Source: a virus
Lineage: Duplodnaviria > Caudoviricetes
Length of the DNA stretch: 64,000 bases
IMG/VR virus record: IMGVR_UViG_3300023714_000001
Reading direction: 5' to 3' (one strand)
The stretch's first letter is position 1; the number at the start of each line of letters is the position of its first letter. The notes beneath the pieces are model-generated. The model was not told the origin of the DNA. It worked only from the letters and a program-made list of their open reading frames with translations, and did no database searches. The position numbers and the translations under genes were made by a program. Positions 1-64,000 of this stretch are shown piece after piece.

Positions 1-1
1 C

Positions 2-319
2 CAGTCATCAACAGGACAAGATACAACAGGAACGTCACCCACAAAACCGAATGCAGGGACTTTTCCGGGGGCGAATGGAGAGTCCATTCCGTATGGGAAC
101 AATAAACAGGAAGACTTGTTGAAAGCCGCAAAAAAATACGAACAATATATGGAAGACCTGCAAGAAAAATTAGCCAAGATACAAGATATCAAAGCGGCAA
201 AAACAATCTATAAGGAAATTGACCGAATAAAAGGATGGTACACAAAGATTGTACGGCTAATAAGTGAACATTACGATATTCAGCCAATAGAGATTAGGAC
301 GGATAAAGAGGAGGTATAA
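2..319 (+). CDS. Hypothetical protein, 5'-truncated (3' end of a gene starting before the window)
   Basis: The frame of ORF 116..319 is open from position 2 (QSSTGQDTTGTSPTKPNAG...). It ends in TAA just before the next gene. Confidence 0.7.
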   Translation, partial: QSSTGQDTTGTSPTKPNAGTFPGANGESIPYGNNKQEDLLKAAKKYEQYMEDLQEKLAKIQDIKAAKTIYKEIDRIKGWYTKIVRLISEHYDIQPIEIRTDKEEV

Positions 320-322
320 TTT

Positions 323-2122
323 TTGCTTGTCAGAAACACAATTATGCCTGTAGAAATATATGGTAAGACGGTAAAAGCTATATATCTTGGAGATTATTAT
401 GGGCATAGTAACATTGTCATTGAAGGCGTACCGAGTGAAGATATTATAATGGAAATCGAGGACGCAGCCGAAAAAACAAAAGATGATCCGGTTTTCAAAA
501 ACCCGTGTATTGAAATCGAGGGGTTGGGACAAGGCACTTATACTATCTACACGACAACGGCTGACAAAAAAGATCGTTCGGCAGGATATACTTTTACAAT
601 CACAGAAGACACGAAAGCGCAGAATGTTCAGCAGGCTGCAGAAATGTCAGGAGTGGCTGACGGTATTTATCTGCAAGAGACAGTAGAAGATATGTCTAAT
701 AAGACAAATGTCGTTTTGTGGTTATGGAAAAGATACAATGAGGCGAAAAATAGTTACGATAAGGATGCTGTCGCGACAACACTGTTTACATACATTGAGC
801 TGCTAAATAAAAGAATGCAAAAGTGCGGCTTTACATCAGAACCGTTTGTTATAGGGATGTTTAATGGCCAACTTAAAATGGATGGCGAGGCAAACCGGAT
901 AATCAGACACAATTTGCTCAACAAAAAAACTGAGATGTTTACGCCCAAACCACTTCAAAGAGTCTTTACTGCACCAGAAGAAGATGGCGGTCTGTATCTG
1001 TATTTAGAAGTTAATGAAGACGGTATGCCAATAAATCTGGCATTGTCTTTTAAGCCGGATACAAAAACGATGGATTCCATCAAGAATAATTTGATCCAGC
1101 GAAATGAAAAATTACAAAGAGCTTTAGAAAGAACCATTGATTATCCGAGATCTTACCTTGAGTTTTCAGAAGATGAATTACAGTGGGTTTCTATAATAGA
1201 TAAACTTCGTGATGGTATTCCTGTATTTAGGGCGCCTGACCTTCAATATGAACACGGGATAATCACCATCACGCCCCACGAAGAAGATATAGGACTATTG
1301 GATTTTGTTAGCGGTAACCTATACCTTGCCATCAACGAACTAGAATATTGCTTAGAAAGTAATCGGCGCAGAATAAGTATGCAGCCTAATGAGTTCTATA
1401 TCTATAACGATAGTTTTGGTATCGGAACAGAACCGTATCTATATTGGATTGAAAACGAAGATGGAAAGGTATTGTCAGATATAAGAGTATTAAACCTGTC
1501 TGTAGACTCAGAGATGGGTGGTGTCGTGTACGATACAGATGATGCAAATTACATCAATGAAAGACTTCGGAAGTTAGAATTGTATCATTATAAAAAACAT
1601 CTTATCCCTATGGCTCAAAATAATACGACAACGCAATCTAATTTCGAAAAGATCACCGATGCTTTTTCAGTGTGCGAATCAGATGGGGAAACACAGCCGG
1701 CTGGAATAACAGACAGTATTCTCGATCGTAACCTTTTGCGGAGTAATATTCTGGATTTTGCGGAAGTCAGCAGGGCTGTAATGCGCGACAAAATCACCTA
1801 CAGCCGCTACGGTACAAATATTATAAAAGACCCGTTCTACTATCGCAGTAAACTCAATACGATCGTTCTTCCTATGGGGCAGGATGTGTTATACAAGATT
1901 GTGTCGTATGATTTTGAGAATGGACGGCAGGTTAAATACATCCCCGCGCAAAATCAAAGCACGCAAGAGTATAGGTTTAATAATGTAGAGTGGGCATATA
2001 TAACTGCATTTGACGCAAAAGACATGAGGACGTCCGGTTACATTATGCTTGACTTTAGTAAGCGAGGCGTATCTGCTAATGTGTACACTTATATGGCGGT
2101 AAATGTGGAGGTGGGTTATTAA
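323..2122 (+). CDS. Hypothetical protein, probably virion structural (599 aa)
   Basis: Long ORF with GAGGAGGT SD and TTG start. TAATG overlap with the next gene. Confidence 0.75.
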   Translation: MLVRNTIMPVEIYGKTVKAIYLGDYYGHSNIVIEGVPSEDIIMEIEDAAEKTKDDPVFKNPCIEIEGLGQGTYTIYTTTADKKDRSAGYTFTITEDTKAQNVQQAAEMSGVADGIYLQETVEDMSNKTNVVLWLWKRYNEAKNSYDKDAVATTLFTYIELLNKRMQKCGFTSEPFVIGMFNGQLKMDGEANRIIRHNLLNKKTEMFTPKPLQRVFTAPEEDGGLYLYLEVNEDGMPINLALSFKPDTKTMDSIKNNLIQRNEKLQRALERTIDYPRSYLEFSEDELQWVSIIDKLRDGIPVFRAPDLQYEHGIITITPHEEDIGLLDFVSGNLYLAINELEYCLESNRRRISMQPNEFYIYNDSFGIGTEPYLYWIENEDGKVLSDIRVLNLSVDSEMGGVVYDTDDANYINERLRKLELYHYKKHLIPMAQNNTTTQSNFEKITDAFSVCESDGETQPAGITDSILDRNLLRSNILDFAEVSRAVMRDKITYSRYGTNIIKDPFYYRSKLNTIVLPMGQDVLYKIVSYDFENGRQVKYIPAQNQSTQEYRFNNVEWAYITAFDAKDMRTSGYIMLDFSKRGVSANVYTYMAVNVEVGY

Positions 2123-2733
2123 TGGCAAGCATAGTCAGTACATTTCAAAAAACAAATTCTTCAAGCCCGTACCCATCGGAAGTTATCAATAGAACCAATA
2201 TTTACAATTCTATGGGCGGCGACTTGGGATTCCGAAACGCATTTACCGTCCACAACTTAAATGGACGGAGATACTATTCATCAATCGACGCAGCGATTCT
2301 CTTTAATGGCCAGATGGTAGATGAAATCGTACAGATTCAGTGGACTATTGAAGAGCAGACAATGCCTCTGTTTGGATATAACAGTTATGTCTGGGACGAA
2401 ATCGCCAAAGGATCAAGAATTATTCGCGGGGCATTTGCAATAAACTTTGTTGTTCCGGACTACTTAAATATGATCCTGGAGAAGTCAATTAAGGACGGCA
2501 GCTTCAAAAACACAGGAAAGCAGACTGAGCCTAATAAACATTCTGCAATGTATTCTAATTCCTTTTCCATTGGCGTGGGGTATGGAAGCAAAGATGATAT
2601 TGTTGGGGAAACCCCGTGTATCATCTTAGAAAATGCAGTCATCCAGTCTTGCGGACAAGCACTGGATACACAGGGGGCAAACCTTGTAGAGATGTACCAG
2701 TTTATCGCTAGGGACAGGAGTTATTCAAGATAA
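2122..2733 (+). CDS. Tail tube-like virion structural protein
   Basis: Pattern YYSSIDAAI-F...IQWTIEEQTMPLFGYNSY-WD-IAKGSRIIRG-FAINF...E-YQFIARD resembles tube-fold proteins of large Firmicute myoviruses. Lies upstream of chaperones and tape measure. Confidence 0.6.
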   Translation: MASIVSTFQKTNSSSPYPSEVINRTNIYNSMGGDLGFRNAFTVHNLNGRRYYSSIDAAILFNGQMVDEIVQIQWTIEEQTMPLFGYNSYVWDEIAKGSRIIRGAFAINFVVPDYLNMILEKSIKDGSFKNTGKQTEPNKHSAMYSNSFSIGVGYGSKDDIVGETPCIILENAVIQSCGQALDTQGANLVEMYQFIARDRSYSR

Positions 2734-2811
2734 AATGTAATAACCTTTTTCTCTTTAGTAATGTGTGCCACGTAGAGCATAACAATTAGAGAGAAAGAGG
2801 TTATTATTTTG
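2732..2811 (+). promoter_or_regulatory. Long RNA hairpin sequestering the RBS and start of the RNA ligase gene
   Basis: 2738-2759 TAATAACCTTTTTCTCTTTAGT pairs with 2785-2806 ATTAGAGAGAAAGAGGTTATTA: 22 bp, and the three non-Watson-Crick positions are all G-U. The right arm contains the SD AAAGAGGT. Confidence 0.7.
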
Positions 2812-3957
2812 CGCAAACTCGCATCTATTCAGGTTATTAAAAAAATTGAGCCAATCGAAGGTGCTGATCGCATCGAAAAAGCAACAGTTCTTGGTTGGCA
2901 CGTTGTAGTTCAAAAAGGACTTTATAAGGAAGGCGACCGCGTTGTCTATTTGGAAATCGATTCTGTTCTTCCGAAGGAACTTGCTGAACGGGCCGGATTC
3001 GCAGATAAGTATTTGAAGACACGTCGCTTTAAAGGTGTTTACTCCCAGGGCATGTGCGTCCCACTTACTGAGCTTTATCATACAAAATTTCCGTATGGCA
3101 GTGGCAGTGCGACAAACATTGTAGAGAAAGCTAAAGATGGGCGATGGGACGATATGAATGTGACCGAGTATCTCGGCATCACAAAGCACGAAGCTGATCA
3201 GCGCAACGACGATCAATGGTGGAAGAGACATCGTGCAGAAGCAAAGCCGCCCAAAAAATGGTATACAAAATTCCGTATTGGCCGTTGGTTTTGGAAAAAG
3301 TTCATCTATAAGCCGGTGTCGGGTCCGTTCCCAGCTGAGCTTGTGCCTAAGACAGACGAAACGCGCGTGCAGATTCTTGGAGATGTTCTGGAAAAATACA
3401 AAGGAATTCGTTGTCAGTATACGGAGAAACTGGATGGTTCTTCTATCACGTTTTGGAAGGACAAAAAAGATAAGCTGCATGTTTGCAGTCGAAACCGCGA
3501 ACTTTTCGACAAGACCGACTTTATGTACGCAACAATCGCAGAAAAGTATGCAGATAAATTCGGCTATGGTTTTGTATATCAGGGGGAAATTCTTGGGCCC
3601 AATATCCAGGGTAATAAGTATGGCGTAAGGGACTATCAGGTATATATTTATCAGGCATATTGCCCGGAAACGAAGGTATATCTTGCGCCAGAAGAACTAA
3701 GCGCACATCTTCAGGCTGCAGGTCTTCCGCAGGTTCCTATCCTTGGAGAGTTTGACCTTACTGACGATATTGACGCTCTCGTTGATATGTCTATTGGAAT
3801 GAGCGTCCTGGCAAGCCGAGGAAAAGATACGCAGCGCGAAGGTATCGTTATCCGCCCCTTGGAGAATATCGACGGATTGTATGATGGACGCTTTGTTGGC
3901 GGTCGCCTTTCTTTCAAGGCAATCAATCCTAAGTTTCTGGTAAAATACAATTTGTAA
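2809..3957 (+). CDS. ATP-dependent RNA ligase, DRB0094/Rnl2-like family with N-terminal OB domain
   Basis: N-terminus MRKLASIQ...IEGADRIE...GW-VVV-KG. Nucleotidyltransferase motif I TEKLDGSS, then YQGE, REGIVIR and SFKAIN. Confidence 0.9.
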   Translation: MRKLASIQVIKKIEPIEGADRIEKATVLGWHVVVQKGLYKEGDRVVYLEIDSVLPKELAERAGFADKYLKTRRFKGVYSQGMCVPLTELYHTKFPYGSGSATNIVEKAKDGRWDDMNVTEYLGITKHEADQRNDDQWWKRHRAEAKPPKKWYTKFRIGRWFWKKFIYKPVSGPFPAELVPKTDETRVQILGDVLEKYKGIRCQYTEKLDGSSITFWKDKKDKLHVCSRNRELFDKTDFMYATIAEKYADKFGYGFVYQGEILGPNIQGNKYGVRDYQVYIYQAYCPETKVYLAPEELSAHLQAAGLPQVPILGEFDLTDDIDALVDMSIGMSVLASRGKDTQREGIVIRPLENIDGLYDGRFVGGRLSFKAINPKFLVKYNL

Positions 3958-3980
3958 GGAGAATAAAAACTTCTGCTAAA

Positions 3981-4019
3981 TAATAAAGACACCGAGCATA
4001 AAACTCGGTGTCTTTATTA
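3981..4019. terminator. Bidirectional intrinsic terminator between convergent ligase and rep genes
   Basis: TAATAAAGACACCGAG-CATAAAA-CTCGGTGTCTTTATTA, a 16-bp perfect inverted repeat. Confidence 0.85.
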
Positions 4020-5327
4020 TTTTAATCCGCCAGGTAAATCGCCATGCTTTTCCTGCCACTCTCTAAGAAAGTCATTATTTTCAGGTGTCTGTATTGTAGA
4101 ATCATCCACATGGTTGCGAATAGACTCTGATATTTTAAGCGGCTCAAAGATAAGGTCATAATTAGAAGCCGCATCTATAACGTCATCTCTGTATTGTGGG
4201 GCGCGAAGCACAATCCGGGTTGCCAGCGTTTTGAACGGCTCATCAGATAGATTGCTTTTAAGCATTGTTCTAAGGTATCCGCCCGAATTGATAGAATCTG
4301 GCGGGGTTCCTTTTTCTTGAAGTTTGCCTAAATTAATACAGGTCTCGAGAATGGCACGCCAGACTTTAGCCGGCTGTGACTGATACTTTGCTATTGATGT
4401 TTTACCAAACCCCAAGGACTCCATCTTCGAAGATAGGTAGTCCCAAGAAGGAACACCATATTCATCAAAAATAGCATAAACATGATGAGCTGGCAGCAAG
4501 GGCGTCGGCGCCGCATTTAATGCAACGACAAAGATGAATTCGGTAAGTCGCTGGCCGGGGACATTTGTTGTAATCTCATCTTCGTTCAAAATACGGAACT
4601 GAGATTTCGGCGAGGAGTTGATATCCTCAATAGCTTTTTGTATGACATTGCGCTTATAGTCATTAGGGCTGGCCAGCTTGAATTTTCCTGTCTTGGGATT
4701 AACAGGGGTAGGGACACGCAAACGAAGTTCTTTGTAAGATACCGTTATTCTGTATGGATACGGAGATTCGTTAATCTTTTCCTCCGCAACCCTTGCAGAG
4801 AGCCATTCATAAAATGGATAAGTGTAAGCACTGGAGCTTTGTTCATGGAATTCGTAATCCATTTGAAAAGCAGGGTTACACAACACATTCTCTATGTAAA
4901 AATCCTGATACTCTTTATTTATTGTAATGCGGACAAGTCCTTTGCTCTGATTTTGTTTAACCGAAGAAAGTATCCAGTACGTAGCTTTTTTAAACCCCTG
5001 ATTTCTTTCGGTGTTATGCTTGAAATGAACTGTAACATTGAGGGGGACTTTTGTCAGGTCGTCAAAGACCTTCTCGAAAGATTGGTAAAGAGAGTGCCAG
5101 CTTTTCACATTCTTGGCTACAGCCAGTTTGCGGAAATCTATATCAAAGGTGATGGGGACAGTTATATCTCCGCCATTTTCTACATAGTCTTGGATACCCT
5201 TACGAATAGCAACAATGAAGTCAGACTCATGTTTTGTTGTGGCGCGATTCGGGCTGCCTGCTGCAAGTTCTAGGCTAGAGAAAAGTGAAGTCTGCTCAAA
5301 ATGCTTTTCCAAAGATAACGCCTCCAA
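4017..5327 (-). CDS. Plasmid-type replication initiator (Rep_3 / RepB-like winged helix)
   Basis: S-YTYPFYEWL...ITVSYKELR...NDYKRNVIQKAIEDIN...EFIF matches the Rep_3 WH2 pattern. Adjacent to an iteron array and DnaA boxes. Confidence 0.8.
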   Translation of the reverse strand: MEALSLEKHFEQTSLFSSLELAAGSPNRATTKHESDFIVAIRKGIQDYVENGGDITVPITFDIDFRKLAVAKNVKSWHSLYQSFEKVFDDLTKVPLNVTVHFKHNTERNQGFKKATYWILSSVKQNQSKGLVRITINKEYQDFYIENVLCNPAFQMDYEFHEQSSSAYTYPFYEWLSARVAEEKINESPYPYRITVSYKELRLRVPTPVNPKTGKFKLASPNDYKRNVIQKAIEDINSSPKSQFRILNEDEITTNVPGQRLTEFIFVVALNAAPTPLLPAHHVYAIFDEYGVPSWDYLSSKMESLGFGKTSIAKYQSQPAKVWRAILETCINLGKLQEKGTPPDSINSGGYLRTMLKSNLSDEPFKTLATRIVLRAPQYRDDVIDAASNYDLIFEPLKISESIRNHVDDSTIQTPENNDFLREWQEKHGDLPGGLK

Positions 5328-5351
5328 TCAATAACTTCATTTACAAAAAAC

Positions 5352-5380
5352 ATATTAGCACGAGCAAATAATAAAATCAA
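5352..5380 (-). promoter_or_regulatory. Putative sigma-A promoter of rep
   Basis: Minus strand TTGATT-N17-TAATAT with extended TG. An iteron-like TTTCGGAGG (5388-5396) lies just upstream, suggesting autoregulation. Confidence 0.5.
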
Positions 5381-5387
5381 GAATAAT

Positions 5388-5820
5388 TTTCGGAGGTTTT
5401 ATAAAGATAATAATAAAAGAAATAAGAAAAACATATAAGGCATGGTAATTTGCGCTAAACCCGCATGGAATAAGGGAAAACCTCCGAGTTTTTTATAAAC
5501 CTCCGAGTTATAAATAGACTACCTCCGAGGAAAAAATCAACAACCTCCGAGTTTTGTATAACGACCTGCGAGTTTTTCATAGACCACTTGCGAGTTTTTC
5601 ATAAAAATATACATAACTCTGTGGATAACTATGTTGATAACTCACATAGAGTTGTGGATAAGTGTGCCGTATTGCCCATGCGTACAGGGGGTGTGGCGAT
5701 TTTAATGTAAAACTCGGAGGCTGAAGAAAAACGTTATAAATAACTCGGAGGCTGGATTATGTTATGTAAAACTCGGAGGTCGTTTTTTTGTATAACGCAT
5801 TTTATGTAAAACTCGGAAGT
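5388..5820. repeat. Iteron-type replication origin
   Basis: Six direct CCTCCGAG-type cores at 5481, 5500, 5522, 5544, 5565 and 5587 (spacing 19/22/22/21/22). Four inverted copies (CTCGGAGG or CTCGGAAG) at 5713, 5744, 5772 and 5812. Consensus about TTATGTAAAACTCGGAGGT. AT-rich tract at 5397-5438. Confidence 0.85.
5620..5661. promoter_or_regulatory. DnaA boxes
   Basis: TGTGGATAA at 5620-5628 and 5653-5661 (perfect) and TGTTGATAA at 5632-5640 (1 mismatch), between the two iteron blocks. Confidence 0.8.
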
Positions 5821-5846
5821 TAGTGTTGGATTATCTTGTTAATAAC

Positions 5847-5857
5847 AGTAATGTACG
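5847..5857 (+). promoter_or_regulatory. Putative phage-specific promoter motif RGTAATRTNYG (also at 2757, 40016, 55796, 61826)
   Basis: Five intergenic copies, each 51-66 nt before a start codon. Confidence 0.55.
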
Positions 5858-5897
5858 AACTAGCAAATAAGAACATATAGTTTTTGTGGAGGAAATA

Positions 5898-6347
5898 ATG
5901 AGTAAGGAAAAAGATACCAATATTGACGAGCAGGCTGAAATTGCAGCTCTTGAAGCAGAAGCACTGAAGGAAGAACAGCCGTCAGAATCTGAGCAGGTAG
6001 CAGATGAATTGCCGGTGATCCCTGGCACGACAGTAACGGCAGCTGAACTCGATAAATTTAAGCAGGAGTACAAAAAAGTGTTCCTGACGGATTATATGGG
6101 TAAGCGTTATCTGTGGCATCGTCTCAACCGTAAGAAGTTTGGCGAAATTTGCGATGCCACAGAAGATATCAAGGATGATGACGAGCTCCTGTCCGCCCGC
6201 GAAAAAGAATTCGTAAAAGCGTGCGTTCTGTATCCGGGTGCAGAAGAGGTTGCAGAAGACGTTGAGGACGAGATGATTTCTTCCCGTATCTCCAGAGAAA
6301 TCCTTTTCAAATCCGGTTTCTATCAGCCGACCACGGTAGAGCTGTAA
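5898..6347 (+). CDS. Tail assembly chaperone-like protein
   Basis: GGAGGA SD before ATG 5898. Acidic N-terminus then VF...LNRK-F...CVLYP...ISREIL-KS domain. Lies upstream of the tape-measure-position gene. Confidence 0.55.
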   Translation: MSKEKDTNIDEQAEIAALEAEALKEEQPSESEQVADELPVIPGTTVTAAELDKFKQEYKKVFLTDYMGKRYLWHRLNRKKFGEICDATEDIKDDDELLSAREKEFVKACVLYPGAEEVAEDVEDEMISSRISREILFKSGFYQPTTVEL

Positions 6348-6363
6348 TCGCGAGGTGATTCCC

Positions 6364-7338
6364 ATGAAGATGAAAACGGGTGGGATGGCCAAACAGCAGC
6401 CTCACGAAGTAGACCTGAAGGAACTGTATGAGCAGTACCTTGACAAATATGGTCAAGTATTTATGCATGATTTTGGTGAGAATGGCGTTTTCATATTCAA
6501 AAGTCTTGGACGGAAAGATTTTCGGGAGTTACGCGATTCGGACGCCATCAACGATTATGCTAAAGAAGAAATTATCTGCGAGCAGTGCGTTCTTTATCCT
6601 AAAGGGTTTGACTTTGAGAATTGCGATGAAGCTGGTCTTCCCACGCAGCTTGCCAATTTAATTTTAGAAAAATCCCTGTTAAAGAGTAGCGACCAGCTTG
6701 CGAAAGCTATTCACTATTTTCGCGACAGATTGTGGGATACGACAGATGAACAGCTGACGTGTATAATTCACGAGGCGTTTCCGGAATACACAATCGAAGA
6801 GATTGCGAACTGGGATGTCATGAAAACCGCGGAATATATGACAAAAGCCGAATATATCCTGCATAAGCTTCGCGGCATCCCATTGACAGATACGCAGGGC
6901 AATGAAGTAGAGTACGTTCCGCCCAGTGTGCGTCAAGAGGTGCAGCAGCCACCGCAGAATAACATACCTACACAAACAATGGAAGAACGCTTTGCGAAAG
7001 TTGATAATGTGCCTGCACCAAAAATGGATCGCAACGAAGTGCTTAGACCCAAAAAGCAGCCACAACAACCAGCCCCGGTCCGAAACGGCAAGGATAAGCA
7101 AGCGAGACTTGCACAGCTCAGGCATTTGCAGCAGGTGGCTCCTATCGACCCGAACACAGGAATGGCTATCGACTGGGCAAATGATTCTGTTATGCAAAAT
7201 GGTTTTGATGCTCTGCGCAACCAGAGTTTTGACGATAGGCCGATCGCGGAAATCCCAATCGATGATTCGGAAGAAGGCATGAATGCAATTCCTGAAGCAC
7301 TTAGAAGTAGATTCAAAGTTATCAAACAAGAGGACTAA
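6364..7338 (+). CDS. Tail assembly chaperone-like protein (paralog of previous gene, with C-terminal extension)
   Basis: GAGGTG SD before ATG 6364. Shares VF...LGRKDF...CVLYP...LANLILEKS with 5898..6347. Confidence 0.55.
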   Translation: MKMKTGGMAKQQPHEVDLKELYEQYLDKYGQVFMHDFGENGVFIFKSLGRKDFRELRDSDAINDYAKEEIICEQCVLYPKGFDFENCDEAGLPTQLANLILEKSLLKSSDQLAKAIHYFRDRLWDTTDEQLTCIIHEAFPEYTIEEIANWDVMKTAEYMTKAEYILHKLRGIPLTDTQGNEVEYVPPSVRQEVQQPPQNNIPTQTMEERFAKVDNVPAPKMDRNEVLRPKKQPQQPAPVRNGKDKQARLAQLRHLQQVAPIDPNTGMAIDWANDSVMQNGFDALRNQSFDDRPIAEIPIDDSEEGMNAIPEALRSRFKVIKQED

Positions 7339-7341
7339 TGA

Positions 7342-10300
7342 ATGGCTGAAGACAAGCTTTATGAAGAAGCAAATGAAGACCTCAGTGATACACTCATAGA
7401 TTTTGGCACAGATATAGCCGCCGCAGGTGTAGCGGCGGTTTCTTTTTATCGTGCTGGCGGAGTGAGAACACTGTCAAAAAAACTCTCGGATTATAGCCAC
7501 TCCGGATTAAAAAGGGCTGTTGATGATTTTCGAGCGCTTGACTACGATCATATTAATTATCGGACGCTAAAAAAAACATACGAACAGATTCGTAATGGGA
7601 TGAGAAATTTTAAAGCTCAACCTCATGACAATCGCATTCGTTGGGAGGCAAGGCCAGGCACGCCCATAGAGCTGATCATGGAAGCTGCAAAGCTTCGAGA
7701 GTCATCACCTGTAATACAGGAAAATGCCAGATGGCAAAGAGAAGTTGTAAGGCGTATACAGAAAACCGCATATAAGAATCTGAGCGCTGCGCTGGGTGCT
7801 GCAAAGATAAAAAACAGGGACACGATAAAATTAGCGCAGGCTCAAATGGCAAAGCTCGTTGCCCATGTGGCCAGCGAAGCAAGAAAAGGACATGTAGACT
7901 TTGATACAGCAAGGCTTCAGAAAAACTTTAAGGTAACTGGTGCGGGCGGAGATTTTTATCAAAAAGTTATTGACACTGCAAAATCGCAGGCTGAAAAATT
8001 CTCCCTTAATGCAGCAAAACATAAAGGGAGAACTATTGAAAACCAGATAGCCGACAGGCTTGAAGCGGTAGAAACGCTTGAACGGGCAGCCGGAGGCAGA
8101 TACTCTGGAAATACCCTTCGCGATAAAGCATTTGGCGATGGGCTGGTAACAATCCGCGACACGCTCAGTCATGCAGATAGATTCAATGACACTGACGGCA
8201 CCTTATTTATAGGCAGTGACCATTCCGTAAAAGAAAGGTCTTTTCTAAAGGCGTTACAAGAACTCCATGAAAGAGTAAAAGCTAAAAACGATAAAGAAAT
8301 GCTTGAACGCTTTGAAAATATCGTTATAGACCCGCATCTACGTAAAACCGCTGATGGGGAAATATATTCTCTTGACCCATTGTATAAAGCAAGATACAAG
8401 GTTCTCAAAAGTCTGGCTTACACTATGCCGGGGAAAATTCTGAAGCTTGCAGATATGATGATGTCTGAGGCTACGCCGGCGTTTTATCAGTTCAAAAAAG
8501 GTACGCTTAATCCGGTGCTCGCGGCTTTTGAAGAAGGCAACACGACTAAGCGTATCATGAGTGACTACTTCTACATGGCCGGAAAAGTATTCCGGTATGA
8601 TGAAGAAAGCAACAAGTTGCTGGATGAATCCGTAAAAGAACTAGATGGCGGCACACTCTTTTCCACTAGATTTGCAGGCATGGCAAACCTGTATAAAGAC
8701 ATCAATGGTCTTAATGCTCAGCGCGTAAGACAAGACGGGTCAATAAGCAAGATTCTTGACCTTAATGCTGCACCGGGAATGAATCCGTGGGATTATCTGG
8801 CTGGATATTTTAGCGGAGAACGGGATAAAAAATATCTACCCAACGTCATTAAAGATATCAAGAGTGGGAATCTTTTTTCAACATCTGACGATATTGATGA
8901 TGTGTATGAAAGATTGTCCAGCTTAAACATCTTTTTAAATAAGAGCACAAGAGGCTTGACGCTGCCCATGCTCAGTGCTCTCGAAAATGTGGCGAGAGAA
9001 ACAGCTGCTCAGGACGGTAGAGACGCCCTTGAAATTATCAGCCTCCTAAGACTAAATAATGGTGAACAAATTCTTGACGGCGTAAAAGCCATGGTTGGGG
9101 CTCATGGCGGTACAGATGGCGCGTTTTTGAATAACCGTCTTAATCGTCTGGTAAGCAAATTTGCACGAAACGAATCCGCAACAAAGGGATCTGTCGAACT
9201 TTTAGAAGACATTTCTGGTGCTTGGACTGATGATATTTCCGCTGCCGGTGGCTTAGATTTTTATGGGCAGCTACAGAGAGAGCTGTCTAAAGAAGCGTTA
9301 ATGCGTATGGCAGAAAACTCTCGTGACGAGGCCGGCGGCTTATACAATGCGATAAAAGGTGTTATTGAAAAAAGCAGCATGTCTCACGCTGACGAGGAAG
9401 CCGCAAAAAGACTGGCCTATACGTCAATCTTGGATAATGAAACCATGAATGCGTTTACCGGCTTCGGGAAATATCAGCGTAGCGAGTATGATGTTGTCGA
9501 TCCGATAACCAACCAGTCCTTACTGGAGAGCCTTATCGCAAAATATACCACTGTTGCGGGCGGAAAAACTACGCGGGCAGGCGAACAAGATGCGTCCAGG
9601 GTTATCCAGGATATGGTTAATGATGGCCATGAATGGCAGATGCTGCATGCTAATGGACGCAACCATGAGAGTGATATACCCGAGCAGTACATTGAATCCG
9701 ACTATGCAATACTCCGCAAAAGCTCCGGGCCCTTGGAAATTCTAAAAGCCATAAATCAATCCATAACGGATAGTTCGTTAGATGCACTCAAAGATGAAGG
9801 AATGAACTTCATTAATCAGCTCAAGGCTGGCGGACATGATGCTGGGAATCTATCCAGAATGACGATGGTTCCGTATTTCTTCTTGCGGCGCTTAGGTGGA
9901 GATGATCTGCCTCCTTTTTTACAGTTTTCAAACGAGGCTCTTGATAGCACATGGGGGTTAACAAAAGCAATAGCTAAAAGAATCGCTCCTGTGGCTATCG
10001 GAGAAACTTATCTTGAGTGGGGCGACGATACTGTAGGTGCAGTTACCGGTGTCAGACCAAGTGCGGGATTCGTAAACACTCTGGATTACATGGATATTGG
10101 CGCGAGGACTATGCTGGATATGACCGGGATAGGTGGCTTTCTTGAAAGCGAATCTTATGTCAATCCTATCATGCAATATTGGGGTGGCCGGGATGGCTAT
10201 TATGATGCCGACGAAGAACGTGATTTTATTGCCAATGGATATGAAGCGGTAAGGCGCGGACGCTATTGGTCATTTGGTTCGGTAAATGAGTTCCGTGGTT

Positions 10301-13300
10301 CAACAGTCGAGTATTATCAGCCAACACTTACCAGACGACTTAATAGTGACTACTACAACAAATCATTGTATAGTGGTTATTGGGATAAATGGGGGCATTC
10401 TCTGTTACCTACGCCAACAGCACCATTTTCCCCGCTCGTTTATTTAATGGACCCGTACTATCTCGAGGAAGAGCATAAGGAAGATCGCCCATATACGGTT
10501 TCCGGCACAATGTTTGATAAAGAAACTCCTTGGGGTATCGTCCTTAATCCTACAATCGGTGAACTTGTAAAACCGGTTGTTAAGATGAACCAGGATAGGC
10601 TGACGGATGACGGGCAGGATGTAAAAGCCATTATCTATGGTATAAACCAGCATATCCGTGATACTGCTCAGGGTGACCACGCATACGCCATGGTATTTGA
10701 CCGCGAACAGATTACCGCCGGCGAATATACTTCATACGCATCTCCCTCACTTGGCCAGTATAATATCCGTATTGGTAAGGATCGTGGGGAGCAGATGCGT
10801 CAGGAGCAGCTTGATGCTCTTGGCGGGCCGATGGAACCAGAGCGCCGCGAAACTCTTTATGAAGGCGGCGGTTCTGGTGATGGCTCTGGTGGCGGCGGAT
10901 TTGGATTCGGCGGTTCTGGCGGCGGAGGTTCTTTTGGCGGGCAATACCCGCTTGACCTTTTGGGACAGACAAACCGAAAAATATACGTAGCTGCCGCCCG
11001 CAATGAAAACAAAGGCGGCATGATCACCACCGACTATATTCGCCATAGTAAAGTAGACGAAATCCTCGGCAACGAAGATATAGGTGACCTGATTAACGCC
11101 GGAGCTGGTGGCGATCTTGTTCACGAGACAGCTCAGTCGCTAAGATTAATTGGCGGTATCTATGGTTATGGCGCAAACAGAGCGTTTGGATTCGGCGAGC
11201 GTGATGGAAAGCAAATTGCAGATGCCGGAGACATTGACTCTTTTAGTCGTTCATTCTGGGATGAATCCGTTGGTGGTATTGGCGGCGGCGTAGCAGAAAT
11301 TGGGCGTCGTTTTATCCCGGAATACAGGCGAAACATTCGCGTCAATCCGCTCTTAAATACGATGCCAGATTGGCTTCCAGAGAAGCTAAGATTCGGGGAC
11401 CCGTATACGCAATTGCCTAAAGGAGAGGCTCGCCTTCCCGGCAAAGGGTATGAGGCGTTAAATGAATTACACCCGGACTCCTATGGAATTTATGGCAGCT
11501 ACGACCGTTATAAGATTTTGGCTGACGTCGCTCCAAATTCAACAGAGTTTAAGGTCTGGAAAAAGATTGCGAACGCTACAGTTACCGACCCCGCTCTAAA
11601 AAAGGACATGGAAAAAATCCAAGAGCGCGTGAATGAACAAAACAAACAGCACGATTTTTACGACTATCGGATTCTCGGCAAAGACGTGGATTATCAGGAT
11701 GCTATTATCCAAGAGGTCAACAAGGATGGTTCATTCCGCATTCGTGGGTCGAATAGATTATTAACTCTTGCAGGCATTGAGTTTGATAAAACGACCGCGA
11801 TGAGTGGGGCTGGTAATCAGATTATGGCCAAGTATTTACATCCCGGCCAGAGTGTAACCATCGCAACAGATTCGAATGAGTATAACAGAGACAATCCTGA
11901 CGGCACAAATAATGGGGAAGGCACTGTAAACGCAGCGGTATTTGTTGATGGTGAAAGTGTCAGTGAGCTTTTACTTAATGAACACAAGGACGTAATCAAA
12001 AAGAAAAAAGACCATCTTAATGCTGCGGACGTATATGCCCTAACAAGTACATTTGACCGCGTGCTTGGCGGTGCTGCAGAGATTGTTGCTCATGCCGACC
12101 TGCCGTTAATCCATGATCGATGGTTGCGTGTAAGAAGCCCGCTTGAATCGTATAACGCAGAACAAGTATACGGCACGCCATACCAAACATGGTCAGATGT
12201 GTGGGGAACGTATATCCAACCGGCTATGGAGAGGGCAGTGTCGGATCATTGGGGTGTAATCCGTGGTGCCGCAGAATGGTTCGCTCTAAATAACTTGCAG
12301 GCCAGAGAAGGTATTGGTAAAACAAAGAAAATGCTGCTATCTGGAGCGGCTGCGCTAATGGATAGAGGGGCATTTATTGGCAGTAGTATTGCTACGTTCT
12401 TCCGTCCTGGTGATGGCGAATTATTCCAGAAAGGCGGTAAGATAGGCTTAGGATTGTCGCTCCTTGGCAATCTGTATACCAGTGCGCAGTCAAGTCCAAC
12501 AGAAGCAGCCGCGAGCTATGCCACGGTTGGCTGGATGGCTGCAGATGTGCTGGATACAGAAAAAGAAAAATTCACCAAAGCGCTTAGCGGTTCTATAGAG
12601 AAGTTTTTCCGAAATGAAGAATCGTGGAAGTTTAGAACAAAAGGTGCGTTTATCGGCGCGGCTGCCGGCGTGGCCATGTCTGGCTTATTTGGCCCATCGC
12701 TTGAAAGTGGAGAGCGTGCCCATTGGACTCCGGACAGGATAAAACAAAAGTGGGAACTTGAAGATTACTTTGACCGCCTGACATATATAAAATATACGGG
12801 GCTCTATAACCGCGCAGCAGAACTTGCCAAGAGCGAAGAAGGCACGGATGTAAAGAAGATTTTCGATGATTATGAAGAATGGAGCGATTGGCGCCGCGAA
12901 ATTATGCAGGACTCGGACGTAAACAACACCGAGTTCACCCATCTAGCCAAGAAGAGAATCCAGCGAGCATTAGATGGTCTTCATGATGAAATCTTCGGCA
13001 GTAATGATGAGAATAACCATCGTTTTGAATATAGCAATGGCTTTTCGATAAACGATCTGCCGGGTGTCCGTAATGGTGTATTCCATTCTGAAGAAGTATC
13101 CGAGGAAGAACGGCTTTATACACTGAATGCTTTGGTAACGATGGGAGTCCGATACAATAAACCGGGCACGTCGCGCACTCAGGAAGATCGTGACATGAGC
13201 CAGCTCAGAGAATTTGAGCGCGTGTATGGGACTAAAATTCCCGACTACTATCAGGTGCATCACATTGTAGAGTTCTCAGAAAACGGTGCGGATGACCCAT

Positions 13301-14037
13301 CTAATATGATTGCTCTTAACCCGGACGATCATCAGTATATCACCGAACAGCAAAAGAAAATCTCAGAAGGCGATTTTACTGCTGCTGAAATCGGCGCAAG
13401 AACTGCAATGCGTATCGGCGAATATGGACGGGCGGCACTGCTCTACAAGAAGGCCGCGGAATCCACTATGTATGGTTTGCGGGCGGATGCTAGGTGGACA
13501 GATGTTGTAAAAGCCTTGCCGAAATACGAGCGAGATTATTTCACTGAGTTCATGCGTGAAAACGATCCTGAAAAGCGCGAGGAAATTCTGCAGACCGTAT
13601 CGCCATTTTTAAGGCGAGCATTGAAGCAGGTCTGGAAGATGGACTACGAATCTGATAAAGGACCGGACAATGAAGAATATTTTCAGAGTCATAATCTGCC
13701 AAACTTCCAGTGGGAAGGGTGGGATCCGGATTCTGACTTGAACAAGGTAAAAGCAAAGACCATCAAAAACGAAGGCATGCTTTTCTCCGATTTTGGAATA
13801 TACGAATCTACGTATCGTGACCAAGAAGTTATCAATGCGCCAAATCTATCACCTAAAGGTGGAGACGATCCGATAACGGTACAGGCAAATCTGCAGGCAA
13901 CTTTGTCTGGTTTGGGGCTTATGGGTGTCGAAGTTTCTGTCGAGCCAAAGTCCACAAAGGGTATTACCTCGGTAATTAACGTCACGAAGGTAACATCGTA
14001 TAAGCTGGGAGAAACGGTTGATAACCTATTCTCCTGA
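7342..14037 (+). CDS. Giant virion protein at tape-measure position, with degenerate SNase-like OB domain and HNH motif (2231 aa)
   Basis: Follows the chaperones. Helical N-half, Gly-rich linker (10862-10940) and hydrophobic segments (12330-12695). HNH motif VHHIVEFSENGADDPSNMIALNPDDH at 13255-13332. Confidence 0.65.
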   Translation: MAEDKLYEEANEDLSDTLIDFGTDIAAAGVAAVSFYRAGGVRTLSKKLSDYSHSGLKRAVDDFRALDYDHINYRTLKKTYEQIRNGMRNFKAQPHDNRIRWEARPGTPIELIMEAAKLRESSPVIQENARWQREVVRRIQKTAYKNLSAALGAAKIKNRDTIKLAQAQMAKLVAHVASEARKGHVDFDTARLQKNFKVTGAGGDFYQKVIDTAKSQAEKFSLNAAKHKGRTIENQIADRLEAVETLERAAGGRYSGNTLRDKAFGDGLVTIRDTLSHADRFNDTDGTLFIGSDHSVKERSFLKALQELHERVKAKNDKEMLERFENIVIDPHLRKTADGEIYSLDPLYKARYKVLKSLAYTMPGKILKLADMMMSEATPAFYQFKKGTLNPVLAAFEEGNTTKRIMSDYFYMAGKVFRYDEESNKLLDESVKELDGGTLFSTRFAGMANLYKDINGLNAQRVRQDGSISKILDLNAAPGMNPWDYLAGYFSGERDKKYLPNVIKDIKSGNLFSTSDDIDDVYERLSSLNIFLNKSTRGLTLPMLSALENVARETAAQDGRDALEIISLLRLNNGEQILDGVKAMVGAHGGTDGAFLNNRLNRLVSKFARNESATKGSVELLEDISGAWTDDISAAGGLDFYGQLQRELSKEALMRMAENSRDEAGGLYNAIKGVIEKSSMSHADEEAAKRLAYTSILDNETMNAFTGFGKYQRSEYDVVDPITNQSLLESLIAKYTTVAGGKTTRAGEQDASRVIQDMVNDGHEWQMLHANGRNHESDIPEQYIESDYAILRKSSGPLEILKAINQSITDSSLDALKDEGMNFINQLKAGGHDAGNLSRMTMVPYFFLRRLGGDDLPPFLQFSNEALDSTWGLTKAIAKRIAPVAIGETYLEWGDDTVGAVTGVRPSAGFVNTLDYMDIGARTMLDMTGIGGFLESESYVNPIMQYWGGRDGYYDADEERDFIANGYEAVRRGRYWSFGSVNEFRGSTVEYYQPTLTRRLNSDYYNKSLYSGYWDKWGHSLLPTPTAPFSPLVYLMDPYYLEEEHKEDRPYTVSGTMFDKETPWGIVLNPTIGELVKPVVKMNQDRLTDDGQDVKAIIYGINQHIRDTAQGDHAYAMVFDREQITAGEYTSYASPSLGQYNIRIGKDRGEQMRQEQLDALGGPMEPERRETLYEGGGSGDGSGGGGFGFGGSGGGGSFGGQYPLDLLGQTNRKIYVAAARNENKGGMITTDYIRHSKVDEILGNEDIGDLINAGAGGDLVHETAQSLRLIGGIYGYGANRAFGFGERDGKQIADAGDIDSFSRSFWDESVGGIGGGVAEIGRRFIPEYRRNIRVNPLLNTMPDWLPEKLRFGDPYTQLPKGEARLPGKGYEALNELHPDSYGIYGSYDRYKILADVAPNSTEFKVWKKIANATVTDPALKKDMEKIQERVNEQNKQHDFYDYRILGKDVDYQDAIIQEVNKDGSFRIRGSNRLLTLAGIEFDKTTAMSGAGNQIMAKYLHPGQSVTIATDSNEYNRDNPDGTNNGEGTVNAAVFVDGESVSELLLNEHKDVIKKKKDHLNAADVYALTSTFDRVLGGAAEIVAHADLPLIHDRWLRVRSPLESYNAEQVYGTPYQTWSDVWGTYIQPAMERAVSDHWGVIRGAAEWFALNNLQAREGIGKTKKMLLSGAAALMDRGAFIGSSIATFFRPGDGELFQKGGKIGLGLSLLGNLYTSAQSSPTEAAASYATVGWMAADVLDTEKEKFTKALSGSIEKFFRNEESWKFRTKGAFIGAAAGVAMSGLFGPSLESGERAHWTPDRIKQKWELEDYFDRLTYIKYTGLYNRAAELAKSEEGTDVKKIFDDYEEWSDWRREIMQDSDVNNTEFTHLAKKRIQRALDGLHDEIFGSNDENNHRFEYSNGFSINDLPGVRNGVFHSEEVSEEERLYTLNALVTMGVRYNKPGTSRTQEDRDMSQLREFERVYGTKIPDYYQVHHIVEFSENGADDPSNMIALNPDDHQYITEQQKKISEGDFTAAEIGARTAMRIGEYGRAALLYKKAAESTMYGLRADARWTDVVKALPKYERDYFTEFMRENDPEKREEILQTVSPFLRRALKQVWKMDYESDKGPDNEEYFQSHNLPNFQWEGWDPDSDLNKVKAKTIKNEGMLFSDFGIYESTYRDQEVINAPNLSPKGGDDPITVQANLQATLSGLGLMGVEVSVEPKSTKGITSVINVTKVTSYKLGETVDNLFS

Positions 14038-14046
14038 GTAATTTTT

Positions 14047-14080
14047 GACGACTGTAATCTTGCAGTCGTCTTTTTGTTTT
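14047..14080 (+). terminator. Intrinsic terminator-like hairpin
   Basis: GACGACTGTA-ATCT-TGCAGTCGTC followed by TTTTTGTTTT. Confidence 0.7.
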
Positions 14081-14093
14081 AGGAGAATAATTA

Positions 14094-17000
14094 ATGGCAA
14101 ATAACATTTATTCCAACCGGGCGACATCCCGACTTGCAAATAGAGAAAGACAGAATCGGGCGGCAGAAGACCGTTTAATTAAAAGAAGCAGTCAACAATA
14201 TTTAGAAGAGCTTAGGCAGTACAATGAAGACAAAAAGGCTTCAAAAAGTGTGACTGACAATTCGTTGGTGAAGCCGGTATTTCAGCACCCAATAGACTTA
14301 GAGATAGAACTTGAGATCTTAAATAACCAAGCGCTGATTCCATCCATGTCTAGAATTGCTAATTTTGACTGGGCGGGCGCAAATGCAGTTTATGGGGCGC
14401 TCCCAAAGCGCTTTAATGAGCGAGGGGAAGTAAGTACTGAAGTAGCAAATATATATGAACAAAAATTCCTGCCCGTAGTGGGAGAGCTGTTAAATAGCGT
14501 ACAATCCCCTACACAGTTAAGCACGGTGCAATCTGGTGATGAGCTATTAAAACGCACAATCATTCAGGATGCCCAGCTTAACTATGCCTTCAATTACAAT
14601 GCCCTTGTAAAAACGAATATGCAAAAACAAAAGAAAGTTGTTGAGCATATCCAGAAAACCGGGAAATTTATTGAGTATGACCTCGAGGGTATTGGAAACG
14701 ATATAACTGAATTCTCCTTTATTGAATTTGACACCAAGGCCAAGACCGGCACGCCGGTAAAGAAATGGATGACCGGCCTTACTGGTGTTAATCCGGAAAC
14801 CGCAAAAGAACTTCAGTCATTAATTGACGATTATAGACAGTTCGGTTTCAAACATGGTGACCAGAAAAATGGTGTATCTGAAGCAGATCGTTACAAACTG
14901 GAAGCCATTGCTAAACGTGGGCATAAAAAGACGGTTGTAGAAAATAAGGATGGCATTAACATCCTTAAAAGTTATGCTGTTAACGAAGACGTTTTGATTC
15001 CGCAGGTCGAAGATTTAGAGCGCGGTCTGCAAGGGCTCATTGATGACTATAATGTCATCCACAGTGCAAAACCCAAAACATATAGTTTCGACGGGAGACA
15101 GTACCAACTCTATCGCGACGACTATATGATGCTACGCATGCTTTACGACGCAAAAAAACGCAATATAGCTCTGTCAGGTCTCAACGTTTTTGGTTACGAT
15201 AACGCCCAGATAAACCGCAAATTCAACCAGGCTACTGGTGACGCATATTTGCTATGGAAGCAGATAACCGGCACGGGCGACATGAACGACGCATTCCTCA
15301 TTATGGATAAAACAATGATCCATCGTGAGAAAAACGACCCCGCAAAAATTCTGGCAAATGTTAACGGCGCTCTCGAAGATATCGCGGCGAATCCGGGGAA
15401 TACATTAAATACATCCCGGGGGCAGCAGGCAAGATACGGTAATATGATTGACCCGGCAACCGGGAAAATCATAAATGGCCCCGACCGTTACCAGCAGATG
15501 ATGCATGAGCTGTTTAATGGCGTAATCTATGCGCAGCACGCAGCTTTCTCGGATACAGCTATTCAAGGCTTCACAACTATTGATATGCTGAAGGACAGCT
15601 CTTTTACGGCTACAGTAAAAGATGAGAACGGGAAGAATATAGCAAACCCTGATTATATATTCAGCGATAGCAAAATGGAACCCGAAAGACTCGCTAAGGC
15701 CGGGGATATCTTTTATGTCCAAAAGGGTGTTATGGGGAATACCGCTGCTGGCGGCATGAGCTTCGTTGTTGATGGATTATCTGGCGATATAAGATTCGAT
15801 GGAGTAAGATTCGATGCTCAGGGGAAACTCCTGACAAAAGAGAATCTGGTAGCGCCGGCGCTAAAGAGTAATACTTATGCCATGCTTGCTGGCGTAAAAG
15901 AGATATCTGTTGACAGCGCTATCGGCAGAGAATATGGAAAAATCAAAGGCACAGCCGGGGCGGAAAATCTCGTAGCCTTGATGTTTTATCAGTATGGCGA
16001 GGCATATAAAGGAGACGCCGAAGGAAAATTAAAGGACTTAAATGTCTGGGTAGGCACAAAAACCGAAGCGGAAGAATTTCTAGGTTCTAACCCATATGTA
16101 GGTTCTGTTGTCCCCAAAAGCACTCCAAAGACACTCGAAGATTGGCGCACCATATCTTCGACAAATAGGCATACTGATACAACAGGAGTATCTTCTTCTG
16201 TAAATGAAAAATTTGGCAAGAGGCATGAAGATGGCTCTATAGCAGGCTTAAATGAGGCTGTAAAAGAATCTAACATAACAAAGCAGCGGGATTCTGCAAG
16301 TAATTGGCTCCGCAGCCTTAGTTACAAAAAAGCGAAAGCTGCGCATGAGTACATAACAAAGCTGAATAATGATCTGAGCAAAGCTATGACTTCCCGCAAT
16401 ATAACTGGTGGGATTTCCGAATTTGCAATACAGCAATTAAGTGCGTTTGCTGGCAATAGAAAAGCTCTTCTTAGCGAGTACAGCATGTTTGAGCAAAAAG
16501 AAGGTGCTGAGGTCTTAACCCAGACTATTGCGAATGCTACTTATTCTGCTGGATATCTTGATAAGGTAAAAGACATACTGAACGAGTCCTTAAAGCTGAC
16601 GGAAAAGCTGGCCGGCCCAAATGCGGATAAAGCTGTCAAAGATCAGTACTTTACGCAAATTTATGAACATGCTTTGGCGGTATTAGCGGAAGAAACAGGG
16701 GCTTATACGCCGGCACAAGCATATGGCCAGGCAGCTTCCGGTCAGCTTAGAACCGGCAAACAGGCTCGCTCAGTTTTGCTTGACATCTCCAGTATTGCTC
16801 CAACAAAATTTAATAATAGTTCAGGCCTTAACAGCCAAACTGGGATGTTTTTTGAGATTGATCCTCACGAGACAGAACCGCACTGGGTAGCTAGGCTGGC
16901 GAAAATGCTCGGAACTGAAAATAAAGCCGTAGCCGTACGCAAGCTAGGCGCTCTGATTTCCAAGCAATATGGAGAAATAAGCGGTATCAAGAATCTCTCT

Positions 17001-20000
17001 CGTGATCTTGCTAATATGCCTGCGGAGCCATCGGCGCTGATGTTGAGAGTTAATCAGGCGTTAAGAGTTATACAGAAAAAACGCCCAGAGGTTCTGAAAG
17101 TACCAGAAACAAAATACCTGGATACAGTGAATGGGCCCGCATCTATTGACGTCTTTAATAGTCTTTCCGAAAAAGAGCAGAAACCTATTAAAAAGAAGAT
17201 GTATGATACCAGCGGCATCCAAAAAGTTGCCAAGGGCAGTGCAGATATTGAAGATCTTGTAAGGAAAATTACAGAATCTATTTTTGCGCCAACAAGCCAG
17301 TTCGATATGAATGGTAACAAAGTCACTGATGCTGCACGAAGTGAATTAATCGCGCATGGATATTCCTCATGGGAAGCAGAGGAGATGATTCGTGACCGTG
17401 ACAAGCGTATAGGGGCAACAAAGAGATATCTGCGTAACGCGTTAACACCGATTCTGAGTTCAAACAATCAGGTAACGTACAGGTTCGATTCGGACAGAAT
17501 GCGGCTTGAGCTCATTGACGCAGCAAGTGGCGGCAGCACGTTTGATATCTCCAATCTGCTGCCGATGGAACACTATGATTCCAAGACTGGCCGCTTTTAT
17601 ACGCAGTTTGGCAACTCTCAGATTGCCACATTAAAAACTCTTGGGCGAAGTGTTGATGAAAATGGTGTGGCCGGAGCTTTTGAATTACGCAGTCAGATTG
17701 ATGTTGCGGCAGACCATTTAGCGCAATTTGCAAGATACGCGAACAATGCAGGACGCACAGCAAGTGAGAATATCGGTACGCTGCAGTGGGTAATGAAAAA
17801 AGCAGTCGAGCTTATTCGTCCGGACAGTGTAACAAGGTATGATCACCAGGATAAGCGTTTCGGGTTAATGCTTGACTTTATGCCGCTCGTAAAAGAGTTT
17901 GGCTACTTTAAACGTCTTGGCGCGTTTGACGAACTAAACCTTAGCGAAGGCACGCTAAAAGCTTTGAACTCGATGGCCACACGGCTTGAAAAAGAGAACG
18001 GGGAAACAGAGTTCGGGAAAATAAAAGCCCTAAAAGATGTAAAGCCGGATGAACTCGAAGCCATTTATAAAGACTTCGATACCATTTTCGGTGCCTTAGC
18101 AGAAGATAGTAAGTTTTCACAAGCTGTATTTGGCAATCTGCCACAAAACAAAAAAGAATACGCACAATCCAGATTGGCTCATATCAACAGGCATGCCGTC
18201 AAAGATCCGAGCAGGGCGCTGGCTTCATTTACAAACACGGGGTATGACGCAACGGCTTTCGCTGGCAAAGATAATCGTTCCGTAACTGTTGCTACGGCCA
18301 GAGCTCGGACGATGGATGTAGACAGCTTCTTACGTGAAGATGAGAGCCGAAAAGAGCTTGTCCGTGGCGGCAGGATTCTCCTTACCGAAGCTGAAGAAGC
18401 CGACATAACGCATGGGCGCTACGGAACCATTCGTACGAGAGCACTGAATATCGATACTTCGGTTTACGAGTCTGTGATTGCCGCCCGCCTTGAAGACGAA
18501 GCAAGTGGTAAGGTTCAAAAGGTATTATCCAGCCTTAAAGATTCGGACGAAGTAGTCCGCTTCTTAAACGAGAACGGCTCAATAGCCAATCCGCGGCTTC
18601 TGCATTTATTCCCGAAGAATATTAACCAGAAACACCTGACGGATGGCCTTATTGATATAGATGAACTCCAAGGCACTGCAACTATAGAGGCAATAGAAAA
18701 CGAGAAGAAGGTTCGTCGTGCCACAGAAGAAGTGGTAGAGCTTGTCCGGGAAGCGGATAAAGTCGCCTTCAAATATGCGGCTGATGGTCGCGGCTGGGAA
18801 TATGTCCAGCGCGGCGATATTATTGCCTGGGATAAAAGCTACGCCGGTACTCCGTCAAAAGTACGAGCAGAGCGAGAAGGATATCTTTATAAGCGCTACT
18901 TCATGGGAGGACGTGAAGTAGATGAAGCCGAAATTAATGATGTACTCAATAAGCATTTTGACAAATTCAAAGAGTATGGCAGGGGTGCATCTTCTAAAAC
19001 CAATGCTGAAATCAGGCAAATAGCGGCAGAAGTTTTATCCGGAGAAGGGTACACGCTCCGCTACATTGTTAAGTCTGGAGACGCTCTGGGATATCAGAAG
19101 CTCATAGACAATAAAGAAAAAGCCGTAAACGACTTTTTACTGGCCGGTCTCGGTGAAGCTGATGAAGACATTAAAAAGCTTTTAGTCCCCAAAGAAGACG
19201 GCGTGGCGAAAAAAGTTCTTCGTCCGTCACCAGAGGCCCTGAAGGATATCGAGCATTTTAATGCTTATCTGGAAGCGAATGGGTACCGAGCAATTGACAA
19301 AAAATCTATTGCGGATTGGGGCGAATTTAAGAAAAAGGTTATCGCCGAACAGTCGGTTAAATTTGATGCGGTAACACAATCGTTACAAGACGCTGGCTTT
19401 GTAGATAAGGACACAATCAAAAACGGCGTGAATCGCCTCGGTATTGTCAGCACGGCAATGCTTGAACAAATGAAAGGTTCACACCGGGAAAATGACCGTA
19501 TCGAATCTCGTGTTGCCGATGCAATCGACGCATATGCTAGAGCAATAGAAGCTGGCGAAAAAGCTAAGGCTGAAGCAAAAGGAGTTGAGTATGCCGGTTC
19601 TTTTGAAGCGGCATACCAAAAAGCATCCGAAGAGATCCTTGGCCAATTGCAGCAGAAAGCTGTATTTAAGGACAGAGACGGCAATAATCTTCTCGCCGAT
19701 TTGGACTTGTCAGCTGAAAGAAAATATGACGGCATTGTCCTTAGCAATGATTTGTACACCGTCGATATTAACAAGCTGGATAAAATCGTTGGCCAATATG
19801 TAAAGGAAAACCGCGTTACGGCGGATGGTGTTAGCGAAAGTGTTCGAAAAGCAATAGCTTCTTCCATCGAGTACAACGCCGGTGTAGAGATGGATAAGAA
19901 GGAATCGGCGTTCAGGGAAGGCCGCCTATCGCAAGAAGCATACGATAAAGCAAAGGACGATTTCCAGGATCAAATAAAAAAGGCTGAAAGAGTTGCCGGC

Positions 20001-23000
20001 GGTGACAAGAACGAAGTCCTTGGCTATCAAAAAGTATCAGGACTATCCGTAGCCGCAGATGCTGATGAGGTAGGCCTCAATAACGGCAGCAACAGCAAAG
20101 GCGTAAAGATGACACGCCGTCTTGCCCAGAACCTTAACCAGGAGGTTGTGGATGAGAAGGGGCTCGATTCGGTTCGCTTGGCTTATGAAAAGATGTTGCA
20201 AAATACCTCAGGGGAAGAACAGCAGCAGGAGATTCTTGACCGCTTTAACAGACGCTATAAAGACTTTGGCGTATCCGCAAAATGGAATGCGGAAGATGGC
20301 AAGCTGACGGCCACTTACAGCGAGCCGGGAAAACTACATCGCATAAATGCAGACATAATCAAGAACATGGAAGAGGAAATAATCCGTGGTCAGGGATTTG
20401 GGGCTATATGGGGTGATGGTGTTAGTACTGGCGGGGTTCGCGGTGTTATCATAGACGGGCATGTTCATGCAGATGATATGCGCGAACTTAAACAGCGTGG
20501 CATCAGTGAGAAGTCTATCAATACGATGATTAAAGCTTATGAAGAAGCCCATGGAGCTAAAATCATTGGCATGAATAACTTCCTTAGCCAGTATTCTTAT
20601 CAGTCCAGTGCCGCGGCCAATGAATTCAACGCCCAGATGGGAAAAGCCGAAACAGAAGCTGAACGCGCTGAATTAATCGAGCGGTTTACCAAAAACAATC
20701 CTGATTTTAATGTAAGAGGAATCTGGGAACTAAACACAGATAAGCAGTTCTTCCAAAATGACCCCCTGAACCCGAATAATCGTAATATGATTATTGATAT
20801 GGGCGAAGGCGCAGTTCAGCGCTACGTTGCTGTGCCAATGGAAAACCTTTCCATGATGGATGCAGCAAATGGAGAAGGAGTAATATCTGGTTCGGCTGTC
20901 CGCGACAATATTAGCAGCCTCCACCACTATTTCGAAGAGCAAAGATATCGCGGCGCTACAGTAAGCGAGTTTTATAAGAACAAGTATAATGAAGGAATTG
21001 GTGATCTTCTAAAATCGATAGTAAATCTCTCGGTTCATAAAGAAGGCGCTGCAGCTCAGGTAACAAGCGATTATATTACGGGGTCTGGCACATTCAAGGC
21101 TGATATTATCCGTATGACCGCAGATAATAATTTTGAGACTATTGTTCGTAATGAAGCGGGTGAAGTTGTAAACGGCGAAAAGAAAGCCTTTGGTTTGATG
21201 AATACAGCCAAAGTAGATGGGATGAGTCTTGCTGACCATATCAGGGCCGGGCACAATATTAACGCTACATTCCTTGGTGAAGATTTCTTTGTAAATGCCT
21301 TGCAGGATGACAGTTTGTTTGGAATTTTGGGACAACTTGGTATAAAGGATAATAAAAAAATAGTCAATGACTTCCTCGATAATATAAACGATGGCGGCGG
21401 ATTGGGCTTGCAGATGAGACAGCCTGCCGAGTATAATACGTCAGTTGGTGGTTCATACTTATTCCTTGACAGAAGCCTTTCTCGTAACCAGGCAAGGATA
21501 ACACAAAGTACACTTGCCGGCCAGAACGGCGATAAGGACGGTGACTTGGTTTATGCACTGCTTGCCCGTGCAGATGCACAAATTAAAGTTACTGGTGTAA
21601 ACGAGGACGGAGAAGAAGTTGTATTAAAATCCTTCAATGCTCGCATTAACAACCTGCAGAAAAACCTGATAGAGAATAACCTGGATGCCGGGAATCTTGG
21701 TATTAAAGACCTGGAGAATTTCTCGGACGTAAAGATAAGCGTAGGTTTTTCCGGGAAAGACCCGTTCGAGGCATACGCCCGTTCAGCGGAAGTAATTGGT
21801 ACGTCTTCACTCACAGGCGTAAAAAGAGATGTGCTAACGCTTAACGACTTAGACAAAGCTATCAGGATCCGTAACGAAAAAGCAGAGACAATGGTTGCCG
21901 GCAGGGTTTGGAATTCAAACCAGTTAAGTGTGAGTGACCGCAATAAATTCAATGAAGCTTTTGAGCAGGAAATTCAGGGCAGCAAGGAATTTAACCAAGC
22001 TATTGAGGAGTACAACAAAGAGAATGGCAAATCAATAACTGCCGAAACTCTGACAGCAGATAGTTTAGCTACAAATTCTGATGGACAGGGCATTGCAGAC
22101 AGATACTTGAAAATTCGATATGGTAAAGACACTACGTCGGATGAGTATAATGCAGAGGCCGAAATTCTGGCCAACAGAGTAAATAAGCTGAATATGGATG
22201 ATGAAATTGCAGCACATATGGGCAAAGAAAGAGCTGGTATTTTTAACATGAATACCTACCGCATGACCCAGGTTGCACATATTATCCGCGATCACGGTTT
22301 AGACAATGGTTTAACTGATGCCGACCTAAATATAATCAACCAGTTTATGGTTCATGTTAAGGAAGCTGGTCAGGCTCCTAAAAACGCGACAGCGACAGCT
22401 TCCAGCCTGGAGGGGCTCGACACGGCGCTGAAAGACTTCTGGGGTATTGGCACGGGCCGGAATGGAGTAGTCTATCAAAAACAGGCAGACCCGACAAAGT
22501 TAAACGAACTCATTGATGAGGTTTACGCTGGAGAAATTAAGGAGTTTAAAAAACTTCCGGAACGAATGAAAGATCCGGAAACTGGCACTGTGAGTGCTGA
22601 CAGGATTAAGGAAGCTTTCAGCCATCTTATGTCTGAGGGCAATTCCCTTAATGGTGAACTTTACAAAGCTTTGCGTGTCGGCTATGCGATGGATATGTCA
22701 TACACCAATATTGGCACGCCAGATGAAGGCGATATGCTCTACCGCGCTAATCAGATTAAAGATAAATGGGTAGAAGACATTGGGTTTGAAGATGCCAAGA
22801 CGCAGCACGTCGATATCATGACAACTCCGTCAAGGATCGCGGGAACCTCTGAATTTAGCGACACACCGTATACCCAGGACGAAATGATTGGAGATCTTTC
22901 GGAAGGCGAGCTGACAATGGGAGATCAGGTGCGAGGCCTGTTAAGTTCGATAAAAAAGAACTTCAAGGGGCATGGTGCGATGGCTATGCTCGGTTTTGCC

Positions 23001-23336
23001 GGAGCTACAATGGCAATCGGTATGGCGGGCGGAGCACCTACCGCACCAACACCGACCCAAGGGCAGGCACAGGGGATACAGCAAGAAAATGCGATTTATG
23101 AAATCCCCAGTACGATGAGCATGCAGGGGGTTCAGAGTGGGGCTAACCAGTCATACATTATCAACGTAAATGCATCCACAGATAAGGGGCGCGACTTTGC
23201 AACAAACGTAATAAATCAGGCGTTTGCGAATATGCCTCAAAGTGCCGGTGGAAACACCATGACCATGAATATCAAAGACTCGTCAAGTAATATCGGCTAC
23301 AGTGATATTGCTTCGTATGTCTCAGACATGTTATAG
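14094..23336 (+). CDS. Putative single-polypeptide two-barrel (double-psi beta-barrel) RNA polymerase, probably virion-associated, with N-terminal DEDDh exonuclease-like domain (3080 aa)
   Basis: beta'-like R2442QP ... N2478GDKDGD (21417-21545). beta-like NENGSIANPRL, VQRGDII and K1669-x6-K1676. Exonuclease motifs D196LE198, N364xxxYD369 and H482xxxxD487. Confidence 0.7.
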   Translation: MANNIYSNRATSRLANRERQNRAAEDRLIKRSSQQYLEELRQYNEDKKASKSVTDNSLVKPVFQHPIDLEIELEILNNQALIPSMSRIANFDWAGANAVYGALPKRFNERGEVSTEVANIYEQKFLPVVGELLNSVQSPTQLSTVQSGDELLKRTIIQDAQLNYAFNYNALVKTNMQKQKKVVEHIQKTGKFIEYDLEGIGNDITEFSFIEFDTKAKTGTPVKKWMTGLTGVNPETAKELQSLIDDYRQFGFKHGDQKNGVSEADRYKLEAIAKRGHKKTVVENKDGINILKSYAVNEDVLIPQVEDLERGLQGLIDDYNVIHSAKPKTYSFDGRQYQLYRDDYMMLRMLYDAKKRNIALSGLNVFGYDNAQINRKFNQATGDAYLLWKQITGTGDMNDAFLIMDKTMIHREKNDPAKILANVNGALEDIAANPGNTLNTSRGQQARYGNMIDPATGKIINGPDRYQQMMHELFNGVIYAQHAAFSDTAIQGFTTIDMLKDSSFTATVKDENGKNIANPDYIFSDSKMEPERLAKAGDIFYVQKGVMGNTAAGGMSFVVDGLSGDIRFDGVRFDAQGKLLTKENLVAPALKSNTYAMLAGVKEISVDSAIGREYGKIKGTAGAENLVALMFYQYGEAYKGDAEGKLKDLNVWVGTKTEAEEFLGSNPYVGSVVPKSTPKTLEDWRTISSTNRHTDTTGVSSSVNEKFGKRHEDGSIAGLNEAVKESNITKQRDSASNWLRSLSYKKAKAAHEYITKLNNDLSKAMTSRNITGGISEFAIQQLSAFAGNRKALLSEYSMFEQKEGAEVLTQTIANATYSAGYLDKVKDILNESLKLTEKLAGPNADKAVKDQYFTQIYEHALAVLAEETGAYTPAQAYGQAASGQLRTGKQARSVLLDISSIAPTKFNNSSGLNSQTGMFFEIDPHETEPHWVARLAKMLGTENKAVAVRKLGALISKQYGEISGIKNLSRDLANMPAEPSALMLRVNQALRVIQKKRPEVLKVPETKYLDTVNGPASIDVFNSLSEKEQKPIKKKMYDTSGIQKVAKGSADIEDLVRKITESIFAPTSQFDMNGNKVTDAARSELIAHGYSSWEAEEMIRDRDKRIGATKRYLRNALTPILSSNNQVTYRFDSDRMRLELIDAASGGSTFDISNLLPMEHYDSKTGRFYTQFGNSQIATLKTLGRSVDENGVAGAFELRSQIDVAADHLAQFARYANNAGRTASENIGTLQWVMKKAVELIRPDSVTRYDHQDKRFGLMLDFMPLVKEFGYFKRLGAFDELNLSEGTLKALNSMATRLEKENGETEFGKIKALKDVKPDELEAIYKDFDTIFGALAEDSKFSQAVFGNLPQNKKEYAQSRLAHINRHAVKDPSRALASFTNTGYDATAFAGKDNRSVTVATARARTMDVDSFLREDESRKELVRGGRILLTEAEEADITHGRYGTIRTRALNIDTSVYESVIAARLEDEASGKVQKVLSSLKDSDEVVRFLNENGSIANPRLLHLFPKNINQKHLTDGLIDIDELQGTATIEAIENEKKVRRATEEVVELVREADKVAFKYAADGRGWEYVQRGDIIAWDKSYAGTPSKVRAEREGYLYKRYFMGGREVDEAEINDVLNKHFDKFKEYGRGASSKTNAEIRQIAAEVLSGEGYTLRYIVKSGDALGYQKLIDNKEKAVNDFLLAGLGEADEDIKKLLVPKEDGVAKKVLRPSPEALKDIEHFNAYLEANGYRAIDKKSIADWGEFKKKVIAEQSVKFDAVTQSLQDAGFVDKDTIKNGVNRLGIVSTAMLEQMKGSHRENDRIESRVADAIDAYARAIEAGEKAKAEAKGVEYAGSFEAAYQKASEEILGQLQQKAVFKDRDGNNLLADLDLSAERKYDGIVLSNDLYTVDINKLDKIVGQYVKENRVTADGVSESVRKAIASSIEYNAGVEMDKKESAFREGRLSQEAYDKAKDDFQDQIKKAERVAGGDKNEVLGYQKVSGLSVAADADEVGLNNGSNSKGVKMTRRLAQNLNQEVVDEKGLDSVRLAYEKMLQNTSGEEQQQEILDRFNRRYKDFGVSAKWNAEDGKLTATYSEPGKLHRINADIIKNMEEEIIRGQGFGAIWGDGVSTGGVRGVIIDGHVHADDMRELKQRGISEKSINTMIKAYEEAHGAKIIGMNNFLSQYSYQSSAAANEFNAQMGKAETEAERAELIERFTKNNPDFNVRGIWELNTDKQFFQNDPLNPNNRNMIIDMGEGAVQRYVAVPMENLSMMDAANGEGVISGSAVRDNISSLHHYFEEQRYRGATVSEFYKNKYNEGIGDLLKSIVNLSVHKEGAAAQVTSDYITGSGTFKADIIRMTADNNFETIVRNEAGEVVNGEKKAFGLMNTAKVDGMSLADHIRAGHNINATFLGEDFFVNALQDDSLFGILGQLGIKDNKKIVNDFLDNINDGGGLGLQMRQPAEYNTSVGGSYLFLDRSLSRNQARITQSTLAGQNGDKDGDLVYALLARADAQIKVTGVNEDGEEVVLKSFNARINNLQKNLIENNLDAGNLGIKDLENFSDVKISVGFSGKDPFEAYARSAEVIGTSSLTGVKRDVLTLNDLDKAIRIRNEKAETMVAGRVWNSNQLSVSDRNKFNEAFEQEIQGSKEFNQAIEEYNKENGKSITAETLTADSLATNSDGQGIADRYLKIRYGKDTTSDEYNAEAEILANRVNKLNMDDEIAAHMGKERAGIFNMNTYRMTQVAHIIRDHGLDNGLTDADLNIINQFMVHVKEAGQAPKNATATASSLEGLDTALKDFWGIGTGRNGVVYQKQADPTKLNELIDEVYAGEIKEFKKLPERMKDPETGTVSADRIKEAFSHLMSEGNSLNGELYKALRVGYAMDMSYTNIGTPDEGDMLYRANQIKDKWVEDIGFEDAKTQHVDIMTTPSRIAGTSEFSDTPYTQDEMIGDLSEGELTMGDQVRGLLSSIKKNFKGHGAMAMLGFAGATMAIGMAGGAPTAPTPTQGQAQGIQQENAIYEIPSTMSMQGVQSGANQSYIINVNASTDKGRDFATNVINQAFANMPQSAGGNTMTMNIKDSSSNIGYSDIASYVSDML

Positions 23337-23344
23337 ATTTTCAC

Positions 23345-23380
23345 AGAAGACCAAAGCAATAGTTTTTGGTCTTCTTTTTT
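23345..23380 (+). terminator. Intrinsic terminator-like hairpin
   Basis: AGAAGACCAAAG-loop-TTTTGGTCTTCT followed by TTTTT. Confidence 0.7.
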
Positions 23381-23404
23381 GTATAAACTCGGAGGAAATA
23401 AAAA

Positions 23405-26400
23405 TTGGTAACGGATCTCAAAAACCCCGCAATCGGTTTACCAGATATGGGGGATTATTATTACGATGCTCCAGATCAGGAAGCTTATTTTGGGGAAATG
23501 GACAAGAACCTCAACTCTGTACGTCGCGACAAAGCTAACTCTGTAGAGGCGTATAGATTTTATCAGGAGGACCCTCCGCAGCCTGGAGCAGATGAAAAGG
23601 GAAAAGTCTATGTATTTGACGTTGAACTTGGCGCTAAAGGCATTGGCGACGACAGTGAAGAAGTCGCCGGCATAAAAGTGGATGACGGCGATACGCTCGC
23701 AATCCCCATTGGCAGTATTAAAGTGCCTGATGAAAAATGCGAAAAGTATCTAAGCTACATAAAAGGATACGTAAGTACCCATAACAGCAGTGGAGATGCC
23801 ACGGCAATAAATATCCGTTTTGCAGGCCTTGATACGAAAGAATTGCCCCATTACCGCAAAATAAGCATGGACGAGCTTAACAAAAAAGAGCTGTCTGAGG
23901 TAAATCTCAGCGCCGCGCTTGGGGACGATAACTACATGGTGTCAAAATACAAGAGCTGGATGCAGACACGCAAGACGCTCGATAAGGCTTATGATGGTTA
24001 TAAAACCAAGGGCACGTTTTTTGATTATGCACAGCCCAGTGATAGCGTCGTGCAGGTTGTGAAAATGGATGACGACAAGTATCATCAGTACTTTTCTGAT
24101 GGCACGAATGGCTATGTACTCGTGGCAAATGCAACAAACAATTACAGTCCGGAAACGATAGCTGACGCTGGTCTTGGCCGTGATGTTGTAGTAAACGCCT
24201 TAAACGATGCAGAGGCTATGCGTATTGTTATTGACGCTACACAGATAACTCGTGACGGCGGCAGCATAAAGACAATGTTTGATACAGAATTGTACGGCAC
24301 TGGAATCGGAAATGAGGTGAGTCGTCAGCTCGACATGATGTTTGACTCTTACACAAAACATCAGCGCCCAGGCTTTAATACGTGGGGGCAGGATGCCTAT
24401 GGCCGTTGTATTAGTGCTGTCTATGTAAAAATCAAGGGCAAGTGGATTAATCTCAACAAACTTGTTATTGCCGATACGAACATGACCGAAATTAACAAGT
24501 ACAATAATGGCGACCAATCTTCCACGGTCATTGATCTCGATAGTTACGAGTATGATAGGAAGGCATACGCGGACAGCCTGTATGCTGATACGAGCAAATT
24601 CGATGACCGCGAACAGGTTCAGAAGCAGATTTTCGGACAGACTTGGAAAGCCCTGAAGGAATGGACTGTTACAATTGGCGATGTGACTCTTTTTGTGCCG
24701 CCGACCAGTATCCGCACACTCACCCAGACAAAGGCTGAAAGAATGCCGCTTATTCGTGCAAAAGGGTCCATGGCCAAAAGCTCAACCAAAAATCAGCGCA
24801 TTATCGAAATGGATCTGTATTTCAATGAAGATCGTGGCATAAATGGTTATGAGTATAAGACCAATACCCGTCCGGATAACAAGGGTAAGGACGTGACCTA
24901 CTGGATGAATGGTTTGCGGGCGCTGTATGCTCAGTTCCGCCTTGCGCCGTTCCTGCCGATAGAAAGCCACTATATTAATACTGTTCTCGGGGTGGATGCA
25001 GTTTCTCTTGTCAATTTTTCGTGTGAGACTGTGCCTAATTTTCCGAAACTGATTAAGGCCACAATCCAGTTGTCGGAATTTGAGTATCGCATTTATATGC
25101 CGGAGATTCCTTATGATGATGGCAGCGATGACGAGACGGAAGTCCGCAACTATTTTAGTAAGCAGATAAACTATCCGTTATTCCGTTACTATTATCAGCG
25201 TTTATTGAGGAACGGTGAAGAGCTGAAGGATGTTAAGTTCCTCGATAAAAAATACATCACGAGTACCTTCGGCAATAAGACGTGTCTGGTGCCAGCTAAA
25301 TTTGTTGACCCGTACATCAGGTTCTACGTGCCAAACAAAAATCAGCTGGAAAAACTAAAGAAGGCAAAACTTGAACGAATGGCGCGTCCCAATACTGTTC
25401 GCAGCATATCAAAGACCGAACTCAACTTTGCTGATGAAATGTCAAAGGTAAAGAATGAGATAGACTATATCAACACCTCGCAGTCTCCCATTGATAAAGT
25501 CAATGATTATCTAAAAGCCCCGGATATGGATGGGTATATACTTGCCGGAATTAATGGCAAGATAATGATTGGCAAGGCGGGTGACGCTAATACGTTTGTC
25601 CCGGATCCGGAGAAAACCAAAGCATTTGAAAGTCTGATGGGGGAAGCAGCCGCTTATTATGAAAACGGCCTCACTTCTCTAAGAAGAGAAGATGGTCAGC
25701 CGCTCTGTCAAAAACAGGGAACCTTAACATTTGGTCCGTCCAATTCTGACGGCTCCATTTACGGCGCGTATTTTTCAATAAACATTGAATATCCGGATAT
25801 ATCCGAAGACTCATTGAATAACCTTAGAACGCTATCTTCTGTTTCTGGCGTAGCGTCTGCAGACGAAACTTTTGTAAACAGAAATCTTCGCCTCAGAATG
25901 TCGGTAGATCTTGGTGAAAGCAACCTTACCTATGCCACCAATATTGTAAAAGGGGCGGCACTTGGTAAAGGGGAGTCCTTGTTCTATTTTGACACCAATG
26001 CGGATTCGAGCTTCCTGAACTTTTTAACAGAAGTAAATAATAAGCAAGGCGTTGGCGGCAACGAAGATGCTAATGAAGCAAAGGCAATGGTCGACTATGT
26101 AAGTGCGGCCACACTGGAATTTGAACCGTATAATGACGATGAAGATTTCCTGGTGGAAGCTATTCATGTTAGCACCAGTAATACGTTTTCCCAGATAACT
26201 CTGCAGGAAACGTCAGGGTATGCACCGCAGTATATGGGTGGTACAGATGTTTCCCTGCAAATAAGCATGTACACGCAAAGCGAAAAAGCCGCTTCGGCCA
26301 TAAATGCCCTGCCTCACGTATCGGCAGAGTTTGCACGCAATTACAGACTGGTTTTGGCGGCATGGCCATTAAAAATCGAAACAGAATTTACTAAGCTCTT

Positions 26401-29400
26401 TGGCATCACCGATGTAATGGTAGAAGCCTGTGAAGTGGATACAGTTCCGAATTATCCTGGCCTCTATCACATCACAATGAGCCTGGTATCTGTAGACAGG
26501 TCTTTGCGCAACAGAGAATCCCTAAAACAGAAAGATATGAAAAACTTCCATAATCTGTCTGTACAGGGTGTTGCTCGTGAGCGTCGATGGTCGTATACGC
26601 AAATGGCAGAGTTCCTTTCTGAAGCAGAGCTTTATCCGGATCTTGAACTTCCGCCTCTTAAAGAACTGGCGGAAAGCGGTTTTAACTTTATTCGTTACTC
26701 GAATACAAAGAGAGTCTACCCTGACCCGGACTTCTATTTTACATATAGTTATGTCCTGATGAGCCAGCTTATCCGTGAAGCTGTACTCAATGCACTGAAC
26801 TCTGATGCGTGCCAGACTGTGGTTAGAGACACGACCGGCAAAGAAATTAGTGGCAGCCTTGCAGAACGTATAGGCTCCTGGAATCGAAATTATGAACTCT
26901 CTAAGGGGTGGGATAAAGATCTTGGCTCCGTATTTCAGAATGACGATCTTATTGCCGCCCGCATTATCACAGACTGGGAAAATGTTGCGGACGATGAACG
27001 TGACGAAACGTGGACGATTGCACCAAACGTAAAGGTGGCTATGATGGAGAAGCGCATGCTTAACCGCATTAACGATTCTTCTAAGCAAAGCTATCAGGAG
27101 AAAAATGGTGCTGATATTCATTCGTCTACAACATACGATAATGTTGATGGTTTAAAGCAGCCGGCAACTGGTCAGACCACAGAAACTGATAAGGACGGCA
27201 ATGTAACTGAGCTGAAAGACGCTCCCGATAATCAGAATAGCACAGAGTCTAAAGACACAAACGATATTGGATTATCGAAAGAGAATGACGCAAAGAACCT
27301 TGAAAAATTAAAACAGCAACAGCAGGATATTAAAGATGAAAAAGCCACGGGGAAATATTCTTCTATCATGTACAAGAAGAACGAAGATATTTCCAACCGT
27401 ATAAATGGTGTCATTAAACATTATCAAAACATTTCCATTGATGAGATGGGTGACGGTATTGGAGATATTGTTCAGCAGCTGGTTGCCGCGTTTAATACTT
27501 GTCCTAAATACAACAATTCGCATATTGAAGGCGTCCCGGGGCAAGGCAAGAGTGAGATTCCAAACGGGATGTTTGGTAAAATCCCGGCCTTCCTAGACGC
27601 CGCCGCTGACGCGATTTGCAGCAACAATGGTGTTGACTACAGCGAAGAAAGTGCAGAGCATTTTAATCATACTGCTACCACTGTTGGCGGAGCAGCTGCG
27701 ACAGGTGCCCTTGCAGGAAGCGTGGTGGCTGGACCTGTAGGCACTGTTGTTGGGGGCGCAGCTGGAGCTGCAGTCGGTGGTGCTACTGCCTTTGTTGCTG
27801 CTGCAACAGGGGTCCATGATAATAATGGTAAATCCCCCTGGAAACACAGTACAAAATATCGCGGGCGGCTTAAAATTGACGGCATAGAGCAGATGTGGGC
27901 ATTTGATGATGATGACCCACAAAAAGACTATAAGGTTGAAATGATTGCAAAGAACGCTACAGAGTTTGGTTATTTCAACTTTAAGTTCTACACGCCTGAG
28001 GAGTTAGAGGATAGATTCGGCTATTATGGTCATATCGAGCAGGACAACACTGTAGAAAACAGTGAAACCGTAGTAGAAGCCCATCCCCGCATGGGAAGAT
28101 ATTTAGCCGACCCGTATTACCGGTATGCAGATGCAAAAGTTCAGGAAGAATATGTCAGAAGATGTCTGACGGATTATGGGTTCGCTAAAAAAGCCTTCCT
28201 CAGAATCTGTATTCTGTACATGCAGGTTTTAGTAAGCTACAATGTTTTTCCTTCGTTTTCCTATGATGTTATGCGCGATGCTCTTACATACGAAGAGAAT
28301 TTACAAAAGATTGTAACCGGTATGGAAGAACTGCGTAAGAAAAAGGCGGAAGAGGAGAGAACTAAATCCGAAACCCAGAAACAGTATGGCACTTCTAAAA
28401 AATATTCTCAAAAGAAGCAGCCTGGTGAAGTTAAGGCTGATGCTGCCAATGTAGTGTCGTATGTTGGTGCTGCTATTCCTGAAGGAACTACTGGCAACAC
28501 AAAAGACGCCAAGGAAGAAGATAAGAAAAAAAGTGCCGAGGGTGAAAATAAAGAGGGCGAAAACAAAGAAGGCGCAGAAGCGAAAAAAGCGAATGACAAT
28601 CCTGGCATCCCTGATATAGCTGCAGCAACAATGGTAACCAAAGCGAATGTTTCCAAAATTGCCAGCCAGATTAATAAAAACAAAGAAGCAATGGATAATG
28701 GCAAACTGTTCCTTATGTGCGCCATGGGCGTTGTGGATGGTGATAAGAATTTCTTGCAGCTTCTCCTTAACAGAGAGTATGATGCCTTAAATGCCATCGC
28801 CGGAGCAGCATGCAGTGGCAAAGCATCCCCAAACAAAAAAGATGCTACGTACGAAACGCGCCTCCGCAGCTTTATCCGGGCTTTAGCAGGAGAAAATGTT
28901 ATCGATAACTCACTGATCGGCTCGGGTGAGACTGAGGCACCTTCAGCTGTAGTAGCTCAGAATGACTCTCGTGCTAACTGTTCTGCAGCGTCAGAAGATC
29001 CGACCATGTATATGGTACATAGCTTCTATGATATGGTTGTACATGACTGCCGTGGCAGAATGCTGCGCGCCTTTCCAACATTCTATATGTTCTTCATTGA
29101 TGAAGGACGCAAGATTGGCAAATTTAGACTTCACGATAACTTCTACAACACTAACGCGATTTCAAGCATAACGATTTCGAAATCACGCAAGAATCCTACG
29201 GATGTAGCAGAAGTTGTAATGACGAACTTCTTCAATACTTTCACCACAGAAGATGAAGATCTCAATATGAACTATTCAGCAAACTTCACTGATGTGTTCA
29301 AGTCTTTATGGCTGCCAACCCTGCAGTCTTATGCAGTGGATGAAGAAGAACGCCGTACAAATGCTCCTAAAGCTGAAAGATTCCGGTTAAGACCTGGTGC

Positions 29401-32161
29401 GAGAGTTCATATTCGCATAGGATACGGTGCTGACGCTTCCCATCTGCCAATCAGTTTTAATGGAATGATAGCCGAAGTAGATAATGGCGATACCGTAAAA
29501 CTCATTTGTCAGAGTGATGGCGGTGAGATTTGTAAGCCGATTCTTTTAGAGAAAAAAGCTTCCGAGTTGCAGGGGATTGATGGAGTCGGTTGGTCATCTG
29601 TTGCTGAAAATGGAGATACGCCCAAGAATATCATGCGCAGCCTGATGTGTTTAAAAGGCGGTCTTATCAATTCGTGGATGCATGACAAGGGAATGGATGA
29701 CGCAGCAAATCTTATCGGGACACCGATTAATCCGTTAGGGATATACCACTTTGGTAATCCGGATATGGCATACGCCGGGGACCCGGAGCCGGTGCAAAAC
29801 ATTTTTGAAATTGGCCTGAAAACGGGGTCTGATAGGTATCTGAATGTCACGGGTGATGACCATAAAGAGGGTATGCTTGAAGGTATAGCAAATACCATCA
29901 ATGGCAAAGATGAGGATATTGCAACCCATCTGCAGTTTGAGGTTTTTGGCAAAACCGTATGGGATGTAGCAAATATCTGCCGCAGTACTGACCCGGAATA
30001 CTATGCAGCTGTCCGCCCGTTCCATTTGCGTTCTACATTGTTTATTGGACGCGCCCATGACTATTATGCATATGACTATGAGCAGAAAGGCGGCTCGTGG
30101 GTTGAAAAACGCAAACCGTTCCAGCAGGCACATATTTATACGTCACTTACTGATATTATAGATAACAAGCTGGCGGTCTCCCCAAAAGACATAAAAACAT
30201 GCGCCATTGGTATGTATGAAGTAGAAGGTTTCATGAACGCCAAGGTGCAGAAGAAAACCGATCCGCAATGGGTTGATGCCGCAATATACCCGGAATTTCA
30301 GAAGACAATGTATGTAGATACAAAACTCTTTGGTGAAGGTTCAAGAAAACTGGGGATTGTTAGTGATGTTGTCGGATGGTTTAGCAATGGCATATTTAAT
30401 AGCTGGCTGGATCGTGGCTTCGACAAAGAAGGCGATGCACAAAATCATCATGCTCTTGCTGTTAAGATGACCATAAGTGCTCTTAAGGATGCAATGAAAG
30501 AAATGTACCAGGGCAATATTGTTGTTATCGGCGACCCGACAGTTCAGCCTAACGACCGCATGATTCTTAATGATACTTACAACTACATTAACGGCCAGTG
30601 TCTTGTCCGGGATGTTGTTCAGGTATTCTCTTGTGAAGGTGGGTTTAGGACGGTAATTACTCCGGACCTCATCACGTCTCAGGTTGGAGAAGCTGCTGCT
30701 GGAGAAGAGAAGATCCAGTCACAGAACTGCCTTTTAACAAACCTGTTCGTCGGGCCGATAGGCGCTTATGTCGGGGCTAAACTTATGCAAGGGTCGGCAA
30801 CAAAATTACTTGAAGGTATCAATAGTATAAAGAATAGTGAAAAGCTCGCAAAGGCCGGAAACTTTATCAGGAGCACAGGCTCTGCTATAAATGAGAGCAA
30901 AGTTGTGCAGGTAGGGAAAAATGTTCTGAGCGGATTCTCTAAGTTTGGGAATATGATCAGTAAAGCCAGCAAGGCGTTTCGTGCAGTTTCTGCCGCTGCT
31001 AGTGTTGGAGAAGCCGCGGTAGGTGCAGCAGTTTCTGATGGCGCATCGGCTGTGGCCACGGCGGCCCTCGGGTATCTTGCAGCTCCACTCGTTCCGGTAT
31101 GTGCCCTTGGGCTTGGTGCCATAGAGGATATGGTTGCAAGCAAATTCAACAGCAGAAAAACTCTTGTCATATTTCCTCTTATGAAATATAACAAAGTTTA
31201 TGTTGGCGGCATAGATGGCCATGTTGGCTCCGTATATGGCGCACCAAACTTTGGTTCAGAAGATGCGATACAATCCATATTCACCAAAATGAAAAATGCG
31301 AGCAACTACTTGTCAATATCAGGCATATTTAATTTCTTGTATGGCAAAGGCGGGATAATGGACATCCATCAGAGTTTTGGCCTGGACGAATGTCAAAAGA
31401 TTGCTAATGATGAAGGGCTCGCTCAAATGGCTTATCGTCAGATAAACAACAGCCAGATAAATAATTTCTCGAAAGCGTCTTTTAATCCACTAAAGCCTCG
31501 TATGTCTGTACGCAGCCACAATGCAATACAGAAGGCGCAGAATCTTTACGGCATAACCGGAAAAACCCCGGATGATATTAATGCCGATACAAAGATGAAA
31601 GAAATGAAGAGCGTTATTCACGACGAAACCTTGAAGCAGTATTTTACCAACGGATTCTTCCGTGTGGCCGCACACGAAAAAGGGTTTACGGCAGACATTA
31701 GCGACAAGATCAAATGTATCTGCATTAAAAATCCGGACAGCGAAGAGTACTACTATATTAATGCAATCTATGACAGTAATGGGTGCTATGATATACCGTT
31801 TGTACATAAAGAAGCGGCAGGAGTTCTGCATGATATCATCGTGAGATCTTTCATCTTTATGGCTGGTACAGAGCAGGAGCGCGACGCTTTTAAATGGTAT
31901 GAGGATAACAAAAATTCGTTCATAACACTGACTTCGGCATTAAAATGTGGCTCGACTACCAATTATGAGTCAACAGGGTTTTCGTTCGTGCTGACCGCTT
32001 CGGATGATAAATCTCAAAAGGCACTTTCAAGTGCTATTGATTTCATTAATCGACAGATGGCAGAAACACATAATAAGATGGAAGCCGTACCGGAGGCAGT
32101 GATGACCAAAAGAGAAACCGGCCGGGATGTATTTATAGTAGTCCATCCGCCGCAGAGGTAA
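23405..32161 (+). CDS. Giant baseplate hub-like protein with N-terminal thermonuclease (SNase) domain (2918 aa)
   Basis: SNase motifs DGDT, IRFAGLDTKE and DAYGR. Hub-like region LRPGARVHIRIGYG...FNGMIAEV...GNIVVIGDPTVQPND...GFRTVITPD. Glycine-zipper segment at 27680-27810. Confidence 0.65.
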   Translation: MVTDLKNPAIGLPDMGDYYYDAPDQEAYFGEMDKNLNSVRRDKANSVEAYRFYQEDPPQPGADEKGKVYVFDVELGAKGIGDDSEEVAGIKVDDGDTLAIPIGSIKVPDEKCEKYLSYIKGYVSTHNSSGDATAINIRFAGLDTKELPHYRKISMDELNKKELSEVNLSAALGDDNYMVSKYKSWMQTRKTLDKAYDGYKTKGTFFDYAQPSDSVVQVVKMDDDKYHQYFSDGTNGYVLVANATNNYSPETIADAGLGRDVVVNALNDAEAMRIVIDATQITRDGGSIKTMFDTELYGTGIGNEVSRQLDMMFDSYTKHQRPGFNTWGQDAYGRCISAVYVKIKGKWINLNKLVIADTNMTEINKYNNGDQSSTVIDLDSYEYDRKAYADSLYADTSKFDDREQVQKQIFGQTWKALKEWTVTIGDVTLFVPPTSIRTLTQTKAERMPLIRAKGSMAKSSTKNQRIIEMDLYFNEDRGINGYEYKTNTRPDNKGKDVTYWMNGLRALYAQFRLAPFLPIESHYINTVLGVDAVSLVNFSCETVPNFPKLIKATIQLSEFEYRIYMPEIPYDDGSDDETEVRNYFSKQINYPLFRYYYQRLLRNGEELKDVKFLDKKYITSTFGNKTCLVPAKFVDPYIRFYVPNKNQLEKLKKAKLERMARPNTVRSISKTELNFADEMSKVKNEIDYINTSQSPIDKVNDYLKAPDMDGYILAGINGKIMIGKAGDANTFVPDPEKTKAFESLMGEAAAYYENGLTSLRREDGQPLCQKQGTLTFGPSNSDGSIYGAYFSINIEYPDISEDSLNNLRTLSSVSGVASADETFVNRNLRLRMSVDLGESNLTYATNIVKGAALGKGESLFYFDTNADSSFLNFLTEVNNKQGVGGNEDANEAKAMVDYVSAATLEFEPYNDDEDFLVEAIHVSTSNTFSQITLQETSGYAPQYMGGTDVSLQISMYTQSEKAASAINALPHVSAEFARNYRLVLAAWPLKIETEFTKLFGITDVMVEACEVDTVPNYPGLYHITMSLVSVDRSLRNRESLKQKDMKNFHNLSVQGVARERRWSYTQMAEFLSEAELYPDLELPPLKELAESGFNFIRYSNTKRVYPDPDFYFTYSYVLMSQLIREAVLNALNSDACQTVVRDTTGKEISGSLAERIGSWNRNYELSKGWDKDLGSVFQNDDLIAARIITDWENVADDERDETWTIAPNVKVAMMEKRMLNRINDSSKQSYQEKNGADIHSSTTYDNVDGLKQPATGQTTETDKDGNVTELKDAPDNQNSTESKDTNDIGLSKENDAKNLEKLKQQQQDIKDEKATGKYSSIMYKKNEDISNRINGVIKHYQNISIDEMGDGIGDIVQQLVAAFNTCPKYNNSHIEGVPGQGKSEIPNGMFGKIPAFLDAAADAICSNNGVDYSEESAEHFNHTATTVGGAAATGALAGSVVAGPVGTVVGGAAGAAVGGATAFVAAATGVHDNNGKSPWKHSTKYRGRLKIDGIEQMWAFDDDDPQKDYKVEMIAKNATEFGYFNFKFYTPEELEDRFGYYGHIEQDNTVENSETVVEAHPRMGRYLADPYYRYADAKVQEEYVRRCLTDYGFAKKAFLRICILYMQVLVSYNVFPSFSYDVMRDALTYEENLQKIVTGMEELRKKKAEEERTKSETQKQYGTSKKYSQKKQPGEVKADAANVVSYVGAAIPEGTTGNTKDAKEEDKKKSAEGENKEGENKEGAEAKKANDNPGIPDIAAATMVTKANVSKIASQINKNKEAMDNGKLFLMCAMGVVDGDKNFLQLLLNREYDALNAIAGAACSGKASPNKKDATYETRLRSFIRALAGENVIDNSLIGSGETEAPSAVVAQNDSRANCSAASEDPTMYMVHSFYDMVVHDCRGRMLRAFPTFYMFFIDEGRKIGKFRLHDNFYNTNAISSITISKSRKNPTDVAEVVMTNFFNTFTTEDEDLNMNYSANFTDVFKSLWLPTLQSYAVDEEERRTNAPKAERFRLRPGARVHIRIGYGADASHLPISFNGMIAEVDNGDTVKLICQSDGGEICKPILLEKKASELQGIDGVGWSSVAENGDTPKNIMRSLMCLKGGLINSWMHDKGMDDAANLIGTPINPLGIYHFGNPDMAYAGDPEPVQNIFEIGLKTGSDRYLNVTGDDHKEGMLEGIANTINGKDEDIATHLQFEVFGKTVWDVANICRSTDPEYYAAVRPFHLRSTLFIGRAHDYYAYDYEQKGGSWVEKRKPFQQAHIYTSLTDIIDNKLAVSPKDIKTCAIGMYEVEGFMNAKVQKKTDPQWVDAAIYPEFQKTMYVDTKLFGEGSRKLGIVSDVVGWFSNGIFNSWLDRGFDKEGDAQNHHALAVKMTISALKDAMKEMYQGNIVVIGDPTVQPNDRMILNDTYNYINGQCLVRDVVQVFSCEGGFRTVITPDLITSQVGEAAAGEEKIQSQNCLLTNLFVGPIGAYVGAKLMQGSATKLLEGINSIKNSEKLAKAGNFIRSTGSAINESKVVQVGKNVLSGFSKFGNMISKASKAFRAVSAAASVGEAAVGAAVSDGASAVATAALGYLAAPLVPVCALGLGAIEDMVASKFNSRKTLVIFPLMKYNKVYVGGIDGHVGSVYGAPNFGSEDAIQSIFTKMKNASNYLSISGIFNFLYGKGGIMDIHQSFGLDECQKIANDEGLAQMAYRQINNSQINNFSKASFNPLKPRMSVRSHNAIQKAQNLYGITGKTPDDINADTKMKEMKSVIHDETLKQYFTNGFFRVAAHEKGFTADISDKIKCICIKNPDSEEYYYINAIYDSNGCYDIPFVHKEAAGVLHDIIVRSFIFMAGTEQERDAFKWYEDNKNSFITLTSALKCGSTTNYESTGFSFVLTASDDKSQKALSSAIDFINRQMAETHNKMEAVPEAVMTKRETGRDVFIVVHPPQR

Positions 32162-32165
32162 ATAA

Positions 32166-32528
32166 ATGGGTGTTCTTGGAAATGCAATGAAGAATGGTGT
32201 CATTGGCGAAGCTATGCGCTCCGCCAATCGAGACCAACAGACTGTTGCCAAGATACTTAGCGCAGACGAATCCAACAACCTATGTACTGTAGAGTATGTG
32301 GATAGGGATGGAAGCAAGGTAAAAATAGATAAGGCTATGGTAGATCTGCGGAATAAGGACTGGTTTCCCCAAAAAGGGGACGCGGTCCTTATCCGTGTAT
32401 CTGGCCGTTCTGCGCTGATAGAGCAGCAGTATACAGAAAACTACAATGCGGATGTTCGCAGCAAGCAAAAGTTAAGTAACGATGTCACCCCTGATGGTGA
32501 CGGAACCGTAGCAGGTTCAATCTTTTGA
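32166..32528 (+). CDS. Small OB-fold spike/baseplate (gp5/gpV N-terminal-like) protein
   Basis: AKILSADE-NNLCTVEY...WFPQKGD-VLI pattern directly after the hub gene. Confidence 0.45.
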   Translation: MGVLGNAMKNGVIGEAMRSANRDQQTVAKILSADESNNLCTVEYVDRDGSKVKIDKAMVDLRNKDWFPQKGDAVLIRVSGRSALIEQQYTENYNADVRSKQKLSNDVTPDGDGTVAGSIF

Positions 32529-32537
32529 GGGGAAATT

Positions 32538-33623
32538 ATGGCAGAAAATAAATCAGAAAAATTTGCATTACAGGTAGGGGCTGTAAAGCCTGACCTGCGG
32601 GCAAACATTAGTGCGTTAAGAAAACGGGCGGATTACTCTGACAGGTCATCTGATTCAGCCATGGTAAGCAATAACGGCAACGCTTCTTTACGCTTATTTG
32701 ACAAAAAGATTAATCAGGCGGCGTCACAAAACACATCTCAGAAAATGACCGACAAACAAAGCGTGTCGATGTCTTTTGAGGAACGCCATGTAACCAATAG
32801 ATTTAGTCTAGAGGCGTATGATTTCATTTTTAATGGTCATAAGCTCAATCCAAACCTGTGGGAATATAGTGATTTTAAGAAGTACACAGATATGTATGGG
32901 CAGGAGCATGCAGTAGGCGGCTTTACGATGATGGGTACGATTCTCACGCCGTCATGGGATGAGCAGCTTCATCGGTATGTCCTTATCCGACGGCAGGCAC
33001 GTATGCCGTTCTTCTCGCCAAAGAATAATGTGCCGGAAATCTTAAAGACATTGCAGATTGACGATCCTACAAAAGTGGCATATAAATATGGAGTAAAACA
33101 GTCATCGGAAACGGCTCAGCAGTATTACGAACGTGTTGGCAAGAACTTCGACCAGAAGAAATATTATACCGGAGCGACTGTACCAAACTCTATGGGCGGC
33201 GGCGCTGGCACTGCTACAGCGGAGATTATTGAAAAAGCTGTTCAGTGGTGTATCAAGATTGCAAATGATGAGGATGGACAGATTCATCATTATTCCCAGG
33301 CGAATAGAACAGGCCCGGATTACGACTGTACTTCATTTGTATGTGCGGGACTTCAGGCGGCGGGATTAGATATCCCATATCTCGGTGGCTCTAGTTTTGA
33401 CAGCGACATTCTCAACTATGGTTTTGAACGACTCCCGTTTCCCGGTCTTGAGGGGCTGCAGCGTGGTGATATCATGAGCAATCCGTCTCACGTCGAATGG
33501 TATATTGGTAATAACCAACGTTGCGGTGCACACACCGACAGTAAGCCTGCCGAAAAACAGATTAGTGTAGAAGAATATTGGGAAGGGCAAGGCTGGACAG
33601 ATATTTTCCGTTTTAAAGGATGA
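32538..33623 (+). CDS. Virion-associated peptidoglycan hydrolase with C-terminal NlpC/P60-superfamily domain
   Basis: YSQANRTGPDYDCTSFV (catalytic Cys) ... LQRGDI...HVEWYIG (His). Confidence 0.75.
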   Translation: MAENKSEKFALQVGAVKPDLRANISALRKRADYSDRSSDSAMVSNNGNASLRLFDKKINQAASQNTSQKMTDKQSVSMSFEERHVTNRFSLEAYDFIFNGHKLNPNLWEYSDFKKYTDMYGQEHAVGGFTMMGTILTPSWDEQLHRYVLIRRQARMPFFSPKNNVPEILKTLQIDDPTKVAYKYGVKQSSETAQQYYERVGKNFDQKKYYTGATVPNSMGGGAGTATAEIIEKAVQWCIKIANDEDGQIHHYSQANRTGPDYDCTSFVCAGLQAAGLDIPYLGGSSFDSDILNYGFERLPFPGLEGLQRGDIMSNPSHVEWYIGNNQRCGAHTDSKPAEKQISVEEYWEGQGWTDIFRFKG

Positions 33624-33627
33624 TTAG

Positions 33628-35427
33628 ATGGCACAGATACCCAGCTATAACAAAATAGATTACCAAAACGATTCCAAACTTGTCGTGTATGCAAAACAAC
33701 AGGCGATAGCAAAGGCGGTGTCAAAAACATCGCCCGCTATTGCTGCAAAAACAAATACATCTGATTTAGTGAAAAATCAGCCCGGCAGTACGCGATATGA
33801 GATCCCGGAATACAATGGGATTGACTATAAAAACGATTCCTTGGCAGTTATTGATGCTAAGCGAAGAGCGATAGCGAAGGCACAGGGCGCATTTTTACCT
33901 ATAACAAAAACAAGCAATGCGGCTAACGTAGTCAATACCAATGCCACAGCCCAAAAAACGAGTGCTGCGCGGTATGAAACGCCAAATTACAACAAGATCG
34001 ACTACGCGAATGATAGTCTGGCAGTAATTCAGGCAAAACGGCTTGCGATTGCGAATGCGCAGGGGGGTAATGGTAAAGATACAACACCGACAGTTACCAT
34101 GTCTGCTGATACAAAATCAATAACCATAATTTCCCCACAAAGCAATAATAAGGTTAAAGAATCTGAAGCAAAAAAGAGTACAGATACAGAAGCTAAGGAA
34201 AAAGCACAAAAGCTTAAGGAAGCTGAAGAAAGAAAAAAGAAATTAGATAAGGAATTCCAAGAAAAAACTACCCTTGCCCAAAAGAACAGCGAAGAGGCTA
34301 TTAAGAATGTAGAAAAGTACATTGCTGAGCAAGGAAAGGCCAGTACGGAGAAAAAGGATCAGGTTGTTTCTTCATCAGAGGCATTGAAGGAGATGAAGGG
34401 CAGCGTAAAGAACATGTGGAAAGAGATTGTATCTCCGTTGTCCGGCTCTCTCAGCGATGCAGTAAATGACATTAAGTCTGACGAAGCAGCAAAAGGGATT
34501 ATTGGCGAGATAAAAGAAACGGCGCAAGGAATAGGAAAAATCAAAGATCTTATCAAGGATGCAAAAGGTCTTTCCAAGGATGATCTCTTAAAGCTGAGTA
34601 CGAAGTCGTTGTTGGAGCTGCAAAAAGATATCTTAAGCCAGAACCTATCGCAACAGGCGGTTTTAGACAGTATAACAAAACAAATAGCGGCCCAGGAAAG
34701 CAACATAGCAAAACTGGCGCAAACGGTAACCGATAAGTATTTGATGCAAAAAGCGTATATCAATACGTATCTGAAAAACACTCTCGGTAATCCTGAATTC
34801 ATGGCTAAGGTGTCTAAAAACATAGGAGACCAAGTTGGGAAATATGTAGACGCACTGTCCAACGAAAAAATAAACGAAGTGAATACAAGATTAGACGAGG
34901 CCGGCAAAAAAATAGATACAGCCATCGATAACACATTCAGTCGGGTTACCAGTAAAATAGATGATACAACACAGAAGATTTCTACAAAACTGGATGATTT
35001 ATCAAAGCTTAACATTGTGAATGATATTAATAGTAAGCTTGAAAAAAGCCTGTCTTTAGAGTCTTTTGAGAAGAGACTGGATTCCAATCCGTTAACCCAA
35101 ATTTTGTCACCGAGCATTATGAGCATTTGCAATGCGGGGCAGCTTTCCATAATGAATTCGTTCAAGCAGCCAAAAATGCTTGAAACTATCACAAAGGTGC
35201 AGACCAAAATTAAGGCTGTACAGGAAAATCTTAAGAAGGCAAAAGACTTTATCGCAAACAAAACAAAACAGCTTAAAGAATATGTGGACAATCTTAAAAA
35301 GAAAGCCACGGAAGCAGTTAAACAGTTTGCAAACAAAGTCGTTGCAGATATAAAAAACAAAATTTCCGTTGCAGTAACCGGGGCGCTAGGCAGCGTAGCC
35401 GGAAGTTTGGCTGGAGGACTTTTGTAA
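33628..35427 (+). CDS. Hypothetical coiled-coil protein with three N-terminal ~30-aa repeats
   Basis: Three copies of P-YN-IDY-NDS-(L/A)V--AK--AIA-A followed by a Lys/Glu/Gln-rich heptad region. Confidence 0.7.
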   Translation: MAQIPSYNKIDYQNDSKLVVYAKQQAIAKAVSKTSPAIAAKTNTSDLVKNQPGSTRYEIPEYNGIDYKNDSLAVIDAKRRAIAKAQGAFLPITKTSNAANVVNTNATAQKTSAARYETPNYNKIDYANDSLAVIQAKRLAIANAQGGNGKDTTPTVTMSADTKSITIISPQSNNKVKESEAKKSTDTEAKEKAQKLKEAEERKKKLDKEFQEKTTLAQKNSEEAIKNVEKYIAEQGKASTEKKDQVVSSSEALKEMKGSVKNMWKEIVSPLSGSLSDAVNDIKSDEAAKGIIGEIKETAQGIGKIKDLIKDAKGLSKDDLLKLSTKSLLELQKDILSQNLSQQAVLDSITKQIAAQESNIAKLAQTVTDKYLMQKAYINTYLKNTLGNPEFMAKVSKNIGDQVGKYVDALSNEKINEVNTRLDEAGKKIDTAIDNTFSRVTSKIDDTTQKISTKLDDLSKLNIVNDINSKLEKSLSLESFEKRLDSNPLTQILSPSIMSICNAGQLSIMNSFKQPKMLETITKVQTKIKAVQENLKKAKDFIANKTKQLKEYVDNLKKKATEAVKQFANKVVADIKNKISVAVTGALGSVAGSLAGGLL

Positions 35428-35443
35428 AGGATGGTGAAGAATA

Positions 35444-35968
35444 ATGCTGGATTTAGAAATGACTGATAGCGGGGATCTTGCATGGTCTTCAGTATCGAGC
35501 CCTGGCGCCTTTCATTTGCGTTTTGCGTTAGCCGACTATAAAACCCAGCACATACATTTTTTGTGTAGGCCGACAAGCCGGCTGCAGAATAAACCTCGCA
35601 AAGGGCAACGTATTCGCTTTTGTTTTGTAGGGCCTGGGGAGGAGTTCAAAGTACAAACGGGGTTAGTACAAGATGAAAACGAAAGACTGCAGGCGCTATA
35701 TATTGCACTTCGCACGGAACTTGGCGACGTAAATGACGATACGGTGGGTTCTGACTTCTATAAAGAAGCTCACCATATCATAGCAGATGCTAATGATTTG
35801 TCGACTATCCGTGATAAGGCTGCAGAAGTGGTTGAACGCTTCTTTCCGGGCTCAGTCCTCGAAGCTGAATACTCAATATGTCCAGAGGCAAAAAACTTTA
35901 AGTACCAGTCAGTGAAGTTTACAATAAAAGATAAGGACAACGAGGTTATAGCCTCGTTTGTATTCTGA
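35444..35968 (+). CDS. gp25/gpW-like baseplate wedge protein
   Basis: MLDLEMTDSGDL ... QALYIALRTELGD...GSDFY pattern and position in the baseplate cluster. Confidence 0.5.
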   Translation: MLDLEMTDSGDLAWSSVSSPGAFHLRFALADYKTQHIHFLCRPTSRLQNKPRKGQRIRFCFVGPGEEFKVQTGLVQDENERLQALYIALRTELGDVNDDTVGSDFYKEAHHIIADANDLSTIRDKAAEVVERFFPGSVLEAEYSICPEAKNFKYQSVKFTIKDKDNEVIASFVF

Positions 35969-35993
35969 GAGAGCGAAAGCTCTCTATTTTTTT
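35968..35993 (+). terminator. Intrinsic terminator
   Basis: AGAGAGC-GAAA-GCTCTCT-ATTTTTTT (GNRA loop). Confidence 0.85.
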
Positions 35994-36023
35994 GAAAAAA
36001 ATTGCTTTGCTGTAAAAATAGTC

Positions 36024-36052
36024 TTGACAAATGTGGTAATGTGTACTACGAT
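36024..36052 (+). promoter_or_regulatory. Sigma-A promoter of NAD salvage operon
   Basis: TTGACA (36024-36029), 17-nt spacer, TACGAT (36047-36052). Confidence 0.8.
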
Positions 36053-36074
36053 TAATGTAGTACAAGATACCACA
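36032..36074. promoter_or_regulatory. Tandem NrtR-type operators overlapping -10 and transcription start
   Basis: TGTGGT-AATGTGT-ACTACG (36032-36050) and TGTAGT-ACAAGAT-ACCACA (36056-36074). Both are GT-N7-AC quasi-palindromes and together form a 43-bp dyad. Confidence 0.75.
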
Positions 36075-36091
36075 AAAAAGAGGTTGATTAT

Positions 36092-36877
36092 ATGTCAGAT
36101 ACACAAGAAGAGAAGGAATTTCTCAAAAACTACGATGCGGCACAGTATGAAAGACCATCTGTAACAGCAGATGTTGTTATTTTTACTGTAGACAGAGATA
36201 ACGAATTAAGTATCCTGTTGATAAAGCGCGGAGGACATCCCTATAAGGACCATTGGGCTATCCCAGGCGGATTTCTTGAGGCTGGAAAAGAATCCATTGA
36301 TGAGGCTGCCGCCCGCGAGCTGTACGAGGAAACGGGAATAAAGGTTTCTGATGGCATCGAACTTAGGCAGCTTATCACGGTTGGTGAACCGGATCGCGAC
36401 CCGAGAACACATGTCGTGAGTGTAGTTTATACGGCATTGGTCCCAAAAGGACTTCTACGTATAAAGGCAGGGGATGATGCAAAAGAAGCGCAGCTTTTTA
36501 AAATTCGCAAGGGGTTCGACGAAGAAGGAAACCGCAGGCTGCGTCTTGTTGGTGATAAGATTTCACTTACCACGGATAACCTTGCATTCGATCATGCCCG
36601 CATTGTGAAAATTGCATTGGAAAGGCTCAAAGGACGGTTAGCATATACGGACGACGCCTTCGCAATGCTCAAGAATAAAAAATGTTTTAAGATTTACGAG
36701 CTCAAGAAAATTCACGAAACCATTTTACAAAAAGTAATCGACAGAGCGAATTTCCGTAAAATGTTTATTCGAAACTTTGTCGATACCGGCAAGGTTAGAG
36801 AATTAAAAAAAGATGAAGTTGAAGGCACCGTAAAAACAGCAATGTATATGTATGTTGGAGGGAACGAGCATGAGTAA
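36092..36877 (+). CDS. nrtR: NrtR-family Nudix/wHTH transcriptional regulator of NAD metabolism
   Basis: YERPSVTADVVIF, Nudix box PGGF...ESIDEAAARELYEETGI, RDPR, LAFDH, and C-terminal wHTH ELKKIHETIL...DRANFRK. Confidence 0.9.
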   Translation: MSDTQEEKEFLKNYDAAQYERPSVTADVVIFTVDRDNELSILLIKRGGHPYKDHWAIPGGFLEAGKESIDEAAARELYEETGIKVSDGIELRQLITVGEPDRDPRTHVVSVVYTALVPKGLLRIKAGDDAKEAQLFKIRKGFDEEGNRRLRLVGDKISLTTDNLAFDHARIVKIALERLKGRLAYTDDAFAMLKNKKCFKIYELKKIHETILQKVIDRANFRKMFIRNFVDTGKVRELKKDEVEGTVKTAMYMYVGGNEHE

Positions 36878-37421
36878 AAAAGTATTGATTGTTGTTGACA
36901 TGCAGAACGATTTTATCGATGGTGCGCTGGGTACTAAAGAGGCTCAGTCCATTGTTGATAACGTAGCCAAGAAGGTCGCGGAGGCAAAAAAGAATGGCGA
37001 TATCATTATCTTCACGCAGGATACACATACGGAAGATTACCTTAACACGCAAGAAGGTAAGAATCTGCCGGTGCCTCATTGCATTAAAGGAACAGATGGC
37101 TGGAAGATAACCAACAAGATTGACATTCCTGAAGGATGTCTGATGTACGAAAAAGGTTCCTTTGGCTCTGGTGAACTTGGCAAAGACCTTTCCAATAGTG
37201 AAGGGAAAATCAGTGCAATTGAATTCGTTGGGCTCTGCACAGATATCTGCGTACTGTCCAATGCGGTAATCGCAAAAGCGGCACTGCCGGAAGTTCCCAT
37301 CACAGTAGATGCTGCATGCTGCGCGGGCGTAACACCGAAGAGCCATGATGAAGCTCTTGGCGCATTGCAGATGATTCAGGTAAAAGTCGCAAACCAAGAG
37401 CAGGAACCCTGGAGGGCATAA
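36870..37421 (+). CDS. pncA: Nicotinamidase (isochorismatase family)
   Basis: VVDMQNDF, DTH, PHC, EK and GLCTDICV (catalytic Cys). GGAGGG SD before ATG 36870. Confidence 0.88.
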   Translation: MSKKVLIVVDMQNDFIDGALGTKEAQSIVDNVAKKVAEAKKNGDIIIFTQDTHTEDYLNTQEGKNLPVPHCIKGTDGWKITNKIDIPEGCLMYEKGSFGSGELGKDLSNSEGKISAIEFVGLCTDICVLSNAVIAKAALPEVPITVDAACCAGVTPKSHDEALGALQMIQVKVANQEQEPWRA

Positions 37422-37422
37422 A

Positions 37423-37959
37423 ATGCGCGTCGGAATTTACTTTGGTTGCTTTATCCCGCTGCATAAGGGACACGAAGCGATGATTAAAACTGCTTTGTCT
37501 GAAAACGACCATCTGATTCTGGGGATTTGCGGTTACGATAAAGATCGCGGGCGCGATTATATTCCATTTCGGCAACGCATCAATCTTATGTCGAAAATAT
37601 ATGGCCAGTGCGAGAACATAACTCTGGCGATTGTGGACGATAAGAAAATCGGCCTCAAGGGAACGTTTAGTTTAAACGCCTGGGAAATCTGGTGCAGCGA
37701 ATTATTTCAAAACTCTGGGTTTGACCCCGACGACAAGAAGAATCAATATGTCTGGTATTCTGGCGAAAAGGATTATCTGGAGAAGATACAGCAGTTATAT
37801 CCTAGCCACGAAATGCGGCACATTTCCAGAGGCTTAATTCCGATTTCGGGAACAGAAATCAGAGCCAATACCAGTCAATATATCATACATGTCAATCCGT
37901 TATTTGCTTTGTACTTAGCAGCACGGGGATTATTGGAGGATAATAAACATGAAATTTAA
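37423..37959 (+). CDS. NMN/NaMN adenylyltransferase-like (cytidylyltransferase HxGH superfamily; NadM/NadR-type)
   Basis: GCFIPLHKGH and ISGTEIR motifs, plus operon context. Confidence 0.78.
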   Translation: MRVGIYFGCFIPLHKGHEAMIKTALSENDHLILGICGYDKDRGRDYIPFRQRINLMSKIYGQCENITLAIVDDKKIGLKGTFSLNAWEIWCSELFQNSGFDPDDKKNQYVWYSGEKDYLEKIQQLYPSHEMRHISRGLIPISGTEIRANTSQYIIHVNPLFALYLAARGLLEDNKHEI

Positions 37960-39166
37960 TCAAATCATCAATTCTCTCTTGGAAACTGACCTTTACAAAT
38001 TTAGCATGGGGCAGGCAATTTTCCATCAGGCCAGCGAATATGAAACCACCTGGTCTTTTAAATGCCGCAATAAAGACGTATTCTTTACGCCGGAAATGGT
38101 TGAAGAAATCCGTGAGCAGATAAAAGCATTCTGTGGCCTGCGTTTTACGGAAGACGAGCTTCAGTATTTGGCCGGAATCAAATGGTTGAAGAAGTCTTAT
38201 ATCAACCATCTGCGTCTGTGGCGGCCTAACTTTGAGGATTTCGATATCAAGGCGGGCGGCGAAAAGGGCCTTATTCTTGAGGCCAAAGGTACACTTCTGG
38301 ATACGTCCATGTATGAAATTCCGACCCTGGCTATTATCAATGAAGTGTATTTCCGGTTCCGTGACGACTACGAAGTTCTGGTGGAGGACTCTAAGGCACG
38401 TACACAGGCAAAAGCAGAAAAGATTCAGATGGGCAAGTATTGGCTGCCGGTATTCTCCGAATTCGGTCTGCGCCGCCGCCTTTGCGCAGAAGCACAGGAA
38501 TATGCTGTAGAAACATTCTCTAAACTGGATTGTCATGATGTCCTGCGTTCCTATTTTGTCGGCACATCCAATGTTTATCTGGCCAAGAAATATGGCGTAA
38601 CACCGGTAGGTACGATGGCGCATGAATGGATTATGTGCATGGGTCAGGGCAATCACCTGTACAATCCTTCCTACTCCAACAAAGTAGCACTGGAAGCCTG
38701 GGTAAGAGAGTATGGTGTAGATAATGGTATTGCGCTTACCGATACGATTACGACGGACTGCTTCCTGCGTGATTTCAACAAAACACTGGCTACACTCTTC
38801 AGTGGTGTACGCCATGACTCTGGTGACCCGTTTGTATGGGGTGACAAGATGATTGACCATTATACCCGTCTGGGAATTGACCCCATGACCAAAACGTTGC
38901 TGTTCTCCGACAGCCTTAACTTCGAGAAGGCAGATAAAATTGCCCATTACTTCGAGGGCAAAGCCAAAGTAGCTTTCGGCATTGGTACTTATATTGCCAA
39001 CGATACCTATGCTGAACCGCTTAACATTGTCATGAAAGTGACGGAATGCAATGGCAGCCCGGTTGCAAAAATCTCCGATACTGCCGGCAAGGGAATGTGC
39101 AAGAGTCAGGAATATGTGGACTACTTGCAGAGAGCTATTGACTGGCGCTTGAAGAACAAAGACTGA
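37949..39166 (+). CDS. pncB: Nicotinate phosphoribosyltransferase
   Basis: LETDLYKFSM, EFGLRRR, GTSNV, GTMAHE, RHDSGDP, FSDSL, AFGIGT and KISD--GK. Confidence 0.93.
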   Translation: MKFNQIINSLLETDLYKFSMGQAIFHQASEYETTWSFKCRNKDVFFTPEMVEEIREQIKAFCGLRFTEDELQYLAGIKWLKKSYINHLRLWRPNFEDFDIKAGGEKGLILEAKGTLLDTSMYEIPTLAIINEVYFRFRDDYEVLVEDSKARTQAKAEKIQMGKYWLPVFSEFGLRRRLCAEAQEYAVETFSKLDCHDVLRSYFVGTSNVYLAKKYGVTPVGTMAHEWIMCMGQGNHLYNPSYSNKVALEAWVREYGVDNGIALTDTITTDCFLRDFNKTLATLFSGVRHDSGDPFVWGDKMIDHYTRLGIDPMTKTLLFSDSLNFEKADKIAHYFEGKAKVAFGIGTYIANDTYAEPLNIVMKVTECNGSPVAKISDTAGKGMCKSQEYVDYLQRAIDWRLKNKD

Positions 39167-39178
39167 GGGGTGTTTTGC

Positions 39179-39949
39179 TTGTATCCTGAATTTGATGCAA
39201 AAAAAGACAAGGAAAAGATTATAGGCTTTTTGAGAAACTGGTTTGCCGAAAACGGTACGCCGGAAACAAAAGCTGTAATAGGCATTTCCGGAGGCAAGGA
39301 TTCTTCTATTGCTGCAGCACTTTGCGTAGAAGCGCTGGGGGAAGATAATGTCATTGGAGTTCTCATGCCCAATGGCATTCAGCCAGACATTGATGATGCG
39401 CTTGAGGTGGTAAAACATCTTGGTATTAAATATCGCATTGTCAATATTGAATCGTCGTACAAAGCTATGCTTAAAGCGCTGCAGTATACCGAGGCCAAAG
39501 TTGACAACAACTTCCATTTTTCAGTTACAGACCAGCTTCTTCAGAATCTTGCGCCAAGGTTGCGGATGGCAACGTTATATGCTATAGCACAGGGGGTAGA
39601 AGGTGGTGGCCGCGTTATCAATACCTGTAACCATTCCGAAGACTATGTAGGCTATTCGACAAAATTCGGTGATAGCGCCGGCGACGTTTCCCCGCTTGGC
39701 GCTTATACCGTAGATGAAGTTCTGGCCATCGGAGCGCTTTTGGACATTCCGGAAAGGCTGGTACACAAAACTCCTTCCGACGGTCTCTGTGGCAAAACCG
39801 ATGAAGACAACCTGGGCTTTACTTATGCTGCTTTGGACAAGTATATAAAAACCGGCGAATGTGAGGATGAGCTGGTGCAGAAACGAATTGATGAGCTGCA
39901 TTATATCAATCTTCACAAACTCAAGCCAATGCCAATGGTTGAGCGGTAA
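39179..39949 (+). CDS. nadE: NH3-dependent NAD+ synthetase
   Basis: GISGGKDSS, NLAPRLRMATLY, GYSTKFGD and PSDGL. No glutaminase domain. TTG 39179 preferred over GTG 39170 because of SD spacing. Confidence 0.93.
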   Translation: MYPEFDAKKDKEKIIGFLRNWFAENGTPETKAVIGISGGKDSSIAAALCVEALGEDNVIGVLMPNGIQPDIDDALEVVKHLGIKYRIVNIESSYKAMLKALQYTEAKVDNNFHFSVTDQLLQNLAPRLRMATLYAIAQGVEGGGRVINTCNHSEDYVGYSTKFGDSAGDVSPLGAYTVDEVLAIGALLDIPERLVHKTPSDGLCGKTDEDNLGFTYAALDKYIKTGECEDELVQKRIDELHYINLHKLKPMPMVER

Positions 39950-39954
39950 TCAGC

Positions 39955-39990
39955 AAAAAGCTTCTATCGAATGATAGAGGCTTTTTATTT
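39955..39990 (+). terminator. Intrinsic terminator closing the NAD operon
   Basis: AAAAAGCTTCTATC-GAAT-GATAGAGGCTTTTT-ATTT. Confidence 0.85.
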
Positions 39991-40068
39991 ATGCGTGGAC
40001 TAAAGCATTCCAGATGGTAATGTCTGGACTAGATAAAATTCGGAAAACACCAGATAGGAAGGAAAACA

Positions 40069-40857
40069 ATGCGTACAGCTGAAGATATAAATTTAAGTAT
40101 AAAAGATAGTTTTTATAAGTTAACCGGGCGGGAATACCGGTCGGGAAGCGCACTGGGGTTTATTACGGACGCTGTGTCGCGCGAAATGGAAACGGCTCAT
40201 CTTGAAATCGAGCGTAATAAAAATCCCCATATCTATACAAATCTATACGGGGAAGACCTTGATAAAATGGGGACATTTGTGAATATTCCTCGCGAAGCCG
40301 GCGAAGATGATATGACATACCTGTACAGGATTATGAATTGGACGTATTTAAAAGCAGGAGCAAATAATATTGCCGTAAACGACTCTTTGCTGAATCTTGA
40401 ATACGCATCCGATGCTCAGTATTATCCGCAAGTTCATGGTGCTGGCACAGGGGTTATCTACATTATTCCGACAGAATATAGTGATGACGTTATGGCAAAA
40501 GCACTGGCTGAAGTAAAAGAACGCGTCAAAAATGTTATCTCGCCAGAATCCTATACGGAATATATTATTCCTACGGCAGTGCCGGTCAATCTGGTATGCC
40601 ACCTTGAAGTGAATGGCGGCGACGTTTCTTACATTAAAGATAAGATCACCGAAGCATTGAAGGACTATATCAACGGAATCGCCCCAAACACATACTTATC
40701 TGTTGGCGAGATGAACCGTATCGGGCTGGAAATGGACAATGTTGATTTCTTTTCGATAGACGGGGTTTACCTTAATGAAGAATACAACACAAGTACAAAA
40801 ATACTACAAGAGTTAGAGACTAAGATGTTATTTCAAGAAATTAGCTGGGAGGATTAA
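40069..40857 (+). CDS. Baseplate J-like protein
   Basis: GEDLDKMG...R-AGEDD--Y-YRI...GAGTGVIYIIP...IKDKITEALKDYIN pattern. Confidence 0.65.
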   Translation: MRTAEDINLSIKDSFYKLTGREYRSGSALGFITDAVSREMETAHLEIERNKNPHIYTNLYGEDLDKMGTFVNIPREAGEDDMTYLYRIMNWTYLKAGANNIAVNDSLLNLEYASDAQYYPQVHGAGTGVIYIIPTEYSDDVMAKALAEVKERVKNVISPESYTEYIIPTAVPVNLVCHLEVNGGDVSYIKDKITEALKDYINGIAPNTYLSVGEMNRIGLEMDNVDFFSIDGVYLNEEYNTSTKILQELETKMLFQEISWED

Positions 40858-40863
40858 TAAGTT

Positions 40864-43800
40864 ATGAGCTTGTCTATGGAATCAGTCTTGCCAAGCATGA
40901 AGCGAAGCTTCCCAAGCTGGTCGGACATTCGCAAACGCACGGATAAATCAGTCGGCGGCGCCTTGATAAAATCATATGCAAGAGAAGCGGATTATATTCA
41001 GGATGCAATAAATGACTATCGGAAAATATTCTTCCTGTTAAACTACAAAGATCATGAAGATGAGTTTGCCGACTATCTTTATCTCGCAACAGTGGGTAAA
41101 CAGGAAGCAATTAGCATAGTTGGTTTTGAATGCGAAGTAACCAAAGATGACAATGAGTTTTATGGCAATATGGATAAGATGGCCTTATATCAAGATGGTT
41201 ATCTTATGTTCCATGAAAAAGTCCTGCCGGAAGGGGCGAGCCAAAAGACTATCCAATATCAAATCGAGAATGGCAATATCTATGAAGTAGAACTCCACAA
41301 GGAGCACATTTGGAACGCTTTTGATGAATTTGCTTTGTTTGCCGGGTTGACAAGATATGGCGGCGAAACAAACAAGGAGTTGGCAAAAAGAACTGTCCAG
41401 GTTTTTAAAGAGTTTCCGAACCCAACTCGGTCTGGTATTGGAAATGCAATACAGGATGCAATAACTCCTCATGCCACTATTCTTGACGAAGATATTGACG
41501 TTTATAAAATCAGTGATGAAAAGTTTGATCTTGGGCGCGAGGATCACAAAGCTATATATGAGGATATGGTTCAGCTAAACCGGGACATATTCCGGGCAAA
41601 GATTTGGAACCGAGATACATGGGAGCATGGATTCCAGAAGACGGAATATATTCCTCATATGTGGGATGCACCCATGGAGGCCGTACAGAATGGTGTTGGT
41701 TATAATGATTCGCTGCGAGCGGATTATATAAACCGTTTAGGCCAGAGCGAAACGACCGATATTGAAGTTAACGCCTACAAAAAAGACTTTGAAAAAATTC
41801 GTCAATATATTGGCTGCACGAATATCGAAGCATCCATTCAGTTAACCCTAACAAAATATACTGACGCGGTTAACCCCAAAAACGTAGAGTTCTGTATCAG
41901 AGCATATGATGTACTCAAGGTGTCCAACCCAAAGGACATCCGTGTATTGGGAACAAGAAAGCAGAATGGCGAAAAACGCTACTATGTAGACGATCTTGCA
42001 ACAGAAACATATGGAGTAACTCGCGTAGCCAGTAATACGTTAGAGAAAAATGCTTCGTACAAACTTTGCTTTAAGCCCAAAGACACATTTTCGGGGATGA
42101 GTATTGAAAAGTGTAGACTGGCATATGATGGCGGCGATAAAGATCTGCGCAAAGAATATTCTTACTACAAAATAAAAGACGGCAGCATTGTAAACCAAAA
42201 TGTTGCTGCTCATATCACATCAACCTCCCAGGTTACAACAAACCATAATGTAGAAGATTGCAGCACGGGCATTACGGTTGGACATAGCGACTCAAAAGGC
42301 TCGTTTGGTATTGACGTAACCGGTATGGCCAAAGAAATGGTTAACTACAGTGTAAGCTGCCGGCGCATTGACATTACATCATCCAGTTATGTGGAAGGCC
42401 GTAATGGTTTTGAATTGGGTTCAGATGGAAAATCGTTTTCCAATAACCGGTCAGACTCTCTTGGTCAGATCGTGATTGGCGGCCAGGGTAGGGAACTTAG
42501 TTGTAATTCTTATTCTTTTACGCTGGAAGCCTCGGCAATTCCTGCCCTTCAGGGCGCAATAACTGTAACGGAAATTGTTGACGGTCAGATAACACAAATG
42601 ACTTACCGCCAGCCACAGGATATAGTTCGCGAATTCAAAAAGCGTTCTGAAGTTCAGGTTGTTATTCAAAAGTATGGTCAGAACCCTGTGAAGATTAAAA
42701 ACATCGCCATGGCAAGTTACGATGTCAATATTGGCATGTCCGATGGCACCCCGCTGGTGGTAGCTGGGAAAAATACCCGCCTGCCGGAAAACGTAGACGG
42801 AAAAATACTCACCGTCGAACTTATTCCGTATACTGCAGCATATCCGGTACTGGAATACCTGCATATCGGTGGAAGCCTAAAAGGTGCACGTTATGAAATT
42901 GATTTTAATACTAACGGCATGAATAATCCGGCATTGGATATAGATACCGACTGCAATGTTACACTTTACAAGAAGGTTGGCGGCAGCAATATCCTTGTCG
43001 GAACTGAAAACGGATACACGACAAAAGCGGTGTTCAGAAACACATCCAGTACATCGTTCGGACAGATTGTTTTAGATCTTGACGATTTTGCTTCAATATC
43101 AAGTGCAAGCAGAAAGATTAGCAATCAATACCGCGGCACGAATAAAAGATATATAGAGCTTGCTCCGGGAGAAGAGATTTTTGAGATTGATATCGCCGGC
43201 GAAGTAATTCGGCAGATTACCAACAAGCCGCTAACAGAATATTTGTTTGGCTCAAATACTCAAAATAAAGAGGTATATGCTACACGGGGAACAAACGGGT
43301 ATATTCTTATAAAAGATACCGTGAGTGGACAAACGACAAAAACAACTATTCCGTATACAGATTTGGATGGCCGCGCAGACACCTACCAGCTCACAGGACT
43401 GCCTAAAGAATTATCTGCAGAATTTGTAACGTCCAATGGAGAAATCAAAGAAATAGCTAATTCCGGTAACGGTAGTGTGTTTGATCATCTTGGCATTGCG
43501 TATAAGCAGGCGTCAGAATATGTCGCCTACAATACTGTTTCGATGATTAAAGAAAAACAAACTGGCGTAGAAATGGTAAACACGTTTACGCCGGTTATGT
43601 CTTTAACTGAGATGAAATACTATGTTATTGCTGCGACAAAAAATGTCAATGACAACACAGTCGTGTTCGGCACATCAAAAGATGACTGGAGTTTAGGCGT
43701 TGACCTTAAAGGCATAGATATCAGCACCACTTTGGAAACGAAGAATGCAGACTCCTGGATTATTAGTATCAACAATGTCAATAACAGGTATATTCTTGCG

Positions 43801-45900
43801 AATGAAGTGCCGTTAGAAGAACGGTATTTCATTGAGCAGGATGGACTTTATCATGATTTGCGCGAATACATGGTCGCAACAGAGCCGGGCCTGAAAATCA
43901 ACTATGAGATTGAACCAGGAATCGAAGAAAGCATAACCGTAAAGGACAAACTGGTAAACAAGCTAAAATACTCCAATATAAACGACATTAAAATCTATCA
44001 GGGGACAGCACTCATCAGCGGCGGCTTTGAGCTTCTAAAAGATGAAGGACTTATCATTTGGTCGGATGGCCGCTATCTGGGGATTCCCTTAAAGGTGGTC
44101 TACTCTATAAAGAGGCCCTCAACGGTATCCTATACCAGAGAATATGAGGATAAACTGTATAAGCTCGTTAGCTTTTCGGCCGAGGCGTACAAGCTCATCG
44201 GAACAAAAGTATATAAAAACTGTCCAGACGGTGCACAGTACACCCTGCATTTTGAAGAAGAGCCAGATAAAATAATCACTTCTTGCACAAACGCGTCATT
44301 CAATACGTCTGTACTGAATGGAGTATTGACAGCAGCCCGTGTGGTTGATGAAGATAAAATAGCTGTGCATAATGGCTATATCTACGACCAGGGGCGGGAG
44401 TATTATTATTTTAGCGATATATTCAATGATAAGGTAGATGTCTTTAGCAATATCGAAATGCATGACGTCACTCGCCTTAACGGAGAACTCCTATTCCACA
44501 TGCGTTCTACAAACTACCTGCCGTATTCCAATATGAAGACGTCGGTTATGGCAGATCTTTGTTCGATAGACCTCACCAAGAGACTCCCGCCGGGAATAAG
44601 CAGAGCTGCTCATCTTACTGCGTGTGAAGGGTACAATCTCTGGCACACGGTAAATATGAAAATCGCCTTGGCAGAAAATGGGTTAAACGGATACGGCCTG
44701 TCTTTAAAGTCCCTTGATAAAACCGGCGGGTATGCGGCATTAAATATCACTTCCTTCTATATTGAAGGGAACGCGATATCTCTTCAGGTTACTGGTGATT
44801 TGCAGGCAGAAATCATAAAAGAAACCCAATTGGATGGGCTCACGATGACAAAATCTATTTTTCTTGAAAGAGAAAACGGGCAGACGTTAACCATAGATAA
44901 CGATATTGCATATGTCGTCTGTGGGCAGCCAGAGAAAAATTGTCGGTATTTTATGGTACTCTCCGGAACAAACGGCTCTATTGATGATCTTGTGTCGTTG
45001 CCATATGTAGACTTAAAAAACATGAGAGCTGCTCACAAGAAGAACATAAGCAAGCTAAACTTTAGCATAGCCGAGAAGATGCCGGGAAAATACGAGTGTG
45101 ATCTCGAGTTTGATGTTGCGGGAGCCGCATATAAAGATCTCAATATCCATAGCCAGACAAAAGAAATTGAGACTTCGGCGGATGTTGAATACGGGCTCAC
45201 ACTCGTGGAATCTGTAGATCTTGAAAAGTGCATGATTTCAAGGATGCAGATAACAAAAGGTACGCTCATGGCTACACTCAATGAAGGTTATGCAAAAACC
45301 CCAATATTCTTCACGCATACAAAGTCCTCAGTATACGCATTGTATGTAAAAATCAACGATATTATTGAGGGGCGCTACAAGGGGTTCACTATAAAACTTT
45401 ACGGCTCTAACACGAGAAGCGGTGGATATACCCTGCTTGCAACAGAAGAAGACAGTAACATTCTTTCAATCCCGCATAATCTCGTACGAAACTACTACTA
45501 TGTAGAAGTTATTGCCGATAAAAATAAAGTAATTCATAGCATAGATGTTTATGCAAGATATGCGGAAACTGAAGACGGCGGCAAACTTGCACCAACGAGA
45601 ATTGGGAAGGGTACGTTCATTAGCAAGATATATGACGTTGGGGAAGTGGCGGATTATATTCTCCAAGACATTGATTACACAACAAATAATCATGATAGTG
45701 ATGTCGAGTTTTATATCCGTGGCGTACGCGAGGGGAAAAGTAATTTGGTATTTACCCCTTGGAGAAAATACGTGGCAAATGCAGATAAGTTAAAGCAGAT
45801 TCGCTATGATGGCTATTCCTTATTCCAGTTCAAGATAAATGTCAATAGTCCCGCAGCAACCCTTAAGGTTAATAAATTTAGAATGGTGGTCGCATCGTAA
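40864..45900 (+). CDS. Large baseplate/structural protein (1678 aa)
   Basis: Follows the J-like gene. WNAFDEFALFAGLTRY-GETNKEL motif typical of wedge proteins. Remainder is beta-rich. Confidence 0.6.
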   Translation: MSLSMESVLPSMKRSFPSWSDIRKRTDKSVGGALIKSYAREADYIQDAINDYRKIFFLLNYKDHEDEFADYLYLATVGKQEAISIVGFECEVTKDDNEFYGNMDKMALYQDGYLMFHEKVLPEGASQKTIQYQIENGNIYEVELHKEHIWNAFDEFALFAGLTRYGGETNKELAKRTVQVFKEFPNPTRSGIGNAIQDAITPHATILDEDIDVYKISDEKFDLGREDHKAIYEDMVQLNRDIFRAKIWNRDTWEHGFQKTEYIPHMWDAPMEAVQNGVGYNDSLRADYINRLGQSETTDIEVNAYKKDFEKIRQYIGCTNIEASIQLTLTKYTDAVNPKNVEFCIRAYDVLKVSNPKDIRVLGTRKQNGEKRYYVDDLATETYGVTRVASNTLEKNASYKLCFKPKDTFSGMSIEKCRLAYDGGDKDLRKEYSYYKIKDGSIVNQNVAAHITSTSQVTTNHNVEDCSTGITVGHSDSKGSFGIDVTGMAKEMVNYSVSCRRIDITSSSYVEGRNGFELGSDGKSFSNNRSDSLGQIVIGGQGRELSCNSYSFTLEASAIPALQGAITVTEIVDGQITQMTYRQPQDIVREFKKRSEVQVVIQKYGQNPVKIKNIAMASYDVNIGMSDGTPLVVAGKNTRLPENVDGKILTVELIPYTAAYPVLEYLHIGGSLKGARYEIDFNTNGMNNPALDIDTDCNVTLYKKVGGSNILVGTENGYTTKAVFRNTSSTSFGQIVLDLDDFASISSASRKISNQYRGTNKRYIELAPGEEIFEIDIAGEVIRQITNKPLTEYLFGSNTQNKEVYATRGTNGYILIKDTVSGQTTKTTIPYTDLDGRADTYQLTGLPKELSAEFVTSNGEIKEIANSGNGSVFDHLGIAYKQASEYVAYNTVSMIKEKQTGVEMVNTFTPVMSLTEMKYYVIAATKNVNDNTVVFGTSKDDWSLGVDLKGIDISTTLETKNADSWIISINNVNNRYILANEVPLEERYFIEQDGLYHDLREYMVATEPGLKINYEIEPGIEESITVKDKLVNKLKYSNINDIKIYQGTALISGGFELLKDEGLIIWSDGRYLGIPLKVVYSIKRPSTVSYTREYEDKLYKLVSFSAEAYKLIGTKVYKNCPDGAQYTLHFEEEPDKIITSCTNASFNTSVLNGVLTAARVVDEDKIAVHNGYIYDQGREYYYFSDIFNDKVDVFSNIEMHDVTRLNGELLFHMRSTNYLPYSNMKTSVMADLCSIDLTKRLPPGISRAAHLTACEGYNLWHTVNMKIALAENGLNGYGLSLKSLDKTGGYAALNITSFYIEGNAISLQVTGDLQAEIIKETQLDGLTMTKSIFLERENGQTLTIDNDIAYVVCGQPEKNCRYFMVLSGTNGSIDDLVSLPYVDLKNMRAAHKKNISKLNFSIAEKMPGKYECDLEFDVAGAAYKDLNIHSQTKEIETSADVEYGLTLVESVDLEKCMISRMQITKGTLMATLNEGYAKTPIFFTHTKSSVYALYVKINDIIEGRYKGFTIKLYGSNTRSGGYTLLATEEDSNILSIPHNLVRNYYYVEVIADKNKVIHSIDVYARYAETEDGGKLAPTRIGKGTFISKIYDVGEVADYILQDIDYTTNNHDSDVEFYIRGVREGKSNLVFTPWRKYVANADKLKQIRYDGYSLFQFKINVNSPAATLKVNKFRMVVAS

Positions 45901-47768
45901 TGCAGGAAATTTTTCAAACAAATGGCCGCGTAGAAGGCATGAATGGCATGCACTTCTACGAGCAGGACATTGTTATGTTGAACTACATATACACCGGTGA
46001 TGTGACAATCGAAACAGAGATTGACTATGCTATGCCGGGGTTTGGTTTTGTGTTTGCTTCGTACAGTATTGGTTTCACCAGTGCTGACGAGGCGCGCAGC
46101 GCCATATTGGTTAAAGTTGGCGGCTTAGACTTCTCTGTATATAAAAAGAGTCTTGGAACGCAAAGCCGGTTGTATAATTCCAGCTGCCCTTTTACCCCTG
46201 ATAAGAAAACGCACAAACTAAAGTTCCAGAAAACCGGGACATATGTTTATTGCTACGAGATTGTCGGGGAAAAAGAGTATGAGCTTGGGCATATTAATAC
46301 AAAAACCGATATTGACAAGTTTTATATCGGTGTTTATTCCAATAAAGGGAACACGGTAAGACGGTTGGATATTTACGACAATCGTCCGCAGCACTGGTTT
46401 ACGAACATCCGTAACACTAATGGCGGCAGAATTTCTTTTGAACAGAATGCGTTTAAAGTCGAAAATGCTGAAAAGGATGCTGAAATTGATCAGGAGCTTA
46501 TCTTCCTAAAGCGTGGTCGGTATTTTCTTGACTACAAAGAAGAGCCTGTAAACGGCGATTTAGACAAGCGCGTGTTTATCTTTAATTCGACTGAGCCCAA
46601 AATAAAGGCACCGGAAAAGACAAAGCTGAAATTCGATGAACTTAGATACGGGAAGATCCCATACTTTGACATGGACGCGGATGGTTATGTAAATATTTTA
46701 TGGCAAATCGCATCGGGTAGAATTTCCAACATTGCGATTAAGGATGACCATCGCCAGGATTTTGTACCGACAGGTGAAACCATAGAGGAGCGAGAAGGCA
46801 GCTATATTCTAGTTCGGATGAAGGGGCTGAGAAAAGTTGAATGGGCAGGCGTCGTGGAAAAAGTACCGGTATCTGCGCTTACGCAAAAAATCCCCTATAG
46901 TCTGTTTAGTTACGACGGTTCAACTTTGAGCATGGATAGTGCCGGGGTAAAACTTGACAAATCGTATAGGTATGTATTTGAAAAAATCGCAACCGACACA
47001 TGGAAGCTTGCGGTAACCGAAGATTTTGGCAAAGAACCAAGAGTTGTTTACACACATACCTATACTTCTAAAAACCAGACTGCCAGGATTTTCGATGCAG
47101 TGTCGGCAAAAATCACCAGTTTGACAATTGTCAAAGAAGACGGCGAAGAAATCGACATTATTAATCGAAGGTCAATACGCAAAATTGTGCCGGCGGCGAT
47201 TAAAGGGCCAATTATCGTTACAGATAGCGATAATATCCCATTGGACTTGTCTGCTTCTTATAGAGTCCTCCCTGATGAAAGAATTGTTTTTACAAATTAT
47301 GAGCGAGAGGTTTTTGATGTTGAGGAATCCTTCTTACTAAACAAAGTTGCCAATGAAAACACTGACATTATTTTGTATGGTATCTACGGTGATATAGACA
47401 AAAGCAAGATGTACCACATTCGGGACGAAGCAATGATTTCCGACATAAGCTACGCTGTAAAAAGATACGACATTATTAGTGGTGACCTGTTCAAAGTTCA
47501 GGATGGGCAGCTTATTGTCCCAGATGATAGTGTATTGCAGCGCGGCTATAGCTCTTTTATTGTAGAATATTTAAAAGAGAATAGCTATTGCATTAACACA
47601 TCAGCGGACGGAACGGAATATGTAGTGGATATTATTACAAAATCGCCGATCGTCAATACGATGTATGATATGACGGAAGATGGCCGTGTCAGAGCATATA
47701 AAATTGATGACACGTTAAAACCTGGAGACAATAGTTACCTTGTATTGAGAAAGGATGAATTAAGCTGA
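45900..47768 (+). CDS. Structural protein (622 aa), beta-rich
   Basis: TAATG coupling to the upstream gene; long ORF. Confidence 0.7.
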   Translation: MQEIFQTNGRVEGMNGMHFYEQDIVMLNYIYTGDVTIETEIDYAMPGFGFVFASYSIGFTSADEARSAILVKVGGLDFSVYKKSLGTQSRLYNSSCPFTPDKKTHKLKFQKTGTYVYCYEIVGEKEYELGHINTKTDIDKFYIGVYSNKGNTVRRLDIYDNRPQHWFTNIRNTNGGRISFEQNAFKVENAEKDAEIDQELIFLKRGRYFLDYKEEPVNGDLDKRVFIFNSTEPKIKAPEKTKLKFDELRYGKIPYFDMDADGYVNILWQIASGRISNIAIKDDHRQDFVPTGETIEEREGSYILVRMKGLRKVEWAGVVEKVPVSALTQKIPYSLFSYDGSTLSMDSAGVKLDKSYRYVFEKIATDTWKLAVTEDFGKEPRVVYTHTYTSKNQTARIFDAVSAKITSLTIVKEDGEEIDIINRRSIRKIVPAAIKGPIIVTDSDNIPLDLSASYRVLPDERIVFTNYEREVFDVEESFLLNKVANENTDIILYGIYGDIDKSKMYHIRDEAMISDISYAVKRYDIISGDLFKVQDGQLIVPDDSVLQRGYSSFIVEYLKENSYCINTSADGTEYVVDIITKSPIVNTMYDMTEDGRVRAYKIDDTLKPGDNSYLVLRKDELS

Positions 47769-49537
47769 AGATATATCCATCCCCGCATGTCGTGCGGGCT
47801 ACAAAAAAACCGGGCTTTTTAGACATCCCCCTTTCTCATGTTGAAAAAGAATTTCATCCGGAAAAAATCATCACGGAGATATCAGCAGATTTTGCAGTAA
47901 GTAAAAGTGAATACATAGCTCCGTATCAATGGTTTGTAACAAACGACTTTATAGCATTTAACGAGGATAAGCAGGTAGTAGACCTGCCTCTTCGATACAA
48001 TAATCATAGGTATACCTATGAGCCGGCAGGCTATAAAGAATTTATGCCGGAAACATTTGACTTTTCCTTTATGGCAAAAAGAAATGATAGTTACTCTAGC
48101 ATAGAGGATTATGATCTGAAGGTAGGGGTATACAACCAGGCGGGGGCAAAGGATTTTGCGTCACGATTGATGGCAATTTTTGGAGATGCTTCGTACAGAG
48201 GAATATCCCCGGCCAATGTAAAGATTAACGGCCGGGACACCAACCCCGAAAAGCTGCTCACCAAAGACACAAAAAATCTCGACTGGCTTATCATACAAAC
48301 AAAGGATGCTGTAACCACAAAGGACGGAAGTGTTGCAGCCATAGATTATAACGAGATAATGAAGACTGGCTGTAATGTATGGGTCACTCTTTCTGATGAA
48401 GGCATGGGAGCTTTTATGAAAAAGAGTGATGGCCCGTACACATTGGAGGCAAAGAATATCTCTCTAAATGAATTAGGGGAAGAGAGAGTATATTTGTTTA
48501 CCAGCAGTTATTCATTTCAGGCGAAAGCAAATAACGACTATGATGGGCTGAATGCCGGTGCATTTAAGGTTGTGCTTGACGGGAGCATTGAATCCCCTGT
48601 AATTATTTTGGAAAAGGCTGCACGGGGCTTCGTTGTTATTTCCCATGAAAAAATGTTCTCAGAAAAGGCCTTAAAATACCACGCTTCGTTCATCTATAAC
48701 ATTTTAGTGTCAGGCTACTTAAAAGGTTATGTATCTGCAAGCAATAAGGAACTATGGATAGCGGACGATGTGGTTGACTATATGGGGTCGGTAAAAACAC
48801 CGCTCAGAAAGAAACACCCCAGTGTTAACATACAAGATATGATAATGGGGCGGGCAAAAAAATTTACCGTAGCAGAGTATACTATCAGTAAACCAGACGT
48901 AATGCTCGAAACGATTGATACTAATGGCAATGCTTATTTTAACAAATTGTTAGCGACAGATCCTAAGAGACAAAATGGTGAAGTGTCAGTATACACAACA
49001 CAGGGCACGATAATGTTCTATAAACAGAACGAATATCTATTGATTGAGGATGAGGTTCACTTCTTTACCGAAATCGACGATGATGAAAACTGCTATGTGA
49101 CAATAGAACCATTTGTCTCGTCAAGAAATAGGATGGTTGTAAGCAAACCCAAGAAAATGAAAATCGAATATATCGACATGCAATATGATGTCTACGTTCT
49201 ACCAATCGGTGTGGATGGAGAATCAGAAGTAATGTTGGTTGAACATAGCAAATGGAAAACAATGGGATCTGTTGCAAAGGTCGCCACTATTCGCGTTGAA
49301 TTTCAGGGTGAGCCGGCGGCTTACGATATTCGCTTGCTGGGCGGAGGCTTACCATCCGAATATACAGACTATGAAATGATGGATATCGGTAACATTAAGG
49401 GTAGGCCATATCGTGTTGGTGTAGCTGCTGTAATAGAGCTCCCTAAAAAGTATCGAATCTATGATGAGCGCATTAAGGAATCTGTAAACCGCTATAAGGT
49501 GGCTGCAGACCAAATGTATGTAACATACAAGGATTGA
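47765..49537 (+). CDS. Structural protein (~590 aa), probable CTG start
   Basis: In-frame CTG overlaps the upstream TGA (CTGA), 9 nt after AAGGA. C-terminal YDIRLLGGGL...MDIGNI-GRPYR motif. Confidence 0.65.
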   Translation: MKIYPSPHVVRATKKPGFLDIPLSHVEKEFHPEKIITEISADFAVSKSEYIAPYQWFVTNDFIAFNEDKQVVDLPLRYNNHRYTYEPAGYKEFMPETFDFSFMAKRNDSYSSIEDYDLKVGVYNQAGAKDFASRLMAIFGDASYRGISPANVKINGRDTNPEKLLTKDTKNLDWLIIQTKDAVTTKDGSVAAIDYNEIMKTGCNVWVTLSDEGMGAFMKKSDGPYTLEAKNISLNELGEERVYLFTSSYSFQAKANNDYDGLNAGAFKVVLDGSIESPVIILEKAARGFVVISHEKMFSEKALKYHASFIYNILVSGYLKGYVSASNKELWIADDVVDYMGSVKTPLRKKHPSVNIQDMIMGRAKKFTVAEYTISKPDVMLETIDTNGNAYFNKLLATDPKRQNGEVSVYTTQGTIMFYKQNEYLLIEDEVHFFTEIDDDENCYVTIEPFVSSRNRMVVSKPKKMKIEYIDMQYDVYVLPIGVDGESEVMLVEHSKWKTMGSVAKVATIRVEFQGEPAAYDIRLLGGGLPSEYTDYEMMDIGNIKGRPYRVGVAAVIELPKKYRIYDERIKESVNRYKVAADQMYVTYKD

Positions 49538-49547
49538 GGCATTTTGA

Positions 49548-51509
49548 ATGATAGAGAATAAACTAAAAGTTATTGATTTCTCTGCGGCTCTGCGATCAGA
49601 ACCCTTGAATTACAATTTCGACATTGTAAAAGGATGGGTAGACAGGGAAAGACTTCGAACCGGTGGGTATGGTCTGGTCGAAGGTTTTGATATTTCCTAT
49701 GCAGGAAATTATTTTGTGGATATCGGCGAAGGGATTTTAATTGACCGCGTAGGCGAAGAAATTATTGTGCCGGCTACAAGAATCCAGTTCGCTCCGCCAA
49801 CATATGAAAAAATCACAGAACATGTACAGGTTTCAAATGATGGGGAAATCCTGTTAAAATATCATCCGTATTCCCCAACGGCAGAAGGATTAATCTCTGT
49901 AAATGCTTATAGAGCAACGAAATACAAGACAGACGAATTGGTTATTAGCGACCCCAGCGGCACACTTGGTAATTTAAAACCGGTCAATGTTGATGGCCGT
50001 AAAGTGGGTGTAACTACTAGAGCAGCAGGGCTTATTGTCGAAGTGGCATATTTTTATTGCAATGACCGCATTGATGCGATTATGATTAATGACCAGGCAC
50101 AGTATAGCACTGAGTTTGGTATAAACGCAGAATCGCCGAGTGTAGCGAATATCGACCTGGGGCCGCGTTTCTTAATTGCTTTTGCCCATTGGATTGTCGG
50201 CGAAACCATTGATGTAGAGTTTATCGTCGATGAAAGAACCTATCGTAAGGTTTATGTGGATAAACTAAATAGGCTCTTCTTGAATGGAAAGCTTTATCAG
50301 GAACCTAAATTCATTTACTTCGTTGAGCCAGAAACGCCAGAAGAAAATGATGTTTGGTACGATTACAAAAGCAACACGTTAAATATCTGGTCACAAAACG
50401 GCGGCGTATGGGGCTGGAGAATCATGAATGATTTTACCAATGTACCATTGCGCAGTATAAAAATGTGGACAGAAAAGGATTTTCCTAGCGACGCACAGAC
50501 GTTTTTGTTTAAAGAAGATGAAACGAACTTCCGGTATATCCCAAACACAAATGCTTTGGAAATCATAATCGATCAACAAACTGTGATGAAGGATCAGTTT
50601 ACGGAGGTGGTTCAGGCAGGAGCAAAGCCGTATTTGTCTTCCGGCATCGGGTTCAAGCTGGTCGAACCTTTGGATAGGCCGACTGTCGTGCAGTGCATTG
50701 TTCATCATGTGGTAAAAAATGCACCGCTTAAAAACGTATTCCAGAGGGCGGCCATATTTACTGCGGAGAATTTCTTTCCATATAATGCCAGGACGAATTC
50801 CAAAAAGATTTTCATTACAGACCTGCCATATGTAATTAAGGCAAACCAGCTTGAGGTATTTGTCGACGGCAAACGTCTGACCCGTGATGTCGATTTCGCC
50901 GAAATGGTAGATAACGAGAAAAACGCCACTGACGCTGACAAAGACAAAACTACGAAATATTTCCGTATTATGTGCAATGTGTCTGATGGCCAAAGAATCT
51001 CCTACAAAATCTCTCGGTATGTTTGGAGCTATGACCAGCTCAACGAAATGATGGATGAGATTGAACAGAAGGCGGACAAAGCACTAAGAGACACTGCAGC
51101 TTTGAATGATAAAGTCGATACGATGTCTACAAATATCGGCACAGTGCTGGATTCACTAAAGGATCGTTTGCAGCGCGCAGAAGAAAAACTTGACACATTG
51201 AAAGACTATCGCAAAACTGCGGAAAAGATAAAGCTCGCAGATTTGGATAGCGATCTACACAAGAGCCTTGTGAAGTCGCGGGCACAGCTTGTGTTTAATG
51301 CTTCTAACGTCAACAACATCATAAATGATTGTAAGAAAGAAGACTACGTGAATATCGTATGTGTTAACAGCGAAGGTATAACTCCTCTTAATGAAGACTC
51401 TGAATACAGTCTTGCCTATAACAATGGCAAAGCCACAATAGAGTTAGAATCTGAATGGATGTCCCCTGATAACACTTTGTATGTAAACATCATCCGCATA
51501 GGGCGATGA
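49548..51509 (+). CDS. Tail/fibre-associated structural protein (653 aa)
   Basis: Long ORF with PEENDVWYD and NQLEVFVDGKRL motifs and a C-terminal coiled coil. Confidence 0.65.
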   Translation: MIENKLKVIDFSAALRSEPLNYNFDIVKGWVDRERLRTGGYGLVEGFDISYAGNYFVDIGEGILIDRVGEEIIVPATRIQFAPPTYEKITEHVQVSNDGEILLKYHPYSPTAEGLISVNAYRATKYKTDELVISDPSGTLGNLKPVNVDGRKVGVTTRAAGLIVEVAYFYCNDRIDAIMINDQAQYSTEFGINAESPSVANIDLGPRFLIAFAHWIVGETIDVEFIVDERTYRKVYVDKLNRLFLNGKLYQEPKFIYFVEPETPEENDVWYDYKSNTLNIWSQNGGVWGWRIMNDFTNVPLRSIKMWTEKDFPSDAQTFLFKEDETNFRYIPNTNALEIIIDQQTVMKDQFTEVVQAGAKPYLSSGIGFKLVEPLDRPTVVQCIVHHVVKNAPLKNVFQRAAIFTAENFFPYNARTNSKKIFITDLPYVIKANQLEVFVDGKRLTRDVDFAEMVDNEKNATDADKDKTTKYFRIMCNVSDGQRISYKISRYVWSYDQLNEMMDEIEQKADKALRDTAALNDKVDTMSTNIGTVLDSLKDRLQRAEEKLDTLKDYRKTAEKIKLADLDSDLHKSLVKSRAQLVFNASNVNNIINDCKKEDYVNIVCVNSEGITPLNEDSEYSLAYNNGKATIELESEWMSPDNTLYVNIIRIGR

Positions 51510-51527
51510 CTGGTTTAGAGAGGTAAT

Positions 51528-51983
51528 ATGAGCATGAAAAAACCTTCAATAACATGGTTTGTGCGGCGAGATCCGGAAGATAGCTACGAGGAAACCAGCG
51601 ATTTCTATGCCGGGTCGTACAACCAGGAGGACAGCCTGGAAATAGAGTTCATGATTTGGAACAACCGGTATGGCACAGAAAGAGTATCTGATCTTAAGGA
51701 CTTCGGCGTGACGGTTTCGTTTGACCACGAGGAAGATAGTACACTGTTAAAATATTGTCAATTCTTATTGAATGGCGGGTATTATCTCATTCCAGAAGTA
51801 AATGGCAATGAAGCGACAGTACAGTTCCCAAAAGATATTGTGCTTAGCGGCGCCATTAACAATGGGGAGCTGGGAAGTTCGGACAACTACCTGACACTTA
51901 AAATGATATTAACTGTGCCGGCTAGTAAGAAGTTAAAGATGAATGATATCAAGGGCATGACGTTTAATGTAACAAATTTGTAA
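51528..51983 (+). CDS. Hypothetical structural protein (151 aa)
   Basis: GAGGT SD; in operon. Confidence 0.65.
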   Translation: MSMKKPSITWFVRRDPEDSYEETSDFYAGSYNQEDSLEIEFMIWNNRYGTERVSDLKDFGVTVSFDHEEDSTLLKYCQFLLNGGYYLIPEVNGNEATVQFPKDIVLSGAINNGELGSSDNYLTLKMILTVPASKKLKMNDIKGMTFNVTNL

Positions 51984-51998
51984 AAAGGGGATGCGGTC

Positions 51999-54782
51999 TT
52001 GAGTAAAACTACGATCGGTTTTAGCGACAATAAACAGGGTGGCGGCGGCGCCAGCATCATTAGTAAATACGTGGCCGATAAAAAACTGACGGATTTGGAA
52101 TTGCGTTTGGCGGCAGAGGGTATGCCTAAGACGCTTAGTCAGAAAACACTGGCGTATGACCCCGCTAGTGGACAGATTTATATCGGTGATAGCGCCGGGA
52201 AACCGATGACGGTTTCGAGTATTAAGGTTATCGTTTCTATGGATGACCTGCCTACAACCGGCGTTGATAATGTATTGTATGTCGCAATCAATGAAAAAGC
52301 TTTTGCGGTCTGGGATAGCAGCAATAACTCCTGGGTGAAGATGGCCTCGGATGGCTCTGGCAGTGCTGCTTTGGATAAGTCGGTAGAAGTATATCCGGCC
52401 AAGGAAAACTTCCCGCTTGAGGGCAAGAAAGACAAACTCTATATCACGAATGACGGAAAGAGCTACATTTTTGCTGGTGGAAAATATCAGCCGATATTCG
52501 AAGGCAATGTGGATGCCTATACAAAGGCAGAAGCAGACGCTAAATTTATCCAGGCTGCAGTTTTGGAGAAAAAGGCGAACGCCGACGAAGTATACAGCAA
52601 AACAGATGTAGACGCTCTGTTCAAAAACGTACAAGGTATAAAAGGTGATCGTGGCGAGCAGGGGCCGCAGGGTGAGCCTGGTAAGGATGGCGCTCCAGGT
52701 AAAGATGGTAAAGACGGCGTAGATGGTAAGAATGGTAAGTCGGCTTACGACATCGCTGTGGAAAATGGTTTTGGTGGCAACCAGACAGCGTGGCTACAAT
52801 CGTTAAAGGGCGAAGCCGGTGATAAAGGTGAAACCGGTGAACAAGGTCCTCAGGGCGAACAGGGCTTGCCAGGTGCTGCCGGAGCTGACGGTAAAGACGG
52901 CGCAGAAGGTAAATCCGCCTACGAAATTGCAGTGGCCAATGGCTTTAATGGCACTGAACAGGAATGGCTTGATTCCCTTAAAGGCACGGACGGCGTTCAG
53001 GGACCGAAAGGTGAGCAGGGTATTCAGGGCGTTCAGGGTGAACAAGGTGCTCAGGGTATTCAAGGTGAAGTTGGTCCACAAGGCCCCCAGGGTGAAGCTG
53101 GTCCTCAGGGTGAACAGGGCGCCGCAGGTAAATCGGCTTACGAAATTGCCGTAGCAAATGGTTTTGTTGGTTCGGAGACGGATTGGTTGGCCTCGTTAAA
53201 AGGTGAGGGGCTTGATCCGGAAAGCTACTACAGCAAAACCGAGGTTGACCAGAAGATTGCTGACGCTGCAGCGGGCGAGGCCGTAGATCTTAGCGGATAT
53301 GCAAAAGCGGACGATCTGAACAGTAAAGCTGACAAAAACGATGTCTACAGTGTTTCTGCAGCTGACGCCAAGTTTGCTACAATTAAAACTGTTGAAGAAA
53401 AACTTGCAGAAGTATCCACTATTAAAGGTGATAAGGGTGACCAGGGTGAAGTTGGGCCGCAAGGGCCGCAAGGCGAACAAGGCATCCAGGGCGAGCAGGG
53501 TATTCAAGGGCCTCAGGGCGAGGCCGGCAAAGACGGTAAGGATGGCGCAAACGGAAAGAGTGCTTACGAAATTGCTGTAGCAAACGGTTTTTCTGGCGGC
53601 GAATCTGCTTGGCTCGAATCTCTTAAGGGCGAAAAAGGAATTGATGGTAAAGATGGCGAACAAGGCCCGCAGGGTGAAGCTGGTGAGCAAGGACCGAAAG
53701 GTGATCCTGGACAGGATGGCCGTGATGGCGTAGACGGTAAAGATGGCCAGAACGGCAAAGACGGTAAGAGTGCCTACGAAATTGCTCAGGAAAATGGCTT
53801 TATAGGCACAGAAGCAGAGTGGGTAGAATCTCTTAAAGGTGCAGATGCAGAACCTGTAGATACTTCGAAGTTTGCCCAGAAATCAGATTTGGAAGGTCTG
53901 GCAAAAGCGGAAGATATTCCAGATGTATCGAATCTTGCTAAGAAGAGCGACATTCCTGATGTAAGCAATCTTGCCACGAAAAATGACATCCCCGATGTAA
54001 GCAACCTTGCCACCAAGGATGAAATTCCTGACCTCACGGGCTATGCCAAGACCGAGGATATCCCTAAGCAGAAAACTCTGGCAGAACTCGGCGGCGTAAC
54101 GCAGGCAGGCGTTGAATCCATTATTCAGGCGAAAGACTTTACTTCCACCGATGTAGTACGTCAGATGATTGCTGACGCTATCGCTAAGGCTTTAAAAGAC
54201 AATGAAAATAGCGGCGGTAATGGCGGCAGCACTACTCCGTCCGATCCCACTCCGACTACTCCAGATACACCAGCTGAAGAACCGAGCGATAGCGATTGGA
54301 AATGGACGAAATATCTCGTAATGCCGGCTGGAACTACAGACATTACTGAAGACATGGATACCTTCTTCGGCGAGAAATTTAACCACCCGGATGAATTCGT
54401 TGGTCCGAACGAAGACATGAAAAATACCACGACCGAATTCCGTTTCATCGGAACCTTGCGTTCTCGTCAGTCTGACAAGCCCGCTTATTTAGTTGACAGC
54501 ATTGACCAGGCTCCCGCAATTGGCGTAGATTACAGCAAGAAGTTTAAAGACGGCATGAGAGTTCCTATCGATGGATTTGAAGACGAAGGAAAAGCCGCGT
54601 TTGATGAAGCCCTTAAAGAAGAGAACATCATTACGACAGGCATCATGCAGTACGATGGAGAAGCAATTTTGAACCTCAGCTACACCAGCGTTGCATGTGA
54701 CCAGCTGTATATGGTTCGTAAGATTAAAGACGGTAAAGTTATCCCCGAATTCTCGTTAGGAGAAAGAATTGACGGGAAATAA
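51999..54782 (+). CDS. Collagen-like fibre protein
   Basis: GXY runs punctuated by five GKSAY(E/D)IA--NGF-G----W--SLKG units. Tandem 13-aa IPDVSNLA(T/K)K repeats near 53910-54065. Confidence 0.85.
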
Positions 54783-54804
54783 TTAGAAAGGAGTTCATTT
54801 ACTG

Positions 54805-55407
54805 ATGTATTCTCAAAATGACGAACCAACAAAAAGTTTTAATGAACTTCAGTCCGACATTCTAGGCGAAAAACTTACCAACAATCCGTTGATGAAAGCC
54901 AGTAAAATGGCTACCAAAAACAAGGCGTTAAACACCAAACAAAAAACCATCGTTAACGCAATCAACGAATTGCTTACGGCTTTAGACGGTGCGCAAGCAC
55001 AGACTAAAAAAAGCTTAGCACAAATGTACGACGTACTCGGCGATTTCGCTCAGAACCCCGAGCTGCTTAATGAACTTACTTCTCGCGGCGCAGAGACTAT
55101 CTTGGCCCTCGCCGCCAATACCTATGATACGGTTCAGGAAATACAGAATTTCGCTAAAGATGATTACGAAGACGTATTCCATATTGCTGAAGGGCAGACT
55201 CAATCTGAGTTTGCCCTGACGCATAAGCCTATCGGCAAAATTCGCATGTATATCGACGGCATTCGATATTTTAAAGAATGTATAGAATATAACGCTGAGA
55301 CGAATACGGTTAAGTGGATTAATGATTCATCCAATCCGGAAGGTTTCGACATCACAGACGCTGACGTAGTTATCGAGTACGATTACAGTACGACTGAAGA
55401 AGTCTAA
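54805..55407 (+). CDS. Fibre-associated hypothetical protein (200 aa)
   Basis: GAAAGGAG SD. LNTKQKTIVNAINEL motif common in phage fibres. Confidence 0.65.
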   Translation: MYSQNDEPTKSFNELQSDILGEKLTNNPLMKASKMATKNKALNTKQKTIVNAINELLTALDGAQAQTKKSLAQMYDVLGDFAQNPELLNELTSRGAETILALAANTYDTVQEIQNFAKDDYEDVFHIAEGQTQSEFALTHKPIGKIRMYIDGIRYFKECIEYNAETNTVKWINDSSNPEGFDITDADVVIEYDYSTTEEV

Positions 55408-55410
55408 CTT

Positions 55411-55778
55411 GTGTTATAAAAAACTCGGAGGTTGAATGGGCGAAAAGCCGGTGCGTAGTACCAGTAATTGCCAACTTAGACTTCCGAGTTTTACATAACG
55501 TAAAACTAAGCCCTTGAACTATAGGTTGTGTTGTTGGTTATGAGGGCAGGGTACAGGCTGCTTGGATGCAACAGATTTTATGTAAAACTCGGAGGATTCT
55601 AGCGTCCAGGCCATTATGTACGATACAGATCAGTGAAGTACAGCAGGAGTGCCCGCTTGTATTGACGCCTTTTGACTCTTTACTTTGTGAACCGCATTTT
55701 GCGGGCTGCCGGTGGCACACAGTTGCATATTGTTATTGAAAACTCGGAGGTTCTAAGTTTACCTCCGAGTTTTTTATA
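55411..55778. repeat. Second cluster of origin-type iterons (5 copies, both orientations)
   Basis: CTCGGAGG cores at 55424, 55588 and 55743; inverted copies at 55481 and 55762. The last two form AAAACTCGGAGGT-N9-ACCTCCGAGTTTT. Confidence 0.8.
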
Positions 55779-55851
55779 ATATCCGCCTTAAAGCTAGTAA
55801 TATTCGAGAAGATAATCTAACGTAGAAAGCAAGAAAGGAAAGGTGGACGCA

Positions 55852-57738
55852 TTGGCCACTAACACTCGCGGTATACGCAAAGTAAGTGAAAATATACTCA
55901 GTCACGGCAGAGCGATTATCGTAACTGAGAAAGATAAAGACAAATACAAATGGAGCGAAATTCCGGATGGCTCCAAATTTATAGATACGAAAACCGGCAT
56001 TGAGATGGTGAAGGTTGAGGGCGAAAGCGACTGGGTGCCGGGAGGAATCAAGAATGACGGCACAATTAATGTGGTCAAAGACAGCCGCGTTAACATTGAA
56101 ACCTTTACAATTAAACAGCTTGAAGTCCCGGGGACAAAAAGGGAATTCACCTACTGGTACGATATTGTAGATGATGCCCATGTAAGGCATGGCATTATTT
56201 TGTATAAGAATTCTCTGGGTATGCATGGCGAATATGGCCAGTACGGAACTTACCAGACATGGGCTGACTGTAAACGCTTCTTACTACTTGATAATAACGC
56301 CGTGGAATCTAAGTACAAAAATACCCAGAAAGTCGGCTATGTATTTGGCCTCGAAAAAGGCGATTATGCAATGTACCGCAACCATCTGAGAGTGGCTATT
56401 GATGACGTACTTACGCGCACAGTCGCTTCCGGCGGCATTAAAGAAGTTAGCGAAACCCGCTTCTGTCTCACAGAGGAAAACCTGGAAAACGGAATGGAAA
56501 TCACAGCTGAGTATATCTGTGGCTTCCGTTTGGGCAATCCATACCCGCGCACATTTATCAATAAGAATCAACCAGATGAGAAGGCTGCCGAGGTGGGAGA
56601 TTTCTGGCTGGATATCGACGGCGAGATTGATGATACAGATCCGCTGCCGGAAATGATTGGTGAAGATGGAATGATTGGCTGGGAAAGGATTCGTCCTTCG
56701 ACTCGCCCAACATCCCTATCCGGCTACGGCATTAAAGATAAGGTTTCTTATCAGGGGCATAAACATAGCAAAGCGGATATTACAGATTTTCCAACATCCT
56801 TGCCTGCAAATGGCGGACGAGCAGATTCTGCTACTAAAGCAGACACTGCAGATAGGGCCACTTCCGCAGACAAGGCAACCACCGCTGTTACAGCTACGAG
56901 AGCTACGACGGCAGATAGAGCATTGCAAGCGGATTCGGCAACTAAAGCTAGTGCTGCAGATTCTGCTACGACAGCAACAACGGCTTCTTCGGCAAATTAT
57001 GCCACGAGAGCAGGCAGTGCGGATAAAGCTGCAAAAGCGGATAAGGCCACAGCGGCAGATACGGCAACCAAGGCAAATTCAGCCACTTCGGCTCAAACAG
57101 CGGATTATGCCACCAAAGCAGGTACGGCCACGTCAGCCGCCAATGCTACCAAGGCAGCTTCGGCTGATAAGGCTGCTAATGCAGATTATGCTACTAAGGC
57201 AGGTACTGCCACATCGGCTACCAGCGCTAATAAGGCGACTACCGCGGATACAGCAACAAAGGCCGTAAACGATGGTTCTGGACGCAATATTGTAAATACT
57301 TACGCCTTAAAAACAGAACTGGAGGAAGTTAAAAAATTTGCTGCAAGCATTCCCGTTGGAGCAATACTTCCTTTTGCTGGAAGAACACAGGATATACCCA
57401 ATGGATGGTATATTTGCGACGGCAATAATGGAACGCCGGATTTAAGAGGCCGTTTCTTAGAAGGAAGCACAACGAACATTGGTACAAAAAAAGAAGCCGG
57501 ATTGCCAAATATTGAAGGAAGTTTCGGTGCGTGCAGACGCTGCGAAGGCGAAGGGAAGCAGCCAGAAGGGGCTTTTGGAGAATTATCAAAGTGGGATGCG
57601 TCGATAAAAATTGGTGGCGGCGACGACTGGGGGAGCAACTATTCGTTTGATGCATCCAAGAGTAATGCTATCTATGGTAAATCAACAACAGTACAACCCC
57701 CTAGCTTCCTTGTATATTACATAATGAAAAAGAGATAA
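55852..57738 (+). CDS. Tail fibre protein with Ala/Thr-rich stalk and C-terminal tail-collar domain
   Basis: H-HSKADITDFP, ATKA/ADxA repeats (56820-57265), and IPVGAILPFAG...PNGWYICDG-NGTPDLRGRFL. Confidence 0.85.
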   Translation: MATNTRGIRKVSENILSHGRAIIVTEKDKDKYKWSEIPDGSKFIDTKTGIEMVKVEGESDWVPGGIKNDGTINVVKDSRVNIETFTIKQLEVPGTKREFTYWYDIVDDAHVRHGIILYKNSLGMHGEYGQYGTYQTWADCKRFLLLDNNAVESKYKNTQKVGYVFGLEKGDYAMYRNHLRVAIDDVLTRTVASGGIKEVSETRFCLTEENLENGMEITAEYICGFRLGNPYPRTFINKNQPDEKAAEVGDFWLDIDGEIDDTDPLPEMIGEDGMIGWERIRPSTRPTSLSGYGIKDKVSYQGHKHSKADITDFPTSLPANGGRADSATKADTADRATSADKATTAVTATRATTADRALQADSATKASAADSATTATTASSANYATRAGSADKAAKADKATAADTATKANSATSAQTADYATKAGTATSAANATKAASADKAANADYATKAGTATSATSANKATTADTATKAVNDGSGRNIVNTYALKTELEEVKKFAASIPVGAILPFAGRTQDIPNGWYICDGNNGTPDLRGRFLEGSTTNIGTKKEAGLPNIEGSFGACRRCEGEGKQPEGAFGELSKWDASIKIGGGDDWGSNYSFDASKSNAIYGKSTTVQPPSFLVYYIMKKR

Positions 57739-57758
57739 AGGAAAGGACATAAAATAAT

Positions 57759-59321
57759 ATGCCTGAACCAATTAAAGTAAAATACAGAGATTTGTCTCCT
57801 GAATTACAAGCGCTCTTGGCTGGCGGAAAAATGACTGAAGGCGCAATGGGAGAAATCCTCAAACAGTACAGAAAAAAGACAGAACCCATTACCGAAACGG
57901 ACATCTCGGTAGATTATCGTAATTCGGTAAACAGCAAAATAAACCAGGTTAAGATCGACCTGCAAAACTTTATAGCAAGCCTCGAGGTCATTCCTGAAAG
58001 TAAATTGTCGCCCGAGTTTTTGCAGCGTATTAAGAATATCGAACTGCAGATCGCATCGCTAAGCTCTATTGACAATATCGATCAGAGCATACGTGATTTG
58101 CAATCAGAAGTGACAACGCTTAAAAACAAGATTGCTGACACTACCGATATAGACAATCTTTCAAAGAAGATTGACGGTATCAGCAGCACATCGAAAAACT
58201 TACAGGATAAGCTTACAGCTCTTGACAACGACTTCACTCAAAACAAACAGAGCTTTGATGCCGACATTCAGGCCTTAAGAAATGACTTATCCTCGCTGCA
58301 GACAGTTGTTAATAGCACTTCGGATACGGCGGCAATTCTCCAGCGCCTTAACGATGTTGATTCTTCCTTAAGAGATTATCGCCAGAGTATCATCGAACTG
58401 AAGGACTCTAATGCGAAAGTAGAAGAAGATGTCGCAGCATTAAAGGATTCAGTCAACACTTATCAGCAGAATATTATTGATTTACAGAATTCCAATAATC
58501 AGGCGAATGACAATATCCGCATTTTAAAAGAATTAAGCGATAAAATTCAGCAGGACATTGCAGGATTAAGAGATGTTAATAATGGCTTTAAACAGGATGT
58601 GCAATCGGTTCAAGGGGCGTTGAACACTAAAAGAAGTGTTTATGACCCGATTAAAGAGAACGACTTAGACGACAATGTAAAGGCAAAGCTGACTCAGTTC
58701 GGAATGACGTCGGAAAAGCTCCAAGAACTACTAAACACCATAAATAAATTATCTTCGGGGTATTTAGTTGGTAAGGGGGCTTATGGAGGGTTAGTAGATA
58801 AAGCTCTCTTCTATCCGTTCTTTACCACAACAAATAAAAGCCTTCAAGATTACAAAAACGCTGCCAAGAAAGCGGAAGTAGTAATCGATCCGGAAACGGG
58901 GAAGGTTTATGAATACAGCTTAATAGATGGCGGGAAAAATGGAGCCGCTGCGGTATACGATTATGAAGAGAGAGCGCAGTTTTTTAACGGCGACACTACT
59001 TACTGGAACTCTTTCTTGATTGATTACGATACTAACGAAATCTTTGGTTATGTAACATCGAGCGGTGCGTATAAACATTATCCCATGCGTCCCTTAAAAA
59101 AATCCTATCATATAGCTGCGAACGGGTCTGTTGAAATTCCCGTTACTATAAAAGATGCTACAAGTGTAGAGGTTTTAGTAAGGGACACAGGAGCAGGAAG
59201 CGCTAGTAACGGTTTTTATGTAAATGCAGAAGCCTATGTAGATATTGCTTACGGGGATGCAAAATCAAAATTAATAAGTTATTACGATCAGCCTCTTGAT
59301 GTAATTGTTTTGAAAAAGTGA
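57759..59321 (+). CDS. Coiled-coil fibre/structural protein (520 aa)
   Basis: Extended heptad repeats; AAAGGA SD. Confidence 0.7.
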   Translation: MPEPIKVKYRDLSPELQALLAGGKMTEGAMGEILKQYRKKTEPITETDISVDYRNSVNSKINQVKIDLQNFIASLEVIPESKLSPEFLQRIKNIELQIASLSSIDNIDQSIRDLQSEVTTLKNKIADTTDIDNLSKKIDGISSTSKNLQDKLTALDNDFTQNKQSFDADIQALRNDLSSLQTVVNSTSDTAAILQRLNDVDSSLRDYRQSIIELKDSNAKVEEDVAALKDSVNTYQQNIIDLQNSNNQANDNIRILKELSDKIQQDIAGLRDVNNGFKQDVQSVQGALNTKRSVYDPIKENDLDDNVKAKLTQFGMTSEKLQELLNTINKLSSGYLVGKGAYGGLVDKALFYPFFTTTNKSLQDYKNAAKKAEVVIDPETGKVYEYSLIDGGKNGAAAVYDYEERAQFFNGDTTYWNSFLIDYDTNEIFGYVTSSGAYKHYPMRPLKKSYHIAANGSVEIPVTIKDATSVEVLVRDTGAGSASNGFYVNAEAYVDIAYGDAKSKLISYYDQPLDVIVLKK

Positions 59322-59333
59322 GGTTTTATATAA

Positions 59334-60164
59334 ATGGAATCACCAGGCATTTTAAATTTTCTAACTGAAAAAGGAAAATGGCTCCCGCTATATGTAGCTT
59401 ACTTACGTAACAGACTGCGGCGCGACAAGAATCTTTCTGACGTAGAAAATAAAAAAGATGCTCGCGGCAACCTTGAGCTTCTTAATGAGGTAACTGACCA
59501 TTGGCATGACACCCGATATGTGCCGATGATCGAAGCGGTAAGGACTGACTTAAATACAGCAAAGAAGAGCCTAACTGATTCGATCAACAATCTTGAAAAG
59601 CAACATAAGAGTGATACGAATACTCTTCGTAATCTCATTAATCAGAACTCTACATCCATAAATACTCTGAACACGCAAATGGCATCTGTTAATTCGACCA
59701 TAACCAAGATGTCATCAACGCTGAACACCGTAAAGAGCGATCTGGATATTGCAAAAAGAGATATAACCAATATCAAGACCACCCATACGCAAGATATAAA
59801 TGCTTTGAGCGCGCGGATTACGACTAATACAAATAACATTAGCAGCTTAAATAGTACAGTTGTCTCTCACACCACCCGTATCGGTAACGCTGAATCCTCA
59901 ATAACGAACCTTAATACGAGACTAGGAACGGCAGAGAGTAGGATTTCTCAGCATACTACAGATATTAGCAACACAAACAAGAATGTTAAATCGAACACGG
60001 ATCGGATAGCTGCGTTAGAAAACAGGGCAAAAAGCATCGAGTCTAGATTGGATTCTGTAGAAAAAAGTATTAAGGAATTGTCTAACAGAATTACAAATAT
60101 CTTTGATTCCGAGGGATTCTTAACTTTCCCGAACGGAAATAAGATTAGAATTAATAAGAAGTAG
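59334..60164 (+). CDS. Coiled-coil fibre protein (276 aa)
   Basis: NLSDVENK--AR-NL motif, heptads with Asn/Thr cores, C-terminal LTFPNG. Confidence 0.7.
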   Translation: MESPGILNFLTEKGKWLPLYVAYLRNRLRRDKNLSDVENKKDARGNLELLNEVTDHWHDTRYVPMIEAVRTDLNTAKKSLTDSINNLEKQHKSDTNTLRNLINQNSTSINTLNTQMASVNSTITKMSSTLNTVKSDLDIAKRDITNIKTTHTQDINALSARITTNTNNISSLNSTVVSHTTRIGNAESSITNLNTRLGTAESRISQHTTDISNTNKNVKSNTDRIAALENRAKSIESRLDSVEKSIKELSNRITNIFDSEGFLTFPNGNKIRINKK

Positions 60165-60172
60165 GTGTGGCA

Positions 60173-61729
60173 ATGTCTACTTATATATACCCTAATATTC
60201 CCAAAACGTTTAATAAGGGCGATCAGGTACTAATAGTTTTTCAAAACAAAGTTCAGGAAATAGACTTATTGTCGTTGGGAATTGGAAAATGTAAAATAGA
60301 GTGTTTTGACTCCTGTCCATCAGTGCACGAAACATGGAACCACACTATCTATGCAGCAGGCGTGACGGATTTGTCAGACCTGATTAACAAAGGTGTGACA
60401 AAGGTATACGCCGTTGTTGGCGCAAGTGTTAATATGAATTATTGCATACAGGGGCAGATGATTAAAGTTCCACAGGGACATGCTTCTTACAACGAGTATG
60501 AGCGTTTCGGTGGCAGCTCTATATCAAGCGAAGTATACTGGGGGCGGCACGAACGACATGGTTCCGGTGCGAGTACTGATTTAAGAACGGTTTATGATGC
60601 TGGTAAGGGGATTTATGATGCGGCCAGTCGTAATTCCGTTTTTATTGCTGCTGGCGGCATGTGGCCAAATGAACGTAGTGTACCAACGTCAATAGCAGGG
60701 GCTCCTTCCCCACATAACGCACCGAATGGGATAATAAAATTTACTGACTGTGTGGTAAAAGAAGGAGTCTGTCGTTTTAACGATCACGGGTATATTATTA
60801 TAACGGCTTTGGGCGACAGTTTTGTTTTAAACGAAAAATGTACCTTAGAAATAAAAACATCGAACGGCACAAAGAAAATCCCATTATACGACTGTAAGGA
60901 TTCTGGCGATGGCGAGTCTGTTCAGGTGAAACTTCCGTCAGGAGAAAAATTGCGTGCAATAGTGTCTTCGGCAGAACAGCCGCCAGATAATGTATGCATA
61001 AAAAACACGGCTAAAAGATACCTTATGGATAAGCCTGTGACAACAAAAACAGATGTTGTACCAGTAGGACAGACAAAATTTATGAATGATAATTACTTTA
61101 TCGTTCCTCAAAATGTCACCAGTTTAAAAGTGACGAGTTATCATTCTAGAGGCAATAACCCCAACAATGTCAGCGCTATGGGGGATTGGTATTATAGTGT
61201 TATTCCTGGAAGTATTATTTCTTCTAAATTCTGGATGCATGAAACAAAGTATATGTTTGACACATCTTATGCAGTTAAGTTTAATAATCAGAGTATTATG
61301 AGTGAAGGGTGCTTGGGATGGTCTGGGCATGTAGGATCATCCCCGGCATACGCTAAGCTAGAATACAGTGAAGAGATAAATAAGACAAAGGTTAGAAACA
61401 CGCCTTGTCCTTACGTTTTTTTAAATGGTGACAAAGCTATATATGCCGAAAATGGGATAAATTTTTACAAACTGGATCCAGTTGATGGACAGCATACCGT
61501 ATTTATACCCCATAGAGATATGAAGGTAAAGATATCTTTCACCTCAAAGAAAGATAATAAAACCTGGGATACCACAAGAGACATTAAAGCTGACGACAGA
61601 ATCGCTCGCTTTTTCGTAGAAGATCGAACCTATATCTCAGTGTATAATATCTACAGAGATGCTTTTGCTGGAGGCACATACGATGCAGGAGAAGAAGATC
61701 TTGCGGTAAATATTAATATAGTATCATAA
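60173..61729 (+). CDS. Hypothetical protein, possible receptor-binding/fibre tip
   Basis: AGGTG SD before ATG 60173. Ends the fibre cluster. F-VP-NVTSLKV motif. Confidence 0.6.
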   Translation: MSTYIYPNIPKTFNKGDQVLIVFQNKVQEIDLLSLGIGKCKIECFDSCPSVHETWNHTIYAAGVTDLSDLINKGVTKVYAVVGASVNMNYCIQGQMIKVPQGHASYNEYERFGGSSISSEVYWGRHERHGSGASTDLRTVYDAGKGIYDAASRNSVFIAAGGMWPNERSVPTSIAGAPSPHNAPNGIIKFTDCVVKEGVCRFNDHGYIIITALGDSFVLNEKCTLEIKTSNGTKKIPLYDCKDSGDGESVQVKLPSGEKLRAIVSSAEQPPDNVCIKNTAKRYLMDKPVTTKTDVVPVGQTKFMNDNYFIVPQNVTSLKVTSYHSRGNNPNNVSAMGDWYYSVIPGSIISSKFWMHETKYMFDTSYAVKFNNQSIMSEGCLGWSGHVGSSPAYAKLEYSEEINKTKVRNTPCPYVFLNGDKAIYAENGINFYKLDPVDGQHTVFIPHRDMKVKISFTSKKDNKTWDTTRDIKADDRIARFFVEDRTYISVYNIYRDAFAGGTYDAGEEDLAVNINIVS

Positions 61730-61770
61730 TGTAATGCCGCCCGCATATATTCAGTTGGGCGGCATTACAT
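61729..61770. repeat. 14-bp perfect inverted repeat
   Basis: ATGTAATGCCGCCC-N14-GGGCGGCATTACAT. Confidence 0.8.
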
Positions 61771-61891
61771 ATACAGTAAAGGAAAGGGGAGACGCCATGT
61801 TTTTTGTTAAAATCGATTTGATAACAGTAATATACGGACAGAATTAACTTTACATAAACAAGCAAACAAAAAAGAAAGTGGGTGTGCTTCA

Positions 61892-64000
61892 TTGACTCTC
61901 CCATACAGCCGGAAGTTTAATTCTGGCCGACAGTCAGAACAGTTCTACAATGAAGAACTGCACAAAATATACGAATCTACGAAGCATTTAACAGACACCC
62001 CACCGGCAAATCAAGAGCCTGTTGCGAAATTACATCGCTCTATGTGGCATGATGAAAAGCGTAATCAGCTCAAGTGGTGGGATAAAACAAATAATAAATG
62101 GCGCAAGTATTATGAGAGCGAATTTAAGATTACGGGCGAGATTATGTCCGTATTACCTCCAGAGGCGCCGGTCTATGGCCAGCTCTGGTTGCATAATGGC
62201 GTTCTCTGCTATTATGATGGTGTAAATTGGAACCCCGTAAAAGCCCTTTTACAGGATGGTTCTCAGTTCTCCCTGGATGTATTCAAGAACTTTATTATGG
62301 TATCTCCTCTGTGGAAAATCGGAGATGTCGTTGTAGGAGATAAAGAACTTGAAAGCTTCTTGAAGGAAGAACGGAAATATCTTCAAGGGGTGCTTGATGC
62401 AAAAACAGATTCTATGGTTACCGGCAACGGGACAAAATGGAATCTTGATTATCAGGCCGGCGTGGAATATCCTCAGTTGCCTGCAACCCCAGTGGATAAA
62501 AAGGTACAGCTTCTTGTACCAAATATTGATTATGGGCGGCTTTTCTTAGGGCATCTTCTAGACTCAGATAAATACGAAGAGGTATCAAAAGTCTGTATCC
62601 AGTATCAGCGCAACGACATCATTAATAAAGGCCCATCGTTAATCCATGTAAATCCTGGCCGTATCACAAAAATTACAAAACGCATTGTCATGATTGACCG
62701 CGAGAACCCGCGCATACAAATCATGGCGGGGAATACGGAGTTTTACGGCTTCCACGAAAATAATCCGCTGGGCGATTTGTTAATCCCGGATCAGAACTAT
62801 CAAAACGAAGACGGCACTCTCGGGACTGTACTAAAAGACTACACCATGGTGGAAGATGGTATCCTCCTGTCGTATGATGCTGCGCAAAATTATGATTATG
62901 TGTTGGCGATTACATATGAATTCAGTTGGATGAAAAGCACCGGGAAAATGTCCCGTGGTAGCAACCATGACAACAGTAACTGCTTTTACGTGGATAATTA
63001 TGTCGGTCCGTTAAACGTATTTGTTGAAGGCTACGATCTGGAAGATCCATACTTCGAGCAGGATGGTATAGATAAGACGGTTACCATAAAAGAAAAGGTA
63101 GATGGCCTTACCGTATCCATGCTTCATACACCTAGCCGGGAGTATGGCTATATTCGCAGAATCGATGCAAACAATAATGCGGTTATACGCCCGCTTAGAA
63201 AATACAAACAGCCATTACTGTTTGTGAACGGGCAGGCGATGCATCCGCAGTTTGATAATATCCAGTGGAATCCGGACGGCACCGTAACGATACCGGGCGG
63301 AAAGATGGATATGATGTGGAGCATTGTCGATCTTTCAGGCACGCAGGAAGACGGTACAAACGGAATTGTTGAATTTACCGCCCCGATAACATCCGGCACT
63401 GTTGGTCAAAATGGAAAAATCAGCTATGCAGCTGGCTTTATTCCAAATGCGTCTGTTACCAATGCCGTGCTCTTTATTGACGGCCTGCTGGTAAAAAAAG
63501 AGGATATCGTTATCGATAGGGCTAATCGCACAGTGACAATCAGTGGCGGGCTTAACCCCGGGCAGGAATATATCCTCATCTATGATAAGTACAGCTGGTT
63601 GTATGATGAAAAATATATAACACCTGCATTGCCGGTGGGCAAATTTACCGACTCTTTGGTGTATATGAATGGGCATCTGCTTTGCAATAGTGAGGCACTG
63701 GATGTAGTCGCAAACCCATACCATCAGAAAGTCGAGCCTGACGGTACAGTTACTTCAGAACCGTATCCGGGTGTTTTTAATGAAGTAAAATGCTTTAAGA
63801 CGGTAACATTAGCGGCAGACGGTTTTACGGAAGAAGTTACGCGAGACTATCGTGTATTTGATCCGAAAGAACAAAAGTGGAACCCCATTCAGTCGTATCA
63901 GGTTACAGGGATAAGGGGCTTTGCCTACAGCTACGAAGATATGCCTAAAAGCGTTCATTTGCTTATTCCATATAGCACTGCAGACGATATAAGAATCTTC
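61892..64000 (+). CDS. Large structural protein, 3'-truncated (missing from the ORF track because it has no stop)
   Basis: TTG ACT CTC CCA TAC AGC CGG... gives MTLPYSRKFNSGRQSEQFYNEELHKIY...PVYGQLWL. The same frame reads ...YSTADDIRIF at the window end. Confidence 0.8.
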   Translation, partial: MTLPYSRKFNSGRQSEQFYNEELHKIYESTKHLTDTPPANQEPVAKLHRSMWHDEKRNQLKWWDKTNNKWRKYYESEFKITGEIMSVLPPEAPVYGQLWLHNGVLCYYDGVNWNPVKALLQDGSQFSLDVFKNFIMVSPLWKIGDVVVGDKELESFLKEERKYLQGVLDAKTDSMVTGNGTKWNLDYQAGVEYPQLPATPVDKKVQLLVPNIDYGRLFLGHLLDSDKYEEVSKVCIQYQRNDIINKGPSLIHVNPGRITKITKRIVMIDRENPRIQIMAGNTEFYGFHENNPLGDLLIPDQNYQNEDGTLGTVLKDYTMVEDGILLSYDAAQNYDYVLAITYEFSWMKSTGKMSRGSNHDNSNCFYVDNYVGPLNVFVEGYDLEDPYFEQDGIDKTVTIKEKVDGLTVSMLHTPSREYGYIRRIDANNNAVIRPLRKYKQPLLFVNGQAMHPQFDNIQWNPDGTVTIPGGKMDMMWSIVDLSGTQEDGTNGIVEFTAPITSGTVGQNGKISYAAGFIPNASVTNAVLFIDGLLVKKEDIVIDRANRTVTISGGLNPGQEYILIYDKYSWLYDEKYITPALPVGKFTDSLVYMNGHLLCNSEALDVVANPYHQKVEPDGTVTSEPYPGVFNEVKCFKTVTLAADGFTEEVTRDYRVFDPKEQKWNPIQSYQVTGIRGFAYSYEDMPKSVHLLIPYSTADDIRIF

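Follow-up and report, generated by a model that had tools for sequence, protein, structure and literature searches.

A giant protein encoded at the tape-measure position of a 211-kb gut phage is predicted to contain a single-chain two-barrel RNA polymerase core

We analyzed a 64,000-nucleotide window of the 211-kb genome of a gut phage and identified, where the tail tape-measure gene is expected, a gene whose product, P0001, probably contains a real two-barrel polymerase core with predicted activity. The gene is supported by the ORF list and its translation, by homologues and by synteny:

14094..23336, + strand, giant tail-module protein gene (P0001) with the polymerase core

The ORF is intact, encoding 3080 aa from an ATG start with zero internal stops in its translation. 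The structure models support the view that P0001 carries the cell-type (beta + beta') RNA polymerase (RNAP) core as a single-chain, very diverged copy. As a whole, P0001 is probably a giant tail-associated virion protein with a beta-then-beta' fused RNAP at about aa 1440-2580, which probably extends to about aa 2870. A hidden single-chain two-barrel RNAP had been the central inference of a sequence-only reading of this DNA, and superposition and invariant motifs now support it computationally. The regions and landmark residues of P0001 are as follows:

14661..15563, + strand, DEDDh-exonuclease-like region, aa 190-490 (D196-x-E198; N364...D369; H482-x4-D487), from motifs only
18411..19493, + strand, beta-like module, aa 1440-1800, with the predicted first double-psi barrel and its inserted beta-sandwich
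18570..18572, + strand, E1493 (NENGS loop), candidate counterpart of beta E813/D814, invariant
18732..18905, + strand, six-strand beta insertion (EYVQRGDII...), aa 1547-1604, candidate flap-like sandwich-barrel hybrid
19098..19121, + strand, K1669...E1675-K1676 beta-hairpin, with the candidate basic pair of the beta-type barrel's active site, invariant
19494..20630, + strand, linker or insertion, aa 1801-2179, poorly conserved and mostly helical (conservation profile, model)
20631..21833, + strand, beta'-like module, aa 2180-2580, with a clamp-proximal region and the predicted catalytic double-psi barrel
21417..21443, + strand, R2442-Q-P-A-E-Y2447-N-T-S2450, putative counterpart of the beta'/Rpb1 NRxPxLHxxS strand, with R, P, Y and S invariant in all homologues
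21531..21545, + strand, D2480-K-D2482-G2483-D2484, predicted metal-binding catalytic loop (DxDGD), from conservation
22191..22703, + strand, conserved block, aa 2700-2870, candidate bridge-helix/trigger-loop region, from conservation only
22974..23036, + strand, Gly/Ala-rich hydrophobic segment, aa 2961-2981, with the highest hydropathy in P0001 and nearly invariant
23037..23336, + strand, C-terminal domain, aa 2982-3080, candidate virion-attachment or assembly module (conservation profile)

Conservation was assessed with 12-18 homologues that are 19-39% identical to P0001, together with one close relative at 72% (mean column identity 24-33%). Full-length homologues span 2660-3437 aa, and just two more sequences came from a k-mer-based search for homologues that used the family alignment. 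About 79 of the 3080 alignment columns are invariant, eight of them inside 43 residues (R2442, P2444, Y2447, S2450, D2480, D2482, G2483 and D2484). K1669, E1675, K1676 and E1493 are likewise invariant among the homologues at 19-39% identity. D-x-D-G-D is kept in every homologue reaching that far, and its second position varies (K, T, Q, M, F, V, A). The residues quoted in the sequence-only reading all stand where it had put them (R2442 in MRQPAEY, D2480 in DKDGD, E1493 in NENGS, K1669 and K1676), and its R-to-first-D spacing holds as well, at 38 aa in P0001 versus 35 in E. coli beta' (R425, D460). All four of its motif guesses coincide with family-invariant residues, and the invariance it had expected of DxDGD and both lysines was found in the alignment of 12-18 sequences. 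Composition predicts 0.08 copies of DxDGD for a protein of this kind, and the genome's ORFs of at least 100 aa hold four. Since four copies are present, DxDGD alone is not significant and is weak evidence; conservation is what goes beyond chance. The four copies and the absence of any hit in profile libraries would fit a chance motif within an unrelated giant protein, but the fold evidence does not depend on the motifs, which are themselves invariant, so this explanation is disfavored to the point of being barely credible.

The fold was examined in AlphaFold models of P0001, with pLDDT values of 77 and 79, both of which match RNA polymerase. The AF2 model of aa 1450-2649 (pLDDT 77, pTM 0.66) is compact and globular. 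Foldseek comparison of the P0001 model with the PDB yielded 201 matches at E<=1e-3 (best 7e-6, probability 1.0), and the best 50 of the 201 are all bacterial-type beta' chains. The fold matches listed include RNAP large subunits from every domain of life, and those in BFVD include viral RNAP subunits and phi14:2 gp66. Moreover, both barrels together superpose on the single-chain P74-26 gp62 and on QDE-1. The predicted beta'-type barrel bears the conserved DxDxD metal-binding loop, and a second, beta-type barrel with two basic residues is predicted to face it in an RNAP-like juxtaposition, the two-barrel fold that the sequence-only reading had expected of a structure model. Tail-protein lytic transglycosylases also employ a double-psi barrel with conserved aspartates, and the adjoining hub has lysin domains, both of which would suit a cell-wall-degrading domain (MltA/RlpA/'3D'-type lytic transglycosylase) rather than a polymerase. 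We consider this very improbable: RNAP large subunits are present among the fold matches listed, whereas lytic transglycosylases are not, and RxP...DxDGD combined with a second barrel with paired lysines is characteristic of polymerases (PMC7824862).

Sequence searches returned no match for P0001. Neither the protein nor its family had any hit in Pfam, PHROGs or NCBIfam; phmmer and family-profile searches of the PDB, with E values up to 10 allowed, found no chain; and 50,697 phage records gave no tblastn hit to either aa 81-3080 or aa 2200-2700. Pfam RNAP domains fail to reach even E=1 on P0001, the Pfam beta/beta' models PF00562 and PF00623 match nowhere in the 211-kb genome, and a genome search with PF00940 (T7-type) gave no match, but its controls were blank too. 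When the family profile was aligned to single E. coli sequences with hhalign, the probabilities were 0.3% for beta' and 0.1% for beta; because single-sequence templates are weak, this failure leaves homology to beta/beta' possible. In Smith-Waterman alignments, the barrel region scored z 0.9 against beta' 310-505, and just the ten-residue catalytic loop aligned with beta' (z 3.1). We found no paper describing the P0001 family.

Outside the barrels, the N-terminal region is a candidate DEDDh exonuclease (DnaQ/RNase T-type, 3'-5'), a lead at the level of motifs. All five DEDDh-type residues are invariant in the family, and hhalign against five E. coli DEDDh enzymes placed the three motifs (ExoI DxE, ExoII NxxxxD and ExoIII Hx4D) collinearly, though not at a statistically meaningful level (probability 0.2%, E 0.3). 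This region had no match in Pfam or NCBIfam, an ESM-atlas feature search with aa 150-620 gave no usable match, and hhalign of the family profile against a single DnaQ sequence gave a probability below 0.1%, single-sequence templates being weak. In the beta-like module, order and spacing suggest that the E1493 loop may match the beta NFEDS loop. The E1493-to-K1669 distance is 176 residues in P0001 versus 252 for E813-to-K1065 in E. coli beta, which has additional inserted sequence between these two residues. The model places the six-strand insertion between the E1493 loop and the lysine hairpin and weakly supports its flap-like nature; in the 1200-aa model, K1669, E1675 and K1676 are on strands 218-223 and 226-232. 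Within the linker, aa 1901-1950 show 80% gaps in the conservation profile, and a long helical hairpin at about aa 1906-1974 (helices 466-519 in the model) has fold matches just to generic helical hairpins. The conserved residues of the aa 2700-2870 block (A2714, G2715, D2744, Q2760, K2763, K2816, E2817 and G2863) may belong to a bridge helix and trigger loop. The hydrophobic C-terminal segment reported earlier exists, with the Kyte-Doolittle peak of the whole protein (1.41) at aa 2961-2981, and similar segments lie about 100-130 aa from the C-terminus in 0305phi8-36 gp146, ME3 gp36 and WH1 gp095. The domain beyond it, aa 2982-3080, shows the strongest conservation in the family (58-68% mean identity to distant homologues) and may serve in virion attachment or assembly; its resemblance to the C-terminus of gp146 does not reach significance (z 2.2).

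P0001 is encoded within a structural gene module, the location expected of virion-packaged, injected phage RNAPs (N4 vRNAP, phiKZ/AR9 vRNAP, crAss gp66, P23-45 gp96), and is flanked by two other giant genes:

7342..14037, + strand, upstream 2231-aa gene, homologue of 0305phi8-36 gp145 (BLASTP 2e-48)
23405..32161, + strand, downstream 2918-aa gene, for a baseplate hub that is homologous to gp147 and bears cell-wall-degrading domains (phrog_20474, E 1.8e-177)

Tail chaperone-like genes come first in the gene order, followed by the gp145 homologue, P0001, the hub and then baseplate genes, and the three-giant-gene synteny is repeated at two other loci, L003 and L004, around the homologues P0004 and P0019. 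The upstream ORF contains an HNH motif at aa 1968-1999 (PF01844, E 1.1e-5), and tblastn of the hub matched hub proteins of 0305phi8-36, Moorella MTATph1, WH1 and ME3. In 0305phi8-36, gp145, the slot protein and the hub were all found in virions by mass spectrometry (annotation of EF583821). The earlier placement of P0001 between tape measure and hub was wrong: given the synteny with gp145-gp146-hub of 0305phi8-36, P0001 itself fills the gp146 (tape-measure) slot, and the upstream ORF is the gp145 homologue.

This slot raises the question of whether P0001 is mainly a structural tape-measure or tail-lumen protein, its barrel region being a relic or non-catalytic. In favor of such a role, gp146 was assigned as the tape measure from tail length (PMC2147016), the hydrophobic C-terminal segment of P0001 resembles tape-measure proteins, and a BFVD homologue bears the name 'minor tail protein'. 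P0001 shares its slot with this presumed ruler, yet the 1200 modelled residues are compact and globular, with no extended helical ruler, and a relic would not retain all catalytic residues of both barrels invariant at 19-39% identity; a purely structural role therefore appears quite unlikely. DxDxD is absent from the slot counterparts in 0305phi8-36 and Moorella MTATph1, indicating that the slot does not always hold a polymerase; the MTATph1 slot gene is broken by a transposase.

Gene position suggests that P0001 would be packaged and ejected, and we lean slightly towards a virion-borne, injected protein. A real two-barrel polymerase could also be something other than an injected transcriptase: it might be made post-infection, go unpackaged, or act in priming, RNA-templated synthesis (QDE-1), DNA synthesis (PolD) or genome pulling. 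The P0001 core superposes on QDE-1, which is active on both RNA and DNA templates (PMC9508822), the fused DEDDh-like region would fit a repair or processing role, and transcription could be performed by a second candidate polymerase in the genome:

59923-63273 (genome), minus strand, nv1, second candidate polymerase

Searches of PHROGs, Pfam and phage records gave no match for nv1, which also shows no similarity to the family of P0001. These alternatives are, in our view, unlikely, as the P0001 gene lies mid tail operon, its neighbors on both sides being homologues of virion proteins verified by MS, and the best fold matches are DNA-dependent RNAPs; PolD is not among the matches listed, though this absence does not exclude it.

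In the injected-transcriptase reading that we prefer, catalysis would occur in the beta'-type barrel, with Mg2+ bound by the D2480/D2482/D2484 triad behind the R2442-x-P strand. From across the cleft, the beta-type barrel would contribute K1669/K1676, like its counterparts in cellular RNAP, QDE-1, crAss gp66 and the P23-45 enzymes. P0001 would be incorporated in the tail at the tape-measure slot, probably via its conserved hydrophobic C-terminal segment and the 100-aa end domain, and would leave through the contractile tail upon infection. It might then transcribe the entering DNA, early genes in particular, from phage-specific signals without host polymerase. The folded protein, of 340 kDa, would need to pass through, or sit in, the tail tube.

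A broader joint reading is offered tentatively, as possible rather than probable. P0001 might belong to a broad undescribed superfamily of tape-measure-slot polymerases of 0305phi8-36-like contractile-tailed jumbo phages that includes WH1 gp095 and ME3 gp36, in which a proofreading-type exonuclease is fused to a beta-flap-beta'-clamp RNAP, an evolutionary link between multisubunit and minimal single-chain RNAPs. Such a protein would travel through the contractile tail tube before transcribing, and conserved box-plus-hairpin signals of the early region (AAACAAGACAA-plus-hairpin) would be its promoters or terminators. If the injected-transcriptase reading is right, a whole lineage of large gut and soil phages begins infection with its own injected cell-type RNAP, invisible to annotation pipelines, which would explain how such phages could do without host polymerase. 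The idea of a polymerase in the tape-measure slot would then reach contractile-tailed jumbo phages, beyond one Thermus siphovirus lineage. For work on RNAP simplification or build-up, P0001 would offer a naturally fused beta-beta' chain that has flap- and clamp-like parts, and a rifampicin-insensitive single-chain RNAP would be a useful tool. The isolated relatives WH1 and ME3 make these proposals directly testable.

Finally, we compared P0001 with known systems. Cellular RNAP beta and beta' (Rpb2/Rpb1) are separate chains, whereas P0001 is one polypeptide, in which we see no clear sign of most lobes, the alpha/omega platform or sigma-binding elements. Phage phi14:2, which is crAss-like, is short-tailed and packages gp66, a giant single-chain two-barrel RNAP likewise overlooked by annotation pipelines, whose fold match to P0001 is marginal (BFVD E 0.069). 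crAss-like proteins carry DFDxD, compared with DxDGD in P0001 (10.1101/2020.03.07.982082). The YonO/QDE-1 (RdRP-like) clade lacks a sandwich-barrel insertion in the beta-type barrel (Iyer et al., PMC7824862); P0001 differs in that it appears to have one, and it has no PF05183 match and does not show the features of this clade. P74-26 gp62 / P23-45 gp64 (PDB 8F5M, 592 modelled residues) is a free-standing non-virion single-chain RNAP with no detectable sequence similarity to P0001.

Among proteins in the same slot, 0305phi8-36 gp146, a virion protein by MS annotated as 'hypothetical tape measure protein', resembles P0001 in size and in having a C-terminal hydrophobic segment but, unlike P0001, lacks DxDxD; BLASTP between the two found nothing. 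WH1 gp095 (Bacillus phage vB_BceM_WH1, 2515 aa), annotated as a virion structural protein, carries RYP...DHDGD, a C-terminal hydrophobic segment and collinear ExoI/ExoII motifs; it weakly matches the P0001 family HMM (i-E 1.1e-4) and has a weak PF00623 match exactly on the RYP...DHDGD stretch. ME3 gp36 (Acinetobacter phage vB_AbaM_ME3, 1603 aa), a BFVD fold match to P0001 (E 1.6e-4), carries REP...DHDQD and a C-terminal hydrophobic segment. Both are very distant from P0001 and differ in length, and we found no paper naming either as a polymerase.

The tape-measure-fused virion RNAP of a Thermus phage, P23-45 gp96, has reported structures (Chaban et al. 2024, PMC10770324). No homology of P0001 to gp96 was detected in the PDB by phmmer or by the family profile at E up to 10, the gp96 chains being presumed included. 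The tail of P23-45 is non-contractile and 800 nm long, whereas the P0001 phage is a contractile-tailed 211-kb gut phage, and a second separate two-barrel polymerase is present in P23-45 but only a candidate here. In gp96 the polymerase occupies aa 327-1124, at the N-terminal end, with 3800 aa of tape after it, whereas that of P0001 would be central and C-terminal (about aa 1440-2580 or more). P0001 differs from gp96 in its predicted beta-sandwich insertion, in a region resembling the beta' N-terminus and in its DEDDh-like N-terminus; no metallopeptidase was found in it. Both are giant proteins at the tape-measure position with a single-chain two-barrel RNAP, predicted in P0001, a DxDGD loop, which reads DFDGD in gp96, and segments of membrane or hydrophobic type, and sequence searches fail on both. 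A polymerase hidden in a giant phage protein is thus of an already known kind, represented by P23-45 gp96 and crAss gp66, of which P0001 is a further variant.

The window corresponds to positions 99911-163910 of a 211,158-bp IMG/VR phage record (G000:C1), and animal gut and faeces metagenomes contain DNA near-identical to that of this phage. The gene studied here, whose product we call P0001, lies on the same strand as its two neighbours, genes of 2231 and 2918 aa:

window 14094-23336, + strand: P0001 gene, 3080 codons without interruption (ORF list, translation)

The record of a 326,679-bp contig lists this exact 3080-aa protein as well, and CheckV rates the present 211,158-bp record 90% complete; one of the two sequences may be incomplete or a concatemer.

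A sequence-only reading had proposed that P0001 is a hidden single-chain two-barrel RNA polymerase. All of the strings it quoted were found in the translation at the residues it gave, and the R2442-to-D2480 spacing is 38 residues, versus 35 (R425 to D460) in E. coli β′. Pfam, PHROGs and NCBIfam returned no match for P0001 or for any other member of its family, the PDB none by sequence search or by family profile, tblastn against 50,697 phage records none, and hhalign against single E. coli β, β′ and DnaQ sequences none. Elsewhere in the genome, the Pfam β and β′ domain models likewise found nothing, and a T7-type polymerase model was uninformative because its controls also returned nothing.

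The DxDGD pentapeptide by itself does not exceed chance, since 0.08 occurrences are expected from composition per protein of this kind and four are found in the genome's ORFs of at least 100 aa. Its conservation, rather than its presence, decides whether more than chance is involved. We collected homologues with aa 1650-2849 as query in an exhaustive search that used no profile (17 representatives), and by a k-mer search (two more). Nearly all are 2660-3437 aa long and share 19-39% identity with P0001, a single close relative reaching 72%. Only about 79 of 3080 alignment columns are invariant; they include R2442, P2444, Y2447, S2450, D2480, D2482, G2483 and D2484, as well as E1493, K1669, E1675, K1676, K2316, G2318 and K2335. 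The DxDGD and both lysines (K1669, K1676) singled out in the sequence-only reading are therefore invariant at 19-39% identity. The second position of DxDGD is unconstrained, taking K, T, Q, M, F, V or A, which is the pattern expected for a metal-binding loop.

We utilized AlphaFold2 to model aa 1450-2649 on an 18-sequence alignment (mean pLDDT 77, pTM 0.66). Foldseek against the PDB yielded 201 matches at E ≤ 1e-3, and the best 50 were all bacterial-type (including cyanobacterial) β′ chains (top 7e-6, probability 1.0), in agreement with the predicted β′ barrel. Modelled on its own, the stretch aa 1440-1840 (pLDDT 79, pTM 0.74) gave no Foldseek match at E ≤ 1e-3; about 40 of its best 50 weak rows were β/Rpb2 (top 6p19_C, E 0.01). 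In the larger model, K1669 and K1676 lie on neighbouring strands of one hairpin, which a six-strand β insertion (aa 1547-1604) separates from E1493. The closest ESM atlas shapes to this insertion are barrel-sandwich hybrids, with a TM of only ~0.2. The β-type barrel proposed for this part is moderately supported, and the putative 'flap' at the insertion is only a lead.

Conservation is by far highest in the final 130 residues (58-68% identity to distant homologues), which likely form an assembly or attachment module. The hydropathy peak of P0001, aa 2961-2981, stands at the start of this part and matches the hydrophobic C-terminal segment reported earlier. At the other end, D196, E198, D369, H482 and D487 are all invariant and in the right order for a DEDDh exonuclease; hhalign of the N-terminal region against DEDDh enzymes was collinear without statistical support (probability 0.2%), leaving the N-terminus a candidate exonuclease.

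The downstream 2918-aa gene encodes the hub (phrog_20474, E 1.8e-177), for which tblastn finds hub counterparts in Bacillus phages 0305phi8-36, WH1, Edson and KLEB27-3, in Moorella phage MTATph1 and in Acinetobacter phage ME3, and the upstream 2231-aa gene is a homologue of 0305phi8-36 gp145 (2e-48). The gene order in 0305phi8-36 is gp145, gp146, gp147; mass spectrometry detected all three products in virions, and gp146 was named the tape measure on tail-length grounds (PMC2147016). Because the gp145 homologue and the hub flank P0001 as gp145 and gp147 flank gp146, P0001 occupies the tape-measure slot itself, instead of lying between tape measure and hub as first placed. Neither gp146 nor any piece of the MTATph1 (OR602862) slot genes contains DxDxD or detectable similarity to P0001. 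The distant homologues P0004 and P0019 share the three-giant-gene synteny, and the top BFVD fold match bears the name 'Minor tail protein' (E 4e-8).

The MTATph1 slot gene is apparently split by a transposase insertion (L007 8079-15435; CDS0027, transposase CDS0028, CDS0029-0031). The window itself also contains:

window 2809-3957, + strand: RNA ligase gene immediately upstream of the tail module (phrog_968, E 8e-57)
window 7342-14037, + strand: 2231-aa gp145 homologue with an HNH endonuclease motif near its C-terminus (aa 1968-1999; PF01844, E 1.1e-5), gp145 being alignable on either side
window 36092-39949, + strand: NAD-related genes amid the structural region, comprising NUDIX hydrolase (phrog_1198), NAD synthetase (phrog_11189) and a nicotinamide/nicotinate phosphoribosyltransferase-like gene (phrog_448)
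window 51999-54782, + strand: collagen-like repeat tail-fibre gene matching 59 PHROG tail-fibre families, coinciding with the window's maxima of GC (0.50) and GC skew (0.23)

Two isolated phages do carry DxDxD in their slot proteins:

L014:3022-10569: Bacillus phage WH1 gp095, 2515 aa, annotated 'virion structural protein'
L008:9459-14270: Acinetobacter phage ME3 gp36, 1603 aa, with REP...DHDQD

WH1 gp095 has RYP...DHDGD and collinear ExoI/ExoII motifs; its barrel is a weak match to the P0001 family HMM (i-E 1.1e-4), and PF00623 matches exactly the same stretch below threshold (E 0.09). ME3 gp36 is among the BFVD fold matches (E 1.6e-4). Both proteins contain RxP...DxDxD with no polymerase annotation, and both phages are isolated and culturable, making them ready experimental handles on the whole P0001 family.

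The genome also holds a second two-barrel polymerase candidate and a repeated element:

genome G000:C1:57960-63273 (L005:961-6274), - strand: second candidate, ORFs of 1116 and 686 aa
genome 13602, 49253, 50939, 52812, 53188, 53846 and 54498, + strand: seven exact copies of AAACAAGACAA

The 1116-aa ORF contains KYPSVG...GSDRDGD, and the 686-aa ORF that follows carries a helix-hairpin-helix domain (PF12836, E 9e-9). PHROGs and Pfam gave no polymerase match for the candidate, tblastn found nothing like it among phage records, and it shows no resemblance to the P0001 family. A GC-rich stem of 6 bp, capped by a GAA or GGA triloop, begins 1-4 nt after every + strand AAACAAGACAA copy, and six of the seven copies, all except that at 13602, lie opposite an early-looking minus-strand gene block at 49-55 kb; a - strand box at 9284 has no hairpin. 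These elements could be N4-like template-strand promoters, and could as easily be conserved terminators, since on the minus strand they read as a hairpin followed by U-rich TTGTCTTGTTT. Together, the second candidate and the elements would be consistent with a programme of two polymerases such as P23-45 has.

On the reading we favour, P0001 would be built into the tail, be expelled when the tail contracts and then transcribe the incoming phage genome. In all two-barrel RNAPs an Asp triad binds Mg2+ and a pair of lysines stabilises the transition state (PMC7824862, PMC10770324); the triad and lysine pair of P0001 would play the same roles. Our literature search found no published description of the P0001 family. 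For 0305phi8-36, Iyer et al. give only the YonO-like enzyme ABS83659.1, which differs from gp146 (ABS83704.1), and their analysis, which covered ME3, names no polymerase in the rest of the jumbo phages (PMC7824862). In its predicted mode of action P0001 resembles P23-45 gp96 and crAss gp66, belonging by sequence to neither family. With a β′ N-terminal region and an inserted segment within the β barrel, the core of P0001 seems nearer to the cellular/jumbo-phage type than to the YonO/QDE-1 type.

Follow-up and report, generated by a model that had tools for sequence, protein, structure and literature searches.

Why a phage should carry a full set of genes for rebuilding NAD+ from nicotinamide is the question raised by one locus in the window, the 64,000-nt stretch of DNA analysed here. 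The window belongs to a 211,158-bp IMG/VR virus record (CheckV completeness 90%) with phage hallmarks (a terminase match, an RNA ligase and collagen-like tail fibres), and the element is a 211-kb jumbo phage of Selenomonas type from the rumen, with Selenomonas (Negativicutes) as its host. The whole is probably best explained as an ADP-ribose-regulated nicotinamide-to-NAD+ salvage cassette, derived from Selenomonas and carried as a moron by the jumbo phage. Its features are:

35967..35992, + strand, terminator of the preceding gene (35444-35968), a hairpin and T-run found by a scan
36024..36052, + strand, sigma-70-type promoter TTGACA-17-TACGAT, 10/12 consensus matches, the best + strand match in the region
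36034..36048, + strand, NrtR box 1, TGGTA-N5-TACTA (GT-N7-AC core), between -35 and -10
36058..36072, + strand, NrtR box 2, TAGTA-N5-TACCA, just 3' of the -10 and 24 bp from box 1
36092..36877, + strand, nrtR, Nudix-related ADP-ribose-responsive repressor with Nudix domain and winged helix
36870..37421, + strand, pncA, nicotinamidase; likely start ATG 36870 behind GGAGGG, with an upstream ATG at 36852
37423..37959, + strand, stand-alone NadR-like pyridine-mononucleotide adenylyltransferase, 178 aa; CTP_transf_like, HKGH and ISGTEIR motifs
37949..39166, + strand, pncB, nicotinate phosphoribosyltransferase (NAPRTase 1e-67)
39170..39949, + strand, nadE, single-domain NH3-dependent NAD synthetase family; start GTG 39170 or TTG 39179
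39958..39990, + strand, intrinsic terminator of the operon, hairpin of -17.6 kcal/mol, z -4.9

Layout and regulation

The five open reading frames all run in the same direction, in the order nrtR-pncA-adenylyltransferase-pncB-nadE, and occupy 36024-39990 together with promoter, operators and terminator. nrtR overlaps pncA by 8 nt with ATG 36870 (26 nt with the upstream ATG), pncA and the adenylyltransferase gene lie 1 nt apart, the latter overlaps pncB by 11 nt, and 3 nt separate pncB from nadE. Ribosome sites of the GGAGG type lie ahead of pncA, the adenylyltransferase gene and pncB, and the spacing of GAGGGG before nadE is better for the alternative TTG 39179. At the 3' end, the hairpin is followed by a U-run, UUUUUAUUU, and 0/200 shuffles fold as well, although a consensus terminator scanner did not list this hairpin. 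The preliminary description, which had five tightly coupled genes including an HxGH adenylyltransferase (here HKGH) under their own promoter and terminator, is thereby borne out.

On the 5' side the cassette is insulated by the terminator of the preceding gene, and it is a self-contained 'moron' inserted in the structural-gene block. Two relatives from independent metagenomes (L003 and L004) keep it with the same phage flanks, and it is absent at the same intergenic site in a distant relative (L189), which marks it as an insertion.

The -35 box and spacing of the promoter are common to phage relatives and bacterial nrtR operons. The GT-N7-AC core agrees with the NrtR consensus given by Rodionov et al. 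2008 (PMC2330246); the two boxes are the only NrtR-box matches in the whole 211-kb genome, and the same 24-bp-spaced pair recurs 5' of nrtR at 4 loci in phages and 8 in bacteria. The repressor has a NUDIX domain (2.7e-20) and an NrtR_WHD match of 26.6 bits, just below the 27-bit cut-off; the NCBIfam NtrR model is matched at 4e-39, under its cut-off, and the best PDB match, 2FML/EF2700 (E 1e-32), spans both domains. Its Nudix box, GX6EX7REUXEEXGU, exceeds the canonical length by one residue and retains the REx2EE core. NrtR seated on two boxes flanking the -10 of a promoter for host RNA polymerase would keep its own operon repressed; cleavage of NAD+ would let ADP-ribose build up, whereupon NrtR would come off the DNA and the operon would be transcribed. 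ADP-ribose is known to release NrtR from DNA in vitro (PMC2330246), and derepression of this kind in the phage setting seems somewhat likely. Host NrtR could bind the phage operators too.

Origin of the cassette

In Selenomonas chromosomes nrtR, pncA, pncB and nadE are contiguous and 59-87% identical to the phage genes. The phage clade of the PncB tree is nested within a fully supported Selenomonas clade, and the 50-bp promoter-operator is identical at 42/50 positions to its counterpart in S. ruminantium S137. Capture from bacteria, put forward earlier as the alternative to a phage-specific system, is by these comparisons strongly supported for the four genes and the promoter-operator; it does not exclude counter-defence use. 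Strain S137, however, has a phage-type operator, lower GC3 and an integrase adjoining nadE, and transfer with that strain may have gone in either direction. The cassette has a GC3 of 40-52%, as compared to 61-84% in Selenomonas, and this phage-like codon GC suggests that it has been resident for long.

The proximity of the cassette proteins to Selenomonas chromosomal genes might also be expected of bacterial DNA misassembled on, or contaminating, a phage contig. This reading is already contradicted and extremely improbable: the GC3 fits the phage and not Selenomonas, the cassette recurs with phage flanks in the two independent metagenomes, nucleotide searches of phage and plasmid collections gave no match, and the adenylyltransferase is unlike Selenomonas.

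The latter enzyme may have a separate source. No homologue was found when three Selenomonas genomes were searched with it, NadD being located elsewhere in those genomes. The top match among 401 host-phylum genomes was 30% identical, and the bacterial counterparts found were only 25-31% identical. The nearest relatives (40-93%) reside in phage-like contigs adjoining nrtR, pncA, pncB or nadE. Among the 80 best pncB loci in IMG/VR, at least 53 have all four enzymes clustered, compared with 2 among the 80 best in bacteria; both samples were drawn by best hit and many of the phage contigs are near-duplicates, so that the counts do not give a rate. Promoter, two NrtR operators, nrtR, pncA, pncB and nadE would thus derive from a Selenomonas-like chromosomal operon, with a NadR-like adenylyltransferase from the phage pool inserted between pncA and pncB; once it was added, the unlinked NadD of the host would no longer be needed.

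Enzymes and the order of the last steps

PncA matches Isochorismatase (6e-26), and alignment to P. horikoshii PncA shows conservation of the catalytic D16/K101/C133 and the metal ligands D57/H59/H76. PncB scores 475 bits against NCBIfam NF003704, over the cut-off, and is 83-87% identical to Selenomonas PncB. NadE matches NAD_synthase (1e-51) and TIGR00552 (over cut-off), has the P-loop SGGKDS and is 67-76% identical to the NadE of the Selenomonas operon. PncA would deamidate nicotinamide to nicotinate, which PncB would convert to NaMN with the use of PRPP and ATP; completion of NAD+ would fall to the adenylyltransferase and NadE together. Gene content and predicted chemistry make the conversion of nicotinamide to NAD+ highly probable, as had been proposed; the NaAD step contained in that proposal is not assured, since the adenylyltransferase is NadR-like and the best solved relative of NadE is of Francisella type.

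The best model for the adenylyltransferase is the NadR NMNAT domain TIGR01526 (1e-22), with PDB 6GYE at 6e-20, and by sequence the enzyme belongs with NadR (an NMN-type family), not NadD. Characterised members of the NadR family favour NMN, and use of NaMN by the phage enzyme is therefore an assumption. The best solved relative of NadE is 3FIU (E 3e-33, chain labelled 'NH(3)-dependent NAD(+) synthetase'), which we take to be the Francisella tularensis enzyme. NadE may amidate NaAD or, possibly, NaMN. Genome context does not fix the substrates: Selenomonas possesses another NadE, a long one, and in Butyrivibrio the operon encodes a NadR-like enzyme in a genome that also has NadD.

We regard the order NaMN to NaAD to NAD+ as the most likely. 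The top models and structures of both enzymes would also suit another order, in which NadE, as an NMN synthetase, turns NaMN into NMN, the NadR-like enzyme makes NAD+ from NMN and NaAD is never made. The Francisella NadE homologue is such a synthetase, partnered with the NMN-preferring NadM, according to a passage of PMC3376133 citing Sorci et al. 2009. This order is unlikely in the phage: 3FIU is barely ahead of P. horikoshii NadE (1e-31) and may mark the short-NadE subfamily only; Selenomonas, with its similar NadE, has NadD and no NMNAT found using this query, which favours NaAD; and in other phage versions of the cluster NadE is paired with a NadD-like enzyme in the same slot.

The phage also codes for an NAD+-dependent ligase of LigA type, and such ligases release NMN. 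Host NadD might accordingly perform the NaMN step while the phage adenylyltransferase only re-adenylylates NMN from the ligase or other sources, a division of labour that the NadR-type family and the retention of a NadR-like gene in the same operon by bacteria having NadD would fit. We consider it improbable, because near relatives of the enzyme almost always adjoin pncB and nadE, and the NadD-like occupant of the slot in other phages argues that the slot is the adenylyltransferase step of the pathway.

Role of the cassette and comparison with known systems

Through the preferred pathway, a cell that is infected by the phage or carries it would remain supplied with NAD+. The phage's ligase would draw on this supply, which could also make good the losses caused by NAD+-depleting defences (SIR2 or TIR effectors, for example); defence-type SIR2_2 proteins occur in 5/24 Selenomonas genomes. 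A counter-defence role is plausible, and that it is the main selected role can be held only tentatively, at somewhat less than even chances. That NADases spare the deamidated intermediates, as suggested earlier, is speculative.

With the same chemistry, selection may instead have favoured metabolic support in general, or lysogenic (plasmid-prophage) conversion, adding NAD+ salvage capacity and feeding the ligase under normal NrtR homeostasis. This is a possibility of some weight, if a minority one. The promoter and operators are of host type, insulation in the manner of a moron is typically seen where a resident element expresses the genes, and the phage has an NAD+-dependent ligase; its ParA-type ATPase and Rep3_N initiator are consistent with a phage-plasmid, but Rep3_N is matched weakly (25.1 bits, cut-off 22.4) and the plasmid state is putative. 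Bacteria use the same regulated operon for ordinary homeostasis (PMC2330246), and NARP2 likewise makes NAD+ with or without a defence system (bioRxiv 10.1101/2024.02.11.579819). Against it, the host already has the operon and a duplicate would add little at steady state, and the repeated addition of an adenylyltransferase in phage versions points to selection for synthesis at high flux and independent of the host, which an acute loss of NAD+ would be expected to favour.

As first described, the route is distinct from NARP1 and NARP2: neither Adps/PRPS-like nor Namat/NAMPT-like genes of NARP1, nor NAMPT, were found in this phage. NARP2 (Vibrio phage KVP40, NAMPT and NMNAT), which overcame NAD+-depleting defences in experiments (Osterman et al., bioRxiv 10.1101/2024.02.11.579819), likewise starts from nicotinamide and PRPP and has an adenylyltransferase as its last step, but consists of two enzymes without deamidation or re-amidation. 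The name NARP3 is taken by PnuC and bifunctional NadR of phage Bas30 (PMC13464706), which share the NadR-family adenylyltransferase; NARP3 requires imported nicotinamide riboside, the PnuC transporter and a kinase domain, whereas the present enzyme (178 aa) consists of nothing but the adenylyltransferase domain and a search of this phage for PnuC found none. The Francisella tularensis route (PncB, NadE as NMN synthetase, NadM; PMC3376133) similarly combines PncB, a short NadE and an NMN-type adenylyltransferase; the absence of NadD forces the order there, which is not so in this phage.

Operons of the type nrtR-pncA-pncB-nadD-nadE have been on record in bacteria since 2008 (Rodionov et al., PMC2330246) and share the regulator family, GT-N7-AC operators overlapping the promoter, and the enzymes. 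The Selenomonas operon matches the cassette in gene order, and in Butyrivibrio (L129, L134) all five genes, with that for a NadR-like enzyme among them, stand in exactly the order of the cassette. Unlike bacterial operons, the cassette lies in a structural-gene block, has phage-shifted codon usage and contains a phage-pool NadR-like domain in place of NadD.

Novelty as a third phage route does not stand, as the idea of a phage Preiss-Handler cluster is already published. Li et al. 2024 (Microbiome, PMC11662467) reported, from bioinformatic work only, 174 'NAD-jumbo phages' in which a salvage or Preiss-Handler pathway is complete, among them Kuafu_71 with a cluster of pncB-nadD-nadE, and Xanthomonas phage X1 has pncB, nadM, nadD, nadE and NAMPT (PMC13384950); both papers propose support of phage NAD+ use and possibly counter-defence (PMC11662467, PMC13384950). 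The present phage, too, is a jumbo phage in which the genes of a complete deamidating route to NAD+ are clustered. It differs from the NAD-jumbo phages in its host, Selenomonas (Negativicutes) as opposed to Bacteroidota, and in having pncA, a NadR-type rather than NadD-type adenylyltransferase, and NrtR with its operators. NrtR goes unmentioned in Li et al. 2024 (PMC11662467), and the ADP-ribose-sensing repressor, which would render the module inducible by NAD+ cleavage, is its least-described feature.

Gene content and regulatory sites of the operon

Five ORFs lie between 36092 and 39949 of the window, and Pfam and NCBIfam assignments identify them as nrtR, pncA, an adenylyltransferase gene, pncB and nadE. 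Since their catalytic signatures are intact and both a promoter and a terminator were located, the coordinates and gene list of the preliminary description are confirmed. The regulatory sites of the operon are as follows.

Regulatory features of the operon (window coordinates)
36024-36052, plus strand: host-type promoter, TTGACA-17-TACGAT
36034-36048, plus strand: NrtR box 1, TGGTA-N5-TACTA, 15 bp, between -35 and -10, with a GT-N7-AC core
36058-36072, plus strand: NrtR box 2, TAGTA-N5-TACCA, 15 bp, over the expected start site, with a GT-N7-AC core
39958-39990, plus strand: operon terminator, a hairpin followed by a U-run (-17.6 kcal/mol, z -4.9)

The regulator matches NUDIX at 2.7e-20 and NrtR_WHD at 26.6 bits, just below the 27-bit cut-off, and aligns across residues 14-234 (E 1e-32) with 2FML (EF2700), an NrtR structure used in PMC2330246, which identifies it as an NrtR protein. 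The REx2EE core of its Nudix box is intact, and the box is one residue longer than the canonical form. PncA is recognizable as a nicotinamidase by the triad D16, K101 and C133 and the metal ligands D57, H59 and H76, all of which align to P. horikoshii PncA (1IM5), and PncB as a nicotinate phosphoribosyltransferase by its scores against NF003704 (475 bits, cut-off 379) and TIGR01514 (415 bits, cut-off 270). The adenylyltransferase has a cytidylyltransferase fold and 178 aa, its top model is the NMNAT domain of NadR, and the motifs HKGH (HxGH) and ISGTEIR (ISxTxxR) are intact. NadE is a single-domain protein (TIGR00552, 168 bits, cut-off 64) with the SGGKDS loop present. The genes are tightly packed: nrtR and pncA overlap by 8 nt, 1 nt separates pncA from the adenylyltransferase gene, which overlaps pncB by 11 nt, and 3 nt separate pncB from nadE. 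Ribosome sites of the GGAGG type stand ahead of pncA, the adenylyltransferase gene and pncB, and the spacing of the GAGGGG ahead of nadE suits an alternative TTG start at 39179 better.

The long imperfect palindrome around the -10 element consists of the two 15-bp NrtR boxes, whose GT-N7-AC core is a common feature of NrtR operators according to Rodionov et al. 2008 (PMC2330246). As palindromic boxes with this core that overlap the promoter of NAD genes, they are recognizable as NrtR operators, and their placement is typical of a repressor. Two copies of TRGTA-N5-TACYA are present in the window against 0.12 expected, and none elsewhere in the 211-kb genome; taken alone this count is circular, the pattern having been derived from these same boxes. 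The operator reading is independently supported, since the identical box pair with its 24-bp spacing recurs just upstream of nrtR in 12 further loci, four from phages (L003, L004, L046 and L050) and eight from bacteria (Selenomonas ruminantium S137 and MAG loci of Lachnospiraceae, Eubacterium and other Clostridia). Box 1 (GGTAATGTGTA, window 36035-36045) is also a one-mismatch copy of the candidate phage-promoter motif RGTAATRTNYG, a perfect copy of which is found at window 40016, just past the operon terminator; the resemblance may be a coincidence or may reflect a relation between the two signals.

Genomic setting and origin of the cassette

The window spans positions 99911-163910 of an IMG/VR virus record of 211,158 bp, which has a CheckV completeness of 90% and a terminase match. 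Its genes, on the plus strand nearly throughout, include an RNA ligase, collagen-like tail-fibre proteins and several giant ORFs. Three further genes bear on the lifestyle and NAD+ demand of the phage.

Other phage genes of interest (coordinates of the window or of the whole record, G000:C1)
G000:C1:23831-25804, minus strand: NAD+-dependent DNA ligase ORF, 657-664 aa, adenylation domain at 1e-28, outside the window
Window 4017-5327 and G000:C1:79377-81357, both minus strand: Rep3_N-type initiator and ParA-type ATPase (AAA_31)

As it encodes an NAD+-dependent DNA ligase, the phage is itself a consumer of NAD+ during replication. The Rep3_N match is weak (25.1 bits against a cut-off of 22.4) and the ParA-type ATPase matches AAA_31 at 4e-36; the two genes stand on the minus strand within an otherwise plus-strand late region, an arrangement that would fit a phage-plasmid lifestyle.

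Compared by megablast with phage and plasmid collections, the operon had no match, and relatives were found by protein-guided searches only. In a protein-guided scan covering a single genome of each species, the top PncB matches were four Selenomonas genomes (83-87% identity), followed mostly by Lachnospiraceae at about 70%. The four Selenomonas loci have a contiguous nrtR-pncA-pncB-nadE arrangement (67-69, 59-63, 83-87 and 67-76% identity to the respective phage proteins), with no adenylyltransferase gene between pncA and pncB. A PncB tree of 161 sequences groups the window with three close phage relatives (support 95), and this group is nested within a Selenomonas clade (support 100) as sister to S137 (support 83). 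The 50-bp promoter-operator is identical to its S137 counterpart at 42 of 50 positions. The cassette belongs to the Selenomonas gene pool whichever the direction of transfer. The S137 operon is flanked by ordinary chromosomal genes (ROK, PHP, MFS, GH1 and HAD) and by one integrase adjoining nadE, where a tyrosine recombinase gene lies directly downstream (L082:8194-9234, minus strand). S137 is the sole strain among the four with phage-type NrtR boxes and lower GC3, the other three genomes having a different box sequence and higher GC3. There are hints that the S137 operon is perhaps itself mobile or phage-derived, and these boxes and this GC3, unlike those of the other three Selenomonas, make back-transfer from phage to S137 possible.

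The GC3 of the cassette genes (40-52%) resembles that of the other phage genes (about 43%) and not that of Selenomonas (61-84%), which points to long residence and counts against chimeric assembly. In addition, L003 and L004, close phage relatives from other metagenomes, hold the cassette between the same flanking genes. Misassembly or contamination with bacterial DNA was rejected on account of the phage-like GC3, the kept flanks and the occurrence in several metagenomes. In the distant relative L189 the two flanking genes are adjacent and the cassette is absent; this empty site, together with the bounding terminators, characterizes the cassette as a moron-like insertion in a block of structural genes. 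The cassette of the closest phage relatives has an additional gene that is absent from the window.

Gene inserted in the cassette of the closest phage relatives
L003:3604-4872 (and L004): RRXRR + HNH endonuclease, 422 aa, after nrtR and before pncA

This gene looks like a free-standing homing endonuclease that has invaded the cassette. A further close relative, L002 (1-3297 compared), agrees with L003 at 99.5% starting from the nrtR 3' end and is unrelated upstream, and so has neither nrtR nor operators; it reflects either natural recombination with loss of the regulator or an artefact of assembly.

Recruitment of the adenylyltransferase and order of the last two steps

The adenylyltransferase has a history of its own. 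Queried with the phage enzyme, three Selenomonas genomes gave no match, and each has a canonical NadD elsewhere. The best match among 401 sampled genomes of the same phylum was 30% identical, and an exhaustive search through 1.84 billion proteins, each a representative, yielded no more than 229 relatives, of which 14 reached E <= 1e-30; matches below about 35% identity are full-length NadR proteins. On the contigs examined, near relatives reside on phage-like contigs on which numerous small ORFs without annotation share one strand. One such contig (L176:3513-11281) has AAA_28, nrtR, pncA, the adenylyltransferase gene, pncB, a radical SAM gene and nadE, interspersed with small ORFs of this sort; AAA_28 is presumably the family of the riboside-kinase domain of NadR. 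A second phage-like arrangement is adenylyltransferase, pncB, nadE, nadE. On a third phage-like, small-ORF contig, a 328-aa relative (48% identical) immediately precedes an AcrVA2-like gene (L177:6001-8180) with neither pncB nor nadE nearby, and this locus could represent an anti-defence island. The five-gene order of the window recurs in two Butyrivibrio genomes, where the enzyme is 31% identical and NadD is also present. The largest IMG/VR group instead has pncA, DUF5662, pncB, a NadD-like enzyme and nadE. The DUF5662 protein (188 aa), which lies between pncA and pncB at L038:5427-5993 and in about 40 related IMG/VR loci, belongs to the commonest phage version of the cluster.

Recruitment has involved at least two unrelated adenylyltransferases across phage lineages, and the PncB tree needs at least eight switches between viral and bacterial labels. 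In the sampled bacterial loci the adenylyltransferase is seldom linked to pncB, NadD being located elsewhere in the genomes checked. Clustering tends to be commoner in the viral loci: all four enzymes occur within about 13 kb at 53 of the 80 best viral pncB loci versus two of the 80 best bacterial ones, which is not a rate, as these are best-hit samples with many near-duplicates. We take these comparisons to mean that host pncA/pncB/nadE operons have been captured by phages more than once and then completed with an adenylyltransferase.

The origin of the enzymes also bears on the order of the last two steps. On balance, NaMN is more likely than not converted to NaAD and then to NAD+. The reverse arrangement known from Francisella, in which the pathway would run through NMN, is unlikely, though several features lean towards it. 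The adenylyltransferase is NadR-like, with 6GYE as its top PDB entry, and spans no more than the adenylyltransferase half of TIGR01526; TIGR00482 (NadD) was not among the matches listed, where the sole NadD-type model was NF005519 at a marginal E of 9e-4. We know of no reliable sequence rule for NaMN versus NMN preference in the NadR family. The best solved relative of the phage NadE is chain 3FIU, which we take to be Francisella tularensis NadE. In Francisella, the NadE homologue functions as an NMN synthetase (PMC3376133). However, 3FIU scores barely better than archaeal NadE, and the phage NadE is a close copy of the Selenomonas operon NadE, an enzyme working in a NadD background. Selenomonas has NadD plus a second, long NadE, and Butyrivibrio has NadD plus the operon-borne NadR-like enzyme, gene contents that are compatible with either order. 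What likelihood is left beside these two orders falls to the adenylyltransferase serving NMN recycling. Li et al. 2024 define an NAD-jumbo phage by a genome of more than 200 kb and the full enzyme set of one or more NAD+ pathways; with 211,158 bp and four NAD enzyme families, the phage ranks as one, provided that the substrates of the adenylyltransferase and NadE match each other.

Proposed role and relation to known NAD+ reconstitution pathways

From gene set, motifs and operator architecture, we infer a mechanism in which NrtR would repress its own operon and ADP-ribose would lift the repression. PncA would then convert nicotinamide to nicotinate and PncB nicotinate to NaMN, and the adenylyltransferase and NadE would complete NAD+. 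The suggestion in the preliminary description that NaMN and NaAD may escape NADases is speculative, and the route ends in NAD+ all the same. ADP-ribose is the strongest ligand for releasing NrtR from DNA in vitro, an effect shown only for the Synechocystis and Shewanella proteins (PMC2330246).

A role in counter-defence is plausible because the substrates of the operon are products of NADase effectors and the switch would respond to one of them; defence-type SIR2_2 proteins were counted in five of 24 Selenomonas genomes. General support during infection or plasmid-prophage carriage, by the same chemistry, is likewise plausible, as suggested by the host-type promoter, the ParA ATPase and weak Rep3_N initiator of the phage, and the observation that NARP2 makes NAD+ also without a defence system (bioRxiv 10.1101/2024.02.11.579819). 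A more elaborate form of the counter-defence role is put forward tentatively, the balance being against it: the operon could contain a built-in sensor of immune damage, NrtR detecting ADP-ribose from SIR2/TIR-type NAD+ cleavage and only then permitting expression of the self-sufficient operon and the conversion of nicotinamide, the second product of cleavage, to NAD+. Such a counter-defence would be inducible and would sense the defence itself, and in function it would amount to a fourth NAD+ reconstitution pathway; phages of gut and rumen would have assembled it repeatedly, each time from a captured host operon and an added adenylyltransferase.

If rescue from NAD+-depleting immunity is true, a four-enzyme deamidating route would join the three experimentally proven phage NAD+ reconstitution pathways and would be the first with a metabolite-sensing switch, ADP-ribose acting via NrtR. 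Viral contigs from gut and rumen commonly carry the cassette, and it may affect which phages succeed there against SIR2, TIR and DSR defences. Should it be a metabolic helper set only, it would count as an ordinary auxiliary metabolic cassette like others already on record. The cassette also illustrates cleanly how a host operon is turned into a host-independent phage module, with the regulator co-captured, codon usage shifted and the missing enzyme inserted.

The operon had been proposed to be distinct from NARP1 (Adps + Namat) and NARP2 (NAMPT + NMNAT), and this is borne out. The phage genome gave no match to Pribosyltran_N, its sole NAPRTase-family match being pncB, and has no NAMPT, only the NMNAT-like enzyme. 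"NARP3" is PnuC + NadR (PMC13464706), that is, a transporter and a bifunctional NadR with NMNAT and riboside-kinase activities, whereas the 178-aa phage enzyme is an adenylyltransferase only and the genome has no match to NMN_transporter (PnuC). PRPP synthetase, Namat, a second Nudix protein and a second adenylyltransferase are likewise absent from the phage genome, and the operon is therefore none of NARP1, NARP2 and NARP3. The literature search found neither a "NARP4" nor an experimental test of a phage nicotinamidase (PncA/PncB/NadE) route, and the deamidating route is not mentioned in the NARP1/2 paper (bioRxiv 10.1101/2024.02.11.579819).

Bacterial nrtR-pncA-pncB-nadD-nadE operons have been known since 2008 (PMC2330246). 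Li et al. 2024 (PMC11662467) described 174 jumbo phages that encode entire salvage or Preiss-Handler pathways, illustrated by a pncB-nadD-nadE cluster, and proposed, without experiments, a role in counter-defence; NrtR is not mentioned. Xanthomonas phage X1 is a cultured example with pncB, nadD and nadE (PMC13384950). The present operon is a real and well-formed example of a kind already known, and what appears not to have been described before is a phage-borne NrtR with conserved tandem operators together with the recruitment of a NadR-like adenylyltransferase from the phage pool.
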